NCBI GenBank assembly: GCA_027317865.1
Contig: DAHVQG010000011.1
Span: forward strand, 32,001 to 96,000
DNA: 64,000 bases
Direction: 5' to 3'
Source of the DNA: Bdellovibrionales bacterium
GTDB lineage: Bacteria; Bdellovibrionota; Bdellovibrionia; Bdellovibrionales; UBA1609
Both the position numbers and the translations under genes were made by a program. Under the pieces are notes generated by a model. The model was not told the origin of the DNA. It did no database searches and was given only the letters and a program-made list of their open reading frames with translations. Positions within the stretch are counted from its first letter, which is position 1. Every line of letters begins with the position of its first letter. This document shows positions 1 to 64,000 of this stretch, in pieces.

Positions 1-165
1 GTGAATTGAGTTTGTGAGATGTACTTCGCAAATTGCCCCCGCCCCGAATTTGTTTTTTGCATGGGTTTAATAGGCGTGGCAATGCGCTAAACTTAAATGA
101 ATCACATCCTCAACATACAATTTCGGTCATGCCGCGTCGACAACCTAAAAATTGTTAATTAACTG

Positions 166-1752
166 TTACTGTTGATTGGTGTGCCCGCACTGATCGAGTT
201 TCGTCTTCAACCAGTGATCAAACACGGCACCCTGTAGAGTATCGGGATCGAAATTCAACCGAATCATAAATGGCGTTCGCGGATTTATCCGCGCGAGCCG
301 CATAATATGATAAGCAATTGATTTGAGCCCAACCGGTTGTACAAAAATAAGAGTGTCACGCAAAAAGGGATCATTAAGTTGGTTTGCCAATCGCCAATAC
401 GTTTGCATGACTTGCGGTAATTTCTTGTAAGAAGCAAGCGCTAGTATATCATCTGGTACCGTCCGCGTCGGCAAAAGATCACCGGCTCGCTCGTAATTTT
501 CTAAATATTGAAGAACTTTATCGCCATTACCATTTTTGATTCCCATTTCAGCACGCAAAACTTCGGCGTCATGCCAAATTTGCTTTAGCGATCGATCAAA
601 ACCCGGCACCCCGCCATGGCGGATGAGCGAATGAAGTGCGTCTGAGTCTGTACTGTAAACAATAAAATTTTCAGTGGCGTTATTGGGGTCGTCGATCAGA
701 TTAGGTCTTACGCTGTCGATTTCACCCATCGTGCCCACGAAAGCTTCAGAACCAATTCGCGCCCGCGAAACACCGGTCGGGTCCATCGTCAGAGAAATTT
801 GACCATCCTGCGAGGTCACCAACGTTCCGTTGACAGACCCGCTAAATAAAACACTGTGCGAACTCTCCGCATCCGGGCCCAAATAAAATCCGTTATCAAG
901 TGCCTTACCGTTTTTCATTTGAACCGGATCGCGCGCAAACGCTTGAGATAAAGACGATCCGAAAACACGAGCCAACGCCAAATACTGAGCCACCTGCATT
1001 CCCTCACGACAATCGGCAAACACAAAATTGTGGGCAAGACTGTGAAATGCCCGGCTCAAATGCGCGTGGTCCGGCTCGTAACATATATTTGTGCCTTCGT
1101 CTCCGCCGGGAGTCACACACTGTACAACATGCCAATAGGGGATCACATGCCGCAATCCCAGAGCAATGTCGCGTTTTGTAAAGAATGGCCACCAAAACTG
1201 CCAGTCATGATGTAGCGGCGCCTTCCAACCATTATTCAAATCCAATCTATGCCGAAGATAATTCACTGTCGCATGAATAGCGCGGTTATATTTTTGCTGA
1301 AACGTGCAACGACTGCCATCGTCTTGAAGAGCCCAGTTCAATATGTCGTTGACGGTCACAACTGGCGGATGATGAGCCGGTAGCCGCGCGAGTTGATCTG
1401 TTTGAATTTGCTGCCAGTAATTCGAGGGCAGCTTCAATATATTATGCGGGCGCCAACCGTGCGGTTGAACGGTATCGTAACATTGCGGATCGTGAAAATA
1501 TTCTGGCTGAGAAAGGTTTGGAACTTCTTCAATACTCCACCCTAATTCGCGCAAAACACGTTCTCGGCAAGCAACAGAATATTGATCGAGCGGGTTACGC
1601 GACCAATTTTCCGAATGTTTTATAAGCGTTCGCGCCTGAACTGTAATCGCGATAAAAGCAAAGGAGGCAAAAAAAGTCAGCACTGTCAAAATGCTAGACA
1701 ATGTGACGCGCCGAAAAGCCTTCTGTTTTCTATTCGTCTTCAAATTCGACAT
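166..1752 (-). CDS. Exported protein, candidate Tgl-like transglutaminase (Cys-dependent)
   Basis: N-terminal hydrophobic helix (ILTVLTFFASFAFIAITVQA). YWHV...SRAFHSLAHN..ADCREG..AQYLAL...G, ENFI and FVQPVG recall the Bacillus Tgl motifs in the same order. Start uncertain (ORF is open to 1869). Confidence 0.5.
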   Translation of the reverse strand: MSNLKTNRKQKAFRRVTLSSILTVLTFFASFAFIAITVQARTLIKHSENWSRNPLDQYSVACRERVLRELGWSIEEVPNLSQPEYFHDPQCYDTVQPHGWRPHNILKLPSNYWQQIQTDQLARLPAHHPPVVTVNDILNWALQDDGSRCTFQQKYNRAIHATVNYLRHRLDLNNGWKAPLHHDWQFWWPFFTKRDIALGLRHVIPYWHVVQCVTPGGDEGTNICYEPDHAHLSRAFHSLAHNFVFADCREGMQVAQYLALARVFGSSLSQAFARDPVQMKNGKALDNGFYLGPDAESSHSVLFSGSVNGTLVTSQDGQISLTMDPTGVSRARIGSEAFVGTMGEIDSVRPNLIDDPNNATENFIVYSTDSDALHSLIRHGGVPGFDRSLKQIWHDAEVLRAEMGIKNGNGDKVLQYLENYERAGDLLPTRTVPDDILALASYKKLPQVMQTYWRLANQLNDPFLRDTLIFVQPVGLKSIAYHIMRLARINPRTPFMIRLNFDPDTLQGAVFDHWLKTKLDQCGHTNQQ

Positions 1753-1909
1753 GAGTGAATCGCTATTGCAAGTTTTGAGCTCATCATTAGACCGCGGTGT
1801 GACCATGTAGAAAATCGCCAGTCTGTTAATTTTATAACAGTCGAAATTCTTTTTGAATTTCTGTACCATCCGGGTATTCAGACGACAAGATTTTAAATTT
1901 GGAGAACAT

Positions 1910-4180
1910 ATGGGTCAGCGTTTGATGCGCGAAATTGTTATTTTTTTGATTTTAATTTTTGCTTGGCCGGCGCTTGGTCATAACGGATCGAATCGCGCTC
2001 CCACACCAGCCCCGGCGCCCGCGCCGAATCCACACCAAGGCGTTTTCACTCGTAGCTACAACAACATGCGCACCAATCTCGATTCAAATGAAACTTATTT
2101 GACTCCGCAACCGGGGATGCCGGGCTCGGTAAGCTTCGGCAACTTTGGCCGACTCGCGCAGTTCCCGACGAACGCTTACGTTTTTGCCCAACCGCTTTAT
2201 GTGACCAATGTGAACATCCCCGGCCAAGGCACTAAAAACGTTCTTTACGTGGCTGACGAGAGCGACACCGTTTACGCGTTCGATGCTTCGGGCAAAACAA
2301 CATCCCCCCTGTGGGAGGACCAGTTGACCGACGCTAAATTTTTAAAGCCCGCCGACGGTCAAAATCAATACCCGTTAACGGGCCAAGGCGCAGGTACAAG
2401 CGCCGACATTCAATGTCCGAATATTGCGCCTTTCCCTGGCTCAACGGTGGGAATTAACGGCACACCCGTAATTGACCCCGCAACGAACACTCTTTATGTG
2501 GTGACGGTTTCAAAAGATACGTCGGTTTCACCGACCCGTTATTACCAATACCTTCACGCACTCGACATCACCACGGGAGCAGAAAAATACGGCGGTCCGG
2601 TCATGCTCCCGTTTGCAAGCACTCCGTCGACAAGCGGCAATGTGCTTGATGCCCTTCACGAAAATCAGCACGAAGCCTTGGCACTTGAGCCCGGTGGCAA
2701 CGATAGCGACGGCAAACTCTATATCGCGTTTTCATCGAATTGCGATGAAGGCCCCTACACAGGGCTTATTCTGACTTACAACGCTCCATTGCTAGCTCAC
2801 GGTTCTGAAACGATGCAATTACAAAATCCGGTATGGCAATCGACATCGCAAAATGGCAACGAAGCGGGAATTTGGTCGCTGGGCAGCGGACCTGCAATCG
2901 GGCCGAACGGCAACGTTTACGTTGCGACGGGTAACGGAGCTTTTGACGGGCAAACTAATTTTGGTTGTAGCGTCTTGAAACTTGGGCCGACAAGCTCTGG
3001 CGGACTAATAAAAACCGATTTTTTCGCGCCCTTTGATCAGGCTAATATGAACACGATCCAGGTTGATTTAGACGTCGGCTCTGGTGGAGTGATGCTCTTA
3101 CCCGATCAATCCGGACCCAACCCTCATTTGGCCGTTGCTGGTGGTAAAGCCGGTCAAATTTATTTACTCAACCGTGACAACATGGGCGGATATTCGAGCT
3201 CGGACAGCGATTTTCAAAACATTGTGCAGTCGTTTAATTTAAACGGCACACCTTATGCTCAAGACGGCGTTTTCAATGGCATGACAGACGGACTTTATTC
3301 AAGCCCGGCATATTTCAATGGCCGTGTTTATTACGCGCCAGTGGGCGATTACCTCCGCGCCTATCAACTTACTAACGGTCTATTTACCTCGCCCTCGGGC
3401 ACGCCTCCCGGTATTATCGCACCCGTCGTTGAAACCAATTGGACTTTCAATTGGCCCGGCGGGACACCCACGATTTCATCAGATGGAAATAATAACGGCA
3501 TATTGTGGTTTGTCGACACCAGCCACGCCAATGACCCTCCTCTCGGGCAAGTGCCAGCCTCTTTATATGCGTTTGACGCCACTACATTACACCTTCTTTG
3601 GAGTAGCAACTCCACAGGATCAAATTGTAGCGTCGACACTGCCGACCAACTCGGTTGGGCCGTCAAACACGTCAGCCCCACTGTTTACAACGGCGACGTT
3701 TATGTCGGCACAAAAACAGGAGTGGATATGTACGGTACAAAGGCCGGCCTTGTGCAATCGTGCGTAGCGGATCCGTCGCCCACACCCACAATGCCAAGTG
3801 GCGCGACAATCACGATGCAATACGACGCCGCTAACTCCACATGCGGGAGCACGCTGCCGAATAGCTATTACAATTTCATGGTTCAACGTTGCGTAACGAG
3901 TGGTAACAATTATCCGCTTTGCGCGACAAGCGATACGACGGCCAATCCCGTGTATTACGCGAACCAGTTCGTAGATCTCCAGGTTAATGCGGCAACTCAA
4001 GTTGGCTTAGACACAAATAGCGGGACGGGTTGGCTATACGAGCTTATACCCGGCGCCAATAAAATTACGTTGTCTAACGGCCTGCCCGCAACTTTGTATG
4101 TGGAAGAGCCCGAACAATTCAACGTGAGCGCCACGGGATACACGACCGTTTCGGCTAAATTTTATTGTGTGGAGCAGTAG
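1910..4180 (+). CDS. Secreted PQQ-like beta-propeller repeat protein with Cys-containing C-terminal domain
   Basis: GGAG RBS before ATG 1910; signal peptide; Pro-rich linker; motifs GTPVID, GIWSLGSGPA, DLDVGSGG, AGGKAG.IYLLNRDNMG, SPTVYNG.VYVGT. Confidence 0.65.
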   Translation: MGQRLMREIVIFLILIFAWPALGHNGSNRAPTPAPAPAPNPHQGVFTRSYNNMRTNLDSNETYLTPQPGMPGSVSFGNFGRLAQFPTNAYVFAQPLYVTNVNIPGQGTKNVLYVADESDTVYAFDASGKTTSPLWEDQLTDAKFLKPADGQNQYPLTGQGAGTSADIQCPNIAPFPGSTVGINGTPVIDPATNTLYVVTVSKDTSVSPTRYYQYLHALDITTGAEKYGGPVMLPFASTPSTSGNVLDALHENQHEALALEPGGNDSDGKLYIAFSSNCDEGPYTGLILTYNAPLLAHGSETMQLQNPVWQSTSQNGNEAGIWSLGSGPAIGPNGNVYVATGNGAFDGQTNFGCSVLKLGPTSSGGLIKTDFFAPFDQANMNTIQVDLDVGSGGVMLLPDQSGPNPHLAVAGGKAGQIYLLNRDNMGGYSSSDSDFQNIVQSFNLNGTPYAQDGVFNGMTDGLYSSPAYFNGRVYYAPVGDYLRAYQLTNGLFTSPSGTPPGIIAPVVETNWTFNWPGGTPTISSDGNNNGILWFVDTSHANDPPLGQVPASLYAFDATTLHLLWSSNSTGSNCSVDTADQLGWAVKHVSPTVYNGDVYVGTKTGVDMYGTKAGLVQSCVADPSPTPTMPSGATITMQYDAANSTCGSTLPNSYYNFMVQRCVTSGNNYPLCATSDTTANPVYYANQFVDLQVNAATQVGLDTNSGTGWLYELIPGANKITLSNGLPATLYVEEPEQFNVSATGYTTVSAKFYCVEQ

Positions 4181-4194
4181 CGAGAGAAATTAAC

Positions 4195-5547
4195 GTGAAC
4201 TTAAAATCAGCCGTATCGTTATTTTGCGCGCTCTTAATTGGCACTACTTCAGTCGCGACGATTTCATTTTCTATTCCCGCACTTGGTGCTACGCCCATTC
4301 CGGTTGCCGCACGCAACGATTCGTCATTTGGCCGAACAGCAGATGAAAGATCGTTCGCCTTAAGACAAGAAATTCACGAAATATTTCAGAAACGCGGCAC
4401 GCAAGCGCTGACACACTTTTTGCGCGATAAGGCCGAAGCGGGTCTCGATCTGCAACCGCTGCGCGAATATTTTTTGAAGAAGAATAATGGGAAAATTGAA
4501 TTTATTGATGAACTGATCCCCGAAGGAGGTGAATCATTTATTAATTTTGCCAACGCCCAGCTTCGTCTTTCAGGCGTTGATTTCATACAGTTTCGCGGCA
4601 TCGTAGATAAAAATCTCAGGCTCGACGCACGGTCCCCTGCTCATCAAAAGCTTTACCAACGATGGCAAAAAATCCGCACATTCACCATACCTTATTTGGG
4701 ATTTGGCGTGGCGCTTATTCAAATGAGTCTCGGTATGATACCCAGCCATGCACAACTCGCGGCCAGTCTTGCGGGAGCAGTTTGCATTCTTGGACTCGAA
4801 ACGCAATTTGCGAAATTCAGCTCGTGGTGGAATCGCCATTTTTGGAGTAAAGACAAACCGTTTATTCGCTTATCGTGGCGGGTTACCGGCGAGCAAACAA
4901 CCCTTTCGAAAGCGGCAAAACTTCTCAATCGCCTTTTGGATTCCACCCAGCACGTCACCCAAGCACATGCCTGGATTTATTTGGTTAACTGGATTTACGC
5001 GTTAATATTGTACGCGGCGAGTACGGCAACCCTACGGTTCTACGGTGCAGCCGCTCCACATTTTTTGGCGCATTTTCTCAATTTTCTATCTAATACCTTT
5101 AAAACCGGCACGGCGAGTTTTTTTTCGTTTGCATTATTTCAAGTATTACTTGGCAAAGCATTTGCCCGCGGTGAAATTGCTGAACTTTTGCGCTATCAAC
5201 TTGAGTGTTTAGCCGTCGATTGGGGCACGATCTGGCGCGATGTCGCCGCTACTGGTGGCCGTCAACATCCCGGCCGAACGAAATTCGGCAATTTAATGCT
5301 CTACTCATTCGCTGCGTTTGCAACGGCTCCCTTATTGCTAAAAACCGCAATGTCCGGACTTTATGCAAAAAAAACTGCGCGAATTTTCACGTTAAACGGC
5401 GAACACGCGCGAAATTATTCATATTCTTGCATGCAGCTGCTAGCCGCCAAAGCTAAAAAAACGCCCAGCGATTTTTACATCATTATACCATTCTCAAAGC
5501 AAAAATCCGTCGGTGCGCTGCTTAAACGCCTCGGCCGGTCGCCGTAG
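4195..5547 (+). CDS. Hypothetical membrane protein with signal peptide
   Basis: Long ORF, N-terminal signal peptide, several hydrophobic segments; GTG start inferred. Confidence 0.6.
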   Translation: MNLKSAVSLFCALLIGTTSVATISFSIPALGATPIPVAARNDSSFGRTADERSFALRQEIHEIFQKRGTQALTHFLRDKAEAGLDLQPLREYFLKKNNGKIEFIDELIPEGGESFINFANAQLRLSGVDFIQFRGIVDKNLRLDARSPAHQKLYQRWQKIRTFTIPYLGFGVALIQMSLGMIPSHAQLAASLAGAVCILGLETQFAKFSSWWNRHFWSKDKPFIRLSWRVTGEQTTLSKAAKLLNRLLDSTQHVTQAHAWIYLVNWIYALILYAASTATLRFYGAAAPHFLAHFLNFLSNTFKTGTASFFSFALFQVLLGKAFARGEIAELLRYQLECLAVDWGTIWRDVAATGGRQHPGRTKFGNLMLYSFAAFATAPLLLKTAMSGLYAKKTARIFTLNGEHARNYSYSCMQLLAAKAKKTPSDFYIIIPFSKQKSVGALLKRLGRSP

Positions 5548-5596
5548 ATCAGTCCAACAAATTGACGTTAATTGGCAATGACGCTTGAATGTTCAG

Positions 5597-5941
5597 ATGG
5601 GTTTAAAGGTAATTAGCAACTCGCCAGATTGGATTCAAGCACACAGCTCGGGCGTCATCCTTCGATGTTATGTTCAACCTAATGCCTCTCGAACCGAAAT
5701 AACCGGCGAACATGGGGCTGGATCGAGTTCCCGTCTCAAAATTCGCCTGGCCGCGCGACCAGTTGACGGTGACGCAAACCGCGAACTTTTAAGATTTTTA
5801 AAAGTTCTAACCGGCCAGCCACAGTCGCGTATACATATAATTCGCGGCGAAAAGTCCCGCCAAAAAGACGTACTGTTTGCAGGAACAACCATTGACGCTT
5901 TATACACGTATTTCGTAGAATTCAACTTCATTCTCAAATAG
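5597..5941 (+). CDS. DUF167 (YggU/UPF0235) family protein
   Basis: VQPNASRTEI, LKIRLAARPVDGDANREL and GEKSRQK motifs. Confidence 0.88.
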   Translation: MGLKVISNSPDWIQAHSSGVILRCYVQPNASRTEITGEHGAGSSSRLKIRLAARPVDGDANRELLRFLKVLTGQPQSRIHIIRGEKSRQKDVLFAGTTIDALYTYFVEFNFILK

Positions 5942-5960
5942 GGCCCAAAAGCTGAATCCC

Positions 5961-8735
5961 ATGGATTTTGCGCGCGAATATCATTTTCTTGACGACTCCA
6001 TCTCCTTTTTGAAGCGACATCTCAACCAACAAGGGCCACTTGAATATTTTGTCCATCACAACCCGCTGCATTCGTTAGAGGATCTTAAATTTCATGCGGC
6101 GATTCGACAATCCGGCGAACTGTACGGAGCAACAGGCTATATGGCCAGCCGGGATTATCGGTTTATTTTTAAACACAAAAAAATTTCTTCAAACATTTTA
6201 CTTCATGAGATTGAGAACACTTTTTTTAATGATGAATTTCTTGGTTCATCCAACATCACGCCGGCTCTACTGTTAGAACTTCTGCAATCCGAAAAAACGG
6301 CCCGATCATTTCGCAAATCAAGCAAATCGTACATTAGTCAATTCGCAACTCGGATTCGATCAGAAACGGAATCGTTGAACAGCAATCAATCGAGTTTGTG
6401 CCCCGAAAGGGCGGAGTTCCGGTCGGCGCTTTCAGAATTTAACCTTAATATAGACGAGTGGGTAACCTTTTACTTTGGCCACATTTTGTCTGTTTACTTC
6501 GATGCGGGGCATGCGTATTGGCCCGTTGCTTATCAAGACACAATGCTCAAAACGATCGTTAATACCTTCGGCAAAAAAGGATGGTTTTCAAAACCGTGGA
6601 AGAAATCCTTTCAAAGGGATTTGATGAAGTTTACCGGCAATGTAAACGTTCGCGAAAATATTATTCGCCTGCTATCGCATCTCAATATTGAACCGGAACA
6701 CTACAAATCTTTCTTATATGAAATTTGCAGCCGACAGAAAGGCTGGTCTGGATTTGTGTTAAAGGCTGAAAGCTCCCCTCATTTGCTTCATTCAAATCCT
6801 GCGATCAAATCGAATTTCGAAGAGTTTCTCTTGCTTCTCGTCCTTATAGAAAAATCTTTAGTAGAACACTATTATAATGAGTTCGACCTACCGATAATTC
6901 CAAAAATCACACCACGTGCCACAGAGCTAGATTCCGAAAGGGCGCTGGTTTATGCACTTTTGCTAACTGAAACCCTCCAACTTACGCCAAGCGATTCGGT
7001 TGAAAACCGTATCAGCGCATTTACGCCGATTATAAAAGTAGCATTAAAATTGGCGGCTACAGAGCTTAGCATCTGGCAAAACGCGTTTGATAAAACGTTC
7101 ACCGCCGATTTTTTGTCTGCAGTGGTGGCAAATAAAAAAGCGAATAAGCGCTCGCCCCAAAGCAAACCGAAAGCACAAGTGATCACGTGCATCGATGAGC
7201 GTGAAGAGTCATTTAGGCGGCATCTTGAAGAAGTACAACCGCAAATCCAAACCTTTGGATTTGCCGGCAATTTTGCCCTGAATCTACTCTTCAAAGGTGT
7301 GAATGACGTGAGATTCAAGCAGTTCGGAGACTTATCGAAACACCCTGATATAAAAGTTGAAGAGTCGATCGTCGAATACAAAAATACACGTAACGCATCG
7401 TCATCGCTTGTCCGACTCTTCTACAAGATCGAAGCGAGTCTGCTCCGTCGTCCTAAGGATTTTTTATTTGGCTGGATCACAAGTTTGAGCATGGGTTTTG
7501 TTGTACTCCCCCACATTATTCTTAAAATATTTTTTCCGTATCGCGAAGAGGTTGGTCGGCGCGCATTGGATCGCTGGCTCAAATCACAATTTAAAACCGC
7601 TCTTCAAATTTACCGGCTTGATGGAGACGAGTTAGATGCCCTCGCGAAGGCCAAGATTGTACGCGGCGTATTAACAGCGAATGGTTTAAAACATTTTTCG
7701 GATTTAGTTTTTATAGTTGGACACGGCTCCCACAGTTTGAACAATCCGCATGAAGCCGCACATGACTGCGGAGCTTGTGGTGGCGGACGTGGTATTATTA
7801 ACGCGCGCGTCTTTGCGCTATTCGCAAACGACTCGGCTGTAAGAGCCGAGCTGTCTAGCATGGGCATAAATATTCCAGAACAATGTACGTTTGTTCCGGC
7901 CTATCACGACACATGCAGCGACGAATTTCGCGTTTTTGAATTAGATGCCACAACAAGAGCCACTCGTGACCGCATGCAATCTCTAAAAAATGATTTTGCT
8001 GAGGCCTGTCGACGTGACGCCCATGAACGATGCCGAAAATTTTCTGATGTGCCACGCAAAATTAGTCTGAATGCAGCTCAGGCCCACGTAATCGGCAGAG
8101 CAAATGACCTTTCGCAACCTCGGCCAGAATACGGGCACGCGACAAACGCGATCTGTATTATTGGATCGAGAAATCTGAGCCGAGGGATTTTTCTAGATAG
8201 ACGCGCATTTTTATGTTCCTACGATTTTAAATGTGACGATGATGCTGGCATTCTATCGAGTTTGCTCGAATCCGTTGTCGGCGTTTGTTCGGGGATCAAC
8301 CTTGAATACTATTTTGCCACTGTTGACAACCGGCACTATGGCTCCGGCACGAAACTACCCCACAATGTCGTTTCACTACAGGCGGTAATCAACGGTACGG
8401 ATAGCGATTTATTGTTGGGGCTACCGACTCAAATGATTGAGATACATGCGCCGTTGCGATTGAATGTCATGATCGAAGCCCCACTTTCGCGAATAAAAGA
8501 TCTTGTTCAGAGACCGAATTCCTTGTTCGGAAGACTGACCAGAAATGAATGGATATGGACAATTGTCCTCGATCCCGAAGATCAGTCTCTTTATAAATAT
8601 GAAAGCGGCGAGTTCGTCCGGATTGAAGCTTTCAAACAAAACATCGCCACGTTTAAGACGTCACAGGATGTCTATAATCGAATCCGCGGTTATTGCGATT
8701 TCAGTCTAATTGAGCCGGATAGTCTTTATGTTTAA
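5961..8735 (+). CDS. dabA: DUF2309 inorganic carbon transporter subunit DabA (beta-carbonic-anhydrase-like)
   Basis: GPLEYFVHHNPL, CIDEREES.RRHLE, GHGS...NNPH...DCGACGG, QPRPEYGHA.NA, INLEYYF, GTKLPHNV, H.P.RL; Zn ligands C, D, H, C all present. Confidence 0.9.
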   Translation: MDFAREYHFLDDSISFLKRHLNQQGPLEYFVHHNPLHSLEDLKFHAAIRQSGELYGATGYMASRDYRFIFKHKKISSNILLHEIENTFFNDEFLGSSNITPALLLELLQSEKTARSFRKSSKSYISQFATRIRSETESLNSNQSSLCPERAEFRSALSEFNLNIDEWVTFYFGHILSVYFDAGHAYWPVAYQDTMLKTIVNTFGKKGWFSKPWKKSFQRDLMKFTGNVNVRENIIRLLSHLNIEPEHYKSFLYEICSRQKGWSGFVLKAESSPHLLHSNPAIKSNFEEFLLLLVLIEKSLVEHYYNEFDLPIIPKITPRATELDSERALVYALLLTETLQLTPSDSVENRISAFTPIIKVALKLAATELSIWQNAFDKTFTADFLSAVVANKKANKRSPQSKPKAQVITCIDEREESFRRHLEEVQPQIQTFGFAGNFALNLLFKGVNDVRFKQFGDLSKHPDIKVEESIVEYKNTRNASSSLVRLFYKIEASLLRRPKDFLFGWITSLSMGFVVLPHIILKIFFPYREEVGRRALDRWLKSQFKTALQIYRLDGDELDALAKAKIVRGVLTANGLKHFSDLVFIVGHGSHSLNNPHEAAHDCGACGGGRGIINARVFALFANDSAVRAELSSMGINIPEQCTFVPAYHDTCSDEFRVFELDATTRATRDRMQSLKNDFAEACRRDAHERCRKFSDVPRKISLNAAQAHVIGRANDLSQPRPEYGHATNAICIIGSRNLSRGIFLDRRAFLCSYDFKCDDDAGILSSLLESVVGVCSGINLEYYFATVDNRHYGSGTKLPHNVVSLQAVINGTDSDLLLGLPTQMIEIHAPLRLNVMIEAPLSRIKDLVQRPNSLFGRLTRNEWIWTIVLDPEDQSLYKYESGEFVRIEAFKQNIATFKTSQDVYNRIRGYCDFSLIEPDSLYV

Positions 8736-10617
8736 CGGTACTGTTGATATTTTTCTGTTGTCGCTGCCGGTATTGCTTGGCCTTGCTTTACTATACGTTT
8801 TGGTTCCCGGATTTTTCTTTTCAATAAGGTCGATGCAATTTAGCCGGATCAAATTCGTAACCAATCTTTTAATAATAAATGTTCTAGCAATCACGATTTT
8901 ATTTTTTGGTGATGTATTTAAATACTGGAGTCTTTCTGGACCGATTTACCATTTGATACAAGGCCGTCTTCTCTTGAATGGAACTTCACTCGTTTACTTC
9001 GCACTCACGTCATTTATTGCTATCGTACTATTTAGATTTAGCGTCACCTATCTCTATCACGATCGCTGGTATGCGAAGTTTTATCTAAATCTTACCGTAT
9101 TCATCGTGAGCCTGATGGTAGCAAGTCTTGCCAATCAGTTCATCGTTTTTATAGTTGCATGGGAATTTGTTGGACTCACCTCGGTGTTTCTAATTGCCTT
9201 TTATCAAGACCGCGAAGGGCCGGTAAAAAACGCATTTCGAACGCTGGTCACGTACAAAATTGGCGACGTCTGCTTGTACATCGCGGTATTCGCGCTCGCT
9301 CGCATGGGCGTAACAACCTTCGGCCAGTTACAACACACACGGGTACCCGAGTGGATTTTTATTTTCTTTTTGCTGGCCGCAATGGTTAAAGCCGCACAAT
9401 ATCCGTTTAGTTTTTGGTTGCCGCGAGCTATGGAAGGGCCAACCCCGACCTCCGCGGTTTTTTACGGATCACTCGCCGTTCACCTTGGGGTACTTCTTTT
9501 CATGCGAATATTCCCTACGCCGTACACTGCAATCAACGGTATCGCGATTATGATCGGCGTCGTGACGTTGCTCCATGCCTCATTTGTTGGTCGCACTATA
9601 CCGGATACAAAAAAGAGCTACGCTTACGCGACAATGTCGCAACTTGCGATCATGTTTATTGAAGTAGGGTTCGGTTTTAAAACTTTGGCACTAATTCACT
9701 TATGTTCGCACGTCATTTTGCGCTTTTATCAATTTCTTCAAGTTCCTTCGATATTACACCGCCGCCATGAGCTCGAGTCCAATACTCAAAGATCTCTGCA
9801 GCCAGGCGACCGGTTATTAGAATCGATTTTTCCCCAAAAACTGCGCCGCCTGCTTTATTACTTTTCGTTCGACGAAGGCAAGCTTCATTATTTGCGAAAG
9901 CGACTCGTCGTGCGCCCAGTGCGAGAATTGGCTCTGTTGTTCAACAATATTTACTCTCCACTATTTAAGTTTTTAGATTATCCGTTAGCATCGAGCTCAA
10001 TTTATGCCTTGTCGTTAACGTCCATGGTTTTGCTCCCGTTCGTTCATACTCAGGCTCAATTCACTTACGCTCCTATTTTGATTTATGTAGCCTTACTGAT
10101 GGGGCTGTCGCTTGCCATTTCGCTTTTTGCCGAAACCGACATCACTCGATTTTTTATAAAAGCCATCGGTATAACGATTATTGTTTACGGCCCTCTTTTC
10201 TTTTCGATGAAAACGTCGCTTGCTCGTGTCATGGTCGAATGCCAAATCGTAACATTAGTTGTGTTTTATAAACTATTAACTACGTTCTTCGAGAATCCCA
10301 GCGCCAGATTTGCCGTGCGAAATTTTTTAGGTAACTTTGAGGCATTCCCTCGTCGCGGCAGATGGTCTATTGTATTACTATTACTGGCAACCGGTGCGCC
10401 GCTGAGCCCGTTCTTTTTCTTGATTGAACGGGCGATCGGCGTTTATTTACGGATCAATTTTGAATTTGGAATTTTATTTATTTTGACGGATATGTTCATG
10501 TATCTCTCGATTTACAGACTCGTGTTTCTTGTTTTATTCGGACCAAACTGCCGCAAAAAAAATCGCTTTACTACGGCCATTTATGTTCCCGAACAGTGGT
10601 CGTCAAATCGAAATTGA
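8728..10617 (+). CDS. dabB: NuoL/MrpA-like proton-conducting membrane subunit DabB
   Basis: WEFVGLTS..LI.F, K.AQYPF..WLPRAMEGPTPTSA.FYG, YATMSQL; ATG 8728 overlaps the dabA stop. Confidence 0.85.
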   Translation: MFNGTVDIFLLSLPVLLGLALLYVLVPGFFFSIRSMQFSRIKFVTNLLIINVLAITILFFGDVFKYWSLSGPIYHLIQGRLLLNGTSLVYFALTSFIAIVLFRFSVTYLYHDRWYAKFYLNLTVFIVSLMVASLANQFIVFIVAWEFVGLTSVFLIAFYQDREGPVKNAFRTLVTYKIGDVCLYIAVFALARMGVTTFGQLQHTRVPEWIFIFFLLAAMVKAAQYPFSFWLPRAMEGPTPTSAVFYGSLAVHLGVLLFMRIFPTPYTAINGIAIMIGVVTLLHASFVGRTIPDTKKSYAYATMSQLAIMFIEVGFGFKTLALIHLCSHVILRFYQFLQVPSILHRRHELESNTQRSLQPGDRLLESIFPQKLRRLLYYFSFDEGKLHYLRKRLVVRPVRELALLFNNIYSPLFKFLDYPLASSSIYALSLTSMVLLPFVHTQAQFTYAPILIYVALLMGLSLAISLFAETDITRFFIKAIGITIIVYGPLFFSMKTSLARVMVECQIVTLVVFYKLLTTFFENPSARFAVRNFLGNFEAFPRRGRWSIVLLLLATGAPLSPFFFLIERAIGVYLRINFEFGILFILTDMFMYLSIYRLVFLVLFGPNCRKKNRFTTAIYVPEQWSSNRN

Positions 10618-10753
10618 ATTTACTACAGTGCAAGTGCCTTTGAGAGGCGTTTAATATCGTCAATACCGTTTAGTTTGCTGTTTTGCCTTGGCCGCAAGTT
10701 TGCATTTATCGATCAAACTGAGCTGTACAACCGAGCACAGAGGTATTAAAGCC

Positions 10754-11320
10754 ATGAAATGTCCGGGTATATTGTTTATTATCATTATAACAGTATTGTC
10801 GCCGTCGCCGTCATACGCGGTGGAGTTAACAGGCGAATTTAGATTAACACGCCGGCAGACCACAAGCGCCAATCTGTGCCCAGCCCATCTTACAGTACAA
10901 AGAATTAGCAATACGGCAATGGAAGTATATGGCGCGATTTCATCTGCGGCTTATGGTTACACGCCGTTCGGTGACGATGGCGACTACATATTTACCAACA
11001 TTAATCGCGGCATTCGGGTAGAACCGAACCCATCATGGTTAATTCAAACCGAAACCGTCATGACTAACAAGGCGATTGTATTCAACCGCAAGGTTATAAA
11101 TCGAATTACCGGTCGTGTTTTAAGCGAAACGACAACAGGATGGTATTTTTTAAATAGTAGCACTGCTGACCTGATGGCCAAAAGTCTATTCGACGAAAAG
11201 GCTGCCACAAATTTGACCTCATCAAAGACCGTGATCTGTACATATGAAAGGCAAACCAAAAAGCAAACCACAAGCAGTCGTATAGCTAAAATATTGATGA
11301 AAGATTTGTTCGGTAATTAA
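10754..11320 (+). CDS. Hypothetical secreted protein
   Basis: GAGG RBS, signal peptide MKCPGILFIIIITVLSPSPSYA. Confidence 0.6.
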   Translation: MKCPGILFIIIITVLSPSPSYAVELTGEFRLTRRQTTSANLCPAHLTVQRISNTAMEVYGAISSAAYGYTPFGDDGDYIFTNINRGIRVEPNPSWLIQTETVMTNKAIVFNRKVINRITGRVLSETTTGWYFLNSSTADLMAKSLFDEKAATNLTSSKTVICTYERQTKKQTTSSRIAKILMKDLFGN

Positions 11321-11364
11321 GATTTCACTCACCCTACCGAAGCATTATTCAGATATCGGTCCGC

Positions 11365-12585
11365 CTAAGTCGCCACCGCGGCGTGATCTCGTCCCATTAT
11401 TTGGTCACCGACTATTCGTCGAAAAAGAGTGGGGGTGATAAAAGTGGTCAGCACTCCCATGAGAACCAAAACTGAAAAAAGTCCTTCACTGATGAATCCG
11501 TGCTGAAGAGCAATGTTGGCGACAACTAATTCCATGACGCCACGGCCATTCATAATGATTCCGATACCAAGGGACTGCGCACGTGAAAGCCCGACCCATT
11601 TACCTGCCAACCAACCAGCACCTATTTTCGAAAGTACTGCAGTGGCCAATACGGCGATAACTAAAAGTGCGCCCGGAAGAGCGTGCAAGTTGCACTCGAG
11701 CCCTATGTAAACAAAAAATATAGGGGCCAAAAATCCCGAGCTTATGGATGACAGGCTCTGTTCAAGTTCGTCAAAGCGGGACGCGAAAAAGAGTTTTTTA
11801 TCAACTAACAAGGCTCCAAAGAATGCGCCGATAATAAAATGCGAACCGAGTAACTCGCTGACACTACCGAATGCCAAAACAAAGACGATCAACATGCCAA
11901 GCAAAGCTTCTTTACCGAAAACTTCGACGAGCTTTTCTGGAAACCATTGAATTTTGAGTCCGTAGGATTGAGCTTTTTCTAAAATATAATTAACTGCGAG
12001 AATGAATGCGGCGAGGGCGAGCAGCTTGATGGATGAAACCTTCAGATAATAAAGAATTTGGTGGAAACTTGTTTTCTCAGGCAATTTTAAAATTATGCCT
12101 AAGGTAAACAAAGCGAGCACATCGTTCACGACGGCCGTCACAATGGCATATCGACCTATCGGGTGCTGTAGAAGGTCAAAAGACTTGAGAATTCGAATAG
12201 CCACCGGGAGCGCTGTAATGGATATACAAAGCGCCAGAAAAATTGTACGCATTCGGTCAAATCCAAAGACGACACCAATGAGTAAGCCGCACACGAGGGG
12301 AAGCAAAAAACCAACAACGGCGATCACGATTCCCTTGCCAAAAAACGACCGGATCACCTCTTTGAATTGCATTTCAAGACCAGCCGAAAGAATAATAAAG
12401 AACATCGCCAATTCAGAAATTCCGGATAGCGCAGCGGTCGGTTGGACGAGTTTAAAGCCACTAGGTCCGACAATAATCCCGGCAAGTATTTCGCCGAGTA
12501 ACGCCGGCTGGTTAAATCGTTTAAATATTTCACCCAATATTCGCGCCGAAACAATAAGTAAGAGCAGTGTTGAGAGTAGTGACAT
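11365..12585 (-). CDS. Cation:proton antiporter (CPA2, NapA/Kef-like)
   Basis: Polytopic membrane protein; GEILAGIIVGP, AGLE, SITALPV, VVNDVL, GAFF.G, PIFFV.IG, GRG.MELVV. Confidence 0.9.
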   Translation of the reverse strand: MSLLSTLLLLIVSARILGEIFKRFNQPALLGEILAGIIVGPSGFKLVQPTAALSGISELAMFFIILSAGLEMQFKEVIRSFFGKGIVIAVVGFLLPLVCGLLIGVVFGFDRMRTIFLALCISITALPVAIRILKSFDLLQHPIGRYAIVTAVVNDVLALFTLGIILKLPEKTSFHQILYYLKVSSIKLLALAAFILAVNYILEKAQSYGLKIQWFPEKLVEVFGKEALLGMLIVFVLAFGSVSELLGSHFIIGAFFGALLVDKKLFFASRFDELEQSLSSISSGFLAPIFFVYIGLECNLHALPGALLVIAVLATAVLSKIGAGWLAGKWVGLSRAQSLGIGIIMNGRGVMELVVANIALQHGFISEGLFSVLVLMGVLTTFITPTLFRRIVGDQIMGRDHAAVAT

Positions 12586-13165
12586 ATTAGTATATTAGCG
12601 GGCCAGAAAGGTTTGGCACAAATACTAGAGCGTCATTTAGGGTGCCACCATTTCAACGGTAAAAAAGGAGATTTAAAGTAATATTGAATCTAATTTTGTC
12701 CTGTTGTAGAGCCGATAGTTCCTTTATGTTTTATTTTCCATTATTCGATAGCACGTTTAGCTTATAATTCATCTTCGGCCGCTCTTTCATACTTCAACTT
12801 TGCCAATTGGACGGCGTATTGCGGATCTATAAAACTGAGTTCATTAAAAGCCCACGTTTTGTCACGATACTTTTTTGTCCGGATCTATTTTTTGAGTTCC
12901 ATCGGTTGTCCCGCCTTTTTGTTAGTCGGACTTTTGCATTTTTCTTTCGACTTCACATGTCGAGCAACTTGTTCCGCGTTTCAGAAGAATATTCCTGATA
13001 CTAGTCGCGACATGCCCTGCGATACTGACAGCTTTAACGGGTCCATTGACTCCGACGTCAACATATCGGCTGACATAAAGACCAACTGCAAAGATGACTC
13101 CCAAAATTAGATGCCAAATGTTGCAATGTTCTTTGGGATAGGACCAAAAAAAGCCAAACAACGCG

Positions 13166-13196
13166 ATAAGCAAAAAGTGGACGGGTGTTTGCTTAT
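13166..13196 (-). terminator. Hairpin downstream of tRNA-Arg, putative terminator
   Basis: 9-bp inverted repeat ATAAGCAAA (13166-13174) / TTTGCTTAT (13188-13196); T-rich sequence a few nt downstream on the minus strand. Confidence 0.45.
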
Positions 13197-13205
13197 TTGT
13201 GGGAA

Positions 13206-13282
13206 TGGCGCGTCCGGAGAGATTCGAACTCCCGACCACCTGGTTCGAAGCCAGGTACTCTATCCAACTGAGCTACGGACGC
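13206..13282 (-). tRNA. tRNA-Arg, anticodon TCG
   Basis: 77-nt cloverleaf on the minus strand: GCGTCCG acceptor stem, AGTTGGATA D-loop, CCTGG-CT TCG AA-CCAGG anticodon arm, GTTCGAATC T-loop, encoded CCA. Confidence 0.96.
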
Positions 13283-13307
13283 GCATGCGTAATAGTACGC
13301 GGGTATG

Positions 13308-13700
13308 CTACTTTGAGTGGCGAGCCGTGACAACAGTATGAATATTGCCGCGCACATTGAAGTCGCCTCGAACCTCAATTTCGTGCGGGTCGAGCAGCGC
13401 CACAAGGTCGCCAAGAATATCGTTGGTGACATCCTCGTGAAAGACTTTTTTGTCACGAAACTGATTAATGTACAATTTTAAAGATTTGAGTTCGACGCAC
13501 CAGCGATCCGGCACGTAGCGAATATAAATCGTCGCAAAATCCGGAAATCCAGACCGGGGGCAAATGCACGTGAACTCCGGGCAAGTAAACTCGACCTCAT
13601 AACGCCGGACTTTCGTTCTATTCTCAAACCGCTCCAACCGGCTATTGGCAATCATGCGCTCGCCGTATAAAAGCTGTTTGCGGACTTTTCGAGACTTCAT
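13308..13700 (-). CDS. queF: preQ0 reductase QueF (short type I)
   Basis: [29 protein letters not shown] motifs. Confidence 0.95.
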
Positions 13701-13848
13701 AATTCAATAACCGTTCGCCCAAAGCCTCATGTCTAACACTTGAGATGCCCAACCGAGGAGGATTCCCAACAAATGACACGAGGCTTCTTGCCGTTCACTT
13801 CTTGTTTGAACATTGTTGGATCATCCGCTTAGATTTTAAAAAGAAAAT

Positions 13849-14418
13849 ATGCAAACAAAATCCTTACAATACTCATTAATAGTAATCCTGATTCTTGGCC
13901 TTTCGGCGTTATTTTTGTTTGGATGCGCTAACCAAACTGTGGCCAGCGGTCCCTGCCAAGAACTCGATTGGTATGAACTCGGCCGAGCCGACGGCGCCAA
14001 AGGTCTAGTCGCAGGTTCGCCCCGAACGGTTAAACCCATTTGTCCACAAACAAGTGTCGCCCAAAGTGAGGCGCTGTATGAAAATGGCTACAACAGCACC
14101 ATCTCCAACTTTTGTACCTATCACCAAGGCTTTGCCGCAGGTCTGACCAACGAACAAAAAAACGTAAATCGTTGCCCTAATCTTTTACGCAAATTTTATC
14201 TTAAAGGTTTTGCAAGCGGCCGCCGGTATGCACAGCTGCAGCAAAGCAAACGCCTTATTTCGACGCGCATAAGATCGCTCAATACTTATTTGAGCGACAA
14301 ATCTATTGCGTTACCACGCCGGGCAATTCTTCATGGTCAGAAGATTCAGCTTGAACAGAAGATCCAAATGGTTCGGCGCGATATTGCCAGCATTCAAAAA
14401 GAGCGCGCTCTCAACTAG
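13849..14418 (+). CDS. DUF2799-domain lipoprotein with C-terminal coiled coil
   Basis: LFGC lipobox; C...DW..LG..DG..G, GY...FC....GF..G, CP....Y..GF..G. Confidence 0.75.
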   Translation: MQTKSLQYSLIVILILGLSALFLFGCANQTVASGPCQELDWYELGRADGAKGLVAGSPRTVKPICPQTSVAQSEALYENGYNSTISNFCTYHQGFAAGLTNEQKNVNRCPNLLRKFYLKGFASGRRYAQLQQSKRLISTRIRSLNTYLSDKSIALPRRAILHGQKIQLEQKIQMVRRDIASIQKERALN

Positions 14419-14432
14419 TATATAGTTATTGA

Positions 14433-15185
14433 TTAACGAAAATATTGTTCGGCACCGTCGAGGGTGCGTAAGTAATAGTGCGCGCGCACAGCCAATTTTT
14501 CTTCCAATGAAAGATCGCCGCAACCCGTTTCGGCGCGTGCGCGAGCTTGATAGACAATTTGAAATGTTAACGCCGCGGCAACCGAAATATTAAAGCTCTG
14601 CGCGAATCCGTGCATCGAAAGTTTAAAGCAGCCGTCAACCATTTCACGCGCTTCACTTGTGATACCGTCCCGTTCGTTGCCAAAGACGACGGCAACCTTA
14701 GGCGAATTAAAAATCTTTTGCGCGTCAACATTCACCCCGTCGATCACAGTTGCCGCTTGCAAATCGGCCGCATAAATTCTAAAGCCGGCCGAGCGTAAAC
14801 CCGCCAAACAACTTTGAGTTGATGAATGACGGTGAATATCCAGCCATTTTTCACTCCCACGAGAAATACGGTCGGACATTTTGTACTTGGCACCCGGCCG
14901 TTCGATAATATGAAACGGCAAAAAACCAAAACTCTCAGCCGAGCGCATAACGGCTGAGATATTCCCGATATCGTAGAGGTGTTCTACCACCGTGGCGACG
15001 CGAAAAGTTCGTTGATTTATAACGGCATCGATGCGCGCTTTGCGCTCGTCTGTCAGATGCGGAGCAAGCGTTTGCACGACTTCACTGGAGTTAATCGTGC
15101 GATCCGCGACATGAAACACCGAATTGCCTTCGATTTGCCACTTCGACGCTGTCTCAAAAAATTTCATGCTAATTGGTTCATCCAA
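14433..15185 (-). CDS. trmH: TrmH/SpoU family RNA 2'-O-methyltransferase
   Basis: GNISAVMRSAE.FG, FGNERDG, M.GFAQSFNISVAAA. Confidence 0.85.
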   Translation of the reverse strand: MDEPISMKFFETASKWQIEGNSVFHVADRTINSSEVVQTLAPHLTDERKARIDAVINQRTFRVATVVEHLYDIGNISAVMRSAESFGFLPFHIIERPGAKYKMSDRISRGSEKWLDIHRHSSTQSCLAGLRSAGFRIYAADLQAATVIDGVNVDAQKIFNSPKVAVVFGNERDGITSEAREMVDGCFKLSMHGFAQSFNISVAAALTFQIVYQARARAETGCGDLSLEEKLAVRAHYYLRTLDGAEQYFR

Positions 15186-15191
15186 TAAATT

Positions 15192-16055
15192 TCAATCTTT
15201 CAAAAAGGCGCCGATATTTTCGAGCTGAAAATTGGGTAGCGCAAACGCCCCTCGATGTACCTCTGGGTTGTAATATCGAAACTGCAATTTCGAATTCACC
15301 ACGCGGGATTCGTCAAAATCCCGAATGGGATGCCATTTTTTCGAAGCAAAGCTGAACGACCAGTACCCGCCGGGATAAGTCAAATTCGTAAAATTCAAAT
15401 ACCGCACAATCGGAAACAATTCGCTTAAAACTTGCGACATCGTCCGTTGCATCGCCGAATTGTAAAATGGCGATTCGGCCTGGCTCACTACAATCCCGCC
15501 GTCGTTCAGGCGCGCATAAACATTTCGGTAGAACTCCGAATTAAAAAGCGGGGCAGCCGGGCCGATTGGGTCAGTTGAGTCAACGATGATCACATCATAG
15601 AAGTCCGGCGTTTCACGCATGTATCGAACTCCGTCGTCTATATGCAATGAAAAACGCGAGTTCTCTTTCATGCCTACCGCGGTCACGGGTAAAAATTCAC
15701 GGCACGCTTCAACAACGACCTCGTCAATTTCGACCATATCGCACTTCTCAACCTGCGAGTGCCGTAAAACTTCTCGGGCCGCCCCCCCGTCGCCACCGCC
15801 GATAATAAGAACCCGGCGCGGATTCGGATGTGTAAACAGCGCGGGATGAACAATCATATCGTGATAGACAAATTCGTCGCGCTCAGTAAGCATAACGAGA
15901 TCGTCGTTCAGAAGCATGCGCCCGTGGCCCTTCGTCTCTACCACTTCCACTTTCTGAAACCGGCTTTGTTTACAAAAAAGCGACCGCTCGATCTCGTATC
16001 GAACAGCAAAAAAATTCTCGGAATTTTTCTCTTCAACAAAATCCGCGCTCATCAA
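15192..16055 (-). CDS. speE: Polyamine aminopropyltransferase (spermidine synthase)
   Basis: DEF.YH.M, VLIIGGGDGG, VEID, YDVIIVDSTDP.GPA, TYPGG.W. Confidence 0.95.
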   Translation of the reverse strand: MMSADFVEEKNSENFFAVRYEIERSLFCKQSRFQKVEVVETKGHGRMLLNDDLVMLTERDEFVYHDMIVHPALFTHPNPRRVLIIGGGDGGAAREVLRHSQVEKCDMVEIDEVVVEACREFLPVTAVGMKENSRFSLHIDDGVRYMRETPDFYDVIIVDSTDPIGPAAPLFNSEFYRNVYARLNDGGIVVSQAESPFYNSAMQRTMSQVLSELFPIVRYLNFTNLTYPGGYWSFSFASKKWHPIRDFDESRVVNSKLQFRYYNPEVHRGAFALPNFQLENIGAFLKD

Positions 16056-16066
16056 TCAGACACTCC

Positions 16067-17011
16067 TCACTCAAGCTCTAATAGACACGCGTTTGTTTCA
16101 ACCGTATCTTTCGCCGAGTGATGCGAATAATAAACATTAAACCCGCAGGCAAGTTTTTCGCGAACGGCACCTCGTAAAACATAACCGCGAACATCGAAAA
16201 TCTCACGCTCTGACGCCGAATCAAAATAGACGACATCAAATGCGCGCGGCTGAAACACTTCCACAACAGCACCAACGGTTTTTTCAATATCTCGCCGCGA
16301 ATTCAAATTGGTTTCAAAACTTACATACGGGCTTTCATCTTGAGGTGTAACATGAATCGTATAATAGCGATCTCGATTCAAAGCATTGAGCGAATAACCG
16401 ATCGGCGAAAAAGCATGGTCATCAATTTCAAAACCCGAAAAAATCCGATCGACACCGGTTTGAGCCCGAATCCATTTTGTATCCCGGTTTTGCGAATTAA
16501 AAACTTCTCGGGCGTGCCCTTGCAATCCGTACATTAAAATTTCAAGGGTCGTGTCCGATTTTCGCGGTTGAAATTCGCGGTCAGAATGAAATAAAAACAG
16601 GTGATGATCGTCCGCATGCCCCAATCTATAGGCGCGTCCGCCGACCATTGTATTTAATTTCTTTGCGTCACTGAAAAAATCGGTTTTTTGAAAATGCGGA
16701 AAATATTCGTTTTTGCGTTCGTAAAATACAGCCGCAATTTCGTCGTTACGTAAATATTCACATGCCTTTACAGCTGAATCGACAAGCGTAGTTGTACCAC
16801 AAGTGATCATTGTTAAACGGTCATTCCAAACAAAAAGAGAGGATTCGGATAAAAGATACGCGCGCGCCGAGTTTGAAATTTCAATCTTCGATAAAATCCG
16901 TGTGCCCGCCGTTTCGATTAAATTGAGCCATCTCGATTCAGGCCAATCGAGGAGATTGACGGAACGATTCACAACAATTTCGAGTTTCTTTTCACTGCCC
17001 TCGAAAATCAT
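16067..17011 (-). CDS. speD: S-adenosylmethionine decarboxylase proenzyme, eukaryotic-type (class 2)
   Basis: FEGSEKKLEI, YLLSESSLFV (E/S autocleavage site), TCGTT, GYSLN, TIHVTPQ, YVSFETN; directly upstream of speE. Confidence 0.88.
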   Translation of the reverse strand: MIFEGSEKKLEIVVNRSVNLLDWPESRWLNLIETAGTRILSKIEISNSARAYLLSESSLFVWNDRLTMITCGTTTLVDSAVKACEYLRNDEIAAVFYERKNEYFPHFQKTDFFSDAKKLNTMVGGRAYRLGHADDHHLFLFHSDREFQPRKSDTTLEILMYGLQGHAREVFNSQNRDTKWIRAQTGVDRIFSGFEIDDHAFSPIGYSLNALNRDRYYTIHVTPQDESPYVSFETNLNSRRDIEKTVGAVVEVFQPRAFDVVYFDSASEREIFDVRGYVLRGAVREKLACGFNVYYSHHSAKDTVETNACLLELE

Positions 17012-18231
17012 TGCAACACTTCGCCCATGCGACCCAGATCATTGGTGATATTTTTTTGATGCGCTTCGAGGGTTCCGCCACCGATTTCTAATAGTTTTGA
17101 ATCGCGCCACAATCGTTCAACGACGTATTCGCCGACGTACCCGTAACCGCCAAGAACTTGTATCGCGCGATCGGCAATATTCTTCGCCGTTGTCGACGCC
17201 ACAATTTTTACGCCATCAGTGTCAAGGCGTTGGCCGGCGTGGTCGAGCCGCATTAATCGTGCGGTATTGTAAACGTAGCTTCGGGCGGCCATGTACTCGG
17301 CATAACTTTCACCGATGTATTTTTGAATTTGACCAAAATCAGCTAACGGATGCCCGAATGCCTCGCGTTCACGCGCGTATTTGTTCATGATTTGAAGTGC
17401 GCGTTTGGCAATCCCCAAGCTCATCGCCGCCAGTGTCACTCGCTCGATTTCAAGATTCTTCATCATATGCAGGAGCGACTCCCCTTCATTGCCGACAAGC
17501 GCGTTCGCTGGCACGTGGCAATCGGCAAAAACGAGTTCTGCCGTATTTGATCCACGCATGCCATTTTTGTCTTTAATCTTCTGCCCAACCGAATAACCTG
17601 AGTGAGTTCGCTCAACTAGAAATGTCGAAATCGTCGGACGCCCGTTTTTTTCACCCGTTCGCGCGTACAATAAGCAACAATCCGCAGGAGTGCGCTTGTC
17701 GTCAATTGCACCATTTGTGATCCACATTTTTCGGCCGTTAATAATGTAGCCGCCATCCGGTTGCCGAACGGCAGTGGTCTTCATTCCAAGAACGTCTGTG
17801 CCAACGTGCGGCTCGGACATCGCCATGCAGCCCACCCATTCGCCGGAACAAAGTTTGGGCAAAATTCGCAACTTCATTTCTTCGCTGGCGTTTTGAGCCA
17901 CATTATTTGCACACAGCATGGAATGAGCTAAATACGCGAGGCAAAAACCCGGGTCCGACCACGATATTTCTTCATGCGCGATCACCGCAGCCACAGGATC
18001 TAAACCGGCGCCCCCATACTGTTCGGCAACTGTTATACCAAGAAGCCCTAAACCGCCCAATTTTCGAAACAATGACAAATTAAACACTTCTTGGCGGTCA
18101 TGCTCTAGAGCCTGCGGTTCAACCTCGGCCTTTACAAATTCTCGTACTGTAGAGCGAAGCATTTTGTGCTCTTCGCTAGGGTTGAACAAATCAAATTGTT
18201 GCCACAGTTCCGCCGACATATTGACCGCCAT
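17008..18231 (-). CDS. Acyl-CoA dehydrogenase (isovaleryl-CoA dehydrogenase-like)
   Basis: GCMAMSEP..GTD, KMWITNG, GMRGSNTAEL, IQVLGGYGY, RDSKLLEIGGGT; GGGGAG RBS supports ATG 18231. Confidence 0.9.
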   Translation of the reverse strand: MAVNMSAELWQQFDLFNPSEEHKMLRSTVREFVKAEVEPQALEHDRQEVFNLSLFRKLGGLGLLGITVAEQYGGAGLDPVAAVIAHEEISWSDPGFCLAYLAHSMLCANNVAQNASEEMKLRILPKLCSGEWVGCMAMSEPHVGTDVLGMKTTAVRQPDGGYIINGRKMWITNGAIDDKRTPADCCLLYARTGEKNGRPTISTFLVERTHSGYSVGQKIKDKNGMRGSNTAELVFADCHVPANALVGNEGESLLHMMKNLEIERVTLAAMSLGIAKRALQIMNKYAREREAFGHPLADFGQIQKYIGESYAEYMAARSYVYNTARLMRLDHAGQRLDTDGVKIVASTTAKNIADRAIQVLGGYGYVGEYVVERLWRDSKLLEIGGGTLEAHQKNITNDLGRMGEVLQ

Positions 18232-18347
18232 CGCTGTAAAAACTCCCCTATCTTTTTGCCGCGTTTTACATGGTTTTTTAAGCTGTCTCGACAATACCGC
18301 TGGTTTGAGCTTAAGATCAACCCTCATCAAACTTTGGGACTTAAAAA

Positions 18348-19526
18348 ATGCAATTGAATCGCCCTGCGTATCTTGATTACAACGCCACGACTCCGCTTGA
18401 CCCAGCCGTCGTCGAAGCAATGATGCCTTTTTTTCGTGAATCTTTTGGCAACCCCTCTTCGGGGACGCACAGTTACGGCTGGGATGCCAAAATAGCTGTT
18501 GAAAATGCGCGTACCGCCGCCGCCCGCATGATCGGCGCAATTGATGTCCATTCCATTATTTGGACGAGCGGCGCAACTGAAAGTAATAACCTCGCGATTC
18601 AAGGAATTCTAAATCCCTTTATTGCAAAAAACGAACGCGCCCACTTCATCACCACGCAAACGGAACACAAGGCGGTTCTCGATGTGGCTAGATATCTTGA
18701 ACGCCATCACGAAAAAGACGGTCTCGAGGTCACGTACATCAAACCCGATTCTTACGGCCAAGTCTCGGTCGAATCTGTTTGCTCCGCTATTCGGCCCCAC
18801 ACCCGGCTCATTTCGATCATTCACGCCAACAACGAAATCGGCACAGTGAATCCGGTTGCGGCCATCGCAGCCGAGGCGCGAAAAAGAAATATTATGTTAC
18901 ACGTAGACGCCGCTCAGTCAGCTGGTAAGATACCTCTCAATGTCGAAAAATATGGTATCGATTTATTGTCCGTTTCAGGACATAAAATCTACGGCCCGAA
19001 AGGCGTCGGTTTTCTTTATGCGCATCCTTCAGTATTAAAATCGGGTCGCCTCTCACCACTATTTTTTGGCGGCTCGCAAGAACGCGGTTTACGTCCGGGC
19101 ACGCTCAATGTCGCTGGTATCGTGGGCCTTGGCCGCGCCTGCGAACTTTGCTATTCAACGATGCCCAGTGAATCCGCTCGCCTGTGTCAAATGAGGGACA
19201 AATTCATCGCTGAAGTTTTGCAAAGTGTACCCTCAGTTCAGCTCAATGGGCACCCGACCGAACGGGTGTATTCAAATATTAGTTTGTCGTTTAAGGGCCT
19301 TTCGTCAGATGTATTCGCTTCTTTGGGAGTGTCGCAGATTGCGGTAAGCTCCGGCTCGGCCTGTTCAACCGGCGAACCATCGCACGTTTTGGCCGCGATA
19401 GGGCTACCCGAAGACCTCGCTCGCGCGACTTTACGCATCGGAATTGGCCGCTTTACCACTCCCCAAGATCTCGACGTGGCACTCGCTCAGATTCAAGTAT
19501 TGGCCAGGCATCTTGAAAACGTTTAA
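18348..19526 (+). CDS. iscS: Cysteine desulfurase (IscS/NifS family)
   Basis: YLDYNATTP, FGNPSS, TSGATES, NNEIG, SGHKIYGPKG, SSGSAC. Confidence 0.93.
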   Translation: MQLNRPAYLDYNATTPLDPAVVEAMMPFFRESFGNPSSGTHSYGWDAKIAVENARTAAARMIGAIDVHSIIWTSGATESNNLAIQGILNPFIAKNERAHFITTQTEHKAVLDVARYLERHHEKDGLEVTYIKPDSYGQVSVESVCSAIRPHTRLISIIHANNEIGTVNPVAAIAAEARKRNIMLHVDAAQSAGKIPLNVEKYGIDLLSVSGHKIYGPKGVGFLYAHPSVLKSGRLSPLFFGGSQERGLRPGTLNVAGIVGLGRACELCYSTMPSESARLCQMRDKFIAEVLQSVPSVQLNGHPTERVYSNISLSFKGLSSDVFASLGVSQIAVSSGSACSTGEPSHVLAAIGLPEDLARATLRIGIGRFTTPQDLDVALAQIQVLARHLENV

Positions 19527-19592
19527 TTTTACTAATTTTTCAAATCTACACAGGGACTTTTGCTGTTGCCAACCTTGTGTTATTATACGTCT

Positions 19593-19919
19593 ATGATTCA
19601 AGTTACGGAATCCGCAGCTAAAAAAATTGCAACGTTGCGAAGCGAAGACAACGCCGCTCCTGGAGCCATGCTGCGCGTTCGCGTGAAACGCGGCGGATGT
19701 TCGGGGTTCTCGTACAAAATGGAATTTGACGGTAACACTTCTGAACACGATCAAGTTTTTGAGTCAAACGGCGCCAAGATTGTCGTCGACGATCAAAGCC
19801 TTCTTTATCTCATCGGCATGACCCTTGACTACGAAGGCGGCCTCAACGGTAAAGGTTTTATTTTTCAAAATCCCAACGCAACCAAATCATGTGGTTGCGG
19901 TTCAAGTTTCGCCGTTTAA
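19593..19919 (+). CDS. iscA: HesB/IscA family Fe-S cluster assembly protein
   Basis: GGCSGFSY, NPNA..SCGCG.SF. Confidence 0.93.
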   Translation: MIQVTESAAKKIATLRSEDNAAPGAMLRVRVKRGGCSGFSYKMEFDGNTSEHDQVFESNGAKIVVDDQSLLYLIGMTLDYEGGLNGKGFIFQNPNATKSCGCGSSFAV

Positions 19920-19920
19920 G

Positions 19921-19946
19921 CTGTTCTATTTATTTTCATAGAACAG
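19921..19946. terminator. Hairpin after iscA
   Basis: CTGTTCTAT / ATAGAACAG 9-bp inverted repeat right after the stop codon. Confidence 0.45.
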
Positions 19947-20015
19947 AAAATGCTTTGAAAGCTCCTATTTTTCTCAAAATGAAACAAAGAATCTCAGTTT
20001 GATTCACGACCTTAG

Positions 20016-20043
20016 TTAAGCGTTTTTAAACTTAAGTCGATAA
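20016..20043 (+). promoter_or_regulatory. Sigma28 (FliA)-type promoter
   Basis: TTAAG-N15-GTCGATAA versus consensus TAAA-N15-GCCGATAA. Confidence 0.5.
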
Positions 20044-20044
20044 G

Positions 20045-21343
20045 ATGTTCATGAACTTAGCACGTTTTCGGTCAATTGAGTTCGCCGGTGCTGTCGCGAT
20101 GATGGCGCTGTCTATTCTTCTTTCAGGCTGTGGCAAGGTTTGGGTTCAACTTAAGATGCGCTCGTCGGGCTCGTGCCTAACAGCGACCATGTATAATGCT
20201 ATTGGTAGTGGTACATCGAGCGACCCTTATCAAATCTGTACGGCGGCCCAAATTCAAAACCTCGCGAGTTCATCGTCGGGCTGGAGTGCCGATTTTCAAC
20301 TTGAAAACAACATCGACATGACCGGGGTTACAATCAGCCACCCCATCGGCAACAGCACAACCAATTTCACTGGAATTTTTAACGGCAATAATTACGCCAT
20401 TTCGAACTTCACTTTGAATGACGCCACCAATGCCAACGTTGGCCTGTTTGGCGTCGTCTCCGGAAACGGCACAAGTTCGGGAATAATCGAAAATCTTACG
20501 TTAACTAATGCCAATGTGACGGCTGGTACAGGTGGTGAAGTGGGCACTTTATTAGGGATGTTAGACTCGGGGCTTGTCAGCAACTGTTCAGCCGCTGGCA
20601 CTGTGACCCCTTACGAATATGGTGGTGGGCTTATCGGCGCTGCTGGCGCCACATCGGCATCGGTTTGGACAATTACCCATTCGAACGCCAACGTCACTAT
20701 CGTCGGCAACGGATTTTGCCAAGAAGTGGGTGGGTTCATCGGTTTGGCCACAGGCGCCTCAACGTCAACTATTACCGATTGTTTTGCATTGGGTAATATA
20801 TCCAACACCTTTGGATTAACCGGTGGTTTAGCAGGCTCTGTTGGTGGAGCTTCGGTAGTTAACTCGTTTGCTCGCGGTACAATCACTCTAGGCGGCACAG
20901 GAGATGACGGCGGTTTAATCGGACAGCTCGCGGGCTCAATTGTTGAAAACTGTTACGCAACTGGCGGAGTGGCTGCCTCGAACGGTTATATTGGCGGCCT
21001 CATCGGTCTACTTGGAAATGCGGGCATGACGACACAAACGATCATTAGTTCGTACGCAACAGGAGCGGTCTCCGGCGGTTCAAATCTCGGTGGGCTCATT
21101 GGTTACGATTCCGGAGGCACAACTTATACGGGTAATTCGTACTGGAACAATACGGTGAACCCGTCTCTCACTGGCATTGGCAGCGGAAGTTCTTCGAACG
21201 TTGTGGGGGCATCAACTTCGGCCATGCAAACGCAAACAACGTACTCGGGCTGGAATTTTACTTCGGGTACAGGTATCTGGATGATGCCGACCGGTGGGGT
21301 AAACCAAAGTTACCCCGTACTACAATGGGCCGGGAATCAATAA
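20045..21343 (+). CDS. GLUG-motif beta-helix surface lipoprotein
   Basis: LSGC lipobox; GSGT..DPYQI.TA.Q, FTG.FNGN...I, repeated GGLIG/GGLAG units, W.F...W......YP.L ending. Confidence 0.8.
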   Translation: MFMNLARFRSIEFAGAVAMMALSILLSGCGKVWVQLKMRSSGSCLTATMYNAIGSGTSSDPYQICTAAQIQNLASSSSGWSADFQLENNIDMTGVTISHPIGNSTTNFTGIFNGNNYAISNFTLNDATNANVGLFGVVSGNGTSSGIIENLTLTNANVTAGTGGEVGTLLGMLDSGLVSNCSAAGTVTPYEYGGGLIGAAGATSASVWTITHSNANVTIVGNGFCQEVGGFIGLATGASTSTITDCFALGNISNTFGLTGGLAGSVGGASVVNSFARGTITLGGTGDDGGLIGQLAGSIVENCYATGGVAASNGYIGGLIGLLGNAGMTTQTIISSYATGAVSGGSNLGGLIGYDSGGTTYTGNSYWNNTVNPSLTGIGSGSSSNVVGASTSAMQTQTTYSGWNFTSGTGIWMMPTGGVNQSYPVLQWAGNQ

Positions 21344-21381
21344 AAACCGTTCAAACTACGTGTGATATTAAGGCGTACTTA

Positions 21382-23679
21382 TCATTGCAAACCAAGGTCA
21401 GATAAAAACGCATCCTTATTCGGCTGCCGTCCAAGAAAAGTGGAAATCAAGTTGAGCGGGTTCATCATGTTTCCTTGTTCGAGAATGGCCGTGCGAAAAT
21501 CTCCCCCAACTTGAGCATTAAGTAGTCCGCCTTTTTGAAACCTGCTGAACATGTCGGCGGCATAAATTTCTGACCACAAACGACTGTAGCAGATACCGTC
21601 ACGTCCGGCCATGATTGGCTTAAAGCTCGCGAGAAAATGAGCGCCTTTGGCCGGTGAAAATCCCAAGATTTTTTTGTAAATTTGCGCATAGACCTGATCG
21701 GGATCCACCGCGCCCATCGAAGAATATAAAGACACGTCCGTATAGGCACGCACAATCCGCCGCATGTAGAAATAGCCAATCGGCAACCCATCGCGTTCAA
21801 ATTTTTGCACAGCTAAAAGTTTTGCGATGAGATCGTCGGGCAAAGGTTTCGCCGGGTTTTTATAAAATCCAGAAATTTTGCGAAGAATCATGCGGCTAGC
21901 CAACCAATGTTCAAGCATTTGCGACGGAGTATCGGCAAAATCAGGCACAACACGACTCCCCGACAAATATCCATACGGTGCGTGTGTTAATGTCTGTTGC
22001 ATTAATCGGCCGAAACTCCGCAATAATTTCCTCACATCTGAAAAACTGAGCAACGTTGGAGCCATTTGATTCGTGCCATTAAAATTCGCAATCAGCGCCG
22101 AGACAGGTAACCGGTACCCCCCCCGTTCTTCTCGTCCATCGATAAGCGCAAACGCCGCCGCATGTCCGGGTGCAAACGTTTGCGAGGTCAAATCAACATA
22201 AAAATATCCAATAACGGAATTTTCGCCGGGATCAACAATCGCATACAGCTTGACTCCGTCCGACCAAACCACTGCGCCATCGACCCTTTCAAAACGAACT
22301 CCAAAAACAGTTGAAAGCAACGAAAGTATTTTCGACGTGACCGTATCAGCCGGAAAATATTGCCGCACTTCATTCGAGCTCAAACCAAAATCGCTGATTT
22401 CCAATTGTTTCGTTAAATATCTTATGTCCCACGCGTGCAGCACCACTGTGGGTTGTTTTGTAGCGGGTTGCTTTGTCGCGGGTTGCTTGGCTGCGGGGCT
22501 GGTATTCGACTGTTTACTTTTCAACGGTTTGTCCGACGCTTGTTTGTTCGATGCTTGCTGGTTTGACGCTTGATCCTCCGGCTTGGTGTTCACAAGTAAG
22601 TTTTGTTTTAACTGTAATAACTGCGCCTGTTCTTTGGCGTACAATGGCGAAAAATCAGCTCTGAGTTCGTTCAGCGTCGCCATCACGTTTTTCGAATCTC
22701 TTGCCATATTTTCTTGGACACGATATTCGGCCCAATTTTTAAACCCGAGTAGCCGCGCAATTCTTTCGCGTACGCGAATAGCTTGTGCCAAAATTTGAAT
22801 GTTCTCCGAAGCACGATTTTCGTACGCGGGCATCATCGCACGGCGAGTTTGGGCTGATTGCGCGTCCGTTAATACTTGAATAAAATCCGATCGGGTTACC
22901 GGCACCGCATAAGTTGGTGTTGGCGTGGATGTAGTGTTTGACGCGGCAGTGGGTGCGACTGTGGCAGTAGTTGCGGTTACAGTAGTAGAAGGGCTCGCGG
23001 GTTTCGACGAAGTCGCGGGTGTCGCTTGCGTTTTAGATTTCACTGCGGCAAGAAAATCGCTGCTCATCCCCGCAAGCTCGTCGCCCGTGAACGTAAGTGT
23101 TGATTTGTTGCTCTTGAGATTTTGTTTATAGGTTTTTACGAGGTTGTTGAGTTTGAGTTCAAGTATGCGCAATTTTTTAAGCTTAAAGGCGCTCAAGGTT
23201 GCACCATGCCGTTCAAAATTACGACTCAAAATCACCACTAAACGTTCTTGGTCCATGTCCTCAACATTTGTCGTGCTCACAAGATGGTAAAGGCGCCGAT
23301 TTGTAAACGCTTGTGCGATTGCACGACGTACCTTCGCCTTGCAGGCGATCGCTTCAGTCCGCGTTTCGTCATCCGGCGAAACGTAGCGCATAAATATCAG
23401 GGGCTGAGTGGCGTCCATTAAATCTGTCCAGGCGCGATCAAAATCATATGCGCTTTGAATTTTTAATTTTTGATTACGGTCAAACCGGCCGACGGCTTGG
23501 TTACAATCCATCCGCAATTCACCGGAATTAAACGCCGTTTGAATAATACTTTTCTGAAATTGTGGTTCTACGTTTGCACCGCTCACTGGCGCAGCTGAGC
23601 AGCCCACAAGCAAACTCACCGCCCATCCGCAAAAAGCTAAGATTTCAGCCGTTCCCCTTGCCACTCTTACCTTTGCCAT
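21382..23679 (-). CDS. M3 (thimet oligopeptidase-like) homologue, lipoprotein, Zn motif lost
   Basis: R..IARLLGF.NW, WD..Y, YFP, IGYFY.DL, PSQMLE.W, Y..LWSE..AADMF, FLGR.P; HEFGH position reads RSFGR; LVGC lipobox. Confidence 0.85.
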   Translation of the reverse strand: MAKVRVARGTAEILAFCGWAVSLLVGCSAAPVSGANVEPQFQKSIIQTAFNSGELRMDCNQAVGRFDRNQKLKIQSAYDFDRAWTDLMDATQPLIFMRYVSPDDETRTEAIACKAKVRRAIAQAFTNRRLYHLVSTTNVEDMDQERLVVILSRNFERHGATLSAFKLKKLRILELKLNNLVKTYKQNLKSNKSTLTFTGDELAGMSSDFLAAVKSKTQATPATSSKPASPSTTVTATTATVAPTAASNTTSTPTPTYAVPVTRSDFIQVLTDAQSAQTRRAMMPAYENRASENIQILAQAIRVRERIARLLGFKNWAEYRVQENMARDSKNVMATLNELRADFSPLYAKEQAQLLQLKQNLLVNTKPEDQASNQQASNKQASDKPLKSKQSNTSPAAKQPATKQPATKQPTVVLHAWDIRYLTKQLEISDFGLSSNEVRQYFPADTVTSKILSLLSTVFGVRFERVDGAVVWSDGVKLYAIVDPGENSVIGYFYVDLTSQTFAPGHAAAFALIDGREERGGYRLPVSALIANFNGTNQMAPTLLSFSDVRKLLRSFGRLMQQTLTHAPYGYLSGSRVVPDFADTPSQMLEHWLASRMILRKISGFYKNPAKPLPDDLIAKLLAVQKFERDGLPIGYFYMRRIVRAYTDVSLYSSMGAVDPDQVYAQIYKKILGFSPAKGAHFLASFKPIMAGRDGICYSRLWSEIYAADMFSRFQKGGLLNAQVGGDFRTAILEQGNMMNPLNLISTFLGRQPNKDAFLSDLGLQ
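22447..22572. repeat. Two short arrays of imperfect 15-bp coding repeats inside the M3 gene
   Basis: Encode (K)QPAT-like x3-4 and QAS[ND] x3. Confidence 0.7.
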
Positions 23680-24201
23680 TTGACCCCTTCGCTTGCGGCC
23701 GATAACGAAAGGCGCGTCGCGATTCCGAGGGAGCTTTTACTTTCGATTGCGCCTGTGGTTTTGCCGAGCCGGTTTCAAAAGTTCGCGATTTCACCGCCGC
23801 AGGGCTAGTTAACATTTGTTTAATATCGGCATCTTGCTCAATTAAGATGCCGCTCACCGCATTAGAAGCTTCGATTTTTTGATTTCCTAAAAGCCGCCGT
23901 GGCGCTTGCTTTTGTTTTTCAACCTGTTCGCTTAGATCAATCGTTACATCGCCAAAACAGACAAGTTGGCACGCCAGCCGCCGCTGATCGATAAAATACC
24001 CGCTCCCAATAAGATTGAGTTCCTTCACACTTGGCGGCAAAACATTGTATTCACCGTCAACAACTCGCACACGGCATTCGGCACACGATGGCAAACCGTT
24101 GCAAGTGGATTTAATGGGAACACCTTTTTCGTGCGCCAAATCGAGAACCGTTTGCCCGGGGCGAATCTCGAATTCCTGGTTCTGCGGCACAAATTTAACT
24201 T

Positions 24202-24205
<4 letters not shown>
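23645..24205 (-). CDS. 2Fe-2S ferredoxin-domain protein with basic tail
   Basis: [10 protein letters not shown] ... RLACQ. Confidence 0.88.
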
Positions 24206-25436
<1,231 letters not shown>

Positions 25437-25440
<4 letters not shown>

Positions 25441-27017
25441 CGTGCGTGCTCCACCATCCGCGTTTCGCGAATGACCGAGACCTTAATTTGCCCTGGGTAA
25501 CTGAGCTCGCGCTCAATTTTTCGAGCAATATCTTTACTCAGCATACTGGCTTGATCGTCTGTTATTTTCGAGCTTTCAACGAGTACGCGCACTTCTTTGC
25601 CGGATTGCAATGCATATGTGCGCACAACGCCATCGAACGAATTGGCGACTGATTCAAGATCTTCGAGACGCCGCACAAAATTTTGAATCATTTGACGGTT
25701 TGCTCCTGGCCGAGCTTCTGAAAACCCGTTCGCCGCAAAAACAACGTGGCCGAGCAAACTGCGCTCTTCTTCACGCATCCCTTGCGAACGAATCGCGTTG
25801 ACGATCACCTCTTTTTCACCGTAACGGCGGGCATAATCGGCACCCACCTGCCAAACGCCGCCTTCGACCGTGTGATCAATGGCTTGACCGATGTCGTGTA
25901 AAAGCCCGGCCCGTCGGGCGGCCGCAACGTCTTCGCCAAGTTCTGCCGCCATAACTCCCGCCAAAAAGGCCACTTCACGTGAATGGTCGTACAAGTTTTG
26001 CGCACCCACCATCCGATATTTCATACTGCCGACAAGACTCAAAAGGCTTGCGTGCATACCCGAAAGCCCGAGATCAAAAGCCGCCTTTTCGCCGTCTTGT
26101 TTAACTGTTTCAAGTAAATCAGCTTTAACTTTTTCGACAACTTCTTCGATGCGCGCCGGGTGGACGCGGCCGTCTTCCATCAGCTTCTCAATCGAAAGCT
26201 TGGCGATTTCGCGCCGAACAGGATCAAAACTCGAAATCACGACCGCTTCGGGCGTTTCGTCGACAATCAAATCGACGCCACAAGCCGCTTCAAGCGCGCG
26301 AATGTTCCGCCCTTCGCGTCCAATAATTTTACCTTTCATCTCTTCGCCTTTTAGCGGAATGATCGTAACTGATCGCTCCGTCGAAACTTCATTCGCATAT
26401 CGCGACAACGCGACGGCAAGAATGCGCTTGGCTTTTCTATCCGCCTCTCGTTTGGCCTCATCTTCAATTTTAGTTAATTGCGGAGCTAAATCGTGGCGAA
26501 CTTCTTCTTCAAGCTCATGACGGAGCTGTTCGCGAGCTTGATCGCCGGTCAGATTCGCGACTTGCTCTAGTTTTATACGTAATTCTTGAATCTGCGCATT
26601 TGACGCCTTTTCTAAATCAATAAGTTGGTTTTCGCTCGCCTTCAGCTTTACTTCCCGGTCTTCGAGTTGTTTCAAACGACTCTGCAGATTTTTGTCTTTT
26701 TTCTTAAATTCAGAATCGAGGTTGGCCTCTTTTTGTTTCAATGAATTTTCGAGACTCTGGACGCGCTGCTTTTCTTTGCGGATTTCATTTTCGGCATTGC
26801 GCTTGGCCCGGTTTTCAAAATCGGTCGCTTTTTGGCTGGCGTCTTTTTCGATTTTTTGCGCTTGTGAACGGGCTCGCGACAGAATTCTTTCGGCTTCTTT
26901 GCTCGCATCATTCTTAAGTCTGTTTTCTTGAAACTGTCGGTAAAAATACAGGGCGACAAAACCGGCGAAAAACCCGGCCGCCAAACTGACGATTGCTACT
27001 ATTAACGATTTATCCAT
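25437..27017 (-). CDS. rny: Ribonuclease Y (HD domain partly degenerate)
   Basis: N-terminal TM helix, coiled coil, KH ([14 protein letters not shown]), GLLHDIG, YPGQIKV.VIRE; GGAG RBS before ATG 27017. Confidence 0.93.
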
Positions 27018-27600
27018 TTTCACTCCTCGCTCGTAGCAACACGTATTCATCTGTCGCAACGAGATCCATATTCACGTCGTGAGCATCACGCGGCAAATCG
27101 TCGTTTGCGATTTGCGCTACAGATGCCACGCCCACTTTGACTCCGTTATAATTTTCAAGAGCTCGATCGTAAAAACCACGGCCGCGGCCCAATCGGCGCA
27201 TTTTCCGGTCGAAAGCCACTCCAGGCACAAGAACAACATCCAACGACTTCATTTCAACTCGATCGGACTGTAACGGATTCGGCTCTTCGATATCCCATTG
27301 ACCGCGAGCAAAACTTTCGAAACTGTGTGGATGATAAAATACGATTTCGCCTTGCCCGTCATTTTTCTGTATACGCGGGAACGCCCAAAACCATCGATTA
27401 TCTTCGATAAGCGGGTCAATATTGATCTCGTCGCTTTTGCCGCGAAAAGCACCGACGCGGGCACCCTCAGGAATTACTGATTTTAAATTTTCGACAACAC
27501 GGGTTGCGGCTACGGCGCCCGACTCTTTCAAATACGAAAGATTGGCCTTTTTGAATGCCGTCCGAAGATCACTTTTTTTAACGTCGTTCAATGCACTCAC
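27010..27600 (-). CDS. ygfA: 5-formyltetrahydrofolate cyclo-ligase
   Basis: I.EP, LVPGVAFD...RLGRG.GFYDR, HD..MD. Confidence 0.9.
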   Translation of the reverse strand: MSALNDVKKSDLRTAFKKANLSYLKESGAVAATRVVENLKSVIPEGARVGAFRGKSDEINIDPLIEDNRWFWAFPRIQKNDGQGEIVFYHPHSFESFARGQWDIEEPNPLQSDRVEMKSLDVVLVPGVAFDRKMRRLGRGRGFYDRALENYNGVKVGVASVAQIANDDLPRDAHDVNMDLVATDEYVLLRARSENG

Positions 27601-27633
27601 GAGAAAACCTCACGTGAGGCAGCATCTAGAAGT

Positions 27634-27954
27634 TCAGGCTTCGATTTTTGGCGTCACATCATCTAATTGATTGAGAATTTCGCGGCTTTGGGTTTCAACT
27701 TGATCCAACTCCCTAAACAAAGTTTGCCTTAACAACACCAACTCTTCCGCCAAATTAAGACTAGCCAATACCAACGCGTTTTGAAAAGACACCGTGACAT
27801 TGGCTCGCATCGCCTCTTCCACCTTTTGATCGACAATTTGGACAAGTTCATCCACAAACGCTGATTCATGAGATGAACGCACCTTTAATGGCAAACCAGC
27901 AACCTGAACGTTGTAGACACTACGGTTTACGCTATCAGATGCTGGAGTTGACAT
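27634..27954 (-). CDS. zapA: Cell division protein ZapA
   Basis: V.VAG.......S, VD.KV, VLASLNLAEEL plus coiled coil; canonical position upstream of ygfA and rny. Confidence 0.85.
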   Translation of the reverse strand: MSTPASDSVNRSVYNVQVAGLPLKVRSSHESAFVDELVQIVDQKVEEAMRANVTVSFQNALVLASLNLAEELVLLRQTLFRELDQVETQSREILNQLDDVTPKIEA

Positions 27955-28133
27955 GCCAAAAACTCCTAAAGTTGCCTCTACTTACAAATTAAACTCAACA
28001 CTTATTGTTATCTCATTTAAGTGTGTTTGGCAATTTTACTTGGGCGTCTATTGAAAAAATCGGCCGTCTTAATTATTCTTTTTGCGCTTTGCATAATCTT
28101 GATCTATGAGCAACACACCATTTGGGGGAGATT

Positions 28134-28601
28134 ATGACAAATTTCAAATGTATTACCGTAGGAATTGTCGGCGTTCTAACGGCGGGACTGCTTTTCGCCC
28201 AAATCAGTTGGGCCTGTACGCCGTGGCGGGAGCGCTCCAGTGAATGTATTTACGGCGGCTCCCACAGTGGTACGCTTTGGACTCGTAAATGCCCGTCTAC
28301 TGTTTGTCACCGCGATGGCCACTTCATTACCAATATACCTTGCGACAACGAAACAATTTGCATGCCTGAAAGTCAAATGGACGGCCCGACGATGCCGGGA
28401 ACTGACGATCAACTCCCCGTTCATGTCAATCCGAACAACCTCACCACTGTTTGCCAAAAATGGTATCCGCTTACGGGCGATGATTCGCAAATGGATGGTT
28501 GTTCCGAAAACCAGCATGAATGGCGGCGCGTTTGCCAAAAATATGATCCCGTCGATTATCCGACACAGACGTGTTCGGCCAGCTACCCGGGCGACAACTA
28601 A
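28134..28601 (+). CDS. Small secreted Cys-rich protein
   Basis: GGGGAG RBS, signal peptide ending ISWA, 10 Cys in the mature part. Confidence 0.65.
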   Translation: MTNFKCITVGIVGVLTAGLLFAQISWACTPWRERSSECIYGGSHSGTLWTRKCPSTVCHRDGHFITNIPCDNETICMPESQMDGPTMPGTDDQLPVHVNPNNLTTVCQKWYPLTGDDSQMDGCSENQHEWRRVCQKYDPVDYPTQTCSASYPGDN

Positions 28602-28619
28602 AGCTTGATTGAAAAAATG

Positions 28620-30065
28620 CTAATCCCAGACCAGCCGGTTTAAAAGCTCGGCACACGAGCGCCAAAACGCCTTTTTCGGTTTCGCCGTTGTCGGCAACGT
28701 ATTGAGCGGCGCCCCTTGAAACGGTGACTCCACGATTTCCATTTCTTCTGGTGTCAACTCCTCAAATCGATGGATTCGTTTTTGGCGCGCAATTTCCGCC
28801 TCACATAGCAGCCGATAAGTAAGTGAATTTGACATCGTCTGTTTCGGCGGCTTGATTGCGCTCAAATAAAATTCGATTTTGCGGCGCAAGCTCAGATCAA
28901 GCGGGGATCCGGCCGAAATTCCCGCCACGATTTTGTTATACCCTAACGCCAGTTCGCTACTTTTTGCCCTTACGTTTAAATCGACGGCTTGTAAAATCAA
29001 ACGGCTCACCAAATCGATCTTATCTTGTGCCACCTGATTCTGCACTTCAACTATTTGCCGTACGAAATCAAACAATTTTTGCCTTAGCGGAAAGGACGCC
29101 GTTCGGTATTTAAAACTTGTGATTAACAGCTTTAGTTGCTGATCGGCGACCGGTAAAATCTCACCGGGTGGCACCCCCGCATCTAGCGCCTTTTGACAAA
29201 TTTCAAGCCACTGATCAATTGTATAACCGTTGCGACGTCGCGAATCCATAGCGGCAGCGATCAGTCGGTCATGATTATTCAAAGCCGGCGAAAAAAACGC
29301 CCTTGCGAACTCTTCTATTTCACAAGGCCTATTGGCACAATCCGCATGCCCGCTCACCTGCCGTTTTACTATAAGACGCGGAAACAAATTTAAATCCAAG
29401 ACTTTGGTAATTAATTGGTCGATCCTCTGAACAGCCGGCACAGATAGTCCCGTTAAATCCAGATTCATCGGCACAGAACCTTCACCGGCCAGAACACTCA
29501 ATTGAGAAAATGCCAAATTGACAAGTTCGACAAATTTTTGCAATTCAACAAAATTAGCCGGATTAGCTAATGTTTTACGAAAGCGCTTATACGCGTATTC
29601 TTCCATCATTTGCTCATACGCGCCGCCATCAATCGAATATAGCTTCAACCTGTTTGTCATAAGAATGGCTAAAAACTGCGCGGGTGAAAGTTCATCAAAG
29701 ATTTTTGGCGTGTCTCGCAATTGCTCTAAAGTTATTTCGACCGGCAACGCGGACGGGATACTGTTGAGTTCATCCTGCACGAATTTCAAATTTTCAGGAA
29801 GTACAATATCCTCCGGGTTGTCGTGTAACCAGTCGGTACTTCGAAAATGAATCGCCAAATCGGCAGATGAGTCGTCCGCAACGGGTTCAACGGTTAGATT
29901 TAAATTATGAGCATTGTCTTCAAAAAGTGAGTGACCAAAACAAGGCATCGGCATTGCCTGTAAAAGCAAAAAACACACTGAAAAAATGAACAAACGCCAG
30001 GACATGAGCGCCCCAAAACTTTTCTTTAAAACGGCCTGCCTATTTTGTAGCAATTGGCGTTCCAA
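28620..30065 (-). CDS. Hypothetical secreted, largely alpha-helical protein
   Basis: Long ORF, hydrophobic signal segment (true start may be MSWRLF), C-terminal SCAELL. Confidence 0.6.
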   Translation of the reverse strand: MERQLLQNRQAVLKKSFGALMSWRLFIFSVCFLLLQAMPMPCFGHSLFEDNAHNLNLTVEPVADDSSADLAIHFRSTDWLHDNPEDIVLPENLKFVQDELNSIPSALPVEITLEQLRDTPKIFDELSPAQFLAILMTNRLKLYSIDGGAYEQMMEEYAYKRFRKTLANPANFVELQKFVELVNLAFSQLSVLAGEGSVPMNLDLTGLSVPAVQRIDQLITKVLDLNLFPRLIVKRQVSGHADCANRPCEIEEFARAFFSPALNNHDRLIAAAMDSRRRNGYTIDQWLEICQKALDAGVPPGEILPVADQQLKLLITSFKYRTASFPLRQKLFDFVRQIVEVQNQVAQDKIDLVSRLILQAVDLNVRAKSSELALGYNKIVAGISAGSPLDLSLRRKIEFYLSAIKPPKQTMSNSLTYRLLCEAEIARQKRIHRFEELTPEEMEIVESPFQGAPLNTLPTTAKPKKAFWRSCAELLNRLVWD

Positions 30066-30167
30066 TTGTTCAACTGAACGCCCGTTTAACTACGCGAGTG
30101 GCGTGTCATATCAAGTAAAACAATACGGTGAATTTTACAATTTTAACGCCGCGAAGGGGCCCGCATG

Positions 30168-31772
30168 TTAGCGCTCCCGTAAAAACGTGTAGACGTGAGC
30201 TGAAAACAGTCCAACAATACGGCGATAGTCGCTTAGGACGTCAAGGTGAATGGAACTTGTGTTGATGGTTTCTTTACGGCCGGCTGCCATACGTTCAATG
30301 TGCGTCTCGCGCAGCATTCGCTCCATTTTTCTGATGACACGTTTTTTGAAAACGACTTTTGCGGCAAGATCCTTACTTTGCAATTGGAAGCAGCTTACCG
30401 ACAACTCCGCGACTTCGACAACGGCGGCGTGTAGGGTCTCAAGCTCCTTCCAACCTTCTATGCTGAATACCAACTTCAAAGCATGCTTCTTTTCGGCCAG
30501 TTCAATGAGGGAGTTATCCACCACATCCGCGGCACTTTCGAGATCGGAAGCATAGCTGAACAGCCGCACCATTTGACGATGCAATTCGCTGTCGTCGGTG
30601 CGCATATATTTAGTAAGAAAAAGACTGATCTCTCGGTTTAGAAGATCGACTCGGTTGTCGCGCGCACGCAAATCGCTAATCAGATCGGGATTTTCATCGT
30701 GCAAAATCGATAGCGAATCTTTGATCATCGTGATCACGATATCAGCCATGCGTAAACATTCGCGCTCGGCGTGAGCCAACACGACGCTTGGCGATTCGAA
30801 AGTTGCACGGTCTAAATATTTAACAGAAAATTCGCGCTCATTGGGCTTCGGCGGCACAAGTTTTTGTACAATACTCGCTCCACTGCGAATAAACGGAAAA
30901 AATACGATGGCCGCACAAACGTTGAACAGTAAATGAGCGTCGGCGACTTGCCTTGCGGGAGAGCCAAAACTGACCAATCGCGCCGCATAGGGCGTTAAAA
31001 AATAAAAAATCGCGACCATAAGCACTTTGTGCAAACAATGCGCCCAGGCCACCTGTCTACCTGTTGCATTACTTTCAACAGATGCCAAAAGTGCCGTCGC
31101 CGTCGTGCCGATATTAGCTCCATACACCCAATAAAATGCATCGGTAATGTGAATTAGCCCGGCCGAAGCCATCGTCATCGCAATACCGATGACCACCGCA
31201 CTACTGCGAATCATTGCCGTGAAAATCGCAATCACCACCACCGTAGCGAGCGGGTTCGAATGAAAATACGAGAGCGTTTCGGGGAACAGCGCGGCGCTTT
31301 TAATCGCCTGACTGCCAATGCCAATGACTTCTAAACCAAAAAACATTAGGCCAAAACCCATCACAACTTGCGCCACCCGGTTGAGAACGCGCTTATGAGT
31401 GAGAAATTGAATGGTAAATGCGATGCCGAATATGGGCAGGCCCAATGTGGCGACATTTAAGCTCAACAATTGAGTGGTGACGGTAGTGCCAATACCGGTG
31501 CCGAGAATAATACCCATCACTTGTTCGAGCGAAACAACGCCTGCAGTACCAAGTCCCACCAGAGTCGATGTCACGGCTCCCGAACTTTGCACGAGGATCG
31601 TGATTACGATGCCTGACAAAACAGCCAAAAATGGACGATTCGAAAGTTTTGCCATCATGTCCCGAATACGATTTGCGGCGAGGTTCTGCAAATTTTCGCT
31701 CACAATTTTCATCCCGAGCAAAAAAAGCGCAGTGCCGCCAACGAGATAAACAAAGATGGAGTGCGACTCCAT
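30168..31772 (-). CDS. Na/Pi cotransporter with PhoU-like domains
   Basis: GG.ALFL.GM, VQSS, G..IGTT.T, GANIGTT, DLE..AD, SSIHLD. Confidence 0.9.
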   Translation of the reverse strand: MESHSIFVYLVGGTALFLLGMKIVSENLQNLAANRIRDMMAKLSNRPFLAVLSGIVITILVQSSGAVTSTLVGLGTAGVVSLEQVMGIILGTGIGTTVTTQLLSLNVATLGLPIFGIAFTIQFLTHKRVLNRVAQVVMGFGLMFFGLEVIGIGSQAIKSAALFPETLSYFHSNPLATVVVIAIFTAMIRSSAVVIGIAMTMASAGLIHITDAFYWVYGANIGTTATALLASVESNATGRQVAWAHCLHKVLMVAIFYFLTPYAARLVSFGSPARQVADAHLLFNVCAAIVFFPFIRSGASIVQKLVPPKPNEREFSVKYLDRATFESPSVVLAHAERECLRMADIVITMIKDSLSILHDENPDLISDLRARDNRVDLLNREISLFLTKYMRTDDSELHRQMVRLFSYASDLESAADVVDNSLIELAEKKHALKLVFSIEGWKELETLHAAVVEVAELSVSCFQLQSKDLAAKVVFKKRVIRKMERMLRETHIERMAAGRKETINTSSIHLDVLSDYRRIVGLFSAHVYTFLRER

Positions 31773-31794
31773 TATAGATATGTCCGGATGAGCA

Positions 31795-32883
31795 TTATAA
31801 AACCGCCTCAACAAATTCGGTTACAGAGAATGGACGCAAGTCTTCGACGGCTTCGCCGATCCCAACATGAGTGACCGGCACGCCCAGTTCGCCCGCAATG
31901 CCGATTACAATACCGCCTTTAGCGCTGCCATCCATCTTGGTTACGATAACCCCGGTTAATTCAAGTGCCGAGTTGAATTCACGAGCTTGCATCAACGCAT
32001 TTTGCCCTGCATTTGCGTCTATAACCAAAATTCGTTCATGTGGAGCTTCGGGCAAAACCTTCGTCATCACTCGTTTCATTTTTTTGAGTTCTTCCATCAA
32101 ATGTTCTTGCGTATGAAGTCGCCCGGCCGTGTCGACAAGAATCAAATCTGCGCCCATCGCTTTGCCGCGTTCAAGTCCGGAGTACGCCACGGCACTCGGA
32201 TCTTTAACGTTATCGGGGCTGTGAATTTCAGCACCGGCGCGGTCGGCCCATGCCTTGAGTTGACTGTCGGCAGCTGCTCGAAACGTATCACCGGCAACAA
32301 TCAGCGTTTTTAGACCTTGTGCGCGCGCAATGGCCGCGAGTTTTCCAATTGTTGTCGTTTTACCGGCGCCATTAACTCCCACAATCATCCAAACTATTGG
32401 CTTATGTTGATTGAGCCCGGCAAACAAATCGTGTTGACCGGCCGAGTTCAAAATCGTTTCAATTTTGACTTTTAAAGCTCCACGCACAGTTTCAAGATCG
32501 GCGCGCTCCGACCGATTTAAACTATCTAAAACTTGTTCAAGTAAACTCTCTGCTGTTTTGGGCCCCATGTCGCTTAAATAAAGAGCTTCTTCGATTTGGT
32601 CTTTGACCTCACCTTTTAGCTCACTATTTAAAAGGCCGCCGCTTGCGGCGTGAGCAATTCGCCCCCAAAAACTGGAACGTGTTTGCGCGAGCGCCGAGGC
32701 GAGCGAAGTTTTGCCTTTAGACTCACCTTCGATCTGGTACTCAATCGGCTTCTCTGTCAGAAGCTCTTGATCGTCTTTGTCGGTTTTAAAATAGTACCGG
32801 GCAAAATAATAAATTGTGGAAGTCACGACCGCAATAACAACAAACGCGACGGCCATAACGATTATAATAAATGATGAACCCAT
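31795..32883 (-). CDS. ftsY: SRP receptor FtsY with N-terminal TM helix
   Basis: GVNGAGKTTT.GKLA, DTFRAAA, DTAGRL, TKMDG.AKGG, G.GE..EDL. Confidence 0.96.
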   Translation of the reverse strand: MGSSFIIIVMAVAFVVIAVVTSTIYYFARYYFKTDKDDQELLTEKPIEYQIEGESKGKTSLASALAQTRSSFWGRIAHAASGGLLNSELKGEVKDQIEEALYLSDMGPKTAESLLEQVLDSLNRSERADLETVRGALKVKIETILNSAGQHDLFAGLNQHKPIVWMIVGVNGAGKTTTIGKLAAIARAQGLKTLIVAGDTFRAAADSQLKAWADRAGAEIHSPDNVKDPSAVAYSGLERGKAMGADLILVDTAGRLHTQEHLMEELKKMKRVMTKVLPEAPHERILVIDANAGQNALMQAREFNSALELTGVIVTKMDGSAKGGIVIGIAGELGVPVTHVGIGEAVEDLRPFSVTEFVEAVL

Positions 32884-32892
32884 TTTTAAACT

Positions 32893-35800
32893 CTAGGTCT
32901 GCGCCATTTTCTCGGCATCCGCTAAACTGACAGATACCATTTTCGACACTCCTTTTTCTTGCATCGTCACACCGTAAAGCTTGTTGTTTACCCGCATTGT
33001 GTGCTTATTGTGAGTAACAACAATAATTTGGGAGCGTTTTGCCATCTCTTTAACTAAATCGTTAAAGCGAAAAACATTCGCGTCGTCCAATGGAGCATCG
33101 ACCTCGTCAAGCAAACAAAACGGCGACGGACGTACGAGAAAAATCGAAAAAATGAGAGAAACCGCCGTGAGCGCCTTTTCACCGCCGGACAAAAGCGAAA
33201 CGTTTTGCGCTTTTTTGCCAGGGGGTCGCGCGACAATGTCGATACCCGGTTCATCCGATTCGAGGTCTTCAACCATTGTCAGTTGCGCTTCACCGCCGCC
33301 AAACAAAACGGGGAAGACCTTCTGAAAGCGTTCGTTCACTTGCTCAAACGTATCTTTGAAGCGGCGCGAACAAATTCGGTTTATGCGTTCAATCACCTTG
33401 CGCAAATTATCTTTCGCTTCGAGCAGATCGGCGTGCTGCTTCGACAAAAATTCGTAGCGCTCTTTAACCTCATCGTATTCTTGTATCGCCGACAGGTTCA
33501 CTTCGCCGATGCGCTTGACTTTATCGCGAAGGTCTTCAACGTCGCGAAGGTACTGCGCTTCTTTTTCGCCGTCCGGCTCGAAGGTGTATTGTTGCGCCAC
33601 GGAGTCCAGATCGAGTTGATACCGCTCCTGAATTTGTTCAAGAAGCCGCGATTCTTGCATTCGAGATTGTTCAAGTTTCAGTTGTGTTTCGTTTATTCGA
33701 GTCTGAATCGCGCGCAGTTCGTGATGATTTTTCGACACAAGCTCTTCATTTTGGCGGACTTGCGCCGCAAGATTTTCAAATTCATCGCGTGCCTGTGCGA
33801 CCGAAAGTTCAGCTTCGCTGGTTTGATGCACCAACTTTTGCAATTCGGTTTGCAACTGTTCGACCTCAACCTGACTGGAAGTGAGCGTGCTCGAATTGCG
33901 AGTCGTTTCTTCTGACATTTGCGAGATGTTTTGTTGCAAGTCCGAAAGCGCCGCTTCAAGCCGCATCAATTCGCGTTCTAAGCCCTCGACTTCTTGGCGT
34001 CTTGCCGCCGCGCTCACTTTAAGTTCAGTGACTTCGCGGCCTTTTTCTTCAACTCCCGCACGAATTTGATCCAGTTCACTCGTCAAAGATGCGACTCGCT
34101 CTTCGCTCACCGCCATTTTCTCTTTCAACGTCGCGAGCTCGGCCGTAACCGCGTCTTGCGCTTTTTGAATCGAGTCCTTTTCGGATTCGATTTTTTGCAG
34201 TTCGCGAGTTTCACGTTCCCACGCGTTTTGCGCGCTGTTTAGCTCAAGCTCCGCACGCTCGAGATCTTTTTTGAGTTCCGCAATTCGTATTTCTTTCTCA
34301 ACCGCCGTCTTCTTTGCCGCTTCAAATGATTCTTCAAGACCGCCGGCCTGCTCCTCAAGTTTTTTAAGACTGAGTTGCGCGAGTTGCAGTTTGCCGCTCA
34401 GTTCTTCGCGCTTCAACGAGAGTTCTTTGATCTCCCGACGCCGTTTCAAAACTCCTGAATCGGCACTCTCGGAGGCACCACCGGTCAAAACTCCATCAGG
34501 CGATAAAATATCGCCATCCATTGTCACAAATGACCGCCCCGGATAAATCGAGCGAAGCCGTAGCGCCGTTCGAATCGAATCAACAATCACGACATCATCG
34601 AAAAAATGAGCCACTTGGGAGCGGTATACTTCAGGAACCGAAACCACTTCGTGTAACAGCGCCTGAACGCCCGGCTCGGATTTAAGCTGCACTTCGTGAA
34701 CGGTCGGCGTAGAAGCCTGTTCAACAACTGCACCTTGAACCGACAAAAAACTGGATCGGCCACGCTTCTGCGTTTTCAAATAGTCAACTGCACCCATCGA
34801 TTGATCGTCCGATTGCGCAAGAAGAAGTTGCAAGTGAGTGCCAAGCGACGCCTCCATAGCTAATTCGTATTGCGCCGGAACTTCAACAACGTCGGCTAGT
34901 GGTCGGAAATCGGCCGCATTACCTTCGTCATGGTGCGCACGTTGCCACATCAGTACACTGCGCACGCCATCTTCGAAGCCTTCGAAATTCGACTGCAAAT
35001 TTTCAAGTCCGTAAAGGCGGCTCGCGACCTGGTTTAACTCATCTTTGAGAAGGTCATTTTCAGCTCGCCGAGATTCTTTTTGGCGTCGCACTTCTTGTAA
35101 ATTCGCACTGATTAAATCGAGATCACGCGTGTGATCGAGCTGTAACTGACGTTCTGACTCAAGAGTTTTATATACGCGGTTACGCCGCTCGGTAAATTCT
35201 GTTTTTTTCGCAAGAAACTCGGCAACCGACGTTTGAACCTGTGTTAATTTTTGCGATTCTTCTTCAAACCGCGAATTCAATACACCTTCGCGTGCTTCAA
35301 GATGAGTGAGCGACGCTTGAATTGCCAGCATTTCTCGCCGCGCTTCGGTGAGCTCACGGTCTGCGCTTTGAATTCGCGCCACGATCTGGGAGTAGGCTGC
35401 ATCTTTGGTCTGCCAATCCGAATCAAGACGAACGAGATCTTCTCGCGCCTCTGTCAAACGCCCACTTAATTCGGTACGCTCATTTTCTAAATTTTCTTTT
35501 CGCAGTGAATACTGCGCAAGCATCGACCCGGTCATTTCGTTCGAGCGTCGGGCCTGCTCGATTGCAAGATTTAATTCACGAATGCGAAATTCCGTTTCTT
35601 GAGTTTTTTGAAGTTGTTCGCGATGCTCCGTCTGGCGAGTCTGAACATTTGCTTCTTTTTCTGCCAATTCGAGCCGGCCCGCTGAAAGATTGGCCTCGAG
35701 TTCCGACACTTGCGCCAGAGCGGCCGTTTCGGCTTGTTGTGCTTCGCTATGGGCCGATTCGGCACTCGCCGAATCTTGGCGCAGTTTTTGAAACTGATGA

Positions 35801-36501
35801 GACGCAAGCCACAGATCTTTTTCTTGCAGCTCTTGTTTGAGTTTGCGGTATCGCTCCGCACGCTGAGCTTGCCGCTCGAGGCTTTCGATCTGCCGCTTTT
35901 GTTCGCCGATTATATCTTGCAACCGAATGAGATTTTGGTCGGTTGTTTCGAGTTTACGCTGCGATTCGCGTTTGCGTACCTTGAATTTAGTTATCCCAGC
36001 CGCTTCTTCAATCAGCATCCGGCGATCTTCCGGTTTTGCCGTGATAATTTTGCCAATCGCGCCTTGTTCGATGATCGAAAAACCTTTTGCTCCCGCGCCT
36101 GTATCCATGAAAATTTCTTGAATATCGCGCAGACGCGCCGGTTCTTTATTGATCAAATATTCGGATTCGCCGTTGCGGTGAAGCCGTCGAGTCACTTGCA
36201 CTTCTGTAAAACGGGCATATTGCACTGGAAAAGGCCCGCCATCATTTTCGAGTGTCAATGACACTTCGGCCATGCCCATAGGGGCATACCCTTCGGCACC
36301 GGCAAAAATGACGTCTTCCATCGACGATCCACGCATGTGCTTCGCCGACATTTCGCCCATTACCCACACGAGAGCATCGACAATGTTGGATTTGCCGCAA
36401 CCGTTAGGCCCGACAACTCCAGTAATGCCTTCATCAAATTGTATAACAGTTCGATCTTTAAACGATTTAAACCCGAAGAGTTCCAGTTTTTTGATTCGCA
36501 A
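32893..36501 (-). CDS. smc: Chromosome segregation protein SMC
   Basis: GFKSF, GPNGCGKSN, coiled coils with hinge, LSGGEK, LDEVDAPLD; TTG start. Confidence 0.97.
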   Translation of the reverse strand: MRIKKLELFGFKSFKDRTVIQFDEGITGVVGPNGCGKSNIVDALVWVMGEMSAKHMRGSSMEDVIFAGAEGYAPMGMAEVSLTLENDGGPFPVQYARFTEVQVTRRLHRNGESEYLINKEPARLRDIQEIFMDTGAGAKGFSIIEQGAIGKIITAKPEDRRMLIEEAAGITKFKVRKRESQRKLETTDQNLIRLQDIIGEQKRQIESLERQAQRAERYRKLKQELQEKDLWLASHQFQKLRQDSASAESAHSEAQQAETAALAQVSELEANLSAGRLELAEKEANVQTRQTEHREQLQKTQETEFRIRELNLAIEQARRSNEMTGSMLAQYSLRKENLENERTELSGRLTEAREDLVRLDSDWQTKDAAYSQIVARIQSADRELTEARREMLAIQASLTHLEAREGVLNSRFEEESQKLTQVQTSVAEFLAKKTEFTERRNRVYKTLESERQLQLDHTRDLDLISANLQEVRRQKESRRAENDLLKDELNQVASRLYGLENLQSNFEGFEDGVRSVLMWQRAHHDEGNAADFRPLADVVEVPAQYELAMEASLGTHLQLLLAQSDDQSMGAVDYLKTQKRGRSSFLSVQGAVVEQASTPTVHEVQLKSEPGVQALLHEVVSVPEVYRSQVAHFFDDVVIVDSIRTALRLRSIYPGRSFVTMDGDILSPDGVLTGGASESADSGVLKRRREIKELSLKREELSGKLQLAQLSLKKLEEQAGGLEESFEAAKKTAVEKEIRIAELKKDLERAELELNSAQNAWERETRELQKIESEKDSIQKAQDAVTAELATLKEKMAVSEERVASLTSELDQIRAGVEEKGREVTELKVSAAARRQEVEGLERELMRLEAALSDLQQNISQMSEETTRNSSTLTSSQVEVEQLQTELQKLVHQTSEAELSVAQARDEFENLAAQVRQNEELVSKNHHELRAIQTRINETQLKLEQSRMQESRLLEQIQERYQLDLDSVAQQYTFEPDGEKEAQYLRDVEDLRDKVKRIGEVNLSAIQEYDEVKERYEFLSKQHADLLEAKDNLRKVIERINRICSRRFKDTFEQVNERFQKVFPVLFGGGEAQLTMVEDLESDEPGIDIVARPPGKKAQNVSLLSGGEKALTAVSLIFSIFLVRPSPFCLLDEVDAPLDDANVFRFNDLVKEMAKRSQIIVVTHNKHTMRVNNKLYGVTMQEKGVSKMVSVSLADAEKMAQT

Positions 36502-39142
36502 CTTCTGTCTCCCGCCGTAAGGTCGCTTGTGCCGCTGCCAACCGTGCTATAGGAACACGATAGGGCGAACAGCTCACATAATGCAACCCCACTTCATGAA
36601 AAAATTCAATCGAATTTGGGTCCCCGCCATGCTCGCCACAAATGCCAAGCTTGATATTAGGTCGCGTCTTTTGCCCTAATTCAACTGCTTTTTTCACAAG
36701 TGCCCCAACACCGTCGCGGTCAATGGTTTGGAACGGATCATGGGATAAAATTCCATCGGCGACATAGGTGCTTAAAAACCGGGCAGAATCATCGCGTGAA
36801 AGCCCCAAAGTGGTTTGAGTCAGGTCATTGGTGCCAAAGCTGAAAAATTCGGCATCTTCAGCAATTTGATCAGCGGTCAAAGCGGCCCGCGGGAGCTCAA
36901 TCATCGTGCCTATCGGTATATTGAGCTGTATGCCGGTCTCTTGTTGCACGCGTTCGAGTTCCACCTCAACTAAACGCTTCAGCCGCCGCAATTCCTCTTT
37001 CATGCCGACCAGGGGGATCATAATTTCAGGTTTCGGCTGTTGCTTTTCTTTGAGGAGTAATATTGTCGCTTCGGCCACGGCTCGCGCCTGCATCTGATAT
37101 ATTTCAGGATAGGTTATCGCAAGGCGACAGCCTCTGTGACCGAGCATCGGGTTAAATTCATGTAGATTACGAATTTTCGCGCGCAGTGAGTTTTCATCCC
37201 ATTTCAGCCGCTGAGCCAAATCCACAATATCTTTGTCGGTTTGCGGTAAAAACTCGTGTAGAGGAGGGTCTAAAAACCGGATCGTCACGGTAAGCCCGTC
37301 CATCGCCCGCAAAATTCCCGCAAAGTCGCTTCTCTGCATCGGGAGCAAACGATCGAGCGCGCGAATACGGGCATCGCGCTCATCAGCCATGATCATCTCG
37401 CGGACCACGTCAATTCGATCGGCATTGAAAAACATGTGCTCGGTTCGGCATAGGCCAACCCCTTCGGCGCCAAACCGACGAGCCACTTCCGCATCGTGAG
37501 GAGTGTCGGCGTTCGTGCGAACGCCAAGACGCCGAAACTTGTCGGCAAGTTTCATCATGTACGTGAACTGATCGTCGAGCATCGGCTCAACCGTTTTGAC
37601 TTCGCCCAAAAACACTTCACCTGTTGAACCATCAAGAGTAATAAAATCGCCTTCTTTAAGGACATAATCATTCACTCGCACGGTTTTCGAGCGATAATCG
37701 ACGTCCATTTCTCCTGCCCCGGCGACACAACACTTACCCATTCCGCGAGCGACAACCGCCGCATGAGATGTCATGCCCCCTCGAGTGGTCAAAACGCCTT
37801 GCGCTTTCACCATCCCTTCAATGTCTTCGGGAGAAGTTTCAACCCGCACCAAAACTACTCTTTTGCCGTTTTCAGCCCATTCCACGGCCGCCTCGGATGA
37901 AAATACGATTTGCCCCACTGCGGCCCCAGGGCTCGCCGGCAATCCCTTAGTAAGCTTTGTCTTCACGGCTTTCGGATCAAGCGTCGGATGTAAAAGTTGA
38001 TCAAGCCCCTTTGGCTCCACGCGCATGACCGCTTCTTTTTCACTAATTAAATTTTCTTTCACCATGTCGCGCGCCATGCGAAGCGCCGCTTGTGCCGTGC
38101 GTTTACCAGTGCGTGTTTGCAACATGTAGAGTTGCCCGCGCTCGATGGTGAATTCGATATCTTGCATATCACGGTAGTGTTTTTCGAGTTTTTGGTAGAC
38201 ATCGACCAGTTGTGCGTACGCCTTTGGCATGATCTCTTTGAGTTTATCAATCGTTTCGGGAGTGCGAATTCCGGCCACCACGTCTTCGCCTTGCGCATTC
38301 ACCATAAATTCGCCAAAAAACTTCGCCTCACCGGTTGACGGGTTACGCGTAAACGCAACTCCCGTAGCCGAGTCGTCGCCCATGTTGCCGAAAACCATCG
38401 ACTGGACATTAACGGCAGTCCCCCACGAATTCGGATACCCGTGTAATTCGCGATACGTGATGGCGCGAGGAGTGTTCCAACTTTTAAATACCGCCGCAAT
38501 CGCGCCAAGCAATTGCTCCTTTGGGTCCATCGGGAAGGCCCGCCCCGTATGCTCCGCAATTTGCTTTTTATATTTTTGAATCAGCGACTTCAGATCGTCG
38601 ACTGTCAGCTCGGTGTCAGTTTTATAGTTTTTTTCGTGTTTTAAATCTTCAAGTATCACTTCAAGAAAAGTGCCATTCATCCCCATAACAACATTAGAAT
38701 ACATCTGCAAAAATCGCCGATATGCATCGTAAGCAAAACGCGGGTTGTTGGCCGCTTTCGCTAGCGATTCAACCGTTTGATCATTCAGGCCGAGATTGAG
38801 AATTGTATCCATCATGCCCGGCATCGAAACTCGTGCGCCCGAACGAACGCTCACGAGGAGCGGATTGGCGGGAGCATGTTCAGCGGTCGCGAATTGTTTT
38901 CCGGTTAGCTTTTCAACCTTTTTCATTGCCGCTTCGACATCTGCGATCAATTCAGCGGGCAACTTTTCGCCGTTTTCGTAAAAGGCCTGGCAAATTTCAG
39001 TGGATATCGTAAAACCGGGAGGCACTGGCAAGCCAAGCGACGTCATTTCGGCAAGGCCGGCGCCTTTACCACCGAGCACGTCTTTCATTTTGCCATTGCC
39101 GTCTGTTTGCGTAGACGAGAAAAAATAGATGAACTTTTTCAT
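36467..39142 (-). CDS. ppdK: Pyruvate, phosphate dikinase
   Basis: LGGKGA.LAEM, PLLVSVRSGA..SMPGMMDT, GGMTSHAAV, GLCRTEHMF, FSFGTNDLTQ, GICGEHGGDP. Confidence 0.97.
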   Translation of the reverse strand: MKKFIYFFSSTQTDGNGKMKDVLGGKGAGLAEMTSLGLPVPPGFTISTEICQAFYENGEKLPAELIADVEAAMKKVEKLTGKQFATAEHAPANPLLVSVRSGARVSMPGMMDTILNLGLNDQTVESLAKAANNPRFAYDAYRRFLQMYSNVVMGMNGTFLEVILEDLKHEKNYKTDTELTVDDLKSLIQKYKKQIAEHTGRAFPMDPKEQLLGAIAAVFKSWNTPRAITYRELHGYPNSWGTAVNVQSMVFGNMGDDSATGVAFTRNPSTGEAKFFGEFMVNAQGEDVVAGIRTPETIDKLKEIMPKAYAQLVDVYQKLEKHYRDMQDIEFTIERGQLYMLQTRTGKRTAQAALRMARDMVKENLISEKEAVMRVEPKGLDQLLHPTLDPKAVKTKLTKGLPASPGAAVGQIVFSSEAAVEWAENGKRVVLVRVETSPEDIEGMVKAQGVLTTRGGMTSHAAVVARGMGKCCVAGAGEMDVDYRSKTVRVNDYVLKEGDFITLDGSTGEVFLGEVKTVEPMLDDQFTYMMKLADKFRRLGVRTNADTPHDAEVARRFGAEGVGLCRTEHMFFNADRIDVVREMIMADERDARIRALDRLLPMQRSDFAGILRAMDGLTVTIRFLDPPLHEFLPQTDKDIVDLAQRLKWDENSLRAKIRNLHEFNPMLGHRGCRLAITYPEIYQMQARAVAEATILLLKEKQQPKPEIMIPLVGMKEELRRLKRLVEVELERVQQETGIQLNIPIGTMIELPRAALTADQIAEDAEFFSFGTNDLTQTTLGLSRDDSARFLSTYVADGILSHDPFQTIDRDGVGALVKKAVELGQKTRPNIKLGICGEHGGDPNSIEFFHEVGLHYVSCSPYRVPIARLAAAQATLRRETEVANQKTGTLRV

Positions 39143-39251
39143 GGCTTCCCTCTTCTCATGGTGCACTGAATTCGCACCGTGCCGTCGCTCCCGTTGACCC
39201 TCTGTGGCTAACATTCGTGCGAAATACAGTCAACCGCGATCTACCTTTAGT

Positions 39252-40067
39252 TTAATTCGGCTCTATCCAAAACCAGTCTATATTTAGGTTGGCGATGTCT
39301 TCGGCTTTTGAGTCCTTAACAAGCTGATTTGCCCGTTTCAAAAAATCCGTAATCTCCTCGCGCAGCTTTTCGAAATCCGACCTTGATATTGAAAATTGCC
39401 CCGAATACATCAACTCGCCATCAAGTAAAGTTTCGCTTCTGCGAATTGCATTGATCCTCCAATTAGAATAGTGCTTGAGCACGTATGGCGACCCGCGCTC
39501 GACAAATGTGCTCTGCACCCCCATCGTATATGTACCGGACCGCTCGATACAAAGCCCGGCACTGACCAAAAATCTCACAATTTCAGCCGCCACATTTTTT
39601 TTAATTCCAAACCTTGCTACAATATCGTCAAGAGTAACTCCCTTTTCGCGAGTCGACGTAAAAAGATGAACGGCGGAGTAAATCCAACTCGAATAAAAAA
39701 CGGCGCGCTCTTGATCGGTCAGTTTTTTTTCGTGCGAAATGCGCTTTGAAAGCTTCAGAGCTTCATTTTTCAACAACACAATTTTTTTATCTAAGTGCCG
39801 ACGAAGCTCAACCGTGCCCGCCCGCTCCCGTTGAATCAAAAGCGAAAAGTATTCCGTCTCAGCTTCTGAATGGGCTAGATATTCACTCAACAACAAGGCC
39901 TGCTCGGGATTGAACTCCCGCAGACCGGACATAATTTGACTAATCAATGTCGTGTTAACCCGCAAATGTTGGGCAATCTTAGACAACTCGCCGCGACCCT
40001 TGCGTGGAAGATGCCGGATATATTGACGAAGGTAGGTGCGATAATCGTTGAATTCAAAAATCGTCAT
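39252..40067 (-). CDS. TIGR02147 family regulator (HTH + DUF4423)
   Basis: IFEF.DYR.YL, N-terminal HTH (IAQHL.V...LISQI.SG.R), FYSSW.YSA, C-terminal LN.D.F. Confidence 0.82.
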   Translation of the reverse strand: MTIFEFNDYRTYLRQYIRHLPRKGRGELSKIAQHLRVNTTLISQIMSGLREFNPEQALLLSEYLAHSEAETEYFSLLIQRERAGTVELRRHLDKKIVLLKNEALKLSKRISHEKKLTDQERAVFYSSWIYSAVHLFTSTREKGVTLDDIVARFGIKKNVAAEIVRFLVSAGLCIERSGTYTMGVQSTFVERGSPYVLKHYSNWRINAIRRSETLLDGELMYSGQFSISRSDFEKLREEITDFLKRANQLVKDSKAEDIANLNIDWFWIEPN

Positions 40068-40095
40068 GGCTGAATTGTACTATAATCAAATATAA

Positions 40096-40113
40096 ATTTA
40101 CAAATTTGTAAAT
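40096..40113. promoter_or_regulatory. Perfect 18-bp palindrome, candidate operator
   Basis: ATTTACAAATTTGTAAAT overlapping the putative -35 (TTGTAA, minus strand) of the TIGR02147 gene; partial copy CAAATTTATAAA about 10 bp further on. Confidence 0.6.
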
Positions 40114-40211
40114 AAATGCAGACCAAATTTATAAAAGAAATCTATCCGTGACTGCTGCGAAGCATTACATTGGCCCTGTAATTGCTAACTCACTAACAAA
40201 GGAGAAGAAAA

Positions 40212-41198
40212 ATGAGCCCCCAATCACTAGCCCGAGTTTTCGGGACGGGAATTGTCACATTGCTTGTCGCCAGTACAGTTGCTTTTGCCGGTGGCGCCAA
40301 CGGTGGCGGCGGCAACCCGACGCCGGTATCAATCGCTAACTCGTGTGACGTATATAATGCCATCAGCGACGCCAAAATGGCGCTGCCAAAACTTGTGCTG
40401 ACCTATTTAAATGATGCACAAGCGAATCCAAATGGCGGAAATTATGACCAAGTCGGGGCGACCCAGCTTTTCATAAAGAACCTAGCCAATACGAAGAACC
40501 GCCTGAATTCGATTCACTGGCAAATCCGCGACAACGGTCTTTGCTACTACATCGACGCCCACGGTAAAAAAATCTATCAAGTGGGTTCCGGCAATCCCGC
40601 TACAAATACGATTTGTTTAAGCGCAGCCGGACTGCTTAAAGACAGGATTCCTGTTCACATTATTCAAGGCAAGGTGCTAGCACTCGCGTTTCGAGAATTT
40701 TCTCATCTGTTAGGCTCAAACGAAGATCAAGCCGCCCAGTTTCAACAAATAGCTGAAGGGTACCTCAACACCTACTCTTATAATGCGTTAGGTGTTTATG
40801 CACACGACTATTTCAGCGTGTTGAATCGCTATGATCACGACACCGAAAGATCAATAAAGGTAATCAACAAAGTGCCCGTTTCAAAACTGGGCAAGGCTGA
40901 AAATTTGGTGCTCGTGAACCTGTGGAGCGACATGGTCGGAATAAATGAAGCCAGTAGCCAAGAATTCGAGGTTGGACTCGATCTCCTTTCAACAAATGCA
41001 TTGCACAAGCTCTATGCCGCCGCAGACATGACAAGCGCACTATCGTCATGCTTAACCAAACCCACTCCAAAAGCCCAATTTATCAAGCAACTCAAAGATA
41101 TCTATCAAACATTGAGTGCCGTGATAAATGCACTGTATCCGCTCCCGCCAGAAACGGTTTCAAGCTCGTGTTCGCCGAACGTTTCGAATTCGAAGTAA
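40212..41198 (+). CDS. Secreted protein with Gly-rich N-terminus and degenerate HExxH (REFSH)
   Basis: AAGGAG RBS, signal peptide ending AFA, then GGANGGGG; I.LS...L....LALAFREFSHLLG..E..A. Confidence 0.7.
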   Translation: MSPQSLARVFGTGIVTLLVASTVAFAGGANGGGGNPTPVSIANSCDVYNAISDAKMALPKLVLTYLNDAQANPNGGNYDQVGATQLFIKNLANTKNRLNSIHWQIRDNGLCYYIDAHGKKIYQVGSGNPATNTICLSAAGLLKDRIPVHIIQGKVLALAFREFSHLLGSNEDQAAQFQQIAEGYLNTYSYNALGVYAHDYFSVLNRYDHDTERSIKVINKVPVSKLGKAENLVLVNLWSDMVGINEASSQEFEVGLDLLSTNALHKLYAAADMTSALSSCLTKPTPKAQFIKQLKDIYQTLSAVINALYPLPPETVSSSCSPNVSNSK

Positions 41199-41220
41199 AA
41201 TTCGATTGAACCCCGCCTAA

Positions 41221-41265
41221 GCGACCATGCTCCCGATTGTTCGAGCATGGTCGTTTTGCATTTTT
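41221..41265 (+). terminator. Rho-independent terminator
   Basis: GCGACCATGCTC / GAGCATGGTCGT 12-bp stem followed by a T-rich tract. Confidence 0.75.
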
Positions 41266-41383
41266 ACGCCTGTGATGCGGCAACTTGAAAAGACGGCGAA
41301 ATTGAACCGGCTAACAATATCCGGACCGAAGTCTATGTGCCGACGGTAATTTGGCTCGAATAAAAAACCGAGAAGCACCAAAT

Positions 41384-43921
41384 ATGCGTGTCGATTTAAA
41401 ATCGAAAATCACAGTCGCCATCGTCTCTTTTTTCGCCTTATTGGCAAGTCGCGCATCTCACGCGAGAACTTCAATGAACCTCGATAGTGAAACAGCCGCA
41501 CAGATTTGCACGAATTGCCTCGATTCGTCGACTTCCGACCAGGGCTCACCACTCGCCTCACGCAACTTAGAAATGTTGAAAAACACGACAAACATCCTAC
41601 GTTTGGATATTGCTAAGAAAACCAGAAACCATTGTGAAAACATTGTTGAATCGCGATCGTGTCGAAACTTGTACGCTGAAATACAAAAAAATCACCATAA
41701 CCCGAACCAATACAAACGCACCTGCACCGAACAGGCACCAGGCCAAACCTCAAAAGAGACGTTGCAATTCGTCGAAACTATTTTTTTAGGTACTGAGAAC
41801 CCCGTTCGAAAAAAAATGCGTGAAACTGAGAGGCACTTTTTTGTCGGCTTCGGCAGGGCCATCTATCGTGGCACAGTGGGCTTTGCGGTGAACGTTTACA
41901 AAAATTATGAGGCGGCGCGCGTGTGCGATCACAGCATCACGGATAAAAAACGGTTTTTTTATAATTACAACGCTAATCGCCCCAAAGACCTGCAAGTGAA
42001 GCTGCCGTCTCTAGCATGGTTCAACACCGAAACATGCTCAGGCGTAGAGGGTTATATCCAAATGATGGGTACAGAACTTTACACTCACAAGCTTTCTAAA
42101 GAAGGGGTGAAATTTAAGAGCGTTGGGAGCGAAATTCCGCATGACATTAAAACAATTTCAATTGGTGTATACGATCAGGCAAAACAAGAGCTGAAACGAT
42201 TCCACGTCAAACTGGAGTGCTACAATTCACAAAAACGGTCAGAATTAATCGGAGCCGCCGTAGGGATGATCGCACTCAATGTCACGCCGGTTGGTGATGC
42301 GAAAAAAGCTGAAGAAATAGCTGAGATTGCCGGCGTCGGTGAAAATATCGTCGTAGACGCATCGACTGTTAGCGAAGATGCCGCCAAGGCAGAAGAGGCA
42401 TCCAAAGCGGCCCCAATAACGACAAACAGTGCAACGGTTGCCGCGGCCTCTGCGCGAGAAAAAGAAATTTACTCGATACTCAAAGAAATGAATGAATTAA
42501 AACATCAGCCCGCTTCTGCAGAAAATCTGAAAAAATTGAAAGAGCTTAACGACAAGGCAATCCAAATCACAGCTGAAGAATTAAAGACTCGCGGCATTAG
42601 CTTCAAAGTCGTCAATCCTAAAGCAGGTGGCGGTAATTTCATGCATCTGGATGCTTTGCAAGCAAGGCAGAAAATTTTGATTCAGCGAGGGATTGAAATG
42701 GAGCCCGACATAAAATACCTCCGATCGCTAGAAGAAACACGCGCCAAATATCGTAAGCTTTTAAGCGACACAACGGTGAGAAAACAACAGCTCGCTACTG
42801 AAATCGAGGATACAGGCAAACAACTCGATAAGCTAAGCGCTAAGGGATCTGAATATGACAAAAAACTACGCCAAGTCTTAATTGAAAGGCGCAAGAGATA
42901 TTCCGATTTATACCGTGAATTAGATCGCAATCAGACTGATATTAAAATGCAACTAGAGAAAACCGAAGCTGAGGTTGGGCGGCAACAGAATAAAATAAAA
43001 GAAATGGCCAATGCGCCTTTTGCTCCCGTGTTAAAATCATCTGAGCTGAAATACGTGCACACTTGGAACAATCCTTACATCGTAATTACGCCATCACCGA
43101 CAAATCCTAAATTTCTCAACGCAGCAATAGAAAAATACAATACTGAAATCGTAATTTCGCCAAATTTTAAGTCGGCGGACCCAAAAATTTTGGGCGGCAT
43201 TTCCCGTTCGAATCGCGCTGACGAAACTGTATTTATTTATCCAATCGAGCAGGTTTTCGCCAAAGGATCGATCGTCAGTGAAACCGCCAAGCACGAAGTG
43301 GTTCACTTAAAGTTGGGCCAATTACGCTCAGTCGGACACGAAACGCCGTACAATGTCGAAATCACAGCTCATAAGGGTGAGAAAATTCCAGGATCATCAC
43401 TAGGACTTTACGACGATTATATGTCTTTCGAAGAAATGGCGACGTGGAATCGAGATTTAAACTCGGCCAAAAAAAGTCATCTCACGGGAACAACAAATAC
43501 CGCCTATAACTTCGATCAGGGCATCTTTAGGCAGGCCGGCGGCACAGCCACGCAAGTCCAAAATGCGCGTGCTTTAAACCATCTCAGTTATTCAGCAATC
43601 AAAGCCGTTAGGGCCGCGCGTGAATATCTCGATACCGCCGATCCGGCAGATATTCCAATCACCATTAAGGGAGTGGATGGAGCAGGAACTTCAACTGTAA
43701 CAGTACCGTATCTCACCCAAGGGCGTGAAATCGGCAAGATTAAAATCACGCTTGTTAACTTAACAAAAGCAAATAAAGACGATGCCGTTAAACTCGCACA
43801 AGAATACCTCGATCGCGTCGAAGCTCGCGCCAAGGTTCACGGCACTAAAGCATTAAACATTATAAAAGCGCACCGCAGTGCCATTCGCGCAAAAGCGTGG
43901 GTACCGGTTACGCCAAACTAA
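41384..43921 (+). CDS. Large secreted protein, polymorphic-toxin-like, C-terminal HExxH domain
   Basis: Signal peptide, Cys-rich N-terminal part, hydrophobic GAAVGMIALNVTPVG.AKKA segment, coiled coil, HEVVH...EE. Confidence 0.6.
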   Translation: MRVDLKSKITVAIVSFFALLASRASHARTSMNLDSETAAQICTNCLDSSTSDQGSPLASRNLEMLKNTTNILRLDIAKKTRNHCENIVESRSCRNLYAEIQKNHHNPNQYKRTCTEQAPGQTSKETLQFVETIFLGTENPVRKKMRETERHFFVGFGRAIYRGTVGFAVNVYKNYEAARVCDHSITDKKRFFYNYNANRPKDLQVKLPSLAWFNTETCSGVEGYIQMMGTELYTHKLSKEGVKFKSVGSEIPHDIKTISIGVYDQAKQELKRFHVKLECYNSQKRSELIGAAVGMIALNVTPVGDAKKAEEIAEIAGVGENIVVDASTVSEDAAKAEEASKAAPITTNSATVAAASAREKEIYSILKEMNELKHQPASAENLKKLKELNDKAIQITAEELKTRGISFKVVNPKAGGGNFMHLDALQARQKILIQRGIEMEPDIKYLRSLEETRAKYRKLLSDTTVRKQQLATEIEDTGKQLDKLSAKGSEYDKKLRQVLIERRKRYSDLYRELDRNQTDIKMQLEKTEAEVGRQQNKIKEMANAPFAPVLKSSELKYVHTWNNPYIVITPSPTNPKFLNAAIEKYNTEIVISPNFKSADPKILGGISRSNRADETVFIYPIEQVFAKGSIVSETAKHEVVHLKLGQLRSVGHETPYNVEITAHKGEKIPGSSLGLYDDYMSFEEMATWNRDLNSAKKSHLTGTTNTAYNFDQGIFRQAGGTATQVQNARALNHLSYSAIKAVRAAREYLDTADPADIPITIKGVDGAGTSTVTVPYLTQGREIGKIKITLVNLTKANKDDAVKLAQEYLDRVEARAKVHGTKALNIIKAHRSAIRAKAWVPVTPN

Positions 43922-43955
43922 CCCCGCCGTCGAACTGCCGGCCATTGCGCCAGCC

Positions 43956-44153
43956 TTAAATTTTCGGCGCAATATCAACTTCGAATTTCGGTGCCATTCG
44001 GGAGCAAGTTCGCTCGGCTAAATTTTCGCTCCGTTTGGAGTGCGACTCAAAGTAAATGCCGTCGTAAACTCTTGCCATTGCGCACGTCATGCATTTTGAA
44101 TACGAGAACGTTCGAGCAAGACACGATATCTGATCGTGCTGTAATAATACCGC
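43956..44153 (-). pseudogene. 3' remnant paralogous to the end of the 46112-47185 gene
   Basis: Reads AVLLQHDQISCLARTFSYSKCMTCAMAR...FEVDIAPKI*, preceded by in-frame stops. Confidence 0.7.
43965..44104. repeat. 140-bp direct repeat, copy 1
   Basis: Matches 46121-46260 with 2 mismatches. Confidence 0.95.
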
Positions 44154-44373
44154 TCAATTTTTTATTTTAAATTATTGAGCACCAAAAAATCTCCGGACTG
44201 AGCAAAGATAAGATCGCGTTCATACACACAATTTCAAACACCGCCAAACTTTGTCACCATTTCGGAAATTATTCCTTATTTTGGAAATATCCACATCGAT
44301 GTATTATTCGGCCTCGCTATTGAAAACATAACCGCTCGGCTCGCGCCGATGCTGATAAATGACGGAGGAAAAC

Positions 44374-45666
44374 GTGAACAATTCAATTAAACTTTTGTTG
44401 ACTGCTGTTGCAACCTCGGCGTTGTGCGCTTGCACGCCGCCAAGCCATAATGGCATCACCCATCAAAGTAGTAGCATAATTAAGCTTAACGCCCAAGAAG
44501 TGAAAAACAATCCCAGCCTAAGTTCAAAACAGAAAGCCGAAGAACTCGCCCGGATCGGTGAGCAACTTTTTACTCCAACAGGATTTATGTACGCCCAGAC
44601 ACTATTTAATCAAGCGCTACAACTCGATCCGCACAATTTACTCGCTCAGTTTTATAAAAATTTAAACGGAATCAACATGACCCTTCGAGGGATGATGGTT
44701 CGAATCAAACCTATGATTGTCACGCCTAAAGACCGAGCAAACTATAAAAATGTATTAGCGCACGTCCCCAACAGCGCGCTTAAAACGTTTTTATTTGATG
44801 GAACTCCAAACATACGAGATTCAAAAGACGTTCAGGCCTACGCCGATAATCTATATGCTGCCCTTGAACGCTTACGCGAGTTTCTAAGTGCTCATAAAAA
44901 TTCACACCTCACACTTGATCTTAACGACTGGACATTATGGACCGGTATCCATAGGGCAAAAGAAAAGTGTATCGCCTCGAAAGTCGGCGATACCGGTTCT
45001 TACAGTTTAACCAATTGCGATTATACCCATGCACTACAGGTCAATCTAAACCGTGCAGATTTCGAAGGAATGCAGCAAATCGTAGCTGGAGAAGAAATAT
45101 ACTTTGCAGCCCTTAACTCTTATAATCTAACCGGCTCCATAAGAACCTCCAGAAAATTTCAAAATCAAAATGTTTCTGACGCCGTTATTTACCGAGAGCT
45201 TTCTAAATACCCCGAGTTTGCGACTCTCCGCACACCAATCTACTTGAGACATATAGAAAAGCTTGGAGTTGATGCGATCGCCGCCATTCGTTGGGCCAAA
45301 TCATTGCAAAATAAACTTTGTTCAACGGGCACCCCCAACCCTAACAATCGACCGGGTTATCTATTTGATTCGGGCTTTTGCATTGGCGAAAAAACCGCCG
45401 ATGGCCGAAGCGTAAATGGAATTCTTAAAACGGCCGAGCTCATATTAGCTGGCGTGCCGTATAGCGTACTCGTCAACAACGTTTACCCGACTGTCATAAC
45501 ACCGACAAAATATTTAAATAATCCGATTGTGGATTTAAAAAAGCTTGATCCCGTGTTTAATAGTTGCGGTCTTATCCAGAGAGTCTCTGACGTTACGTTA
45601 GGCGGCATATTCCCCGATCACGATGCTAACAAAGTGTTGTCTATTACGTCCAAATGTCAGTACTAA
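44374..45666 (+). CDS. Lipoprotein with N-terminal TPR-like motif
   Basis: GGAGG RBS + GTG; ALCAC lipobox; A...F.QAL.LDP.N..A.FY. Confidence 0.7.
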   Translation: MNNSIKLLLTAVATSALCACTPPSHNGITHQSSSIIKLNAQEVKNNPSLSSKQKAEELARIGEQLFTPTGFMYAQTLFNQALQLDPHNLLAQFYKNLNGINMTLRGMMVRIKPMIVTPKDRANYKNVLAHVPNSALKTFLFDGTPNIRDSKDVQAYADNLYAALERLREFLSAHKNSHLTLDLNDWTLWTGIHRAKEKCIASKVGDTGSYSLTNCDYTHALQVNLNRADFEGMQQIVAGEEIYFAALNSYNLTGSIRTSRKFQNQNVSDAVIYRELSKYPEFATLRTPIYLRHIEKLGVDAIAAIRWAKSLQNKLCSTGTPNPNNRPGYLFDSGFCIGEKTADGRSVNGILKTAELILAGVPYSVLVNNVYPTVITPTKYLNNPIVDLKKLDPVFNSCGLIQRVSDVTLGGIFPDHDANKVLSITSKCQY

Positions 45667-46055
45667 AAATGATATTCTACCGTAAAACCTTATCCAAAGG
45701 AGCAATTCTGTTCCTTTGGATTTTCTATTCAAGCTTAGGAAACGCGACACCGAGATACACGGCTTCAGCAAAGTATACCGGATTTAAAATGCTCACTTGT
45801 CGCCGATCCGACAATAATTGTATGCAGATTAAGTCGCCTGTGGCTTATGTAAACGAAGAGGGTTCGGCATACGCCTTTGACCAAGCGGAATTCAGTTTTT
45901 TTAAAAGCGGGTCAAAACGTCGCAAAATAATCTCTGGACGCGACATATATTACGACCAGAAGAACAAAATGATTTTAATCCGCCATTTACTTTCAAGCCG
46001 GCACAAACAGGCGTTCATTAATTTGCGGACCGACCACATTACATATGTCGACTAA
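45654..46055 (+). CDS. Small hypothetical exported protein
   Basis: Overlaps the upstream stop, hydrophobic signal segment. Confidence 0.5.
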   Translation: MSVLKMIFYRKTLSKGAILFLWIFYSSLGNATPRYTASAKYTGFKMLTCRRSDNNCMQIKSPVAYVNEEGSAYAFDQAEFSFFKSGSKRRKIISGRDIYYDQKNKMILIRHLLSSRHKQAFINLRTDHITYVD

Positions 46056-46111
46056 AGGTGGTTCTTTCGCTTCCAAATTTTTGCCGTAATTACTCATCCC
46101 ACAAAACTCGA

Positions 46112-47185
46112 TTACTTCACCGGCGCAATATCAACTTCGAATTTCGGTGCCATTCGGGAGCAAGTTCGCTCCGCTAAATTTTCGCTCCGTTTGGAGTGCG
46201 ACTCAAAGTAAATGCCGTCGTAAACTCTTGCCATTGCGCACGTCATACATTTTGAATACGTGAATGTGCGCACCAGAGCCGACTGTGGGTCGCGTCTTAA
46301 AAGCGATTTGCGTCTTCTTTTATCAAAAAATTTAAAATATCTCTCACTGGTGTACGAGACTGCGGTATAGGGTCGAACGTCTCGGCGCAATTGTTTGAAG
46401 CTGGTGGCTTTAATTGTCCCAACCTTTTCGCCTATATGACGAAACATTGGCCGCGATAATGGCCATGCAAACTGCGAACAAGAATAAACAATATCGTGCT
46501 CTCCGCCTGTCCGAACGGTCTTGGGCGAATGTTTTAAAAAGCCGGATTTAAAACTATCGGCATGCAAAAATTCATGAAAAAGTGTGACTCTGAAATCCAG
46601 AGCCTCTAATTTGTTCACGCCCTGCCGCGAACTGCGATTCACGGATGTCGCGTCATTTGTATTCAACAGATCCAGCACAAGTGCGCCGAGATTGATTGTT
46701 TTTTCTCCGAAGAAAAAAAAGTGACGCATCGTAAAAGATTCTGTTCCAATTGAAGCTAAAAAATGCGTGCAAACGAAGCGCAAAGGCACGGCATACGCAT
46801 TACTGAAAAGGTCGGCGGCATATTCCGGATTTAAAATCGAGAGCCGCGCGATCGATTCGTAAAGCACTCGCGGAATTAAATCGGCAAGTCGCGCGTTAAA
46901 TTCGCGATTCGCCGGCACGGACGTAACCCCCATAGCTCGACGAAAATTTGCATTCGCAAAAAAATCTTGCACATCGCACTCGTAACTGTAATGGGGCAAT
47001 TGCCGCACGAACTGCGAATACGTCGGCAAACTTTCAGCATGGCTACGGGTAGCCCCAAATGCCAATCCGGATATGTCGCCAAGGCTAGAGGCCGCGCCAA
47101 AGACAAGCGCGCAAAAAATGACCCATCTAGCAATTCGCGCAAAAACACTTTTCAAGCGCGCCTCCGAAATTAAAACCGAAAACAT
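46112..47185 (-). CDS. Secreted HExxH (zincin-like) protein
   Basis: Signal/TM segment; TLFHEFLHA.....H....D.VY.C; Cys-containing C-terminus. Confidence 0.65.
   Translation of the reverse strand: MFSVLISEARLKSVFARIARWVIFCALVFGAASSLGDISGLAFGATRSHAESLPTYSQFVRQLPHYSYECDVQDFFANANFRRAMGVTSVPANREFNARLADLIPRVLYESIARLSILNPEYAADLFSNAYAVPLRFVCTHFLASIGTESFTMRHFFFFGEKTINLGALVLDLLNTNDATSVNRSSRQGVNKLEALDFRVTLFHEFLHADSFKSGFLKHSPKTVRTGGEHDIVYSCSQFAWPLSRPMFRHIGEKVGTIKATSFKQLRRDVRPYTAVSYTSERYFKFFDKRRRKSLLRRDPQSALVRTFTYSKCMTCAMARVYDGIYFESHSKRSENLAERTCSRMAPKFEVDIAPVK
46121..46260. repeat. 140-bp direct repeat, copy 2
   Basis: Matches 43965-44104 with 2 mismatches. Confidence 0.95.
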
Positions 47186-47472
47186 AAGCTACCCGTCTCC
47201 GGCCAGCTTCTGCATAAATCAGCTTCTGAGTATACTCAGCCTCTGTATACACTCCCCCATCGCAGCTCGAAATAGAGTTTGAAAATGTGAAACGACTGTC
47301 TAAATTTTGACTGTCAAAAATTTAAGCAGTCTTAGAAAAAATTCTCTGTTCGTTTTTTTATCTAACACCGCCGTGTGAGATTGGATTATCTTGTGAGGCA
47401 GTTTGAAATCAGGTTCGTGTGGCCACTAAAGGGAATGAACCCTACCACGCGGAACGAATCGAGGGTAATTTC

Positions 47473-47817
47473 ATGAAGAACGCAAGCAAGATCGCAAAGA
47501 TTCTCGCAGTAAGCTTGGCCGTAATGAGTTCGAGTTACGTATTTGCGGGAGTGTTAACTCCACAGTTTTCGGCAGGTTTATACGCAAATCATTTGTCGCT
47601 CGATTCGAGCGCGTTTGGTATACCGGCGACCGAAAGAGCGATGCAAATCGGTAAAAGCGCCGCTCTCGCCGCTGCGAATGCCGTTTGCGAAAAAGACGGC
47701 CTCACCCTGGATCAATCCCCTCGCGGTAGCGACGTGGTATTTACTCTTAAGGGCGGCAGTTCAGAAATTTCTTCGACCGTTCAAGCCGAAATTTATTTCA
47801 ACTGTGTCACCCGCTAA
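47473..47817 (+). CDS. Small secreted protein
   Basis: GAGGG RBS, signal peptide ending YVFA, two Cys. Confidence 0.65.
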   Translation: MKNASKIAKILAVSLAVMSSSYVFAGVLTPQFSAGLYANHLSLDSSAFGIPATERAMQIGKSAALAAANAVCEKDGLTLDQSPRGSDVVFTLKGGSSEISSTVQAEIYFNCVTR

Positions 47818-47838
47818 ATATTTTTAATCTTGTCGCGC

Positions 47839-49188
47839 CTAAAAACTGCGCAATTTTTCGCGCACGTATTCAGAAAGGCGCGACATTTCGACGCGATCTT
47901 GCGTCATCGTATCGCGATGGCGCACAGTCACTTTTTTATCGTTAAGCGATTCGAAGTCGACAGTTAAACAAAGCGGAGTGCCGATTTCATCTTGCCGTCG
48001 ATAACGTTTGCCGATCGAGGCGGTCTCATCATAGTCAACTCGAAATTCTTCGCTTAAATCTTGGCGTATTTTAAACGCCGTCTCTTGTAAATCCGGCTTT
48101 TTCGATAACGGCAAACAGGCCACTTGGACAGGAGCGAGAAACGGTTTCAAGCGCAAGACGACTCGCGAATCTCCATCGCCTTCACCGCCAGCGCTCGCAA
48201 GCTTTTCTTCTTCAAAAGCGTTGCATAAGATCGCGAGGCAAAGCCGGTCGCATCCCACCGCTGTTTCAATGACGTATGGGACAAACCGTTCTTTCGTCTG
48301 CTCATCAAAATACTCAAGTTTTTTACCGGAAAATTTAGAGTGCTGAGTGAGATCGAAATCGGAGCGATTGTGAATCCCCTCCAATTCTTGCCAACCAAAC
48401 GGAAATTCATATTGCACATCAAATGCCGCTCGCGCGTAGTGCGCCAATTCTTTCGGCCCGTGCTGATGAAAACGTAGCGAAGACGGCTTAAATCCGAGGC
48501 GCGCATAATGGGCTAGCCGCGTTTCTTTCCACTTTTCAAACCATTCCATATCTGTGCCCGGCTTGACGAAATATTGCATTTCCATTTGTTCAAATTCACG
48601 GGTGCGAAACGTAAAATTACCGGGCGTAATTTCATTGCGAAAACTTTTGCCGATTTGCGCGATCCCGAACGGAATTTTCTTACGCATGCTGGTCAGTACG
48701 TTTTCATAGTTAACGAAAATCCCTTGGGCTGTTTCAGGCCGCAAGTACACGACGGCCGCGGCATCTTCGACCGGCCCCATAAATGTCTTAAACATTAAGT
48801 TAAAATTGCGCGGTTCTGTGACTTCGGTTGAACCGCAATTAGGGCATATTGTTTTACCATTTTTTTGCGGAGCCTGATCTTGACGAAAGCGTGTCTTGCA
48901 CGCGCGGCAATCGCACAACGGATCGGTAAACCCGTCGATATGGCCTGACGCCTTCCACACCATCGGATGCATAAGAATGGCCGCATCGAGGCCGACAATA
49001 TCAGGTCGCCTCGTCATGGTCTTCCACCACGACATTTTAACATTAAATTTGAAATCGGCGCCAAGCGGGCCGTAATCCCAACAGGAATTGAGCCCACCAT
49101 AAATTTCGGAACTTTGAAAAACAAACCCGCGTCGTTTGCACAGACTGACTAATGTTTGCAGATCTTTGAGTGGAGTAATGGTCGACAT
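47839..49188 (-). CDS. glyQS: Glycine--tRNA ligase (alpha2 type)
   Basis: [55 protein letters not shown]. Confidence 0.97.
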
Positions 49189-49281
49189 TGGCGCGGATCC
49201 CTTTCAAGAATTTGACTGAATATGACATCGGGCAAAATCGCAGTCAACGAATTGCTCGGTCACATCTGCGCGCAATGACCT

Positions 49282-49401
49282 TTATGTTTGGCAAACCTCA
49301 CTTTTGCGGTTGGCCGGAGGACCAGTCGGCTGCGCACTTTTCGAATAAGCACCTGCCTCTGTGACTTTGAAGTATGCAAGTGTAACGATATATTTTCTCA
49401 T
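49282..49401 (-). CDS. Possible 39-aa small ORF or gene remnant
   Basis: AAGGAG 6 nt before ATG; MRKYIVTLAYFKVTEAGAYSKSAQPTGPPANRKSEVCQT*. Confidence 0.35.
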   Translation of the reverse strand: MRKYIVTLAYFKVTEAGAYSKSAQPTGPPANRKSEVCQT

Positions 49402-49510
49402 AAACGGCTCCTTTCGGTTAGCACGTCCTCGTTACAAGCATAGAATATATTGGTAGTGCGATAGATATTTGAACGTCGTGTGGAGTGTTCTTAACAGCGC
49501 AACTGTTGAA

Positions 49511-50035
49511 CTATTTTACGGTACAAAGTCCGATTTGAACAAAGTCTTTAAGAACCCGCTCGGCTTCGCTCCGGCTGTTATAAAAAGTCCCGGTATCGTG
49601 ACGCCCTTGTACGATTTTGAACACATCGTCGTCTTTTTGAACAAGACATTTTGGCAGCCGCCTCGGCACACGACACGCCTGCGCCTGAATCATATCGTTG
49701 CGCTCAGCCCCTGCGTCGTTCACGTCGCTGTAAAATACGCCGGTGTCGTGATGACCTTGAAAGATAAAAAAAACACCGTTACGCGCAAGAATGTTACATT
49801 CCGGTAAAACGGCAGGCGGCCTGCACTCGCCCCGTGCAACTAAGCGATCACGCGCCAATTGCGCTGATTGAACTCGGTCGTAATACGTATTGTTCGCGAC
49901 GCCGTCTTTCTCTACAAAAAACACCCCGTTTGTCCCGACTATGGTACATATCGGTACGGCAAACGCCTTTAAAGCTAAAAGCGCGGCAGCTAAATAAACC
50001 GTTATAAACAAAAATCTCGATTTCATGAATGTCAC
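49511..50035 (-). CDS. Secreted protein with three ~49-aa Cys-bracketed repeats
   Basis: AAGGAG RBS (may serve ATG 50026), signal peptide ending AFA; P.C......VF.....G.....Y.....A.........C x3. Confidence 0.75.
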   Translation of the reverse strand: MTFMKSRFLFITVYLAAALLALKAFAVPICTIVGTNGVFFVEKDGVANNTYYDRVQSAQLARDRLVARGECRPPAVLPECNILARNGVFFIFQGHHDTGVFYSDVNDAGAERNDMIQAQACRVPRRLPKCLVQKDDDVFKIVQGRHDTGTFYNSRSEAERVLKDFVQIGLCTVK

Positions 50036-50086
50036 TCCTTTAGATCTTGGCCCGACCCTACAACGCGACTAGACTGGCCGAACAGT

Positions 50087-50114
50087 TAAATATTCTTAGT
50101 CGTCGAGCCGATAA
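50087..50114 (+). promoter_or_regulatory. Sigma28-type promoter upstream of the HD-domain gene
   Basis: TAAAT-N15-GCCGATAA with a perfect -10 octamer. Confidence 0.5.
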
Positions 50115-50123
50115 GTTCTTACA

Positions 50124-51551
50124 ATGGCCGAACAATTTAAGCGCACAATATTTGACACTCTTCACGGCCACATCGTACTGAACCGGGTCGAGTCGCGAAT
50201 ACTCGAATCAGCCTACTATCAGCGATTGCGGTGGATCCGCCAACTTGGGTTTAGTTTTTATGTCTTCCCGGGGGCGACTCACACCCGCCATGCTCACGCC
50301 CTGGGAGTGCTCCACGTCATGCACCGAATATTGCAAGCGACCGGACTTGCCGTCCCGGACGAAAAATTTTTTTCCACTAAAGTAGCGGACGAGAAAACAA
50401 ATTTTCACCGTATGATGCGGCTTGCGGCCATGCTCCACGATATTGGAACCCTGCCTTTTTCGCACACCATTGAAATTGCCTACATCCAACACCATCGCGA
50501 GCAACAACGGGTCAAAACGCCGAAGTACACGGCTAATCACGAAACTCTTGGCAGTCACCTTATTTTAAATACCGATTTCGAAGGCGGTCTTACGCGCATT
50601 TTGATCGAAGAGGGTATCGACCCGGAAATGCTTGCGACCATCATCGCCGGGAATTCAAAAAATCTAGTCGCCAATCAACTCATGCATTCCGACGTCGACG
50701 CCGATCGAATGGATTATCTTTTACGAGACGCCTATTTCACCGGCGTTCGGCTTGGCGTCTACGACATTGATTTTCTTATTCGCAGCATGACCGTTTATGA
50801 AGACGGTCAGGACCAAATTTTATGCATGCGCGAAGACGCGATGACCGTTGTCGATTCATTTCTTGTCAGCCGCTATTTTTGGTATTCGCAAATTATCAGC
50901 GACGGTACAAGCTACAAATTCGATCTCGTCGCCGCAAAAATCTATCAGTATTTTCTCGAAAACGGGCTCGCCTACTCGTTTGATCAGTTGGTCGATAAAG
51001 TGTCGCAAAACCCAAACGAATATTTTACGTTCAACGATTCTTATTTTCTTGCCAAACTCCACGAGTATTTAGCCGGTCGTATCACCCACCCCATGATTCG
51101 CGAATTGTCTGAAATGCTTGCCAATCGCATCGCTCCCGCACAGGTAAAATCGGGTCCGGTGCGGCCGACACTTGTACAAAGTGACGAACACAGAAAAGAA
51201 TTGGTCGCAAGCGTCACCCGTGCCGCCGAATGGCTTCAAAACGAAATTCGATCGGTCGACCCAAACGCATGGATGATTTTTGACATTCCACAACGTGATG
51301 TGATTTTTACGAAAAATCTCGACCGTTGCCAGCGCGAAGCAAAAGGCGGCGACGTCCATCGGTTGCGTGATCCGGCAAAAATTCTCACGCGCGACAATCA
51401 GATTAAACTTATTGTCGAAGTTCCAAATTCGTTGATGTCGATCTTAAGCCAATACCGAAACTTCTTGCCGCGAATATATATCAGCCCGCTTTTGTACGAG
51501 CGGCTTGAAAAGAAAAAGATTTTCGAAAAGATGGCTGCGACTAAATTCTAA
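50124..51551 (+). CDS. HD-domain phosphohydrolase, dNTP triphosphohydrolase (SAMHD1/YdhJ-like)
   Basis: D.LHG.I, QRLR.I.QLG, GA.HTR..H.LG, LHDIG..PFSH, HE, DADRMDYL.RD. Confidence 0.88.
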   Translation: MAEQFKRTIFDTLHGHIVLNRVESRILESAYYQRLRWIRQLGFSFYVFPGATHTRHAHALGVLHVMHRILQATGLAVPDEKFFSTKVADEKTNFHRMMRLAAMLHDIGTLPFSHTIEIAYIQHHREQQRVKTPKYTANHETLGSHLILNTDFEGGLTRILIEEGIDPEMLATIIAGNSKNLVANQLMHSDVDADRMDYLLRDAYFTGVRLGVYDIDFLIRSMTVYEDGQDQILCMREDAMTVVDSFLVSRYFWYSQIISDGTSYKFDLVAAKIYQYFLENGLAYSFDQLVDKVSQNPNEYFTFNDSYFLAKLHEYLAGRITHPMIRELSEMLANRIAPAQVKSGPVRPTLVQSDEHRKELVASVTRAAEWLQNEIRSVDPNAWMIFDIPQRDVIFTKNLDRCQREAKGGDVHRLRDPAKILTRDNQIKLIVEVPNSLMSILSQYRNFLPRIYISPLLYERLEKKKIFEKMAATKF

Positions 51552-51617
51552 GTGACGGTTTTTGCCGCCATCTTGCCCGAACAGTGAAAGATCTACCCGT
51601 TTCATAGGCCCAATTCC

Positions 51618-51642
51618 TATTTGAAACAGTTTGTTTCAAATA
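51618..51642. promoter_or_regulatory. Perfect 11-bp inverted repeat, candidate operator
   Basis: TATTTGAAACA-gtt-TGTTTCAAATA just upstream of a putative TTGCGC -35 of the second TIGR02147 gene. Confidence 0.6.
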
Positions 51643-51683
51643 AATTTGCGCCCAACTTGCGCCCTGTACTACAGTCGCCGCCA

Positions 51684-52577
51684 ATGAAACAAACGGCACC
51701 GGCCAAATATAAATATTTACTCGAACGCGAACTCGTTCGACGTTGCGACGCGAACCCACGCTACTCACTACGGGCGATGGCCCGGGCCTTGAGATTGGCA
51801 CCCGGCGCGCTTTCGCAAATTTTGTCAGGCAAAAGAGTCCCCTCCTATAAAGTCGCGCAAAAGATTTTGACGTCCCTTGAACTCACCCCCGCCGAGCAAC
51901 GCGAGTTCGTCGAGTCACTCGCAGCGGTACAACGGTCGCGCGGTCTTGAGCGCTTAAACCCGGAGTTTCGGGTCAAAACTAAGGCCAACGATACAGGCAA
52001 GGGTGAAGACGTCGAACAACATAAGACCGCATTGAAAAAGGCGGCGAAATTGCGCGAGTTCGATAAAAACATGCGCTCACCAAAAGATTTGAGTCTCGAG
52101 CTGTTTCGCGTGATAGGCGATTGGTACCATTACGCCATCTTGTCGCTGACATACGTAAAAGGTTTTGATCCGAATCCGAACTGGATCGCCGCTCGGCTCG
52201 CCATTACTCCCCTTGAGGCCAAACTTGCGGTTGATCGCTTAATTGAGCTGGGCTTACTGAAATATAAAAACGGCAAACTCATTTGCTGGGAGGACTATTT
52301 TACGACGGCCGACAAACACATTACGAACTCGGCGCTTAAGCGCCATCACAAACAAATATTAAATAAATCACTTTATTCAATGGAAAACGACCCCATCGAA
52401 ATACGCAACCACTCCTCGATGACCATGGCGATCGACCCGGCCAAAATCGACGAAGCTAAGAAAATGATCGAAGAATTCACGCACCGTCTTACTGAGTTTT
52501 TAGAATCAGGCAAGCGCCTGCAAGTTTACGAATTAAATATAGGTTTATTCCCCTTACAAATAAGGAGCAACACATGA
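51684..52577 (+). CDS. TIGR02147 family regulator (HTH + DUF4423)
   Basis: NPRYSLRAMAR.L.L.PG.LSQILSGKR, F.VI.DWYHYAIL.L, WIA.RL.I, S.ALK.HH.Q, TMAID, VY.LN..LFPL. Confidence 0.9.
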   Translation: MKQTAPAKYKYLLERELVRRCDANPRYSLRAMARALRLAPGALSQILSGKRVPSYKVAQKILTSLELTPAEQREFVESLAAVQRSRGLERLNPEFRVKTKANDTGKGEDVEQHKTALKKAAKLREFDKNMRSPKDLSLELFRVIGDWYHYAILSLTYVKGFDPNPNWIAARLAITPLEAKLAVDRLIELGLLKYKNGKLICWEDYFTTADKHITNSALKRHHKQILNKSLYSMENDPIEIRNHSSMTMAIDPAKIDEAKKMIEEFTHRLTEFLESGKRLQVYELNIGLFPLQIRSNT

Positions 52578-53914
52578 AGCCACTTAATAAAATCGCGACA
52601 GCATTTGCCGCAAAAGCCTTTTGCGCGGCTGCCGTCTCGAGCGCAATTTTTGCTTGCGCAACACTCGTTAGCATCCCCGCCTTCGCCGGAGGCGCCCATG
52701 CCGGCGACGGCGTTTACGTCAACGGCCAGCTTAAGATGCGCGACTTTATTGAAACCAATAAAGCGAACGGTCTCGCCACAGGCGTTCAAAACAACAAAAA
52801 ATTTTTAGAAGACATGCCCGGCTTCATGCCGCTATTTAAAGAAATTGCGGCAGCCGATCCGGTTTTTGCCTTTGAGATCTGGAAGCAACTCAACGACGTG
52901 CGAATTTGGCTGATCCCGTCGAAATTACCGCTTTTGCCACTCGCCGACACGACCGTTGTGGGACCCAATCCCCAAGTACAAATCGCCATCCACTACAGCC
53001 ATGATATTATGATTTCAACGACGGCGTTGGCGCAATTGCCGCCAACGGAACGTCCGTACGAAATGATACACGAAGCTCTCCACGGGCTCATCCGCGGTAA
53101 TGGCCCGATACATGAGATGCGAGTCATGTTTATGACAAAATGGCTGCACGATCACCGCGGCCACTACACGACGGCGACTCTTGACGACGAACTCGCTCGA
53201 GTTGGAGTTAAAGATTCTAATTTCGCCATTGACAGCGCGGATATTTGGCATCTCAACGACTTCAACCGAGTGTTGTCTATCTATCTGCAACAGCTCGGTA
53301 CAACACAATCGTTGTGTCTATTGCGACAAACTCTCACCAAAGTAATGGATTATAATGTGAGTTTTATTGCATCTCTTTACGGTCCCGATAACTGCCCGGC
53401 TCAAGATCAAATCTCCGCGATCAAATCCTTTTCTCCGACCCTTGCTCATTTGTTAAACCAATTCGCTCCTTTTGATATTTCGAGCGACGTTTCAGGCGGA
53501 AATGTTCAGACGAGCAATATCGACATTGACGATCTCAGTCAATGGACGCCATCAAAGGCTGCTTGTCGTAGCAACGCGAACCCTGCGTTGAGTGGGACGA
53601 TCGAATCCGCCATATTAAAATATCAATCGTTAATTGCTCTGGCAAAGCAAGGCAAAAGAGTCCTGAATCGCATTCACAAGATGTTATATAGCAATTATAC
53701 ACAAGACCCAGCGCAAGTTGCAGCGGTCTATCTTTACATTACCGTGCCGCCTTTGCAGGGACTATTCGGTCAGTACTATACCCCCATAACTGTTAACCAC
53801 TTAAACAATCTCATTACAAAGTCACAAGAAATGATCAGCGGCCCCCTTGCGACCGCACAAGAATATCTAAAGAACAACATCACAATTTGTTTAAATAAAT
53901 ACGATCAGTACTAA
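52574..53914 (+). CDS. Secreted protein with Gly-rich N-terminus and HExxH motif
   Basis: AAGGAG RBS, ATG overlapping the regulator stop; signal peptide ending AFA then GGAHAGDG; QIAI....I.I......L......MIHEALH. Confidence 0.72.
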   Translation: MKPLNKIATAFAAKAFCAAAVSSAIFACATLVSIPAFAGGAHAGDGVYVNGQLKMRDFIETNKANGLATGVQNNKKFLEDMPGFMPLFKEIAAADPVFAFEIWKQLNDVRIWLIPSKLPLLPLADTTVVGPNPQVQIAIHYSHDIMISTTALAQLPPTERPYEMIHEALHGLIRGNGPIHEMRVMFMTKWLHDHRGHYTTATLDDELARVGVKDSNFAIDSADIWHLNDFNRVLSIYLQQLGTTQSLCLLRQTLTKVMDYNVSFIASLYGPDNCPAQDQISAIKSFSPTLAHLLNQFAPFDISSDVSGGNVQTSNIDIDDLSQWTPSKAACRSNANPALSGTIESAILKYQSLIALAKQGKRVLNRIHKMLYSNYTQDPAQVAAVYLYITVPPLQGLFGQYYTPITVNHLNNLITKSQEMISGPLATAQEYLKNNITICLNKYDQY

Positions 53915-53936
53915 GTATTGTGAACCCATTTTAGCC

Positions 53937-53971
53937 GCGCTCCTAAATTTTTATTTAGGAGCGCGCATTTT
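53937..53971 (+). terminator. Rho-independent terminator
   Basis: GCGCTCCTAAAT / ATTTAGGAGCGC perfect 12-bp stem, short T-tract. Confidence 0.7.
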
Positions 53972-53986
53972 GGCACGGTAACTGCA
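53970..53986 (+). promoter_or_regulatory. Sigma54 (-24/-12) promoter
   Basis: TTGGCACGGTAACTGCA versus consensus YTGGCACGNNNNTTGCW. Confidence 0.65.
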
Positions 53987-54033
53987 ATCTCCTCGCTTAT
54001 GCAAAACAATAAGACAGCAAGGAGCCAAATAAA

Positions 54034-54372
54034 ATGCAGCCGCAAGAATTCGATTTACCACCGCAACAAATTTCGTCCGGCTTTTCGGATTTATTGTACG
54101 AATTTAGGGACAGAACGCGGACGTCAACGAAGGTTGACGAAATTGATTTAAAATTCCGAACTTCGGACATTTACTTTTACACTTGCGAAGTGGGCAACAA
54201 ATATTTGATGATGCTGGCGGTGTACAATCGTCTGCACGGATCATGGCGATATTTTCTAAAATCCGGACTACCGGCGCGAAATTTGGTCAAACATTTTTGC
54301 GAAAAATATGGGTTTGAGGATGCCGCAAAACCGTTCCACGAACGGCGGCTAAACGAGGCCCATGCAACCTAA
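54034..54372 (+). CDS. Hypothetical protein
   Basis: AAGGAG RBS; 112-aa ORF downstream of the sigma54 site. Confidence 0.65.
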   Translation: MQPQEFDLPPQQISSGFSDLLYEFRDRTRTSTKVDEIDLKFRTSDIYFYTCEVGNKYLMMLAVYNRLHGSWRYFLKSGLPARNLVKHFCEKYGFEDAAKPFHERRLNEAHAT

Positions 54373-54390
54373 CGACAAATAGTCACGGCA

Positions 54391-54786
54391 TCATGACTGA
54401 GCCACGATTTCATTTACACGGGACACAATGTCTTTGATGGGCGTGCCGGGGCCGAAAACTGCGGCCACTCCCAAAGTCAGAAGTTCACTCGAATCGTCCG
54501 ACGGGATAATTCCACCAACAAAAATCGGCTTTGTTACTTTATGCTTTTTAAACAAGCGTTGAATTTCTGTCACAAGCGGCAAATGCGCGCCCGACAAGAT
54601 CGATAACCCAACAATGTCGACATCTTCTTGAATCGCCGCAGTCACGATCATTTCGGGAGTTTGATGAAGGCCGGTGTAGATAACTTCGAATCCCGCGTCA
54701 CGAAGACCTCGCGCGACAACTTTGGCGCCGCGGTCATGGCCATCGAGTCCGGGTTTTGCTATAAGCACTCTTTTAGGAATGAACAT
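54391..54786 (-). CDS. Cobalamin-binding domain protein (methylmalonyl-CoA mutase small subunit-like)
   Basis: AKPGLDGHDRGAK, GFEVIY.GL.QTPE, SILSGAH, GGIIP, F.PGT. Confidence 0.93.
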   Translation of the reverse strand: MFIPKRVLIAKPGLDGHDRGAKVVARGLRDAGFEVIYTGLHQTPEMIVTAAIQEDVDIVGLSILSGAHLPLVTEIQRLFKKHKVTKPIFVGGIIPSDDSSELLTLGVAAVFGPGTPIKDIVSRVNEIVAQS

Positions 54787-54887
54787 AGTTGCAGTTTAAG
54801 ATATAAAAAGGTGTCTGGCATCCTTTTGTAACGCAGATGCGAAACGGGCACACGGCAAGTCAACTGACATCGCCAAGGAGCACAACA

Positions 54888-56045
54888 ATGAGCGAAATCA
54901 GCGTAAATCCCCTAACAGTTCTAACTGAAGACGAAGTCGCGTTCAAAGAAGCTGTGCGCGAATTTGCCGAAAATGAAATTCGCCCCCTTGTCGCAAAAAT
55001 GGATCACGAAGCAAAGATGGACCCAAACCTTGTCAAAAAACTTTTTGAAATGGGAGTTATGGGCATTGAAACTCCCGAAAGATGGGGCGGCGCCGGTTCG
55101 ACTTTCACTATGGCGTGCCTTGCCGTTGAAGAATTAGCTCGCGTCGATGGCTCCGTGAGCGTCATGGTCGACGTGCAAAATACGTTGGTCACGAATGCTC
55201 TACTCAAATGGACCAATGATCAACAAAAAGATAAATATTTGCCGCTTCTCGCACAAAAATGGGTGGGAGCATATTGTTTAAGTGAAAGCTCGTCGGGTTC
55301 GGATGCCTTTGCGCTCAAACTGCGCGCCGAAGATAAAGGTGATCACTATTTACTCAACGGCCACAAACTTTGGATCACGAATGCTAATGAAGCCTCGCTC
55401 TATCTTGTATTTGCCAATATTGACCCGAGCAAAGGCTACAAAGGCATAACCGCTTTTATAGTGGAGCGTGAATTCTCTGGTTTCAAAGTAGGCAAGAAAG
55501 AAGACAAACTCGGCATCCGCGCGAGTTCGACTTGCGAGTTGATTTTTGAAAACTGCCGCGTCCCTAAAGAAAATGTAGTTGGTGAAATCGGCAAAGGTTA
55601 TAAAATTGCCATCGAAACGTTGAATGAGGGCCGCATCGGTATCGGCGCGCAAATGCTCGGAATTGCCGAAGGTGCGTTTGAAGCAACCGTCAAATACATT
55701 AAATCGCGCGAACAGTTTGGCAAGTCCCTTGCACAATTTCAAGGAGTGCAATTTCAAATCGCCGAAATGCGCACCCAACTCGAAGCGATTCGACTAATGG
55801 TTAACAATGCCGCTCGTCTCAAAGACGCACATAAAGACTTTTTACGCGAAGCTGCGATGGCAAAGTTATTCGCGTCACGCGCTGCCGAAAAAATATGTTC
55901 CATCGGGGTCGACCTTTTTGGCGGCAACGGTTTTACAAAAGAATACCCCATCGAAAAGTATTACCGCGATGCCAAAATCGGACAAATTTACGAAGGCACT
56001 TCGAATATGCAGCTCCAGACCATCGCTAAGATGGAATTGGGGTAA
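54888..56045 (+). CDS. Acyl-CoA dehydrogenase (short/branched-chain type)
   Basis: GAYCLSE..SGSDAF, KLWITNA, KLGIRASSTC, GRIGI, RDAKIG.IYEGTSN; AAGGAG RBS. Confidence 0.92.
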   Translation: MSEISVNPLTVLTEDEVAFKEAVREFAENEIRPLVAKMDHEAKMDPNLVKKLFEMGVMGIETPERWGGAGSTFTMACLAVEELARVDGSVSVMVDVQNTLVTNALLKWTNDQQKDKYLPLLAQKWVGAYCLSESSSGSDAFALKLRAEDKGDHYLLNGHKLWITNANEASLYLVFANIDPSKGYKGITAFIVEREFSGFKVGKKEDKLGIRASSTCELIFENCRVPKENVVGEIGKGYKIAIETLNEGRIGIGAQMLGIAEGAFEATVKYIKSREQFGKSLAQFQGVQFQIAEMRTQLEAIRLMVNNAARLKDAHKDFLREAAMAKLFASRAAEKICSIGVDLFGGNGFTKEYPIEKYYRDAKIGQIYEGTSNMQLQTIAKMELG

Positions 56046-56300
56046 GCAGCCGCTACTTGTTTACTGCAATGCATTCCGCATTCATAGCGGCAATTTTCTT
56101 CATGGAGCCTTCGCTCACGAATTTGACACTCGCTTATTACTTCGACGCTTCAAAATGAGACTGTAAAACCCAACCTACGAAAATCACTGAAAAGTGCCGA
56201 TGGTGTAGGTGTTGCATACTATTATAGTTGGGGATGTGCGGCAGCCAGATTCGTGCGGTTTAACACTCTATTAGGCTGCCTGCGCACAAGGGGAATACAA

Positions 56301-57365
56301 ATGCAAGTCTCATCTCGATACACATTAACTATCGCCTCAGTTGTCGCAGTGACGACGCTTGCCCTGTTTAACAATTGCGGGCAGGTGAAATTCAGTTCGA
56401 CTCCGAACGCAAATCAACAATCTCCTAGCGCACAAGGTACGACAACCCCGACGACCAGCAATAACGGCGGCGGCACAACCTCAACTCCGCCACCACCAGT
56501 AGTTTGCAACCCGTTCGGTGGGGGCGGCTCTGCAACTTCAACTGAAGGGCTTGAAGCAAATGACGTATATTACGTGGATCAATCACAAATCCCGCCCGTT
56601 CCGGCGAATGACTCGTCATGGTCGTGGAATTCAACATACATTTCAAATGCCATCCAAAACTCGGTCGAAAATTTGCTCAATCCGGTAAATATTGTGACGG
56701 CCTCAGGCGCGCCACTCATACTTTCTTCGGCAGTAAATCTATTTTTACCCGACATCAATTACCCCGACATGTACTTCACACAAGGTTTCGTCAACGCGGC
56801 AAATGGTCAGGCTTTGCAAGATGCCAGCGGCAATACTTTAACAAGTTACTTTGGTTTTCGCCTTAAAAGTAATTTTGTCGCGGGCAATTGGGCTCCTGGC
56901 GATTATCAAATCGCGATACTTTCGGATGACGGGTCGATTCTGACTATGACCGGCGCCGCGAGCGACGGTTCAAATTTTGTCATTAACGACGACGGTTTTC
57001 ACTCAATGCAAATGGCCTGTTCGACACAGACGATTCACGTTACGGCGAACTCCGAGTTCCCGCTTACGTTTGATTACATGCAGGGACCGCCTATCACTAT
57101 TGGCATGATCATGCTCTATCGCCCGGTTTCAGTTGCCGGCACTGCGCAGGATCCTCTTTGTGGTCAGGGTGGCGGCAGCGATTCGTATTTTTTCTTAGAT
57201 CACAACGGTTCAACGCCGATTAATCCATCCGAACCGCAAGCGCCGTACTTACAATTAACTGGCCCGTTTAACCCATCCACCGGTTCCGGCGGCTGGGCGC
57301 CAGTCGAAGCGAATCACTTTGTGCTACCGTCAAACAATACCAATCCGTGCGCCGGTACCGATTAA
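56301..57365 (+). CDS. Lipoprotein with PA14-like domain
   Basis: FNNC lipobox, Thr/Pro linker, F..GF....G, YFG.R, GDYQ.AILSDDG, DY.QGP. Confidence 0.75.
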   Translation: MQVSSRYTLTIASVVAVTTLALFNNCGQVKFSSTPNANQQSPSAQGTTTPTTSNNGGGTTSTPPPPVVCNPFGGGGSATSTEGLEANDVYYVDQSQIPPVPANDSSWSWNSTYISNAIQNSVENLLNPVNIVTASGAPLILSSAVNLFLPDINYPDMYFTQGFVNAANGQALQDASGNTLTSYFGFRLKSNFVAGNWAPGDYQIAILSDDGSILTMTGAASDGSNFVINDDGFHSMQMACSTQTIHVTANSEFPLTFDYMQGPPITIGMIMLYRPVSVAGTAQDPLCGQGGGSDSYFFLDHNGSTPINPSEPQAPYLQLTGPFNPSTGSGGWAPVEANHFVLPSNNTNPCAGTD

Positions 57366-57391
57366 TTTTTGATACAGGGGGAGAAGATTTT

Positions 57392-58195
57392 ATGATTAAC
57401 AAACTTATTATCATAGGGGCCTGCGTGACCATCATCTTGCTCTTTCAGAACTGCGCGAAAAACCCAAATCTAAATCTGAATTCCCAAACTAGCGCGAGCA
57501 TGAGTCCAACCCCGAATTTGTCGGCTTGCTCACAAACAGCGGCACCGCAATTTCAAGCAACACCGCAAAACGTCAGTGTAACTGCCGGTCAACCCGTGAA
57601 TGTAACAGTCGCAGTTTCACCCACTAATAATTTAACGTTTGCTTGGCAGCTCAACGGAGTCGGCATTAACGACACGACCAATACACTGTCGATAGCATCG
57701 GCGACCTCCGCTGACTCCGGGCAATACACCCTTACCGTATCAAGCCCCTGCTACCCTTCTATCAACACAAGCTTTACTGTGACCGTTTCAGCACCTGCGG
57801 CTGCGGTCGCGGCACCGGTCATCACTTCCGCACCGGCAAACGTCGCGGGAGTCTACAATGTCAATTTGAATCAATTTTTAGTTCCAGCAGACACAACATC
57901 GCCGTTTAATACCGTCACGTTTAGCGTTGCGGCAACCGGCGCAAACCTGGCTTATCAATGGTACCATATCGATTCGTCAGGTACTGTTTCAGCAATCACC
58001 GGTGCCACCCAACCCACCTACACTTTTAACTTAAATTCGTTTGGTGAAGGTGGAACATATAAAGTCGTCGTTTCAAATTCGGGAGGCTCAACTTCCGCAC
58101 AAGCTCAACTCACGGTGACTCTCCGAAATATAACGACCACCCGATGTAATTTGCAGCAACGCGGAATGCGAATTGCCGATTGCTATCTACCATGA
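57392..58195 (+). CDS. Lipoprotein with two Ig-like domains
   Basis: FQNC lipobox; P.N.SV.AG, WQLNG..I, ADSG.Y...VS, YQWY, G.Y.VVVSN..G. Confidence 0.8.
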   Translation: MINKLIIIGACVTIILLFQNCAKNPNLNLNSQTSASMSPTPNLSACSQTAAPQFQATPQNVSVTAGQPVNVTVAVSPTNNLTFAWQLNGVGINDTTNTLSIASATSADSGQYTLTVSSPCYPSINTSFTVTVSAPAAAVAAPVITSAPANVAGVYNVNLNQFLVPADTTSPFNTVTFSVAATGANLAYQWYHIDSSGTVSAITGATQPTYTFNLNSFGEGGTYKVVVSNSGGSTSAQAQLTVTLRNITTTRCNLQQRGMRIADCYLP

Positions 58196-58200
58196 CGCGC

Positions 58201-58224
58201 GCCTAACGTGCTTGCGCGTTAGGC
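58201..58224. terminator. Hairpin after the Ig-domain gene, overlapping the next promoter
   Basis: GCCTAACG / CGTTAGGC inverted repeat; no U-tract. Confidence 0.35.
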
Positions 58225-58246
58225 CGACCAGCGGCAACATCACGTC

Positions 58247-59908
58247 ATGTTGCCAAAAAAATACCAACCCGAAATAGATCTGAAAAAATTAATTGTTCAA
58301 GCCGGCGCAACCGCAAACGACGAAACCGTTCCACTTGATGTCTTGTTCGTCGGTGGCGGCCCGTGCGGATTAGCCGGCGCCATACGTCTTGCACAACTCG
58401 CACAACAAAACGGCATGGCTGAGCTACAAATCGGCGTACTTGAAAAAGCGGCGAATCTCGGTGCTCAAACGCTTTCTGGAGCGGTGATTAACCCGCGGGC
58501 ATGGCGCGAACTCTTCCCCTATATGCCTGAAACCGAATATCCATTCCGGCGAAAAGTCGAAGGCGAAGCCGTGTATTTTCTCAACGAAACCGGCCAAATG
58601 CGTATTCCCACGCCGCCCACGATGCGCAACCACGGTAACTATTCGGCCTCGCTTTGCGAGGTTGTTCGCTTCATGGGCAAAAAAGCCGAAGAACTTGGTG
58701 TGAACATTCTGACGAGCTTCCCGGCAGACGCTTTGCTTATGAACGGTACATCTGTGCTCGGCGTGCGAACGACGCCCGCCGGCCTTACGCGCGATGGTCA
58801 ACCTGGCTCGCAATATATGCCGCCGACCGATATCACGGCCAAAGTCACCGTGATTTGTGACGGAACCCGAAGCGCCCTGTCTCAGGCCTATCAAAAATGG
58901 CAACAAATCGAATCGGAGCATCCACAAATTTACGCGCTCGGGGTCAAAGAAGTTTGGCATGTGAAAAAAGCGCCGAAAGAAATTATTCACACGATGGGTT
59001 TTCCGTTGCCGCTTGATTGTTTTGGCGGCAGTTTTCTTTACCCGATGGCCGATGACCAAATCGCCTTCGGATTAGTCGTAGGACTTGATTACAAACCCGC
59101 GCAACTCGACACCCACAAACTATTGCAACGGTTGAAGCGCCATCCGCTTTTTGCGCAATTTCTCGAAGGTGGAGAAGTGCAAGAATGGGGAGCCAAAACC
59201 ATCCCCGAAGGTGGCTACAATTCACTGCCCAAACGTCTTCACGGTGACGGCGTAATTCTCGCCGGTGACGCCGCCGGATTCGTGAATGTCCCCGCCTTGA
59301 AGGGCATTCATTACGCCATGAAGTCAGGAATGCTTGCCGCCGAAACTATTTTTGCAGCCTTGAAAAATTCACCGGCCGAATCCACTGACACCCTGCCATC
59401 GTCAGCACTGAAATCGTACGACGAGGCAATTTTCTCTTCATATATAGCGCAAGACCTCAAAAAAGTTCGCGGAATGCGCCAAGCTTTTAAATCCGGTTTT
59501 TATCTGGGTGGCGTAAAAGCGGGCCTCATGACGTTAACTGGTGGTGCCTTCCCTGCGGCAACTCATGCCCACGAAGACGCCGATGAGCCGAAAACCGCCG
59601 GAGAATTTACTGTGAACGAGGCTCACGCTGTTTCGGGAATTAAAACATTGAGCAAAGTCGATGCGGTTTATTTGTCTGGCAACAAAACACGCGACGATAT
59701 TCCGCAACACTTAACAGTAGGCAAAGACATACCCGCCGAAGTAGCGGATATGTACGTCGCTCTTTGCCCGGCGGGAGTTTATGAACGGCGTGGGGATCAG
59801 CTTGTTGTAAATGCGCCGAATTGTGTCGATTGCAAAGCAACCGATGTTTTAGGGCCGAGATGGCAACCGCGCGAAGGCGGCTCGGGTCCAAATTATTCGC
59901 AGATGTAA
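58247..59908 (+). CDS. Electron transfer flavoprotein-quinone oxidoreductase (ETF-QO/FixCX-like)
   Basis: DVLFVGGGP.GL, LSGAV, GVKEVW, AKTIPEGG, GDAAG...P.LKGIHYAM.SG, CPAGVYE, NCVDCK, EGG.GP.Y. Confidence 0.9.
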   Translation: MLPKKYQPEIDLKKLIVQAGATANDETVPLDVLFVGGGPCGLAGAIRLAQLAQQNGMAELQIGVLEKAANLGAQTLSGAVINPRAWRELFPYMPETEYPFRRKVEGEAVYFLNETGQMRIPTPPTMRNHGNYSASLCEVVRFMGKKAEELGVNILTSFPADALLMNGTSVLGVRTTPAGLTRDGQPGSQYMPPTDITAKVTVICDGTRSALSQAYQKWQQIESEHPQIYALGVKEVWHVKKAPKEIIHTMGFPLPLDCFGGSFLYPMADDQIAFGLVVGLDYKPAQLDTHKLLQRLKRHPLFAQFLEGGEVQEWGAKTIPEGGYNSLPKRLHGDGVILAGDAAGFVNVPALKGIHYAMKSGMLAAETIFAALKNSPAESTDTLPSSALKSYDEAIFSSYIAQDLKKVRGMRQAFKSGFYLGGVKAGLMTLTGGAFPAATHAHEDADEPKTAGEFTVNEAHAVSGIKTLSKVDAVYLSGNKTRDDIPQHLTVGKDIPAEVADMYVALCPAGVYERRGDQLVVNAPNCVDCKATDVLGPRWQPREGGSGPNYSQM

Positions 59909-59947
59909 AAACGAATTGCGGTCGATTGCAAATTTTCAGACACCAAA

Positions 59948-60673
59948 TTAAATTTTTCGCGTGCGCTCGATGGCACGCGCTTTCATAAATTTCAACGCTT
60001 CAGCCGCCGCTTGCTTGTACGTCATAAAAATTCGTTTTGATGTCGCACGTGTCCACCCTTCAGCCTGATAGCGCCGCGCACTTGTAAATAATGGCGAGGG
60101 AACTCTTTTAAGGGGAACGCGCTTGCCATGGGCATGCCAAACAAATATATGATCTTCGCCATAAAGAGCGCTTTCGTCAAAACCGCCGATACGGTAAAAC
60201 AACGCGCGCGAGACCACAAAACCCTGATCGCCAAAGGGCAACCCTAAATAATGAGCGCGTAAATTTGCTCCTACCGAATTGAGAGCCGTCAGTTTCGGCC
60301 CGTCGTTTAAAAATTGAAGATCAAAATAATAAATGGCGTTTGAATCGGTTTGCAGGGCACAGCCCAACGAGTACAAAGACGAACGCGGAACTTTAGAATC
60401 GGCGTGCAAAAACCAAAAAATATTATTTTTCGCGTTTTTTGCCCCCGAATTCATTTGCACGCCCCGGCCAAGCGGCGAATACACGTACCGCACTGCCGGT
60501 AGCATATCGCGGCTCGCACGCGACAAAATGTCGCAGCTGGGCTCGTCGGGCCCAACTAATATTATTTCTGACCTTTTCGGTAAGGGCCGCAGATCTTGAA
60601 GTAAGTCTTTCCACTTTAGGTCGGAACCATGAAATGGCACAATGACGGAAATGTCGCGCAACGACTCCGTCAT
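59948..60673 (-). CDS. GT2 family glycosyltransferase (TIGR04283-like)
   Basis: ISVIVP, GR..QMN.GA, FLHADS, PFGDQG, GGF, ED, TSARRY; ATG 60673 overlaps the upstream stop. Confidence 0.85.
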   Translation of the reverse strand: MTESLRDISVIVPFHGSDLKWKDLLQDLRPLPKRSEIILVGPDEPSCDILSRASRDMLPAVRYVYSPLGRGVQMNSGAKNAKNNIFWFLHADSKVPRSSLYSLGCALQTDSNAIYYFDLQFLNDGPKLTALNSVGANLRAHYLGLPFGDQGFVVSRALFYRIGGFDESALYGEDHIFVWHAHGKRVPLKRVPSPLFTSARRYQAEGWTRATSKRIFMTYKQAAAEALKFMKARAIERTRKI

Positions 60674-61155
60674 AGATGCCTCGTTTTGTGCAATTTGGGA
60701 GGCGTCACAATGGCCACATATTGCCCGGAAAACTCGCAAGCGACCTTTCGATTACAAATGACTTGTGCTGTCACTTCTATGCGGGCTCTTTTATGCGCTC
60801 GCAACGTGCGCAAAAACCGCCCCACTTCGGACGGTCGCAAAGTCCGTGTTTGAACAATAAAATCGGCGGTCACTGGGCGGTGAAATTCAGAGTGTTCCCG
60901 CTGCAATACGACTTCAGAAGACATTTTATTGCTCGCTAATATTTGCATTAATAAAGACCATGACGCGAGCGCTTGAGCGGCTATTAGAGTCCCACCAAAA
61001 CCCGTCTTTTTGTGGTTTCGGTTGGGCTTAAGTGGCAAGGCAAACCGAATGCTCTTCGAACTGCATGCGCGAACTCGAATGCCCATTTGCTTTGATAGCG
61101 GAATTTGCGTCTCTAAAACGCGCTGTAACGACAAACTACTGTTCATTGGGCCCAT
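60670..61155 (-). CDS. Hot-dog fold thioesterase (YiiD C-terminal-like)
   Basis: IPLS..MG, PL.PN.NH..T.FGG, F..PV..DF, F.G.YVA; real start may be ATG 61146. Confidence 0.85.
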   Translation of the reverse strand: MGPMNSSLSLQRVLETQIPLSKQMGIRVRACSSKSIRFALPLKPNRNHKKTGFGGTLIAAQALASWSLLMQILASNKMSSEVVLQREHSEFHRPVTADFIVQTRTLRPSEVGRFLRTLRAHKRARIEVTAQVICNRKVACEFSGQYVAIVTPPKLHKTRHL

Positions 61156-61214
61156 CCTCCTGTAAGATTCCTTTCTTGTCTAGGCCCTATCTGGCAAATT
61201 ACGGGAGGCTTTTC

Positions 61215-62048
61215 GTGCCAACAAATCCTGAATATGACAAATCACGTGTGGCATTGGTGACAGGCGCTTCAAACGGTATCGGACTTGAACTTGCTAAAAT
61301 TCTTGCACGAGAACGCTACAACTTGATTTTAGTGGCTCGAACCCAAAGCAAACTCGAAGAACTCGCCAAGGAATTTGAAAAAAAACACGAAATCAAATGC
61401 CACGTCATCGCAATGGACTTGAGTTACCACGGCGCCGCACGCGAACTCTATGATCGCGTACTTAAACTCGGCGTTTCGCTAGAAATTTTGATCAACAATG
61501 CCGGCTTTGGCGACGCGGGGGAATTCATCAATTCGCAAACCACCAAAGTCGAAAGCATGATGACTCTCAATATGGAGACTCTGACCTTGGTCACCCGATA
61601 TTTTGCCGCGCACATGGTAAATCGGGGCAGCGGCCGAATTCTCAATATCGCTTCAACCGCAGCGTTTCAACCAGGGCCATACATGGCAGTATATTACGCA
61701 ACGAAAGCGTATGTTTTGAGTTTCACTGAAGCGCTTGCCGTAGAGTTAACAGGAACCGGCGTGACCGCAACCGCGCTTTGCCCGGGCCCCGTACTGACGG
61801 GTTTTCAAGCCGCAGCCAACATGGCCGCTGACGCGGGGATGTTAAAAACGCCGGCGATGCTGTCAGCAAATAAGGTTGCTGAAATTGGCTACGAATCAAT
61901 GAAGAGCGGCGAACCCCTCGCAGTGGCTGGGGTCGTCAATCAAATTATGGCATTTTCGACACGGTTCGCTCCGCGAAAAGTAGCCGCCAAAATTGCCAGT
62001 CGATTTAATCAAAGTGCGCGCACCTTGCGCCGTAAAGGAGCATTATGA
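61215..62048 (+). CDS. Short-chain dehydrogenase/reductase (DltE-like)
   Basis: TGASNGIG, LINNAG.G, YYATK, CPGP; GGAGG RBS + GTG. Confidence 0.92.
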   Translation: MPTNPEYDKSRVALVTGASNGIGLELAKILARERYNLILVARTQSKLEELAKEFEKKHEIKCHVIAMDLSYHGAARELYDRVLKLGVSLEILINNAGFGDAGEFINSQTTKVESMMTLNMETLTLVTRYFAAHMVNRGSGRILNIASTAAFQPGPYMAVYYATKAYVLSFTEALAVELTGTGVTATALCPGPVLTGFQAAANMAADAGMLKTPAMLSANKVAEIGYESMKSGEPLAVAGVVNQIMAFSTRFAPRKVAAKIASRFNQSARTLRRKGAL

Positions 62049-63397
62049 AACTTGCCGTCGTCGGTACCGGTTATGTAGGTCTTGTCACGGGTACGTGTTT
62101 GGCAGAAGTTGGCAACACCGTGACGTGCGTAGATGTCGATGAATCGAAAATTCGCCGCCTACAGGACGGCATCATCCCGATTTATGAGCCCGGCCTTGAA
62201 GACCTGGTCAAAAGCAACTACACCGCTAAGCGCTTGCAGTTTACAACAAATTTAGTTGACGCTGTACACGGCCACGAGATTTTAATGATTGCCGTCGGCA
62301 CTCCTCCAAACGAAGACGGCAGCGCAGACCTAAAACATGTGTTAAACGTTGCGCGCGTGATCGGCGAAACCATGACATCACCCAAGTTGATCATCACCAA
62401 ATCAACCGTTCCTGTCGGTACAGGCGATAAAATAAAAACGACGATTCACGAGGCGCTGAAAAAACGCGGCGCCCATGTTTCTTTTTCAATCGCGTCAAAT
62501 CCAGAATTTTTGAAAGAAGGTGCGGCGGTTAACGATTTTATGCGGCCCGATCGAATTGTTGTGGGCTGTGAAGACGATTTTGCAAAGAAAAGAATCGAGC
62601 AATTGTACTCGCCGTTCATTTTGAATCGTCACCCGGTTATATTTATGGATATCCGTTCTGCCGAACTCACCAAATATGCCGCTAATGCGATGCTTGCGAC
62701 AAAGATTTCATTCATGAACGAAATTGCCCAAGTCGCAGAAAAAGTAGGAGCTGATGTCACTGCGGTTCGCAATGGTATCGGATCAGACGCGCGTATTGGG
62801 TATCACTTCACCTATCCCGGAATTGGTTACGGGGGGTCGTGCTTTCCGAAGGATGTCAAAGCATTGAGGCAAACCGCGCGCGAAAACGGACTCAATGTAG
62901 AACTATTGAATGCGGTCGAGAATGTTAATAAATCTCAGCGTGAGCGATTCATAAAAAAAATCGAAAATCACTATGCAGGGGCGAAAAGCAAAACCTCCAC
63001 CCTGGCCGGACGCAAATTTGCCGTTTGGGGTTTAAGCTTCAAACCAGAGACCGACGACATTCGCGAAGCCCCGTCTCTTGATATCATCGGCCACCTTCTT
63101 CGTAGCGGTGCACACGTCGCCGCGTTTGATCCAATAGCTGGCGAAAACGCGCGCGAATATTTTGAAAAGCATGAGGGTTCAAAACTCGAAATTTGCACAG
63201 ATCAATACACTCCTCTTGAGCAGGCCGACGCGCTTCTACTTCTTACCGAATGGAAGCCCTTTCGATCACCCGATTTTGAACGAATGAAATCCCTGCTGAA
63301 ACAGCCGGTTATCTTTGACGGGCGTAATCAGTACGATTTGGCGCAAATGCGCGAACTGGGTTTTCGCTATTTTTGTGTCGGCCGCCCGCCCGTTTAA
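62045..63397 (+). CDS. ugd: UDP-glucose 6-dehydrogenase
   Basis: GTGYVGL, KSTVPVGT, NPEFLKEG, KYAANA.LA, GYGGSCFPKD, FKP.TDD.R, DGRN. Confidence 0.95.
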   Translation: MKLAVVGTGYVGLVTGTCLAEVGNTVTCVDVDESKIRRLQDGIIPIYEPGLEDLVKSNYTAKRLQFTTNLVDAVHGHEILMIAVGTPPNEDGSADLKHVLNVARVIGETMTSPKLIITKSTVPVGTGDKIKTTIHEALKKRGAHVSFSIASNPEFLKEGAAVNDFMRPDRIVVGCEDDFAKKRIEQLYSPFILNRHPVIFMDIRSAELTKYAANAMLATKISFMNEIAQVAEKVGADVTAVRNGIGSDARIGYHFTYPGIGYGGSCFPKDVKALRQTARENGLNVELLNAVENVNKSQRERFIKKIENHYAGAKSKTSTLAGRKFAVWGLSFKPETDDIREAPSLDIIGHLLRSGAHVAAFDPIAGENAREYFEKHEGSKLEICTDQYTPLEQADALLLLTEWKPFRSPDFERMKSLLKQPVIFDGRNQYDLAQMRELGFRYFCVGRPPV

Positions 63398-63471
63398 ATT
63401 ATTTTGAAAACATTACGGATTGACAGATCCGCCCGTCTTCGATGATGGTCCCTAGGTCATTGGGGGGGGAT

Positions 63472-64000
63472 ATGCGACAAACCGTTTTTCTACCGTATCG
63501 AGTTTTATTTGCCTTTTTCACAATTGTACTACTGTTGGGCTTGGCGCCGTCGGCATTCGCCCGCGAGAAATCCTGCCCCGCCTTACTCGAAAATAATTCA
63601 CCGTTTGTCAGCGGCTCAAGTGAACTAAAGACCAAATGGGTTGAACAAGAATTACAAAACATCGAAAATTCGGCTGATCCGGAACGAAAAATGGTCCGCC
63701 AAGCTAATCAAGAGCAAGGCATCGATGCTTTGTCTCTCAACCGTGAAATCATTCAAAATCATAATTCGAATTATACCCATAAAATTGAAACGGCATGCAT
63801 AACCAATCAATATCAGTCCGGCCGCTGTTGGTTGTTTGCAAGCCTCAATATGTTACGCCCCAAATTATTGGCGGCAAACCTCGTGGACGAGAAGTTCGAA
63901 TTCTCCGAAAATTACCTCTATTTTTTCGCTATGCTTGAAAAATCGAATTCATTTTTAAAGACCAGCGAAACCGCCGTAAGAAAATATGCAAATAATCGGC
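63472..64000 (+). CDS. pepC: C1B cysteine peptidase (aminopeptidase C/bleomycin hydrolase-like) with signal peptide; truncated by the window end
   Basis: Not in the ORF track; frame is open to the end. G-rich RBS, signal peptide ending AFA, ITNQYQSGRCWLFASLN, FEFSENYLYF..LEKSN.F. Confidence 0.88.
   Translation, partial: MRQTVFLPYRVLFAFFTIVLLLGLAPSAFAREKSCPALLENNSPFVSGSSELKTKWVEQELQNIENSADPERKMVRQANQEQGIDALSLNREIIQNHNSNYTHKIETACITNQYQSGRCWLFASLNMLRPKLLAANLVDEKFEFSENYLYFFAMLEKSNSFLKTSETAVRKYANNR

Follow-up and report, generated by a model that had tools for sequence, protein, structure and literature searches.

The 64,000-nucleotide stretch of Bdellovibrionales DNA analysed here (the window) holds two regulator genes of the DUF4423 family, each set beside a palindrome and a gene for a putatively exported protein, which raises the question of whether each group forms a functional unit and of what kind. 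A sequence-only reading of the window had described one architecture occurring twice, with each regulator controlling a cognate secreted zincin-like effector through its own operator, in a modular sensor/effector system that might serve predation. This interpretation stood in part: the module, the separate palindromes and a predicted regulator dimer agree with it, whereas the shared architecture and the zincin assignment of one partner were not borne out, and roles in sensing or predation are no more than putative. We consider it fairly likely that the two copies are each a complete regulatory cassette in themselves, in which a local autoregulated DUF4423 regulator acts through an operator of its own on a target gene for an exported protein. 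The case for this starts from what was observed directly, namely gene order, motifs, enrichment, and the uniqueness and conservation of the palindromes.

Two DUF4423 regulators adjoin genes for putatively exported proteins

In cassette A the genes for regulator A (39252..40067, minus strand, 271 aa) and partner A (40212..41198, plus strand, 328 aa) diverge from a common 144-nt region. In cassette B the genes for regulator B (51684..52577, plus strand, 297 aa) and partner B (52574..53914, plus strand, 446 aa) overlap by 4 nt (ATGA) and are translationally coupled. All four ORFs had been placed correctly in the earlier reading, but the two copies are not the same architecture, as their operator skeletons also differ; we recognise here two new cassette types, coupled (type 1, B) and divergent (type 2, A).

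Both regulators are members, with no difference, of the TIGR02147 ('Fsuc_second')/DUF4423 (PF14394) helix-turn-helix family, which has no assigned function. They passed the curated cut-offs of both models, with 59.3 bits for regulator A and 94.6 bits for regulator B against TIGR02147 (cut-off 50) and 58.6 and 138.4 bits, respectively, against PF14394 (cut-off 30). By alignment of its N-terminus (FxFxDYRxYL...KGRGE) regulator A falls into the type 2 subfamily, and regulator B, with the type-1 motif NPRYSLRAxAR...LSxILxGKR, combines an XRE-type HTH (HTH_3, 25.6 bits) with the DUF4423 domain. The family is expanded in relatives, as had been stated for Bdellovibrionota, with matches in 36 of the 41 genomes searched and up to 32 in a single genome. 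The one mention of it in the papers searched is a table row listing Bd3700 ('DUF4423 domain-containing') with the proteins up-regulated when cells grow in prey (PMC12546842). No description of the cassette was found in the literature searched, and the pairing offers a testable role for both uncharacterised families, the regulator and the exported protein.

The module of regulator and secreted partner proved to be real and recurrent, in this genome and at other Bdellovibrionota loci, and is typical of predatory Bdellovibrio-like bacteria. Ten of the 11 DUF4423 genes in this genome adjoin a signal-peptide gene with the Gly motif. A strict search for a signal peptide plus this motif matched 12 of 2397 ORFs, 10 of them adjoining DUF4423 genes; the pattern missed partner B, and two of its matches are unrelated. 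We also surveyed 70 loci of other named Bdellovibrionota genomes, where 61 regulators have a close same-strand downstream gene. The Gly motif was present in 54 of these 61 genes but in only about 9% of background ORFs (53 of the 558 remaining ORFs at the surveyed loci, 205 of the 2397 in this genome), an enrichment in line with the earlier proposal, and the family HMM matched 33 of the 61. Outside this genome partner B gave seven weak matches, six of which come directly after a DUF4423 gene.

Each regulator has its own palindrome

Two palindromes that had been read as operators were confirmed in position, one per regulator and neither occurring elsewhere in the genome. Palindrome A, ATTTACAAATTTGTAAAT at 40096..40113, the presumed operator of regulator A, has the skeleton ATTTAC-N6-GTAAAT, or TTAC(A/T)-N4-(T/A)GTAA, and occurs once in the 2.65-Mb genome with up to two mismatches allowed. 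Palindrome B, TATTTGAAACA-GTT-TGTTTCAAATA at 51618..51642, the presumed operator of regulator B, has the skeleton TTTGnnnCA-N3-TGnnnCAAA and is likewise single with up to three mismatches allowed; the type-1 skeleton itself has two occurrences in the genome, both directly upstream of a type-1 DUF4423 gene. Relatives of palindrome A lie upstream of type-2 regulators elsewhere (loci L010/L112 and L049/L050, and in imperfect form L037 and L039), and the half-site of palindrome B recurs upstream of type-1 regulators at L091 and L119, together with a common helix motif, ALSQIL. Paralogs in this genome have different palindromes built on common skeletons, and these skeletons are conserved across families along with the recognition helix.

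Inverted repeats are enriched upstream of the regulators, as the operator proposal would lead one to expect. Of 834 upstream regions in this genome, 12 contain a perfect repeat with arms of at least 10 nt, and DUF4423 genes account for three of the 12. Perfect 3-nt-spaced repeats with arms of at least 7 nt precede 27 of 94 regulators (imperfect palindromes being left out of the count) versus 44 of 638 other genes, and those with a CA-N3-TG centre precede 20 of 94 versus 10 of 638. Across families the half-site goes with residues of the recognition helix (TGTCACA with EASPLS..LRGKR, TGGTACA with VPSALSD, TGAAACA with ALSQIL). The partial rank correlation between half-site and helix, given the rest of the protein, was 0.23, a value reached by 80 of 2000 label permutations; the suggested covariation of helix and palindrome is modest and confounded by orthology.

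Structure prediction produced a homodimer of regulator B with an interface through residues 218-294. Its ipSAE was 0.64 (0.64, 0.79 and 0.63 in three runs), compared with 0.00 for the best of three controls, and the runs had at least 75% of contacts in common with a partner pLDDT of at least 62. In the calibration of the prediction tool, 20 of 30 proteins with structures solved as pairs attained this mark, as did 1 of 23 solved as single chains, counts that are only rough here because our own alignment served as input. In the model that we favour, the regulator would dimerise via its C-terminal part and bind the single palindrome adjoining its own promoter, and so bound would control its own gene and the adjacent one; for both cassettes the DNA binding and the direction of regulation are predictions. 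Cassette B would consist of the operator followed by one bicistronic, translationally coupled regulator-partner unit, and in cassette A the palindrome would overlap the candidate regulator promoter, with a sigma-54-type partner promoter about 60 nt away.

Candidate promoters and alternatives to local control

The sigma-70-like promoter candidate of regulator A (40074..40103, minus strand; TTGTAA, 18 nt, TACAAT) has its -35 hexamer inside palindrome A, and is no better than sites in shuffled sequence, the region containing three such sites against a shuffled mean of 3.0. No clear promoter of cassette B was found in a promoter scan of the region. Ahead of partner A we noted a putative sigma-54-type promoter, a new feature of the locus, with the -24/-12 element TGGCCCTGTAATTGC (40171..40185, plus strand) ending 26 nt before the start codon. 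The pattern TGGC-N3-G-W-AATTGC occurs 22-26 nt upstream of four of the six type-2 partner genes of this genome, which also encodes a sigma-54 core-binding domain, at a contig edge, and in which the sigma-54 activator domain is strongly matched 15 times. As a regular expression the element matched 1 of 30 type-2 loci, this genome's own; L037 was also returned, with spacing one nt too long and ATGC replacing TTGC, and near-matches were seen by eye in L053 and L058, so that the element appears largely confined to this genome. If the partner A promoter is of this type an enhancer-binding ATPase should be needed too, since DUF4423 proteins lack an AAA+ domain and the regulator cannot itself activate a sigma-54 promoter.

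Palindrome A might accordingly be read as the upstream activating site of a sigma-54 enhancer-binding protein and not as a DUF4423 operator. About 70 nt separate its centre from the -24 element downstream, a typical enhancer distance, and the 15 activator domain matches fit this reading, which we nevertheless judge improbable: same-skeleton palindromes stand at the type-2 DUF4423 genes of L010/L112 and L049/L050, whose partners have no sigma-54 element, and the paralog palindromes are all different and each unique in the genome, which a shared activator would not yield. The absence of a second genome copy of the operators also argues against another explanation, in which the genes are neighbours simply by descent, with no direct control between them, and the regulators act mainly on distant targets. 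A perfect palindrome at only 27 of the 94 regulators would suit such a view, but ATGA coupling is common among the 61 close-downstream pairs, and the pairing is kept across families although the partners have diverged past BLAST recognition, leaving it a quite improbable account. Control of the adjacent gene by the local DUF4423 regulator is the reading that we favour.

The partner proteins form a divergent family

Both partners have a predicted signal peptide ending in AFA followed directly by a Gly-rich motif, as had been noticed. In partner A the predicted cut is after A26, at VAFA, then GGANGGGG (Gly-rich motif GGANGGGGN), and in partner B after A38, at PAFA, then GGAHAGDG; for both proteins export and the cleavage site are predictions, as is any enzymatic activity. 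The strong terminators described after both genes were also recovered, as hairpins at 41215..41259 after partner A (plus strand; -25.4 kcal/mol, z -5.76, then GUUUUGCAUU) and at 53934..53965 after partner B (plus strand; -23.6 kcal/mol, z -5.25, then CAUUUUGG). Both have U-rich tails and none of 200 shuffles folded as well; with only 4 T among the 8 scored bases of each tail, they escaped a strict terminator scan.

By BLASTP the alignment of the two partners is limited to the signal-peptide end, and their likeness is apparent at profile level only, where hhalign of partner A against the partner family (probability 60.8%, E 8.2e-5) reproduced the proposed strand and helix alignment of REFSH onto HEALH. 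The family is large, its profile matching 5878 clusters at E<=1e-3 (1904 at the stricter E<=1e-10); it appears to be fast-evolving and exported, and has no Pfam or NCBIfam model. Members start with a Sec signal peptide, after which the mature N-terminus is Gly-rich (consensus G-x-G-N-G-G-D-G), and their alpha/beta domain, which resembles a zincin, has a fixed His-Glu pair on the 'active-site' helix. In alignments of 17 and of 150 sequences only H166 and E167 never vary, and D57, E60 and R140 are near-invariant. At the second zinc-ligand position 126 of the 150 members have Tyr, 11 have Phe and only 8 have His, so most of the family cannot be classical zincins. No Pfam or NCBIfam peptidase model reached its cut-off in any relative (0 of 53 and 0 of 33), and PF18894 (putative phage metallopeptidase) matched below threshold in 12 of 53 relatives, exactly over the strand and helix. 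A hydrophobic-HExx[HYW..] helix was found in only 30 of the 61 downstream partners, 15 of which keep HExxH.

Partner B keeps HExxH (HEALH, residues 166-170; H166-E167-x-x-H170) and may be an active metallopeptidase. Its zincin-like domain spans approximately residues 45-210 (pLDDT 85-96 over residues 70-210) and its helical C-terminus is poorly modelled. Residues 69-200 align to AsaP1 (Z 5.5, rmsd 4.2, 110 aligned), followed by deuterolysin, VgrG2b and SPRTN (each Z 5.4), selecase (5.3), abylysin (5.1) and further zincins, all zincin matches lying at Z 4.3-5.5, below Z 8 and hence 'middling' by the tool's scale; the best Foldseek match was selecase (E 0.09). The description 'zincin-like effector' is therefore weakly upheld for partner B only. 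Partner A comprises a signal peptide, an alpha/beta domain and a C-terminal four-helix bundle, which filled the fold-search matches of its AF2 model (pLDDT 66). REFSH, at residues 161-165 of the alpha/beta domain, lies within LAFREFSHLLG, invariant in five of five sequences, and lacks the first His, making canonical zinc binding impossible; partner A is probably not a canonical zinc enzyme, and 'zincin-like' does not hold for it.

Relation to known zincins and to local regulators

Compared by fold with minimal and classical zincins (the 'minigluzincins' selecase, abylysin and jannalysin; the aspzincins AsaP1 and deuterolysin; SPRTN/Wss1), the modelled N-terminal domain of partner B resembles them in its helices, small beta-sheet and HExxH helix. 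It differs in the modest Z scores, in matching no sequence model and in that no third metal ligand was identified, while the family is mostly HExxY and partner A is RExxH. To our knowledge the Gly-rich mature N-terminus, D57, E60 and R140 are not features of those families.

The partners could accordingly be exported binding or structural pseudo-zincins in which the His-Glu pair and the Gly-rich N-terminus serve folding, ligand binding or sorting and not proteolysis, which would leave the regulator-operator model unchanged. HExxY or HExxF in 137 of 150 members, the invariant REFSH of partner A, the lack of any peptidase model above cut-off and the greater constancy of the Gly motif (54 of 61) than of the helix (30 of 61) all favour this. 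Against it, His and Glu are both invariant in 150 of 150 sequences, as is typical of a catalytic pair, HExxH persists in half of the helix-bearing partners, and the sub-threshold PF18894 matches fall right over the strand and helix; we regard non-enzymatic partners as possible, if rather unlikely. ImmR/ImmA (of ICEBs1) and DdrO/IrrE each consist of an XRE repressor and a co-encoded zincin protease, and the gene order here matches, with an XRE-type HTH regulator gene that heads the operon and a co-transcribed second gene encoding an HExxH-type protein. That the partner cleaves the regulator and so turns the cassette on is highly improbable, since the signal peptides ending in A-x-A on both partners, and on 54 of 61 elsewhere, would place protease and regulator in different compartments. 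The partners also have no Peptidase_M78 (M78/COG2856) or other Pfam match, most of the family lacks the second His, and the regulator has an extra DUF4423 domain.

Local control by a DUF4423 regulator more closely recalls the controller (C) proteins of restriction-modification systems and other autoregulated XRE-type local regulators, with a predicted dimeric HTH protein, a palindrome just upstream of its own gene and co-transcription with the gene under its presumed control. By comparison, the DUF4423 regulator is about three times as large, with a putative DUF4423 dimerisation domain, its target would be an exported protein, and each genome contains many paralogous cassettes with individual half-sites. 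XRE regulators at a Listeria locus are reported to control a secreted metzincin and a TIMP-like lipoprotein (PMC8235301), and are likewise encoded next to the secreted HExxH protease gene. Its protease family and regulator architecture are unrelated to those described here, and that locus is single and of phage origin, unlike the paralogous array of cassettes in this genome.

Pairing of DUF4423 regulators with putatively exported partner proteins

Cassette A of the window consists of regulator A (39252-40067, minus strand), palindrome A (40096-40113) and the divergent partner A (40212-41198, plus strand), and cassette B of palindrome B (51618-51642), regulator B (51684-52577) and the coupled partner B (52574-53914), the latter two on the plus strand. 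The four ORFs, both palindromes and the ATGA overlap between regulator B and partner B were confirmed at exactly the positions given in an earlier, sequence-only reading of this DNA, which had also labelled both regulators TIGR02147/DUF4423. That label passed the curated cut-offs of both models: regulators A and B scored 59.3 and 94.6 bits against NCBIfam TIGR02147 (cut-off 50 bits) and 58.6 and 138.4 bits against Pfam PF14394 (gathering score 30 bits), respectively. Regulator B carries an N-terminal XRE-type HTH (HTH_3 at 25.6 bits, cut-off 23); for regulator A only a weak HigA-type match was obtained (E 0.0039), in a region that aligned with the other regulators.

The genome that holds the window (2.65 Mb, 99% complete) contains 11 DUF4423 matches, and in our own ORF calls ten of these genes adjoin a gene that encodes a signal peptide with an A-x-A end and a Gly run. 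The Gly-motif gene is the immediate neighbour in nine cases and the second gene at C39:14920 (C numbers denote contigs of this genome), with C38:74924 as the exception. A strict regular expression for signal peptide plus Gly motif matched 12 ORFs out of 2397, of which ten were DUF4423 neighbours and two were an unrelated lipoprotein and a membrane protein; partner B itself was missed. The paralog without a Gly-motif neighbour (C38:74924-75838) belongs to a divergent subtype and carries a long N-terminal extension; downstream of this gene, in convergent orientation on the opposite strand, is a small HTH gene.

The association extends well beyond this genome. Matches to PF14394 occurred in 36 of the 41 related genomes and numbered up to 32 in a single one, and in 20 regions from 16 of these PF14394-bearing genomes a Gly-motif neighbour was again found beside most regulators. 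A scan of named genomes, restricted to type-1 regulators (defined below), returned 80 loci, all of them from Bdellovibrionota or less precisely labelled MAGs, and our own HMM found the central regulator in 70 of them. Sixty-one of these 70 regulators were followed within 60 nt by a same-strand gene, in many cases overlapping by 4 nt, and under a loose definition 54 of the 61 close downstream genes encoded a signal peptide and Gly motif, against a background of 53/558 other ORFs of the same loci and 205/2397 ORFs of the genome studied here. The family HMM described below matched 33 of the 61. Among 201 genomes of the order, six of the seven weak matches to partner B lay directly downstream of a DUF4423 gene. 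The neighbourhood enrichment thus upholds, genome-wide and lineage-wide, the proposal of a module that joins a regulator to an exported partner. A full-text literature search found no description of the pair. TIGR02147/DUF4423 ranks among the regulator families most expanded in predatory Bdellovibrionota. In the papers searched DUF4423 appears once, in a table row for Bd3700, which is listed with proteins that were up-regulated during growth in prey (PMC12546842).

Alignment of the 11 regulators split out two types. Type 1 (NPRYSLRAFAR...LSxILxGKR), with the partner coupled downstream, comprises regulator B and the regulators at C37, C4:44686 and C40:27356, and type 2 (FxFxDYRxYL...KGRGE), with a divergent partner, comprises regulator A and five others. 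The sequence-only reading had seen the same architecture twice; cassettes A and B are instead one example of each cassette type. We also noted a dense cluster at C4:43769-49312, where two DUF4423 regulators, one per type, and three Gly-motif secreted genes lie within 5.5 kb.

Putative palindromic operators and the predicted regulator dimer

Four of the 11 regulators are preceded by perfect inverted repeats whose arms measure 9 to 14 nt; in the genome as a whole such repeats occur in 31/834 upstream regions with arms of at least 9 nt and in 12/834 with arms of at least 10 nt. Palindromes A and B each occur in a single copy in the genome, allowing up to two mismatches. Two skeletons could be distinguished. 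The type-1 skeleton, TTTGnnnCA-N3-TGnnnCAAA, was found at B and C37 and, in other families, at several loci, and occurs twice in this genome, each time in front of a type-1 regulator. The type-2 skeleton, ATTTAC-N6-GTAAAT, was found at A and, in other genomes, at loci L010/L112 and L049/L050, and imperfect type-2 palindromes stand beside the closest relatives of regulator A (L037 and L039). Across 100 loci, perfect repeats with a 3-nt spacer and arms of at least 7 nt preceded 27/94 regulators versus 44/638 other genes, and those with a CA-N3-TG centre 20/94 regulators versus 10/638 other genes.

Regulators with the same half-site had the same recognition-helix residues, even across families. 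Among 27 distinct regulators, half-site similarity followed helix similarity with a partial correlation of 0.23 given the rest of the protein, a value reached in 80 of 2000 permutations, and the converse partial correlation for the same 27 was 0.01. The expected co-variation of recognition helix and palindrome is therefore borne out to a modest degree, as judged from sequence comparison and with orthology partly remaining in the signal.

Structure prediction for two copies of regulator B gave a pair score of 0.64, the best of three controls scoring 0.00. Separate runs scored 0.64, 0.79 and 0.63, with at least 75% of contacts in common and a partner pLDDT of at least 62, and the predicted interface is symmetric and formed via residues 218-294. 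In calibration, 20 of the 30 proteins whose structures were solved as pairs came up to the dimer mark, compared with 1 of the 23 solved as single chains; these counts hold only roughly here because the model was built on our own 66-row alignment. The predicted dimer fits a palindromic site, to which we infer that it binds.

A further element, (G)ATAGATTT-N3-T.A.(G)TAAA as read on the regulator strand, is conserved at about 40125-40150. In many genera the ATAGATTT element reappears in the intergenic region that separates a type-2 regulator from its divergent neighbour (loci L049, L050, L052, L053, L061 and L064); it could be a promoter or a site for a shared factor.

A divergent family of putatively exported partners

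Neither partner A nor partner B matched a Pfam or NCBIfam model, and BLASTP aligned only their signal-peptide ends and Gly runs. In all-against-all comparisons of the partner paralogs (BLASTP, phmmer) most showed no significant similarity, and they could be linked by profiles only. A profile built from the N-terminal 260 residues of 17 partners had two invariant columns, H166 and E167 in partner B numbering. Against 1.84 billion representative proteins this profile retrieved 5878 clusters at E<=1e-3, of which 1904 reached E<=1e-10 and 46 reached E<=1e-30. The partner family comprises thousands of predicted exported proteins without a curated model.

H166 and E167 remained invariant in an alignment of 150 sequences, comprising partner B and its best 149 matches. 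At least 90% of these sequences share G43, G44, D57, E60, K87, A138, R140 and L163, as well as an Arg and a Phe at alignment columns close to residues 185 and 192. The family consensus reads A-F-A / G-V-G-N-G-G-D-G ... Y-L-L-D-L-V-E ... Q-L-A-x-R ... H-E-x-x-Y-A-L ... S-x-x-A-R. At the position of the second zinc-binding His, 126 of the 150 members have Tyr, 11 Phe and 8 His. A hydrophobic-HExx helix was present in 30 of the 61 downstream partners of the named loci, and in those 30 the last helix residue was His (15), Tyr (10), Trp (4) or Arg (1). None of 53 relatives passed a Pfam cut-off, with PF18894 ('putative phage metallopeptidase') sub-threshold in 12 of the 53 over the strand and helix; none of 33 relatives passed an NCBIfam cut-off, and the family profile matched no PDB sequence at E<0.1, nor any below E 0.2. 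A latency 'switch' in which a His in the Gly motif is paired with HExxH was considered and rejected, such a His being present in 3 of 8 HExxH and 32 of 126 HExxY members.

Putative zinc site and predicted fold of partner B

Partner B has a complete HExxH (H166-E167-A-L-H170) within a helix spanning residues 157-172. For a third metal ligand, expected as a downstream Glu, His or Asp, the candidates would be H180 and E181, which follow ten to eleven residues after H170, where the family columns are mostly gap or Ser. A word-index search returned just one relative of partner B besides near-identical copies. The AF2 model has a pLDDT of 85-96 over residues 70-210 and is poor elsewhere; its best Foldseek match was selecase, at E 0.09. 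An exhaustive VIA-align search aligned residues 69-200 to about 15 zincin entries with Z of 5.5-4.3, headed by AsaP1 (5.5), deuterolysin, the VgrG2b metallopeptidase domain and SPRTN (5.4 each), selecase (5.3), abylysin (5.1) and jannalysin (5.0), with more zincins down to 4.3. The entries that covered the domain were essentially all zincins. Every Z was below the tool's 'clear' level, and for this reason we regard the model-based support for a zincin-like fold in partner B as weak. Leads from the ESM Atlas were also weak, with feature scores of 0.85-0.86 to Bdellovibrionota clusters and TM below 0.3 to M48, DUF2201 and M1 clusters. The 'zincin-like' label proposed for both partners thus holds weakly for the fold of partner B, and fails in its canonical sense for partner A and most family members.

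The pairing of an HTH regulator with a protein of this kind resembles ImmR/ImmA-type pairs. In such pairs a cytoplasmic protease reaches the repressor, whereas here both partners have predicted signal peptides, each ending in AFA. The strong terminators noted after both partner genes are stable hairpins with U-rich tails; a strict terminator scan did not list these two hairpins.

Partner A and its relation to the family

Partner A lacks HExxH and has R161-E-F-S-H165 in its place, invariant in 5/5 sequences. A word-index search returned four relatives besides near-identical copies, and in these distant relatives (37-75% identical) LAFREFSHLLG is invariant. No ortholog was found in 60 other genomes of the family, bar one weak match. 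Comparison of a partner A profile with the family profile placed TICLS...LAFREFSH onto the strand and HE helix (probability 60.8%, E 8.2e-5), the same register in which the sequence-only reading had set REFSH on HEALH. The model of partner A (pLDDT 66) contains helices, a small sheet, a short helix and the long REFSH helix, in the same order of secondary structure as partner B, and ends in a four-helix bundle. Fold searches gave helix-bundle matches to the C-terminal half only and did not reach the N-terminal domain.

Candidate promoters and a putative sigma-54 element

A sigma-70-like candidate promoter of regulator A would have its -35 hexamer inside palindrome A; sigma-70-like sites were no more numerous in the scan than in shuffled sequence. 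Four of six type-2 partner genes, partner A included, are preceded by TGGC-N3-G-W-AATTGC, ending 22-26 nt before the start codon. At partner A the TGGC-N7-TTGC element occupies 40171-40185, with its end 26 nt ahead of the ATG, and the corresponding elements lie upstream of the type-2 partner genes at C40:9295, C39:18568 and C39:55070. Judged by its letters, the element at these genes is a sigma-54 -24/-12 pattern, GG at -24 and GC at -12, with canonical spacing. The genome contains 248 TGGC-N7-TTGC sites, against about 81 estimated from random sequence, and 48 of the 248 sites lie 5-120 nt upstream of an ORF. The sigma-54 gene is truncated at a contig edge, C22:3-560, where the core-binding domain alone is assembled (Sigma54_CBD, 199 bits); the sigma-54 DNA-binding domain was not found in the genome and has presumably been cut off by the contig end. 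Sigma54_activat gave 15 strong matches.

Type-2 cassettes of other genera mostly lack the TGGC-N3-G-W-AATTGC element, which therefore looks like a rewiring at the level of the genus. The DUF4423 protein has no ATPase domain, so partner A should need a separate sigma-54 activator, and the DUF4423 protein would then act as a local modulator or autorepressor. In other genera a CCGATA(A/T) box, reminiscent of a sigma-28 -10 element, stands 10-20 nt before many type-2 regulator starts (loci L038, L040, L041, L043, L044, L046 and L058); it is absent at regulator A.

Possible organisation as an effector array

Both families can be framed by a single cassette hypothesis, namely a regulator that acts locally as a dimer, a palindromic operator of its own and a zincin-like target that is exported. 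In its most extended form, which we consider improbable, each DUF4423 regulator would govern one Gly-tagged exported effector in an array of about 10 to 30 cassettes per genome. Every cassette would have its own operator, with a half-site that co-varies with the recognition helix, and predatory Bdellovibrionota could in this way bring each secreted effector into play on its own, for instance according to predation stage or prey type. The Gly-rich mature N-terminus (G-x-G-N-G-G-D-G), recurring on partners otherwise not recognisably alike, would be a lineage-specific functional tag that might serve sorting, activation or metal binding. The partners would form a new class of exported proteins built on a zincin-derived His-Glu(-Tyr) site with non-canonical chemistry, and in this genus part of the array would additionally be wired to sigma-54. 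Any partners that prove to be active hydrolases released in the course of predation would be candidate prey-degrading enzymes; if most partners are HExxY proteins with other chemistry, they would represent a new use of the zincin scaffold. The cassettes also supply operator/recognition-helix pairs for working out a DNA-recognition code.

Other genes near cassette A

Downstream of partner A lies a gene for an 856-aa secreted protein (41351-43921, plus strand) that carries HEVVH near residue 648 and matches no Pfam family. Paralogs lie at C40:29243 (about 41-43% identity and also just after a partner gene) and C42:50639. We rejected the 856-aa protein as a cassette part, given that a cassette adjoins just 2 of 12 loci holding relatives. 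A 357-aa ORF (46112-47185, minus strand) has a hydrophobic N-terminus and an HEFLH motif; it lacks a Gly motif and matches neither a Pfam family nor the partner profile. On the other side, a 915-aa ORF (36467-39214, minus strand), which by eye resembles a pyruvate, phosphate dikinase, follows regulator A on the same strand after 37 nt, and the two may be co-transcribed.
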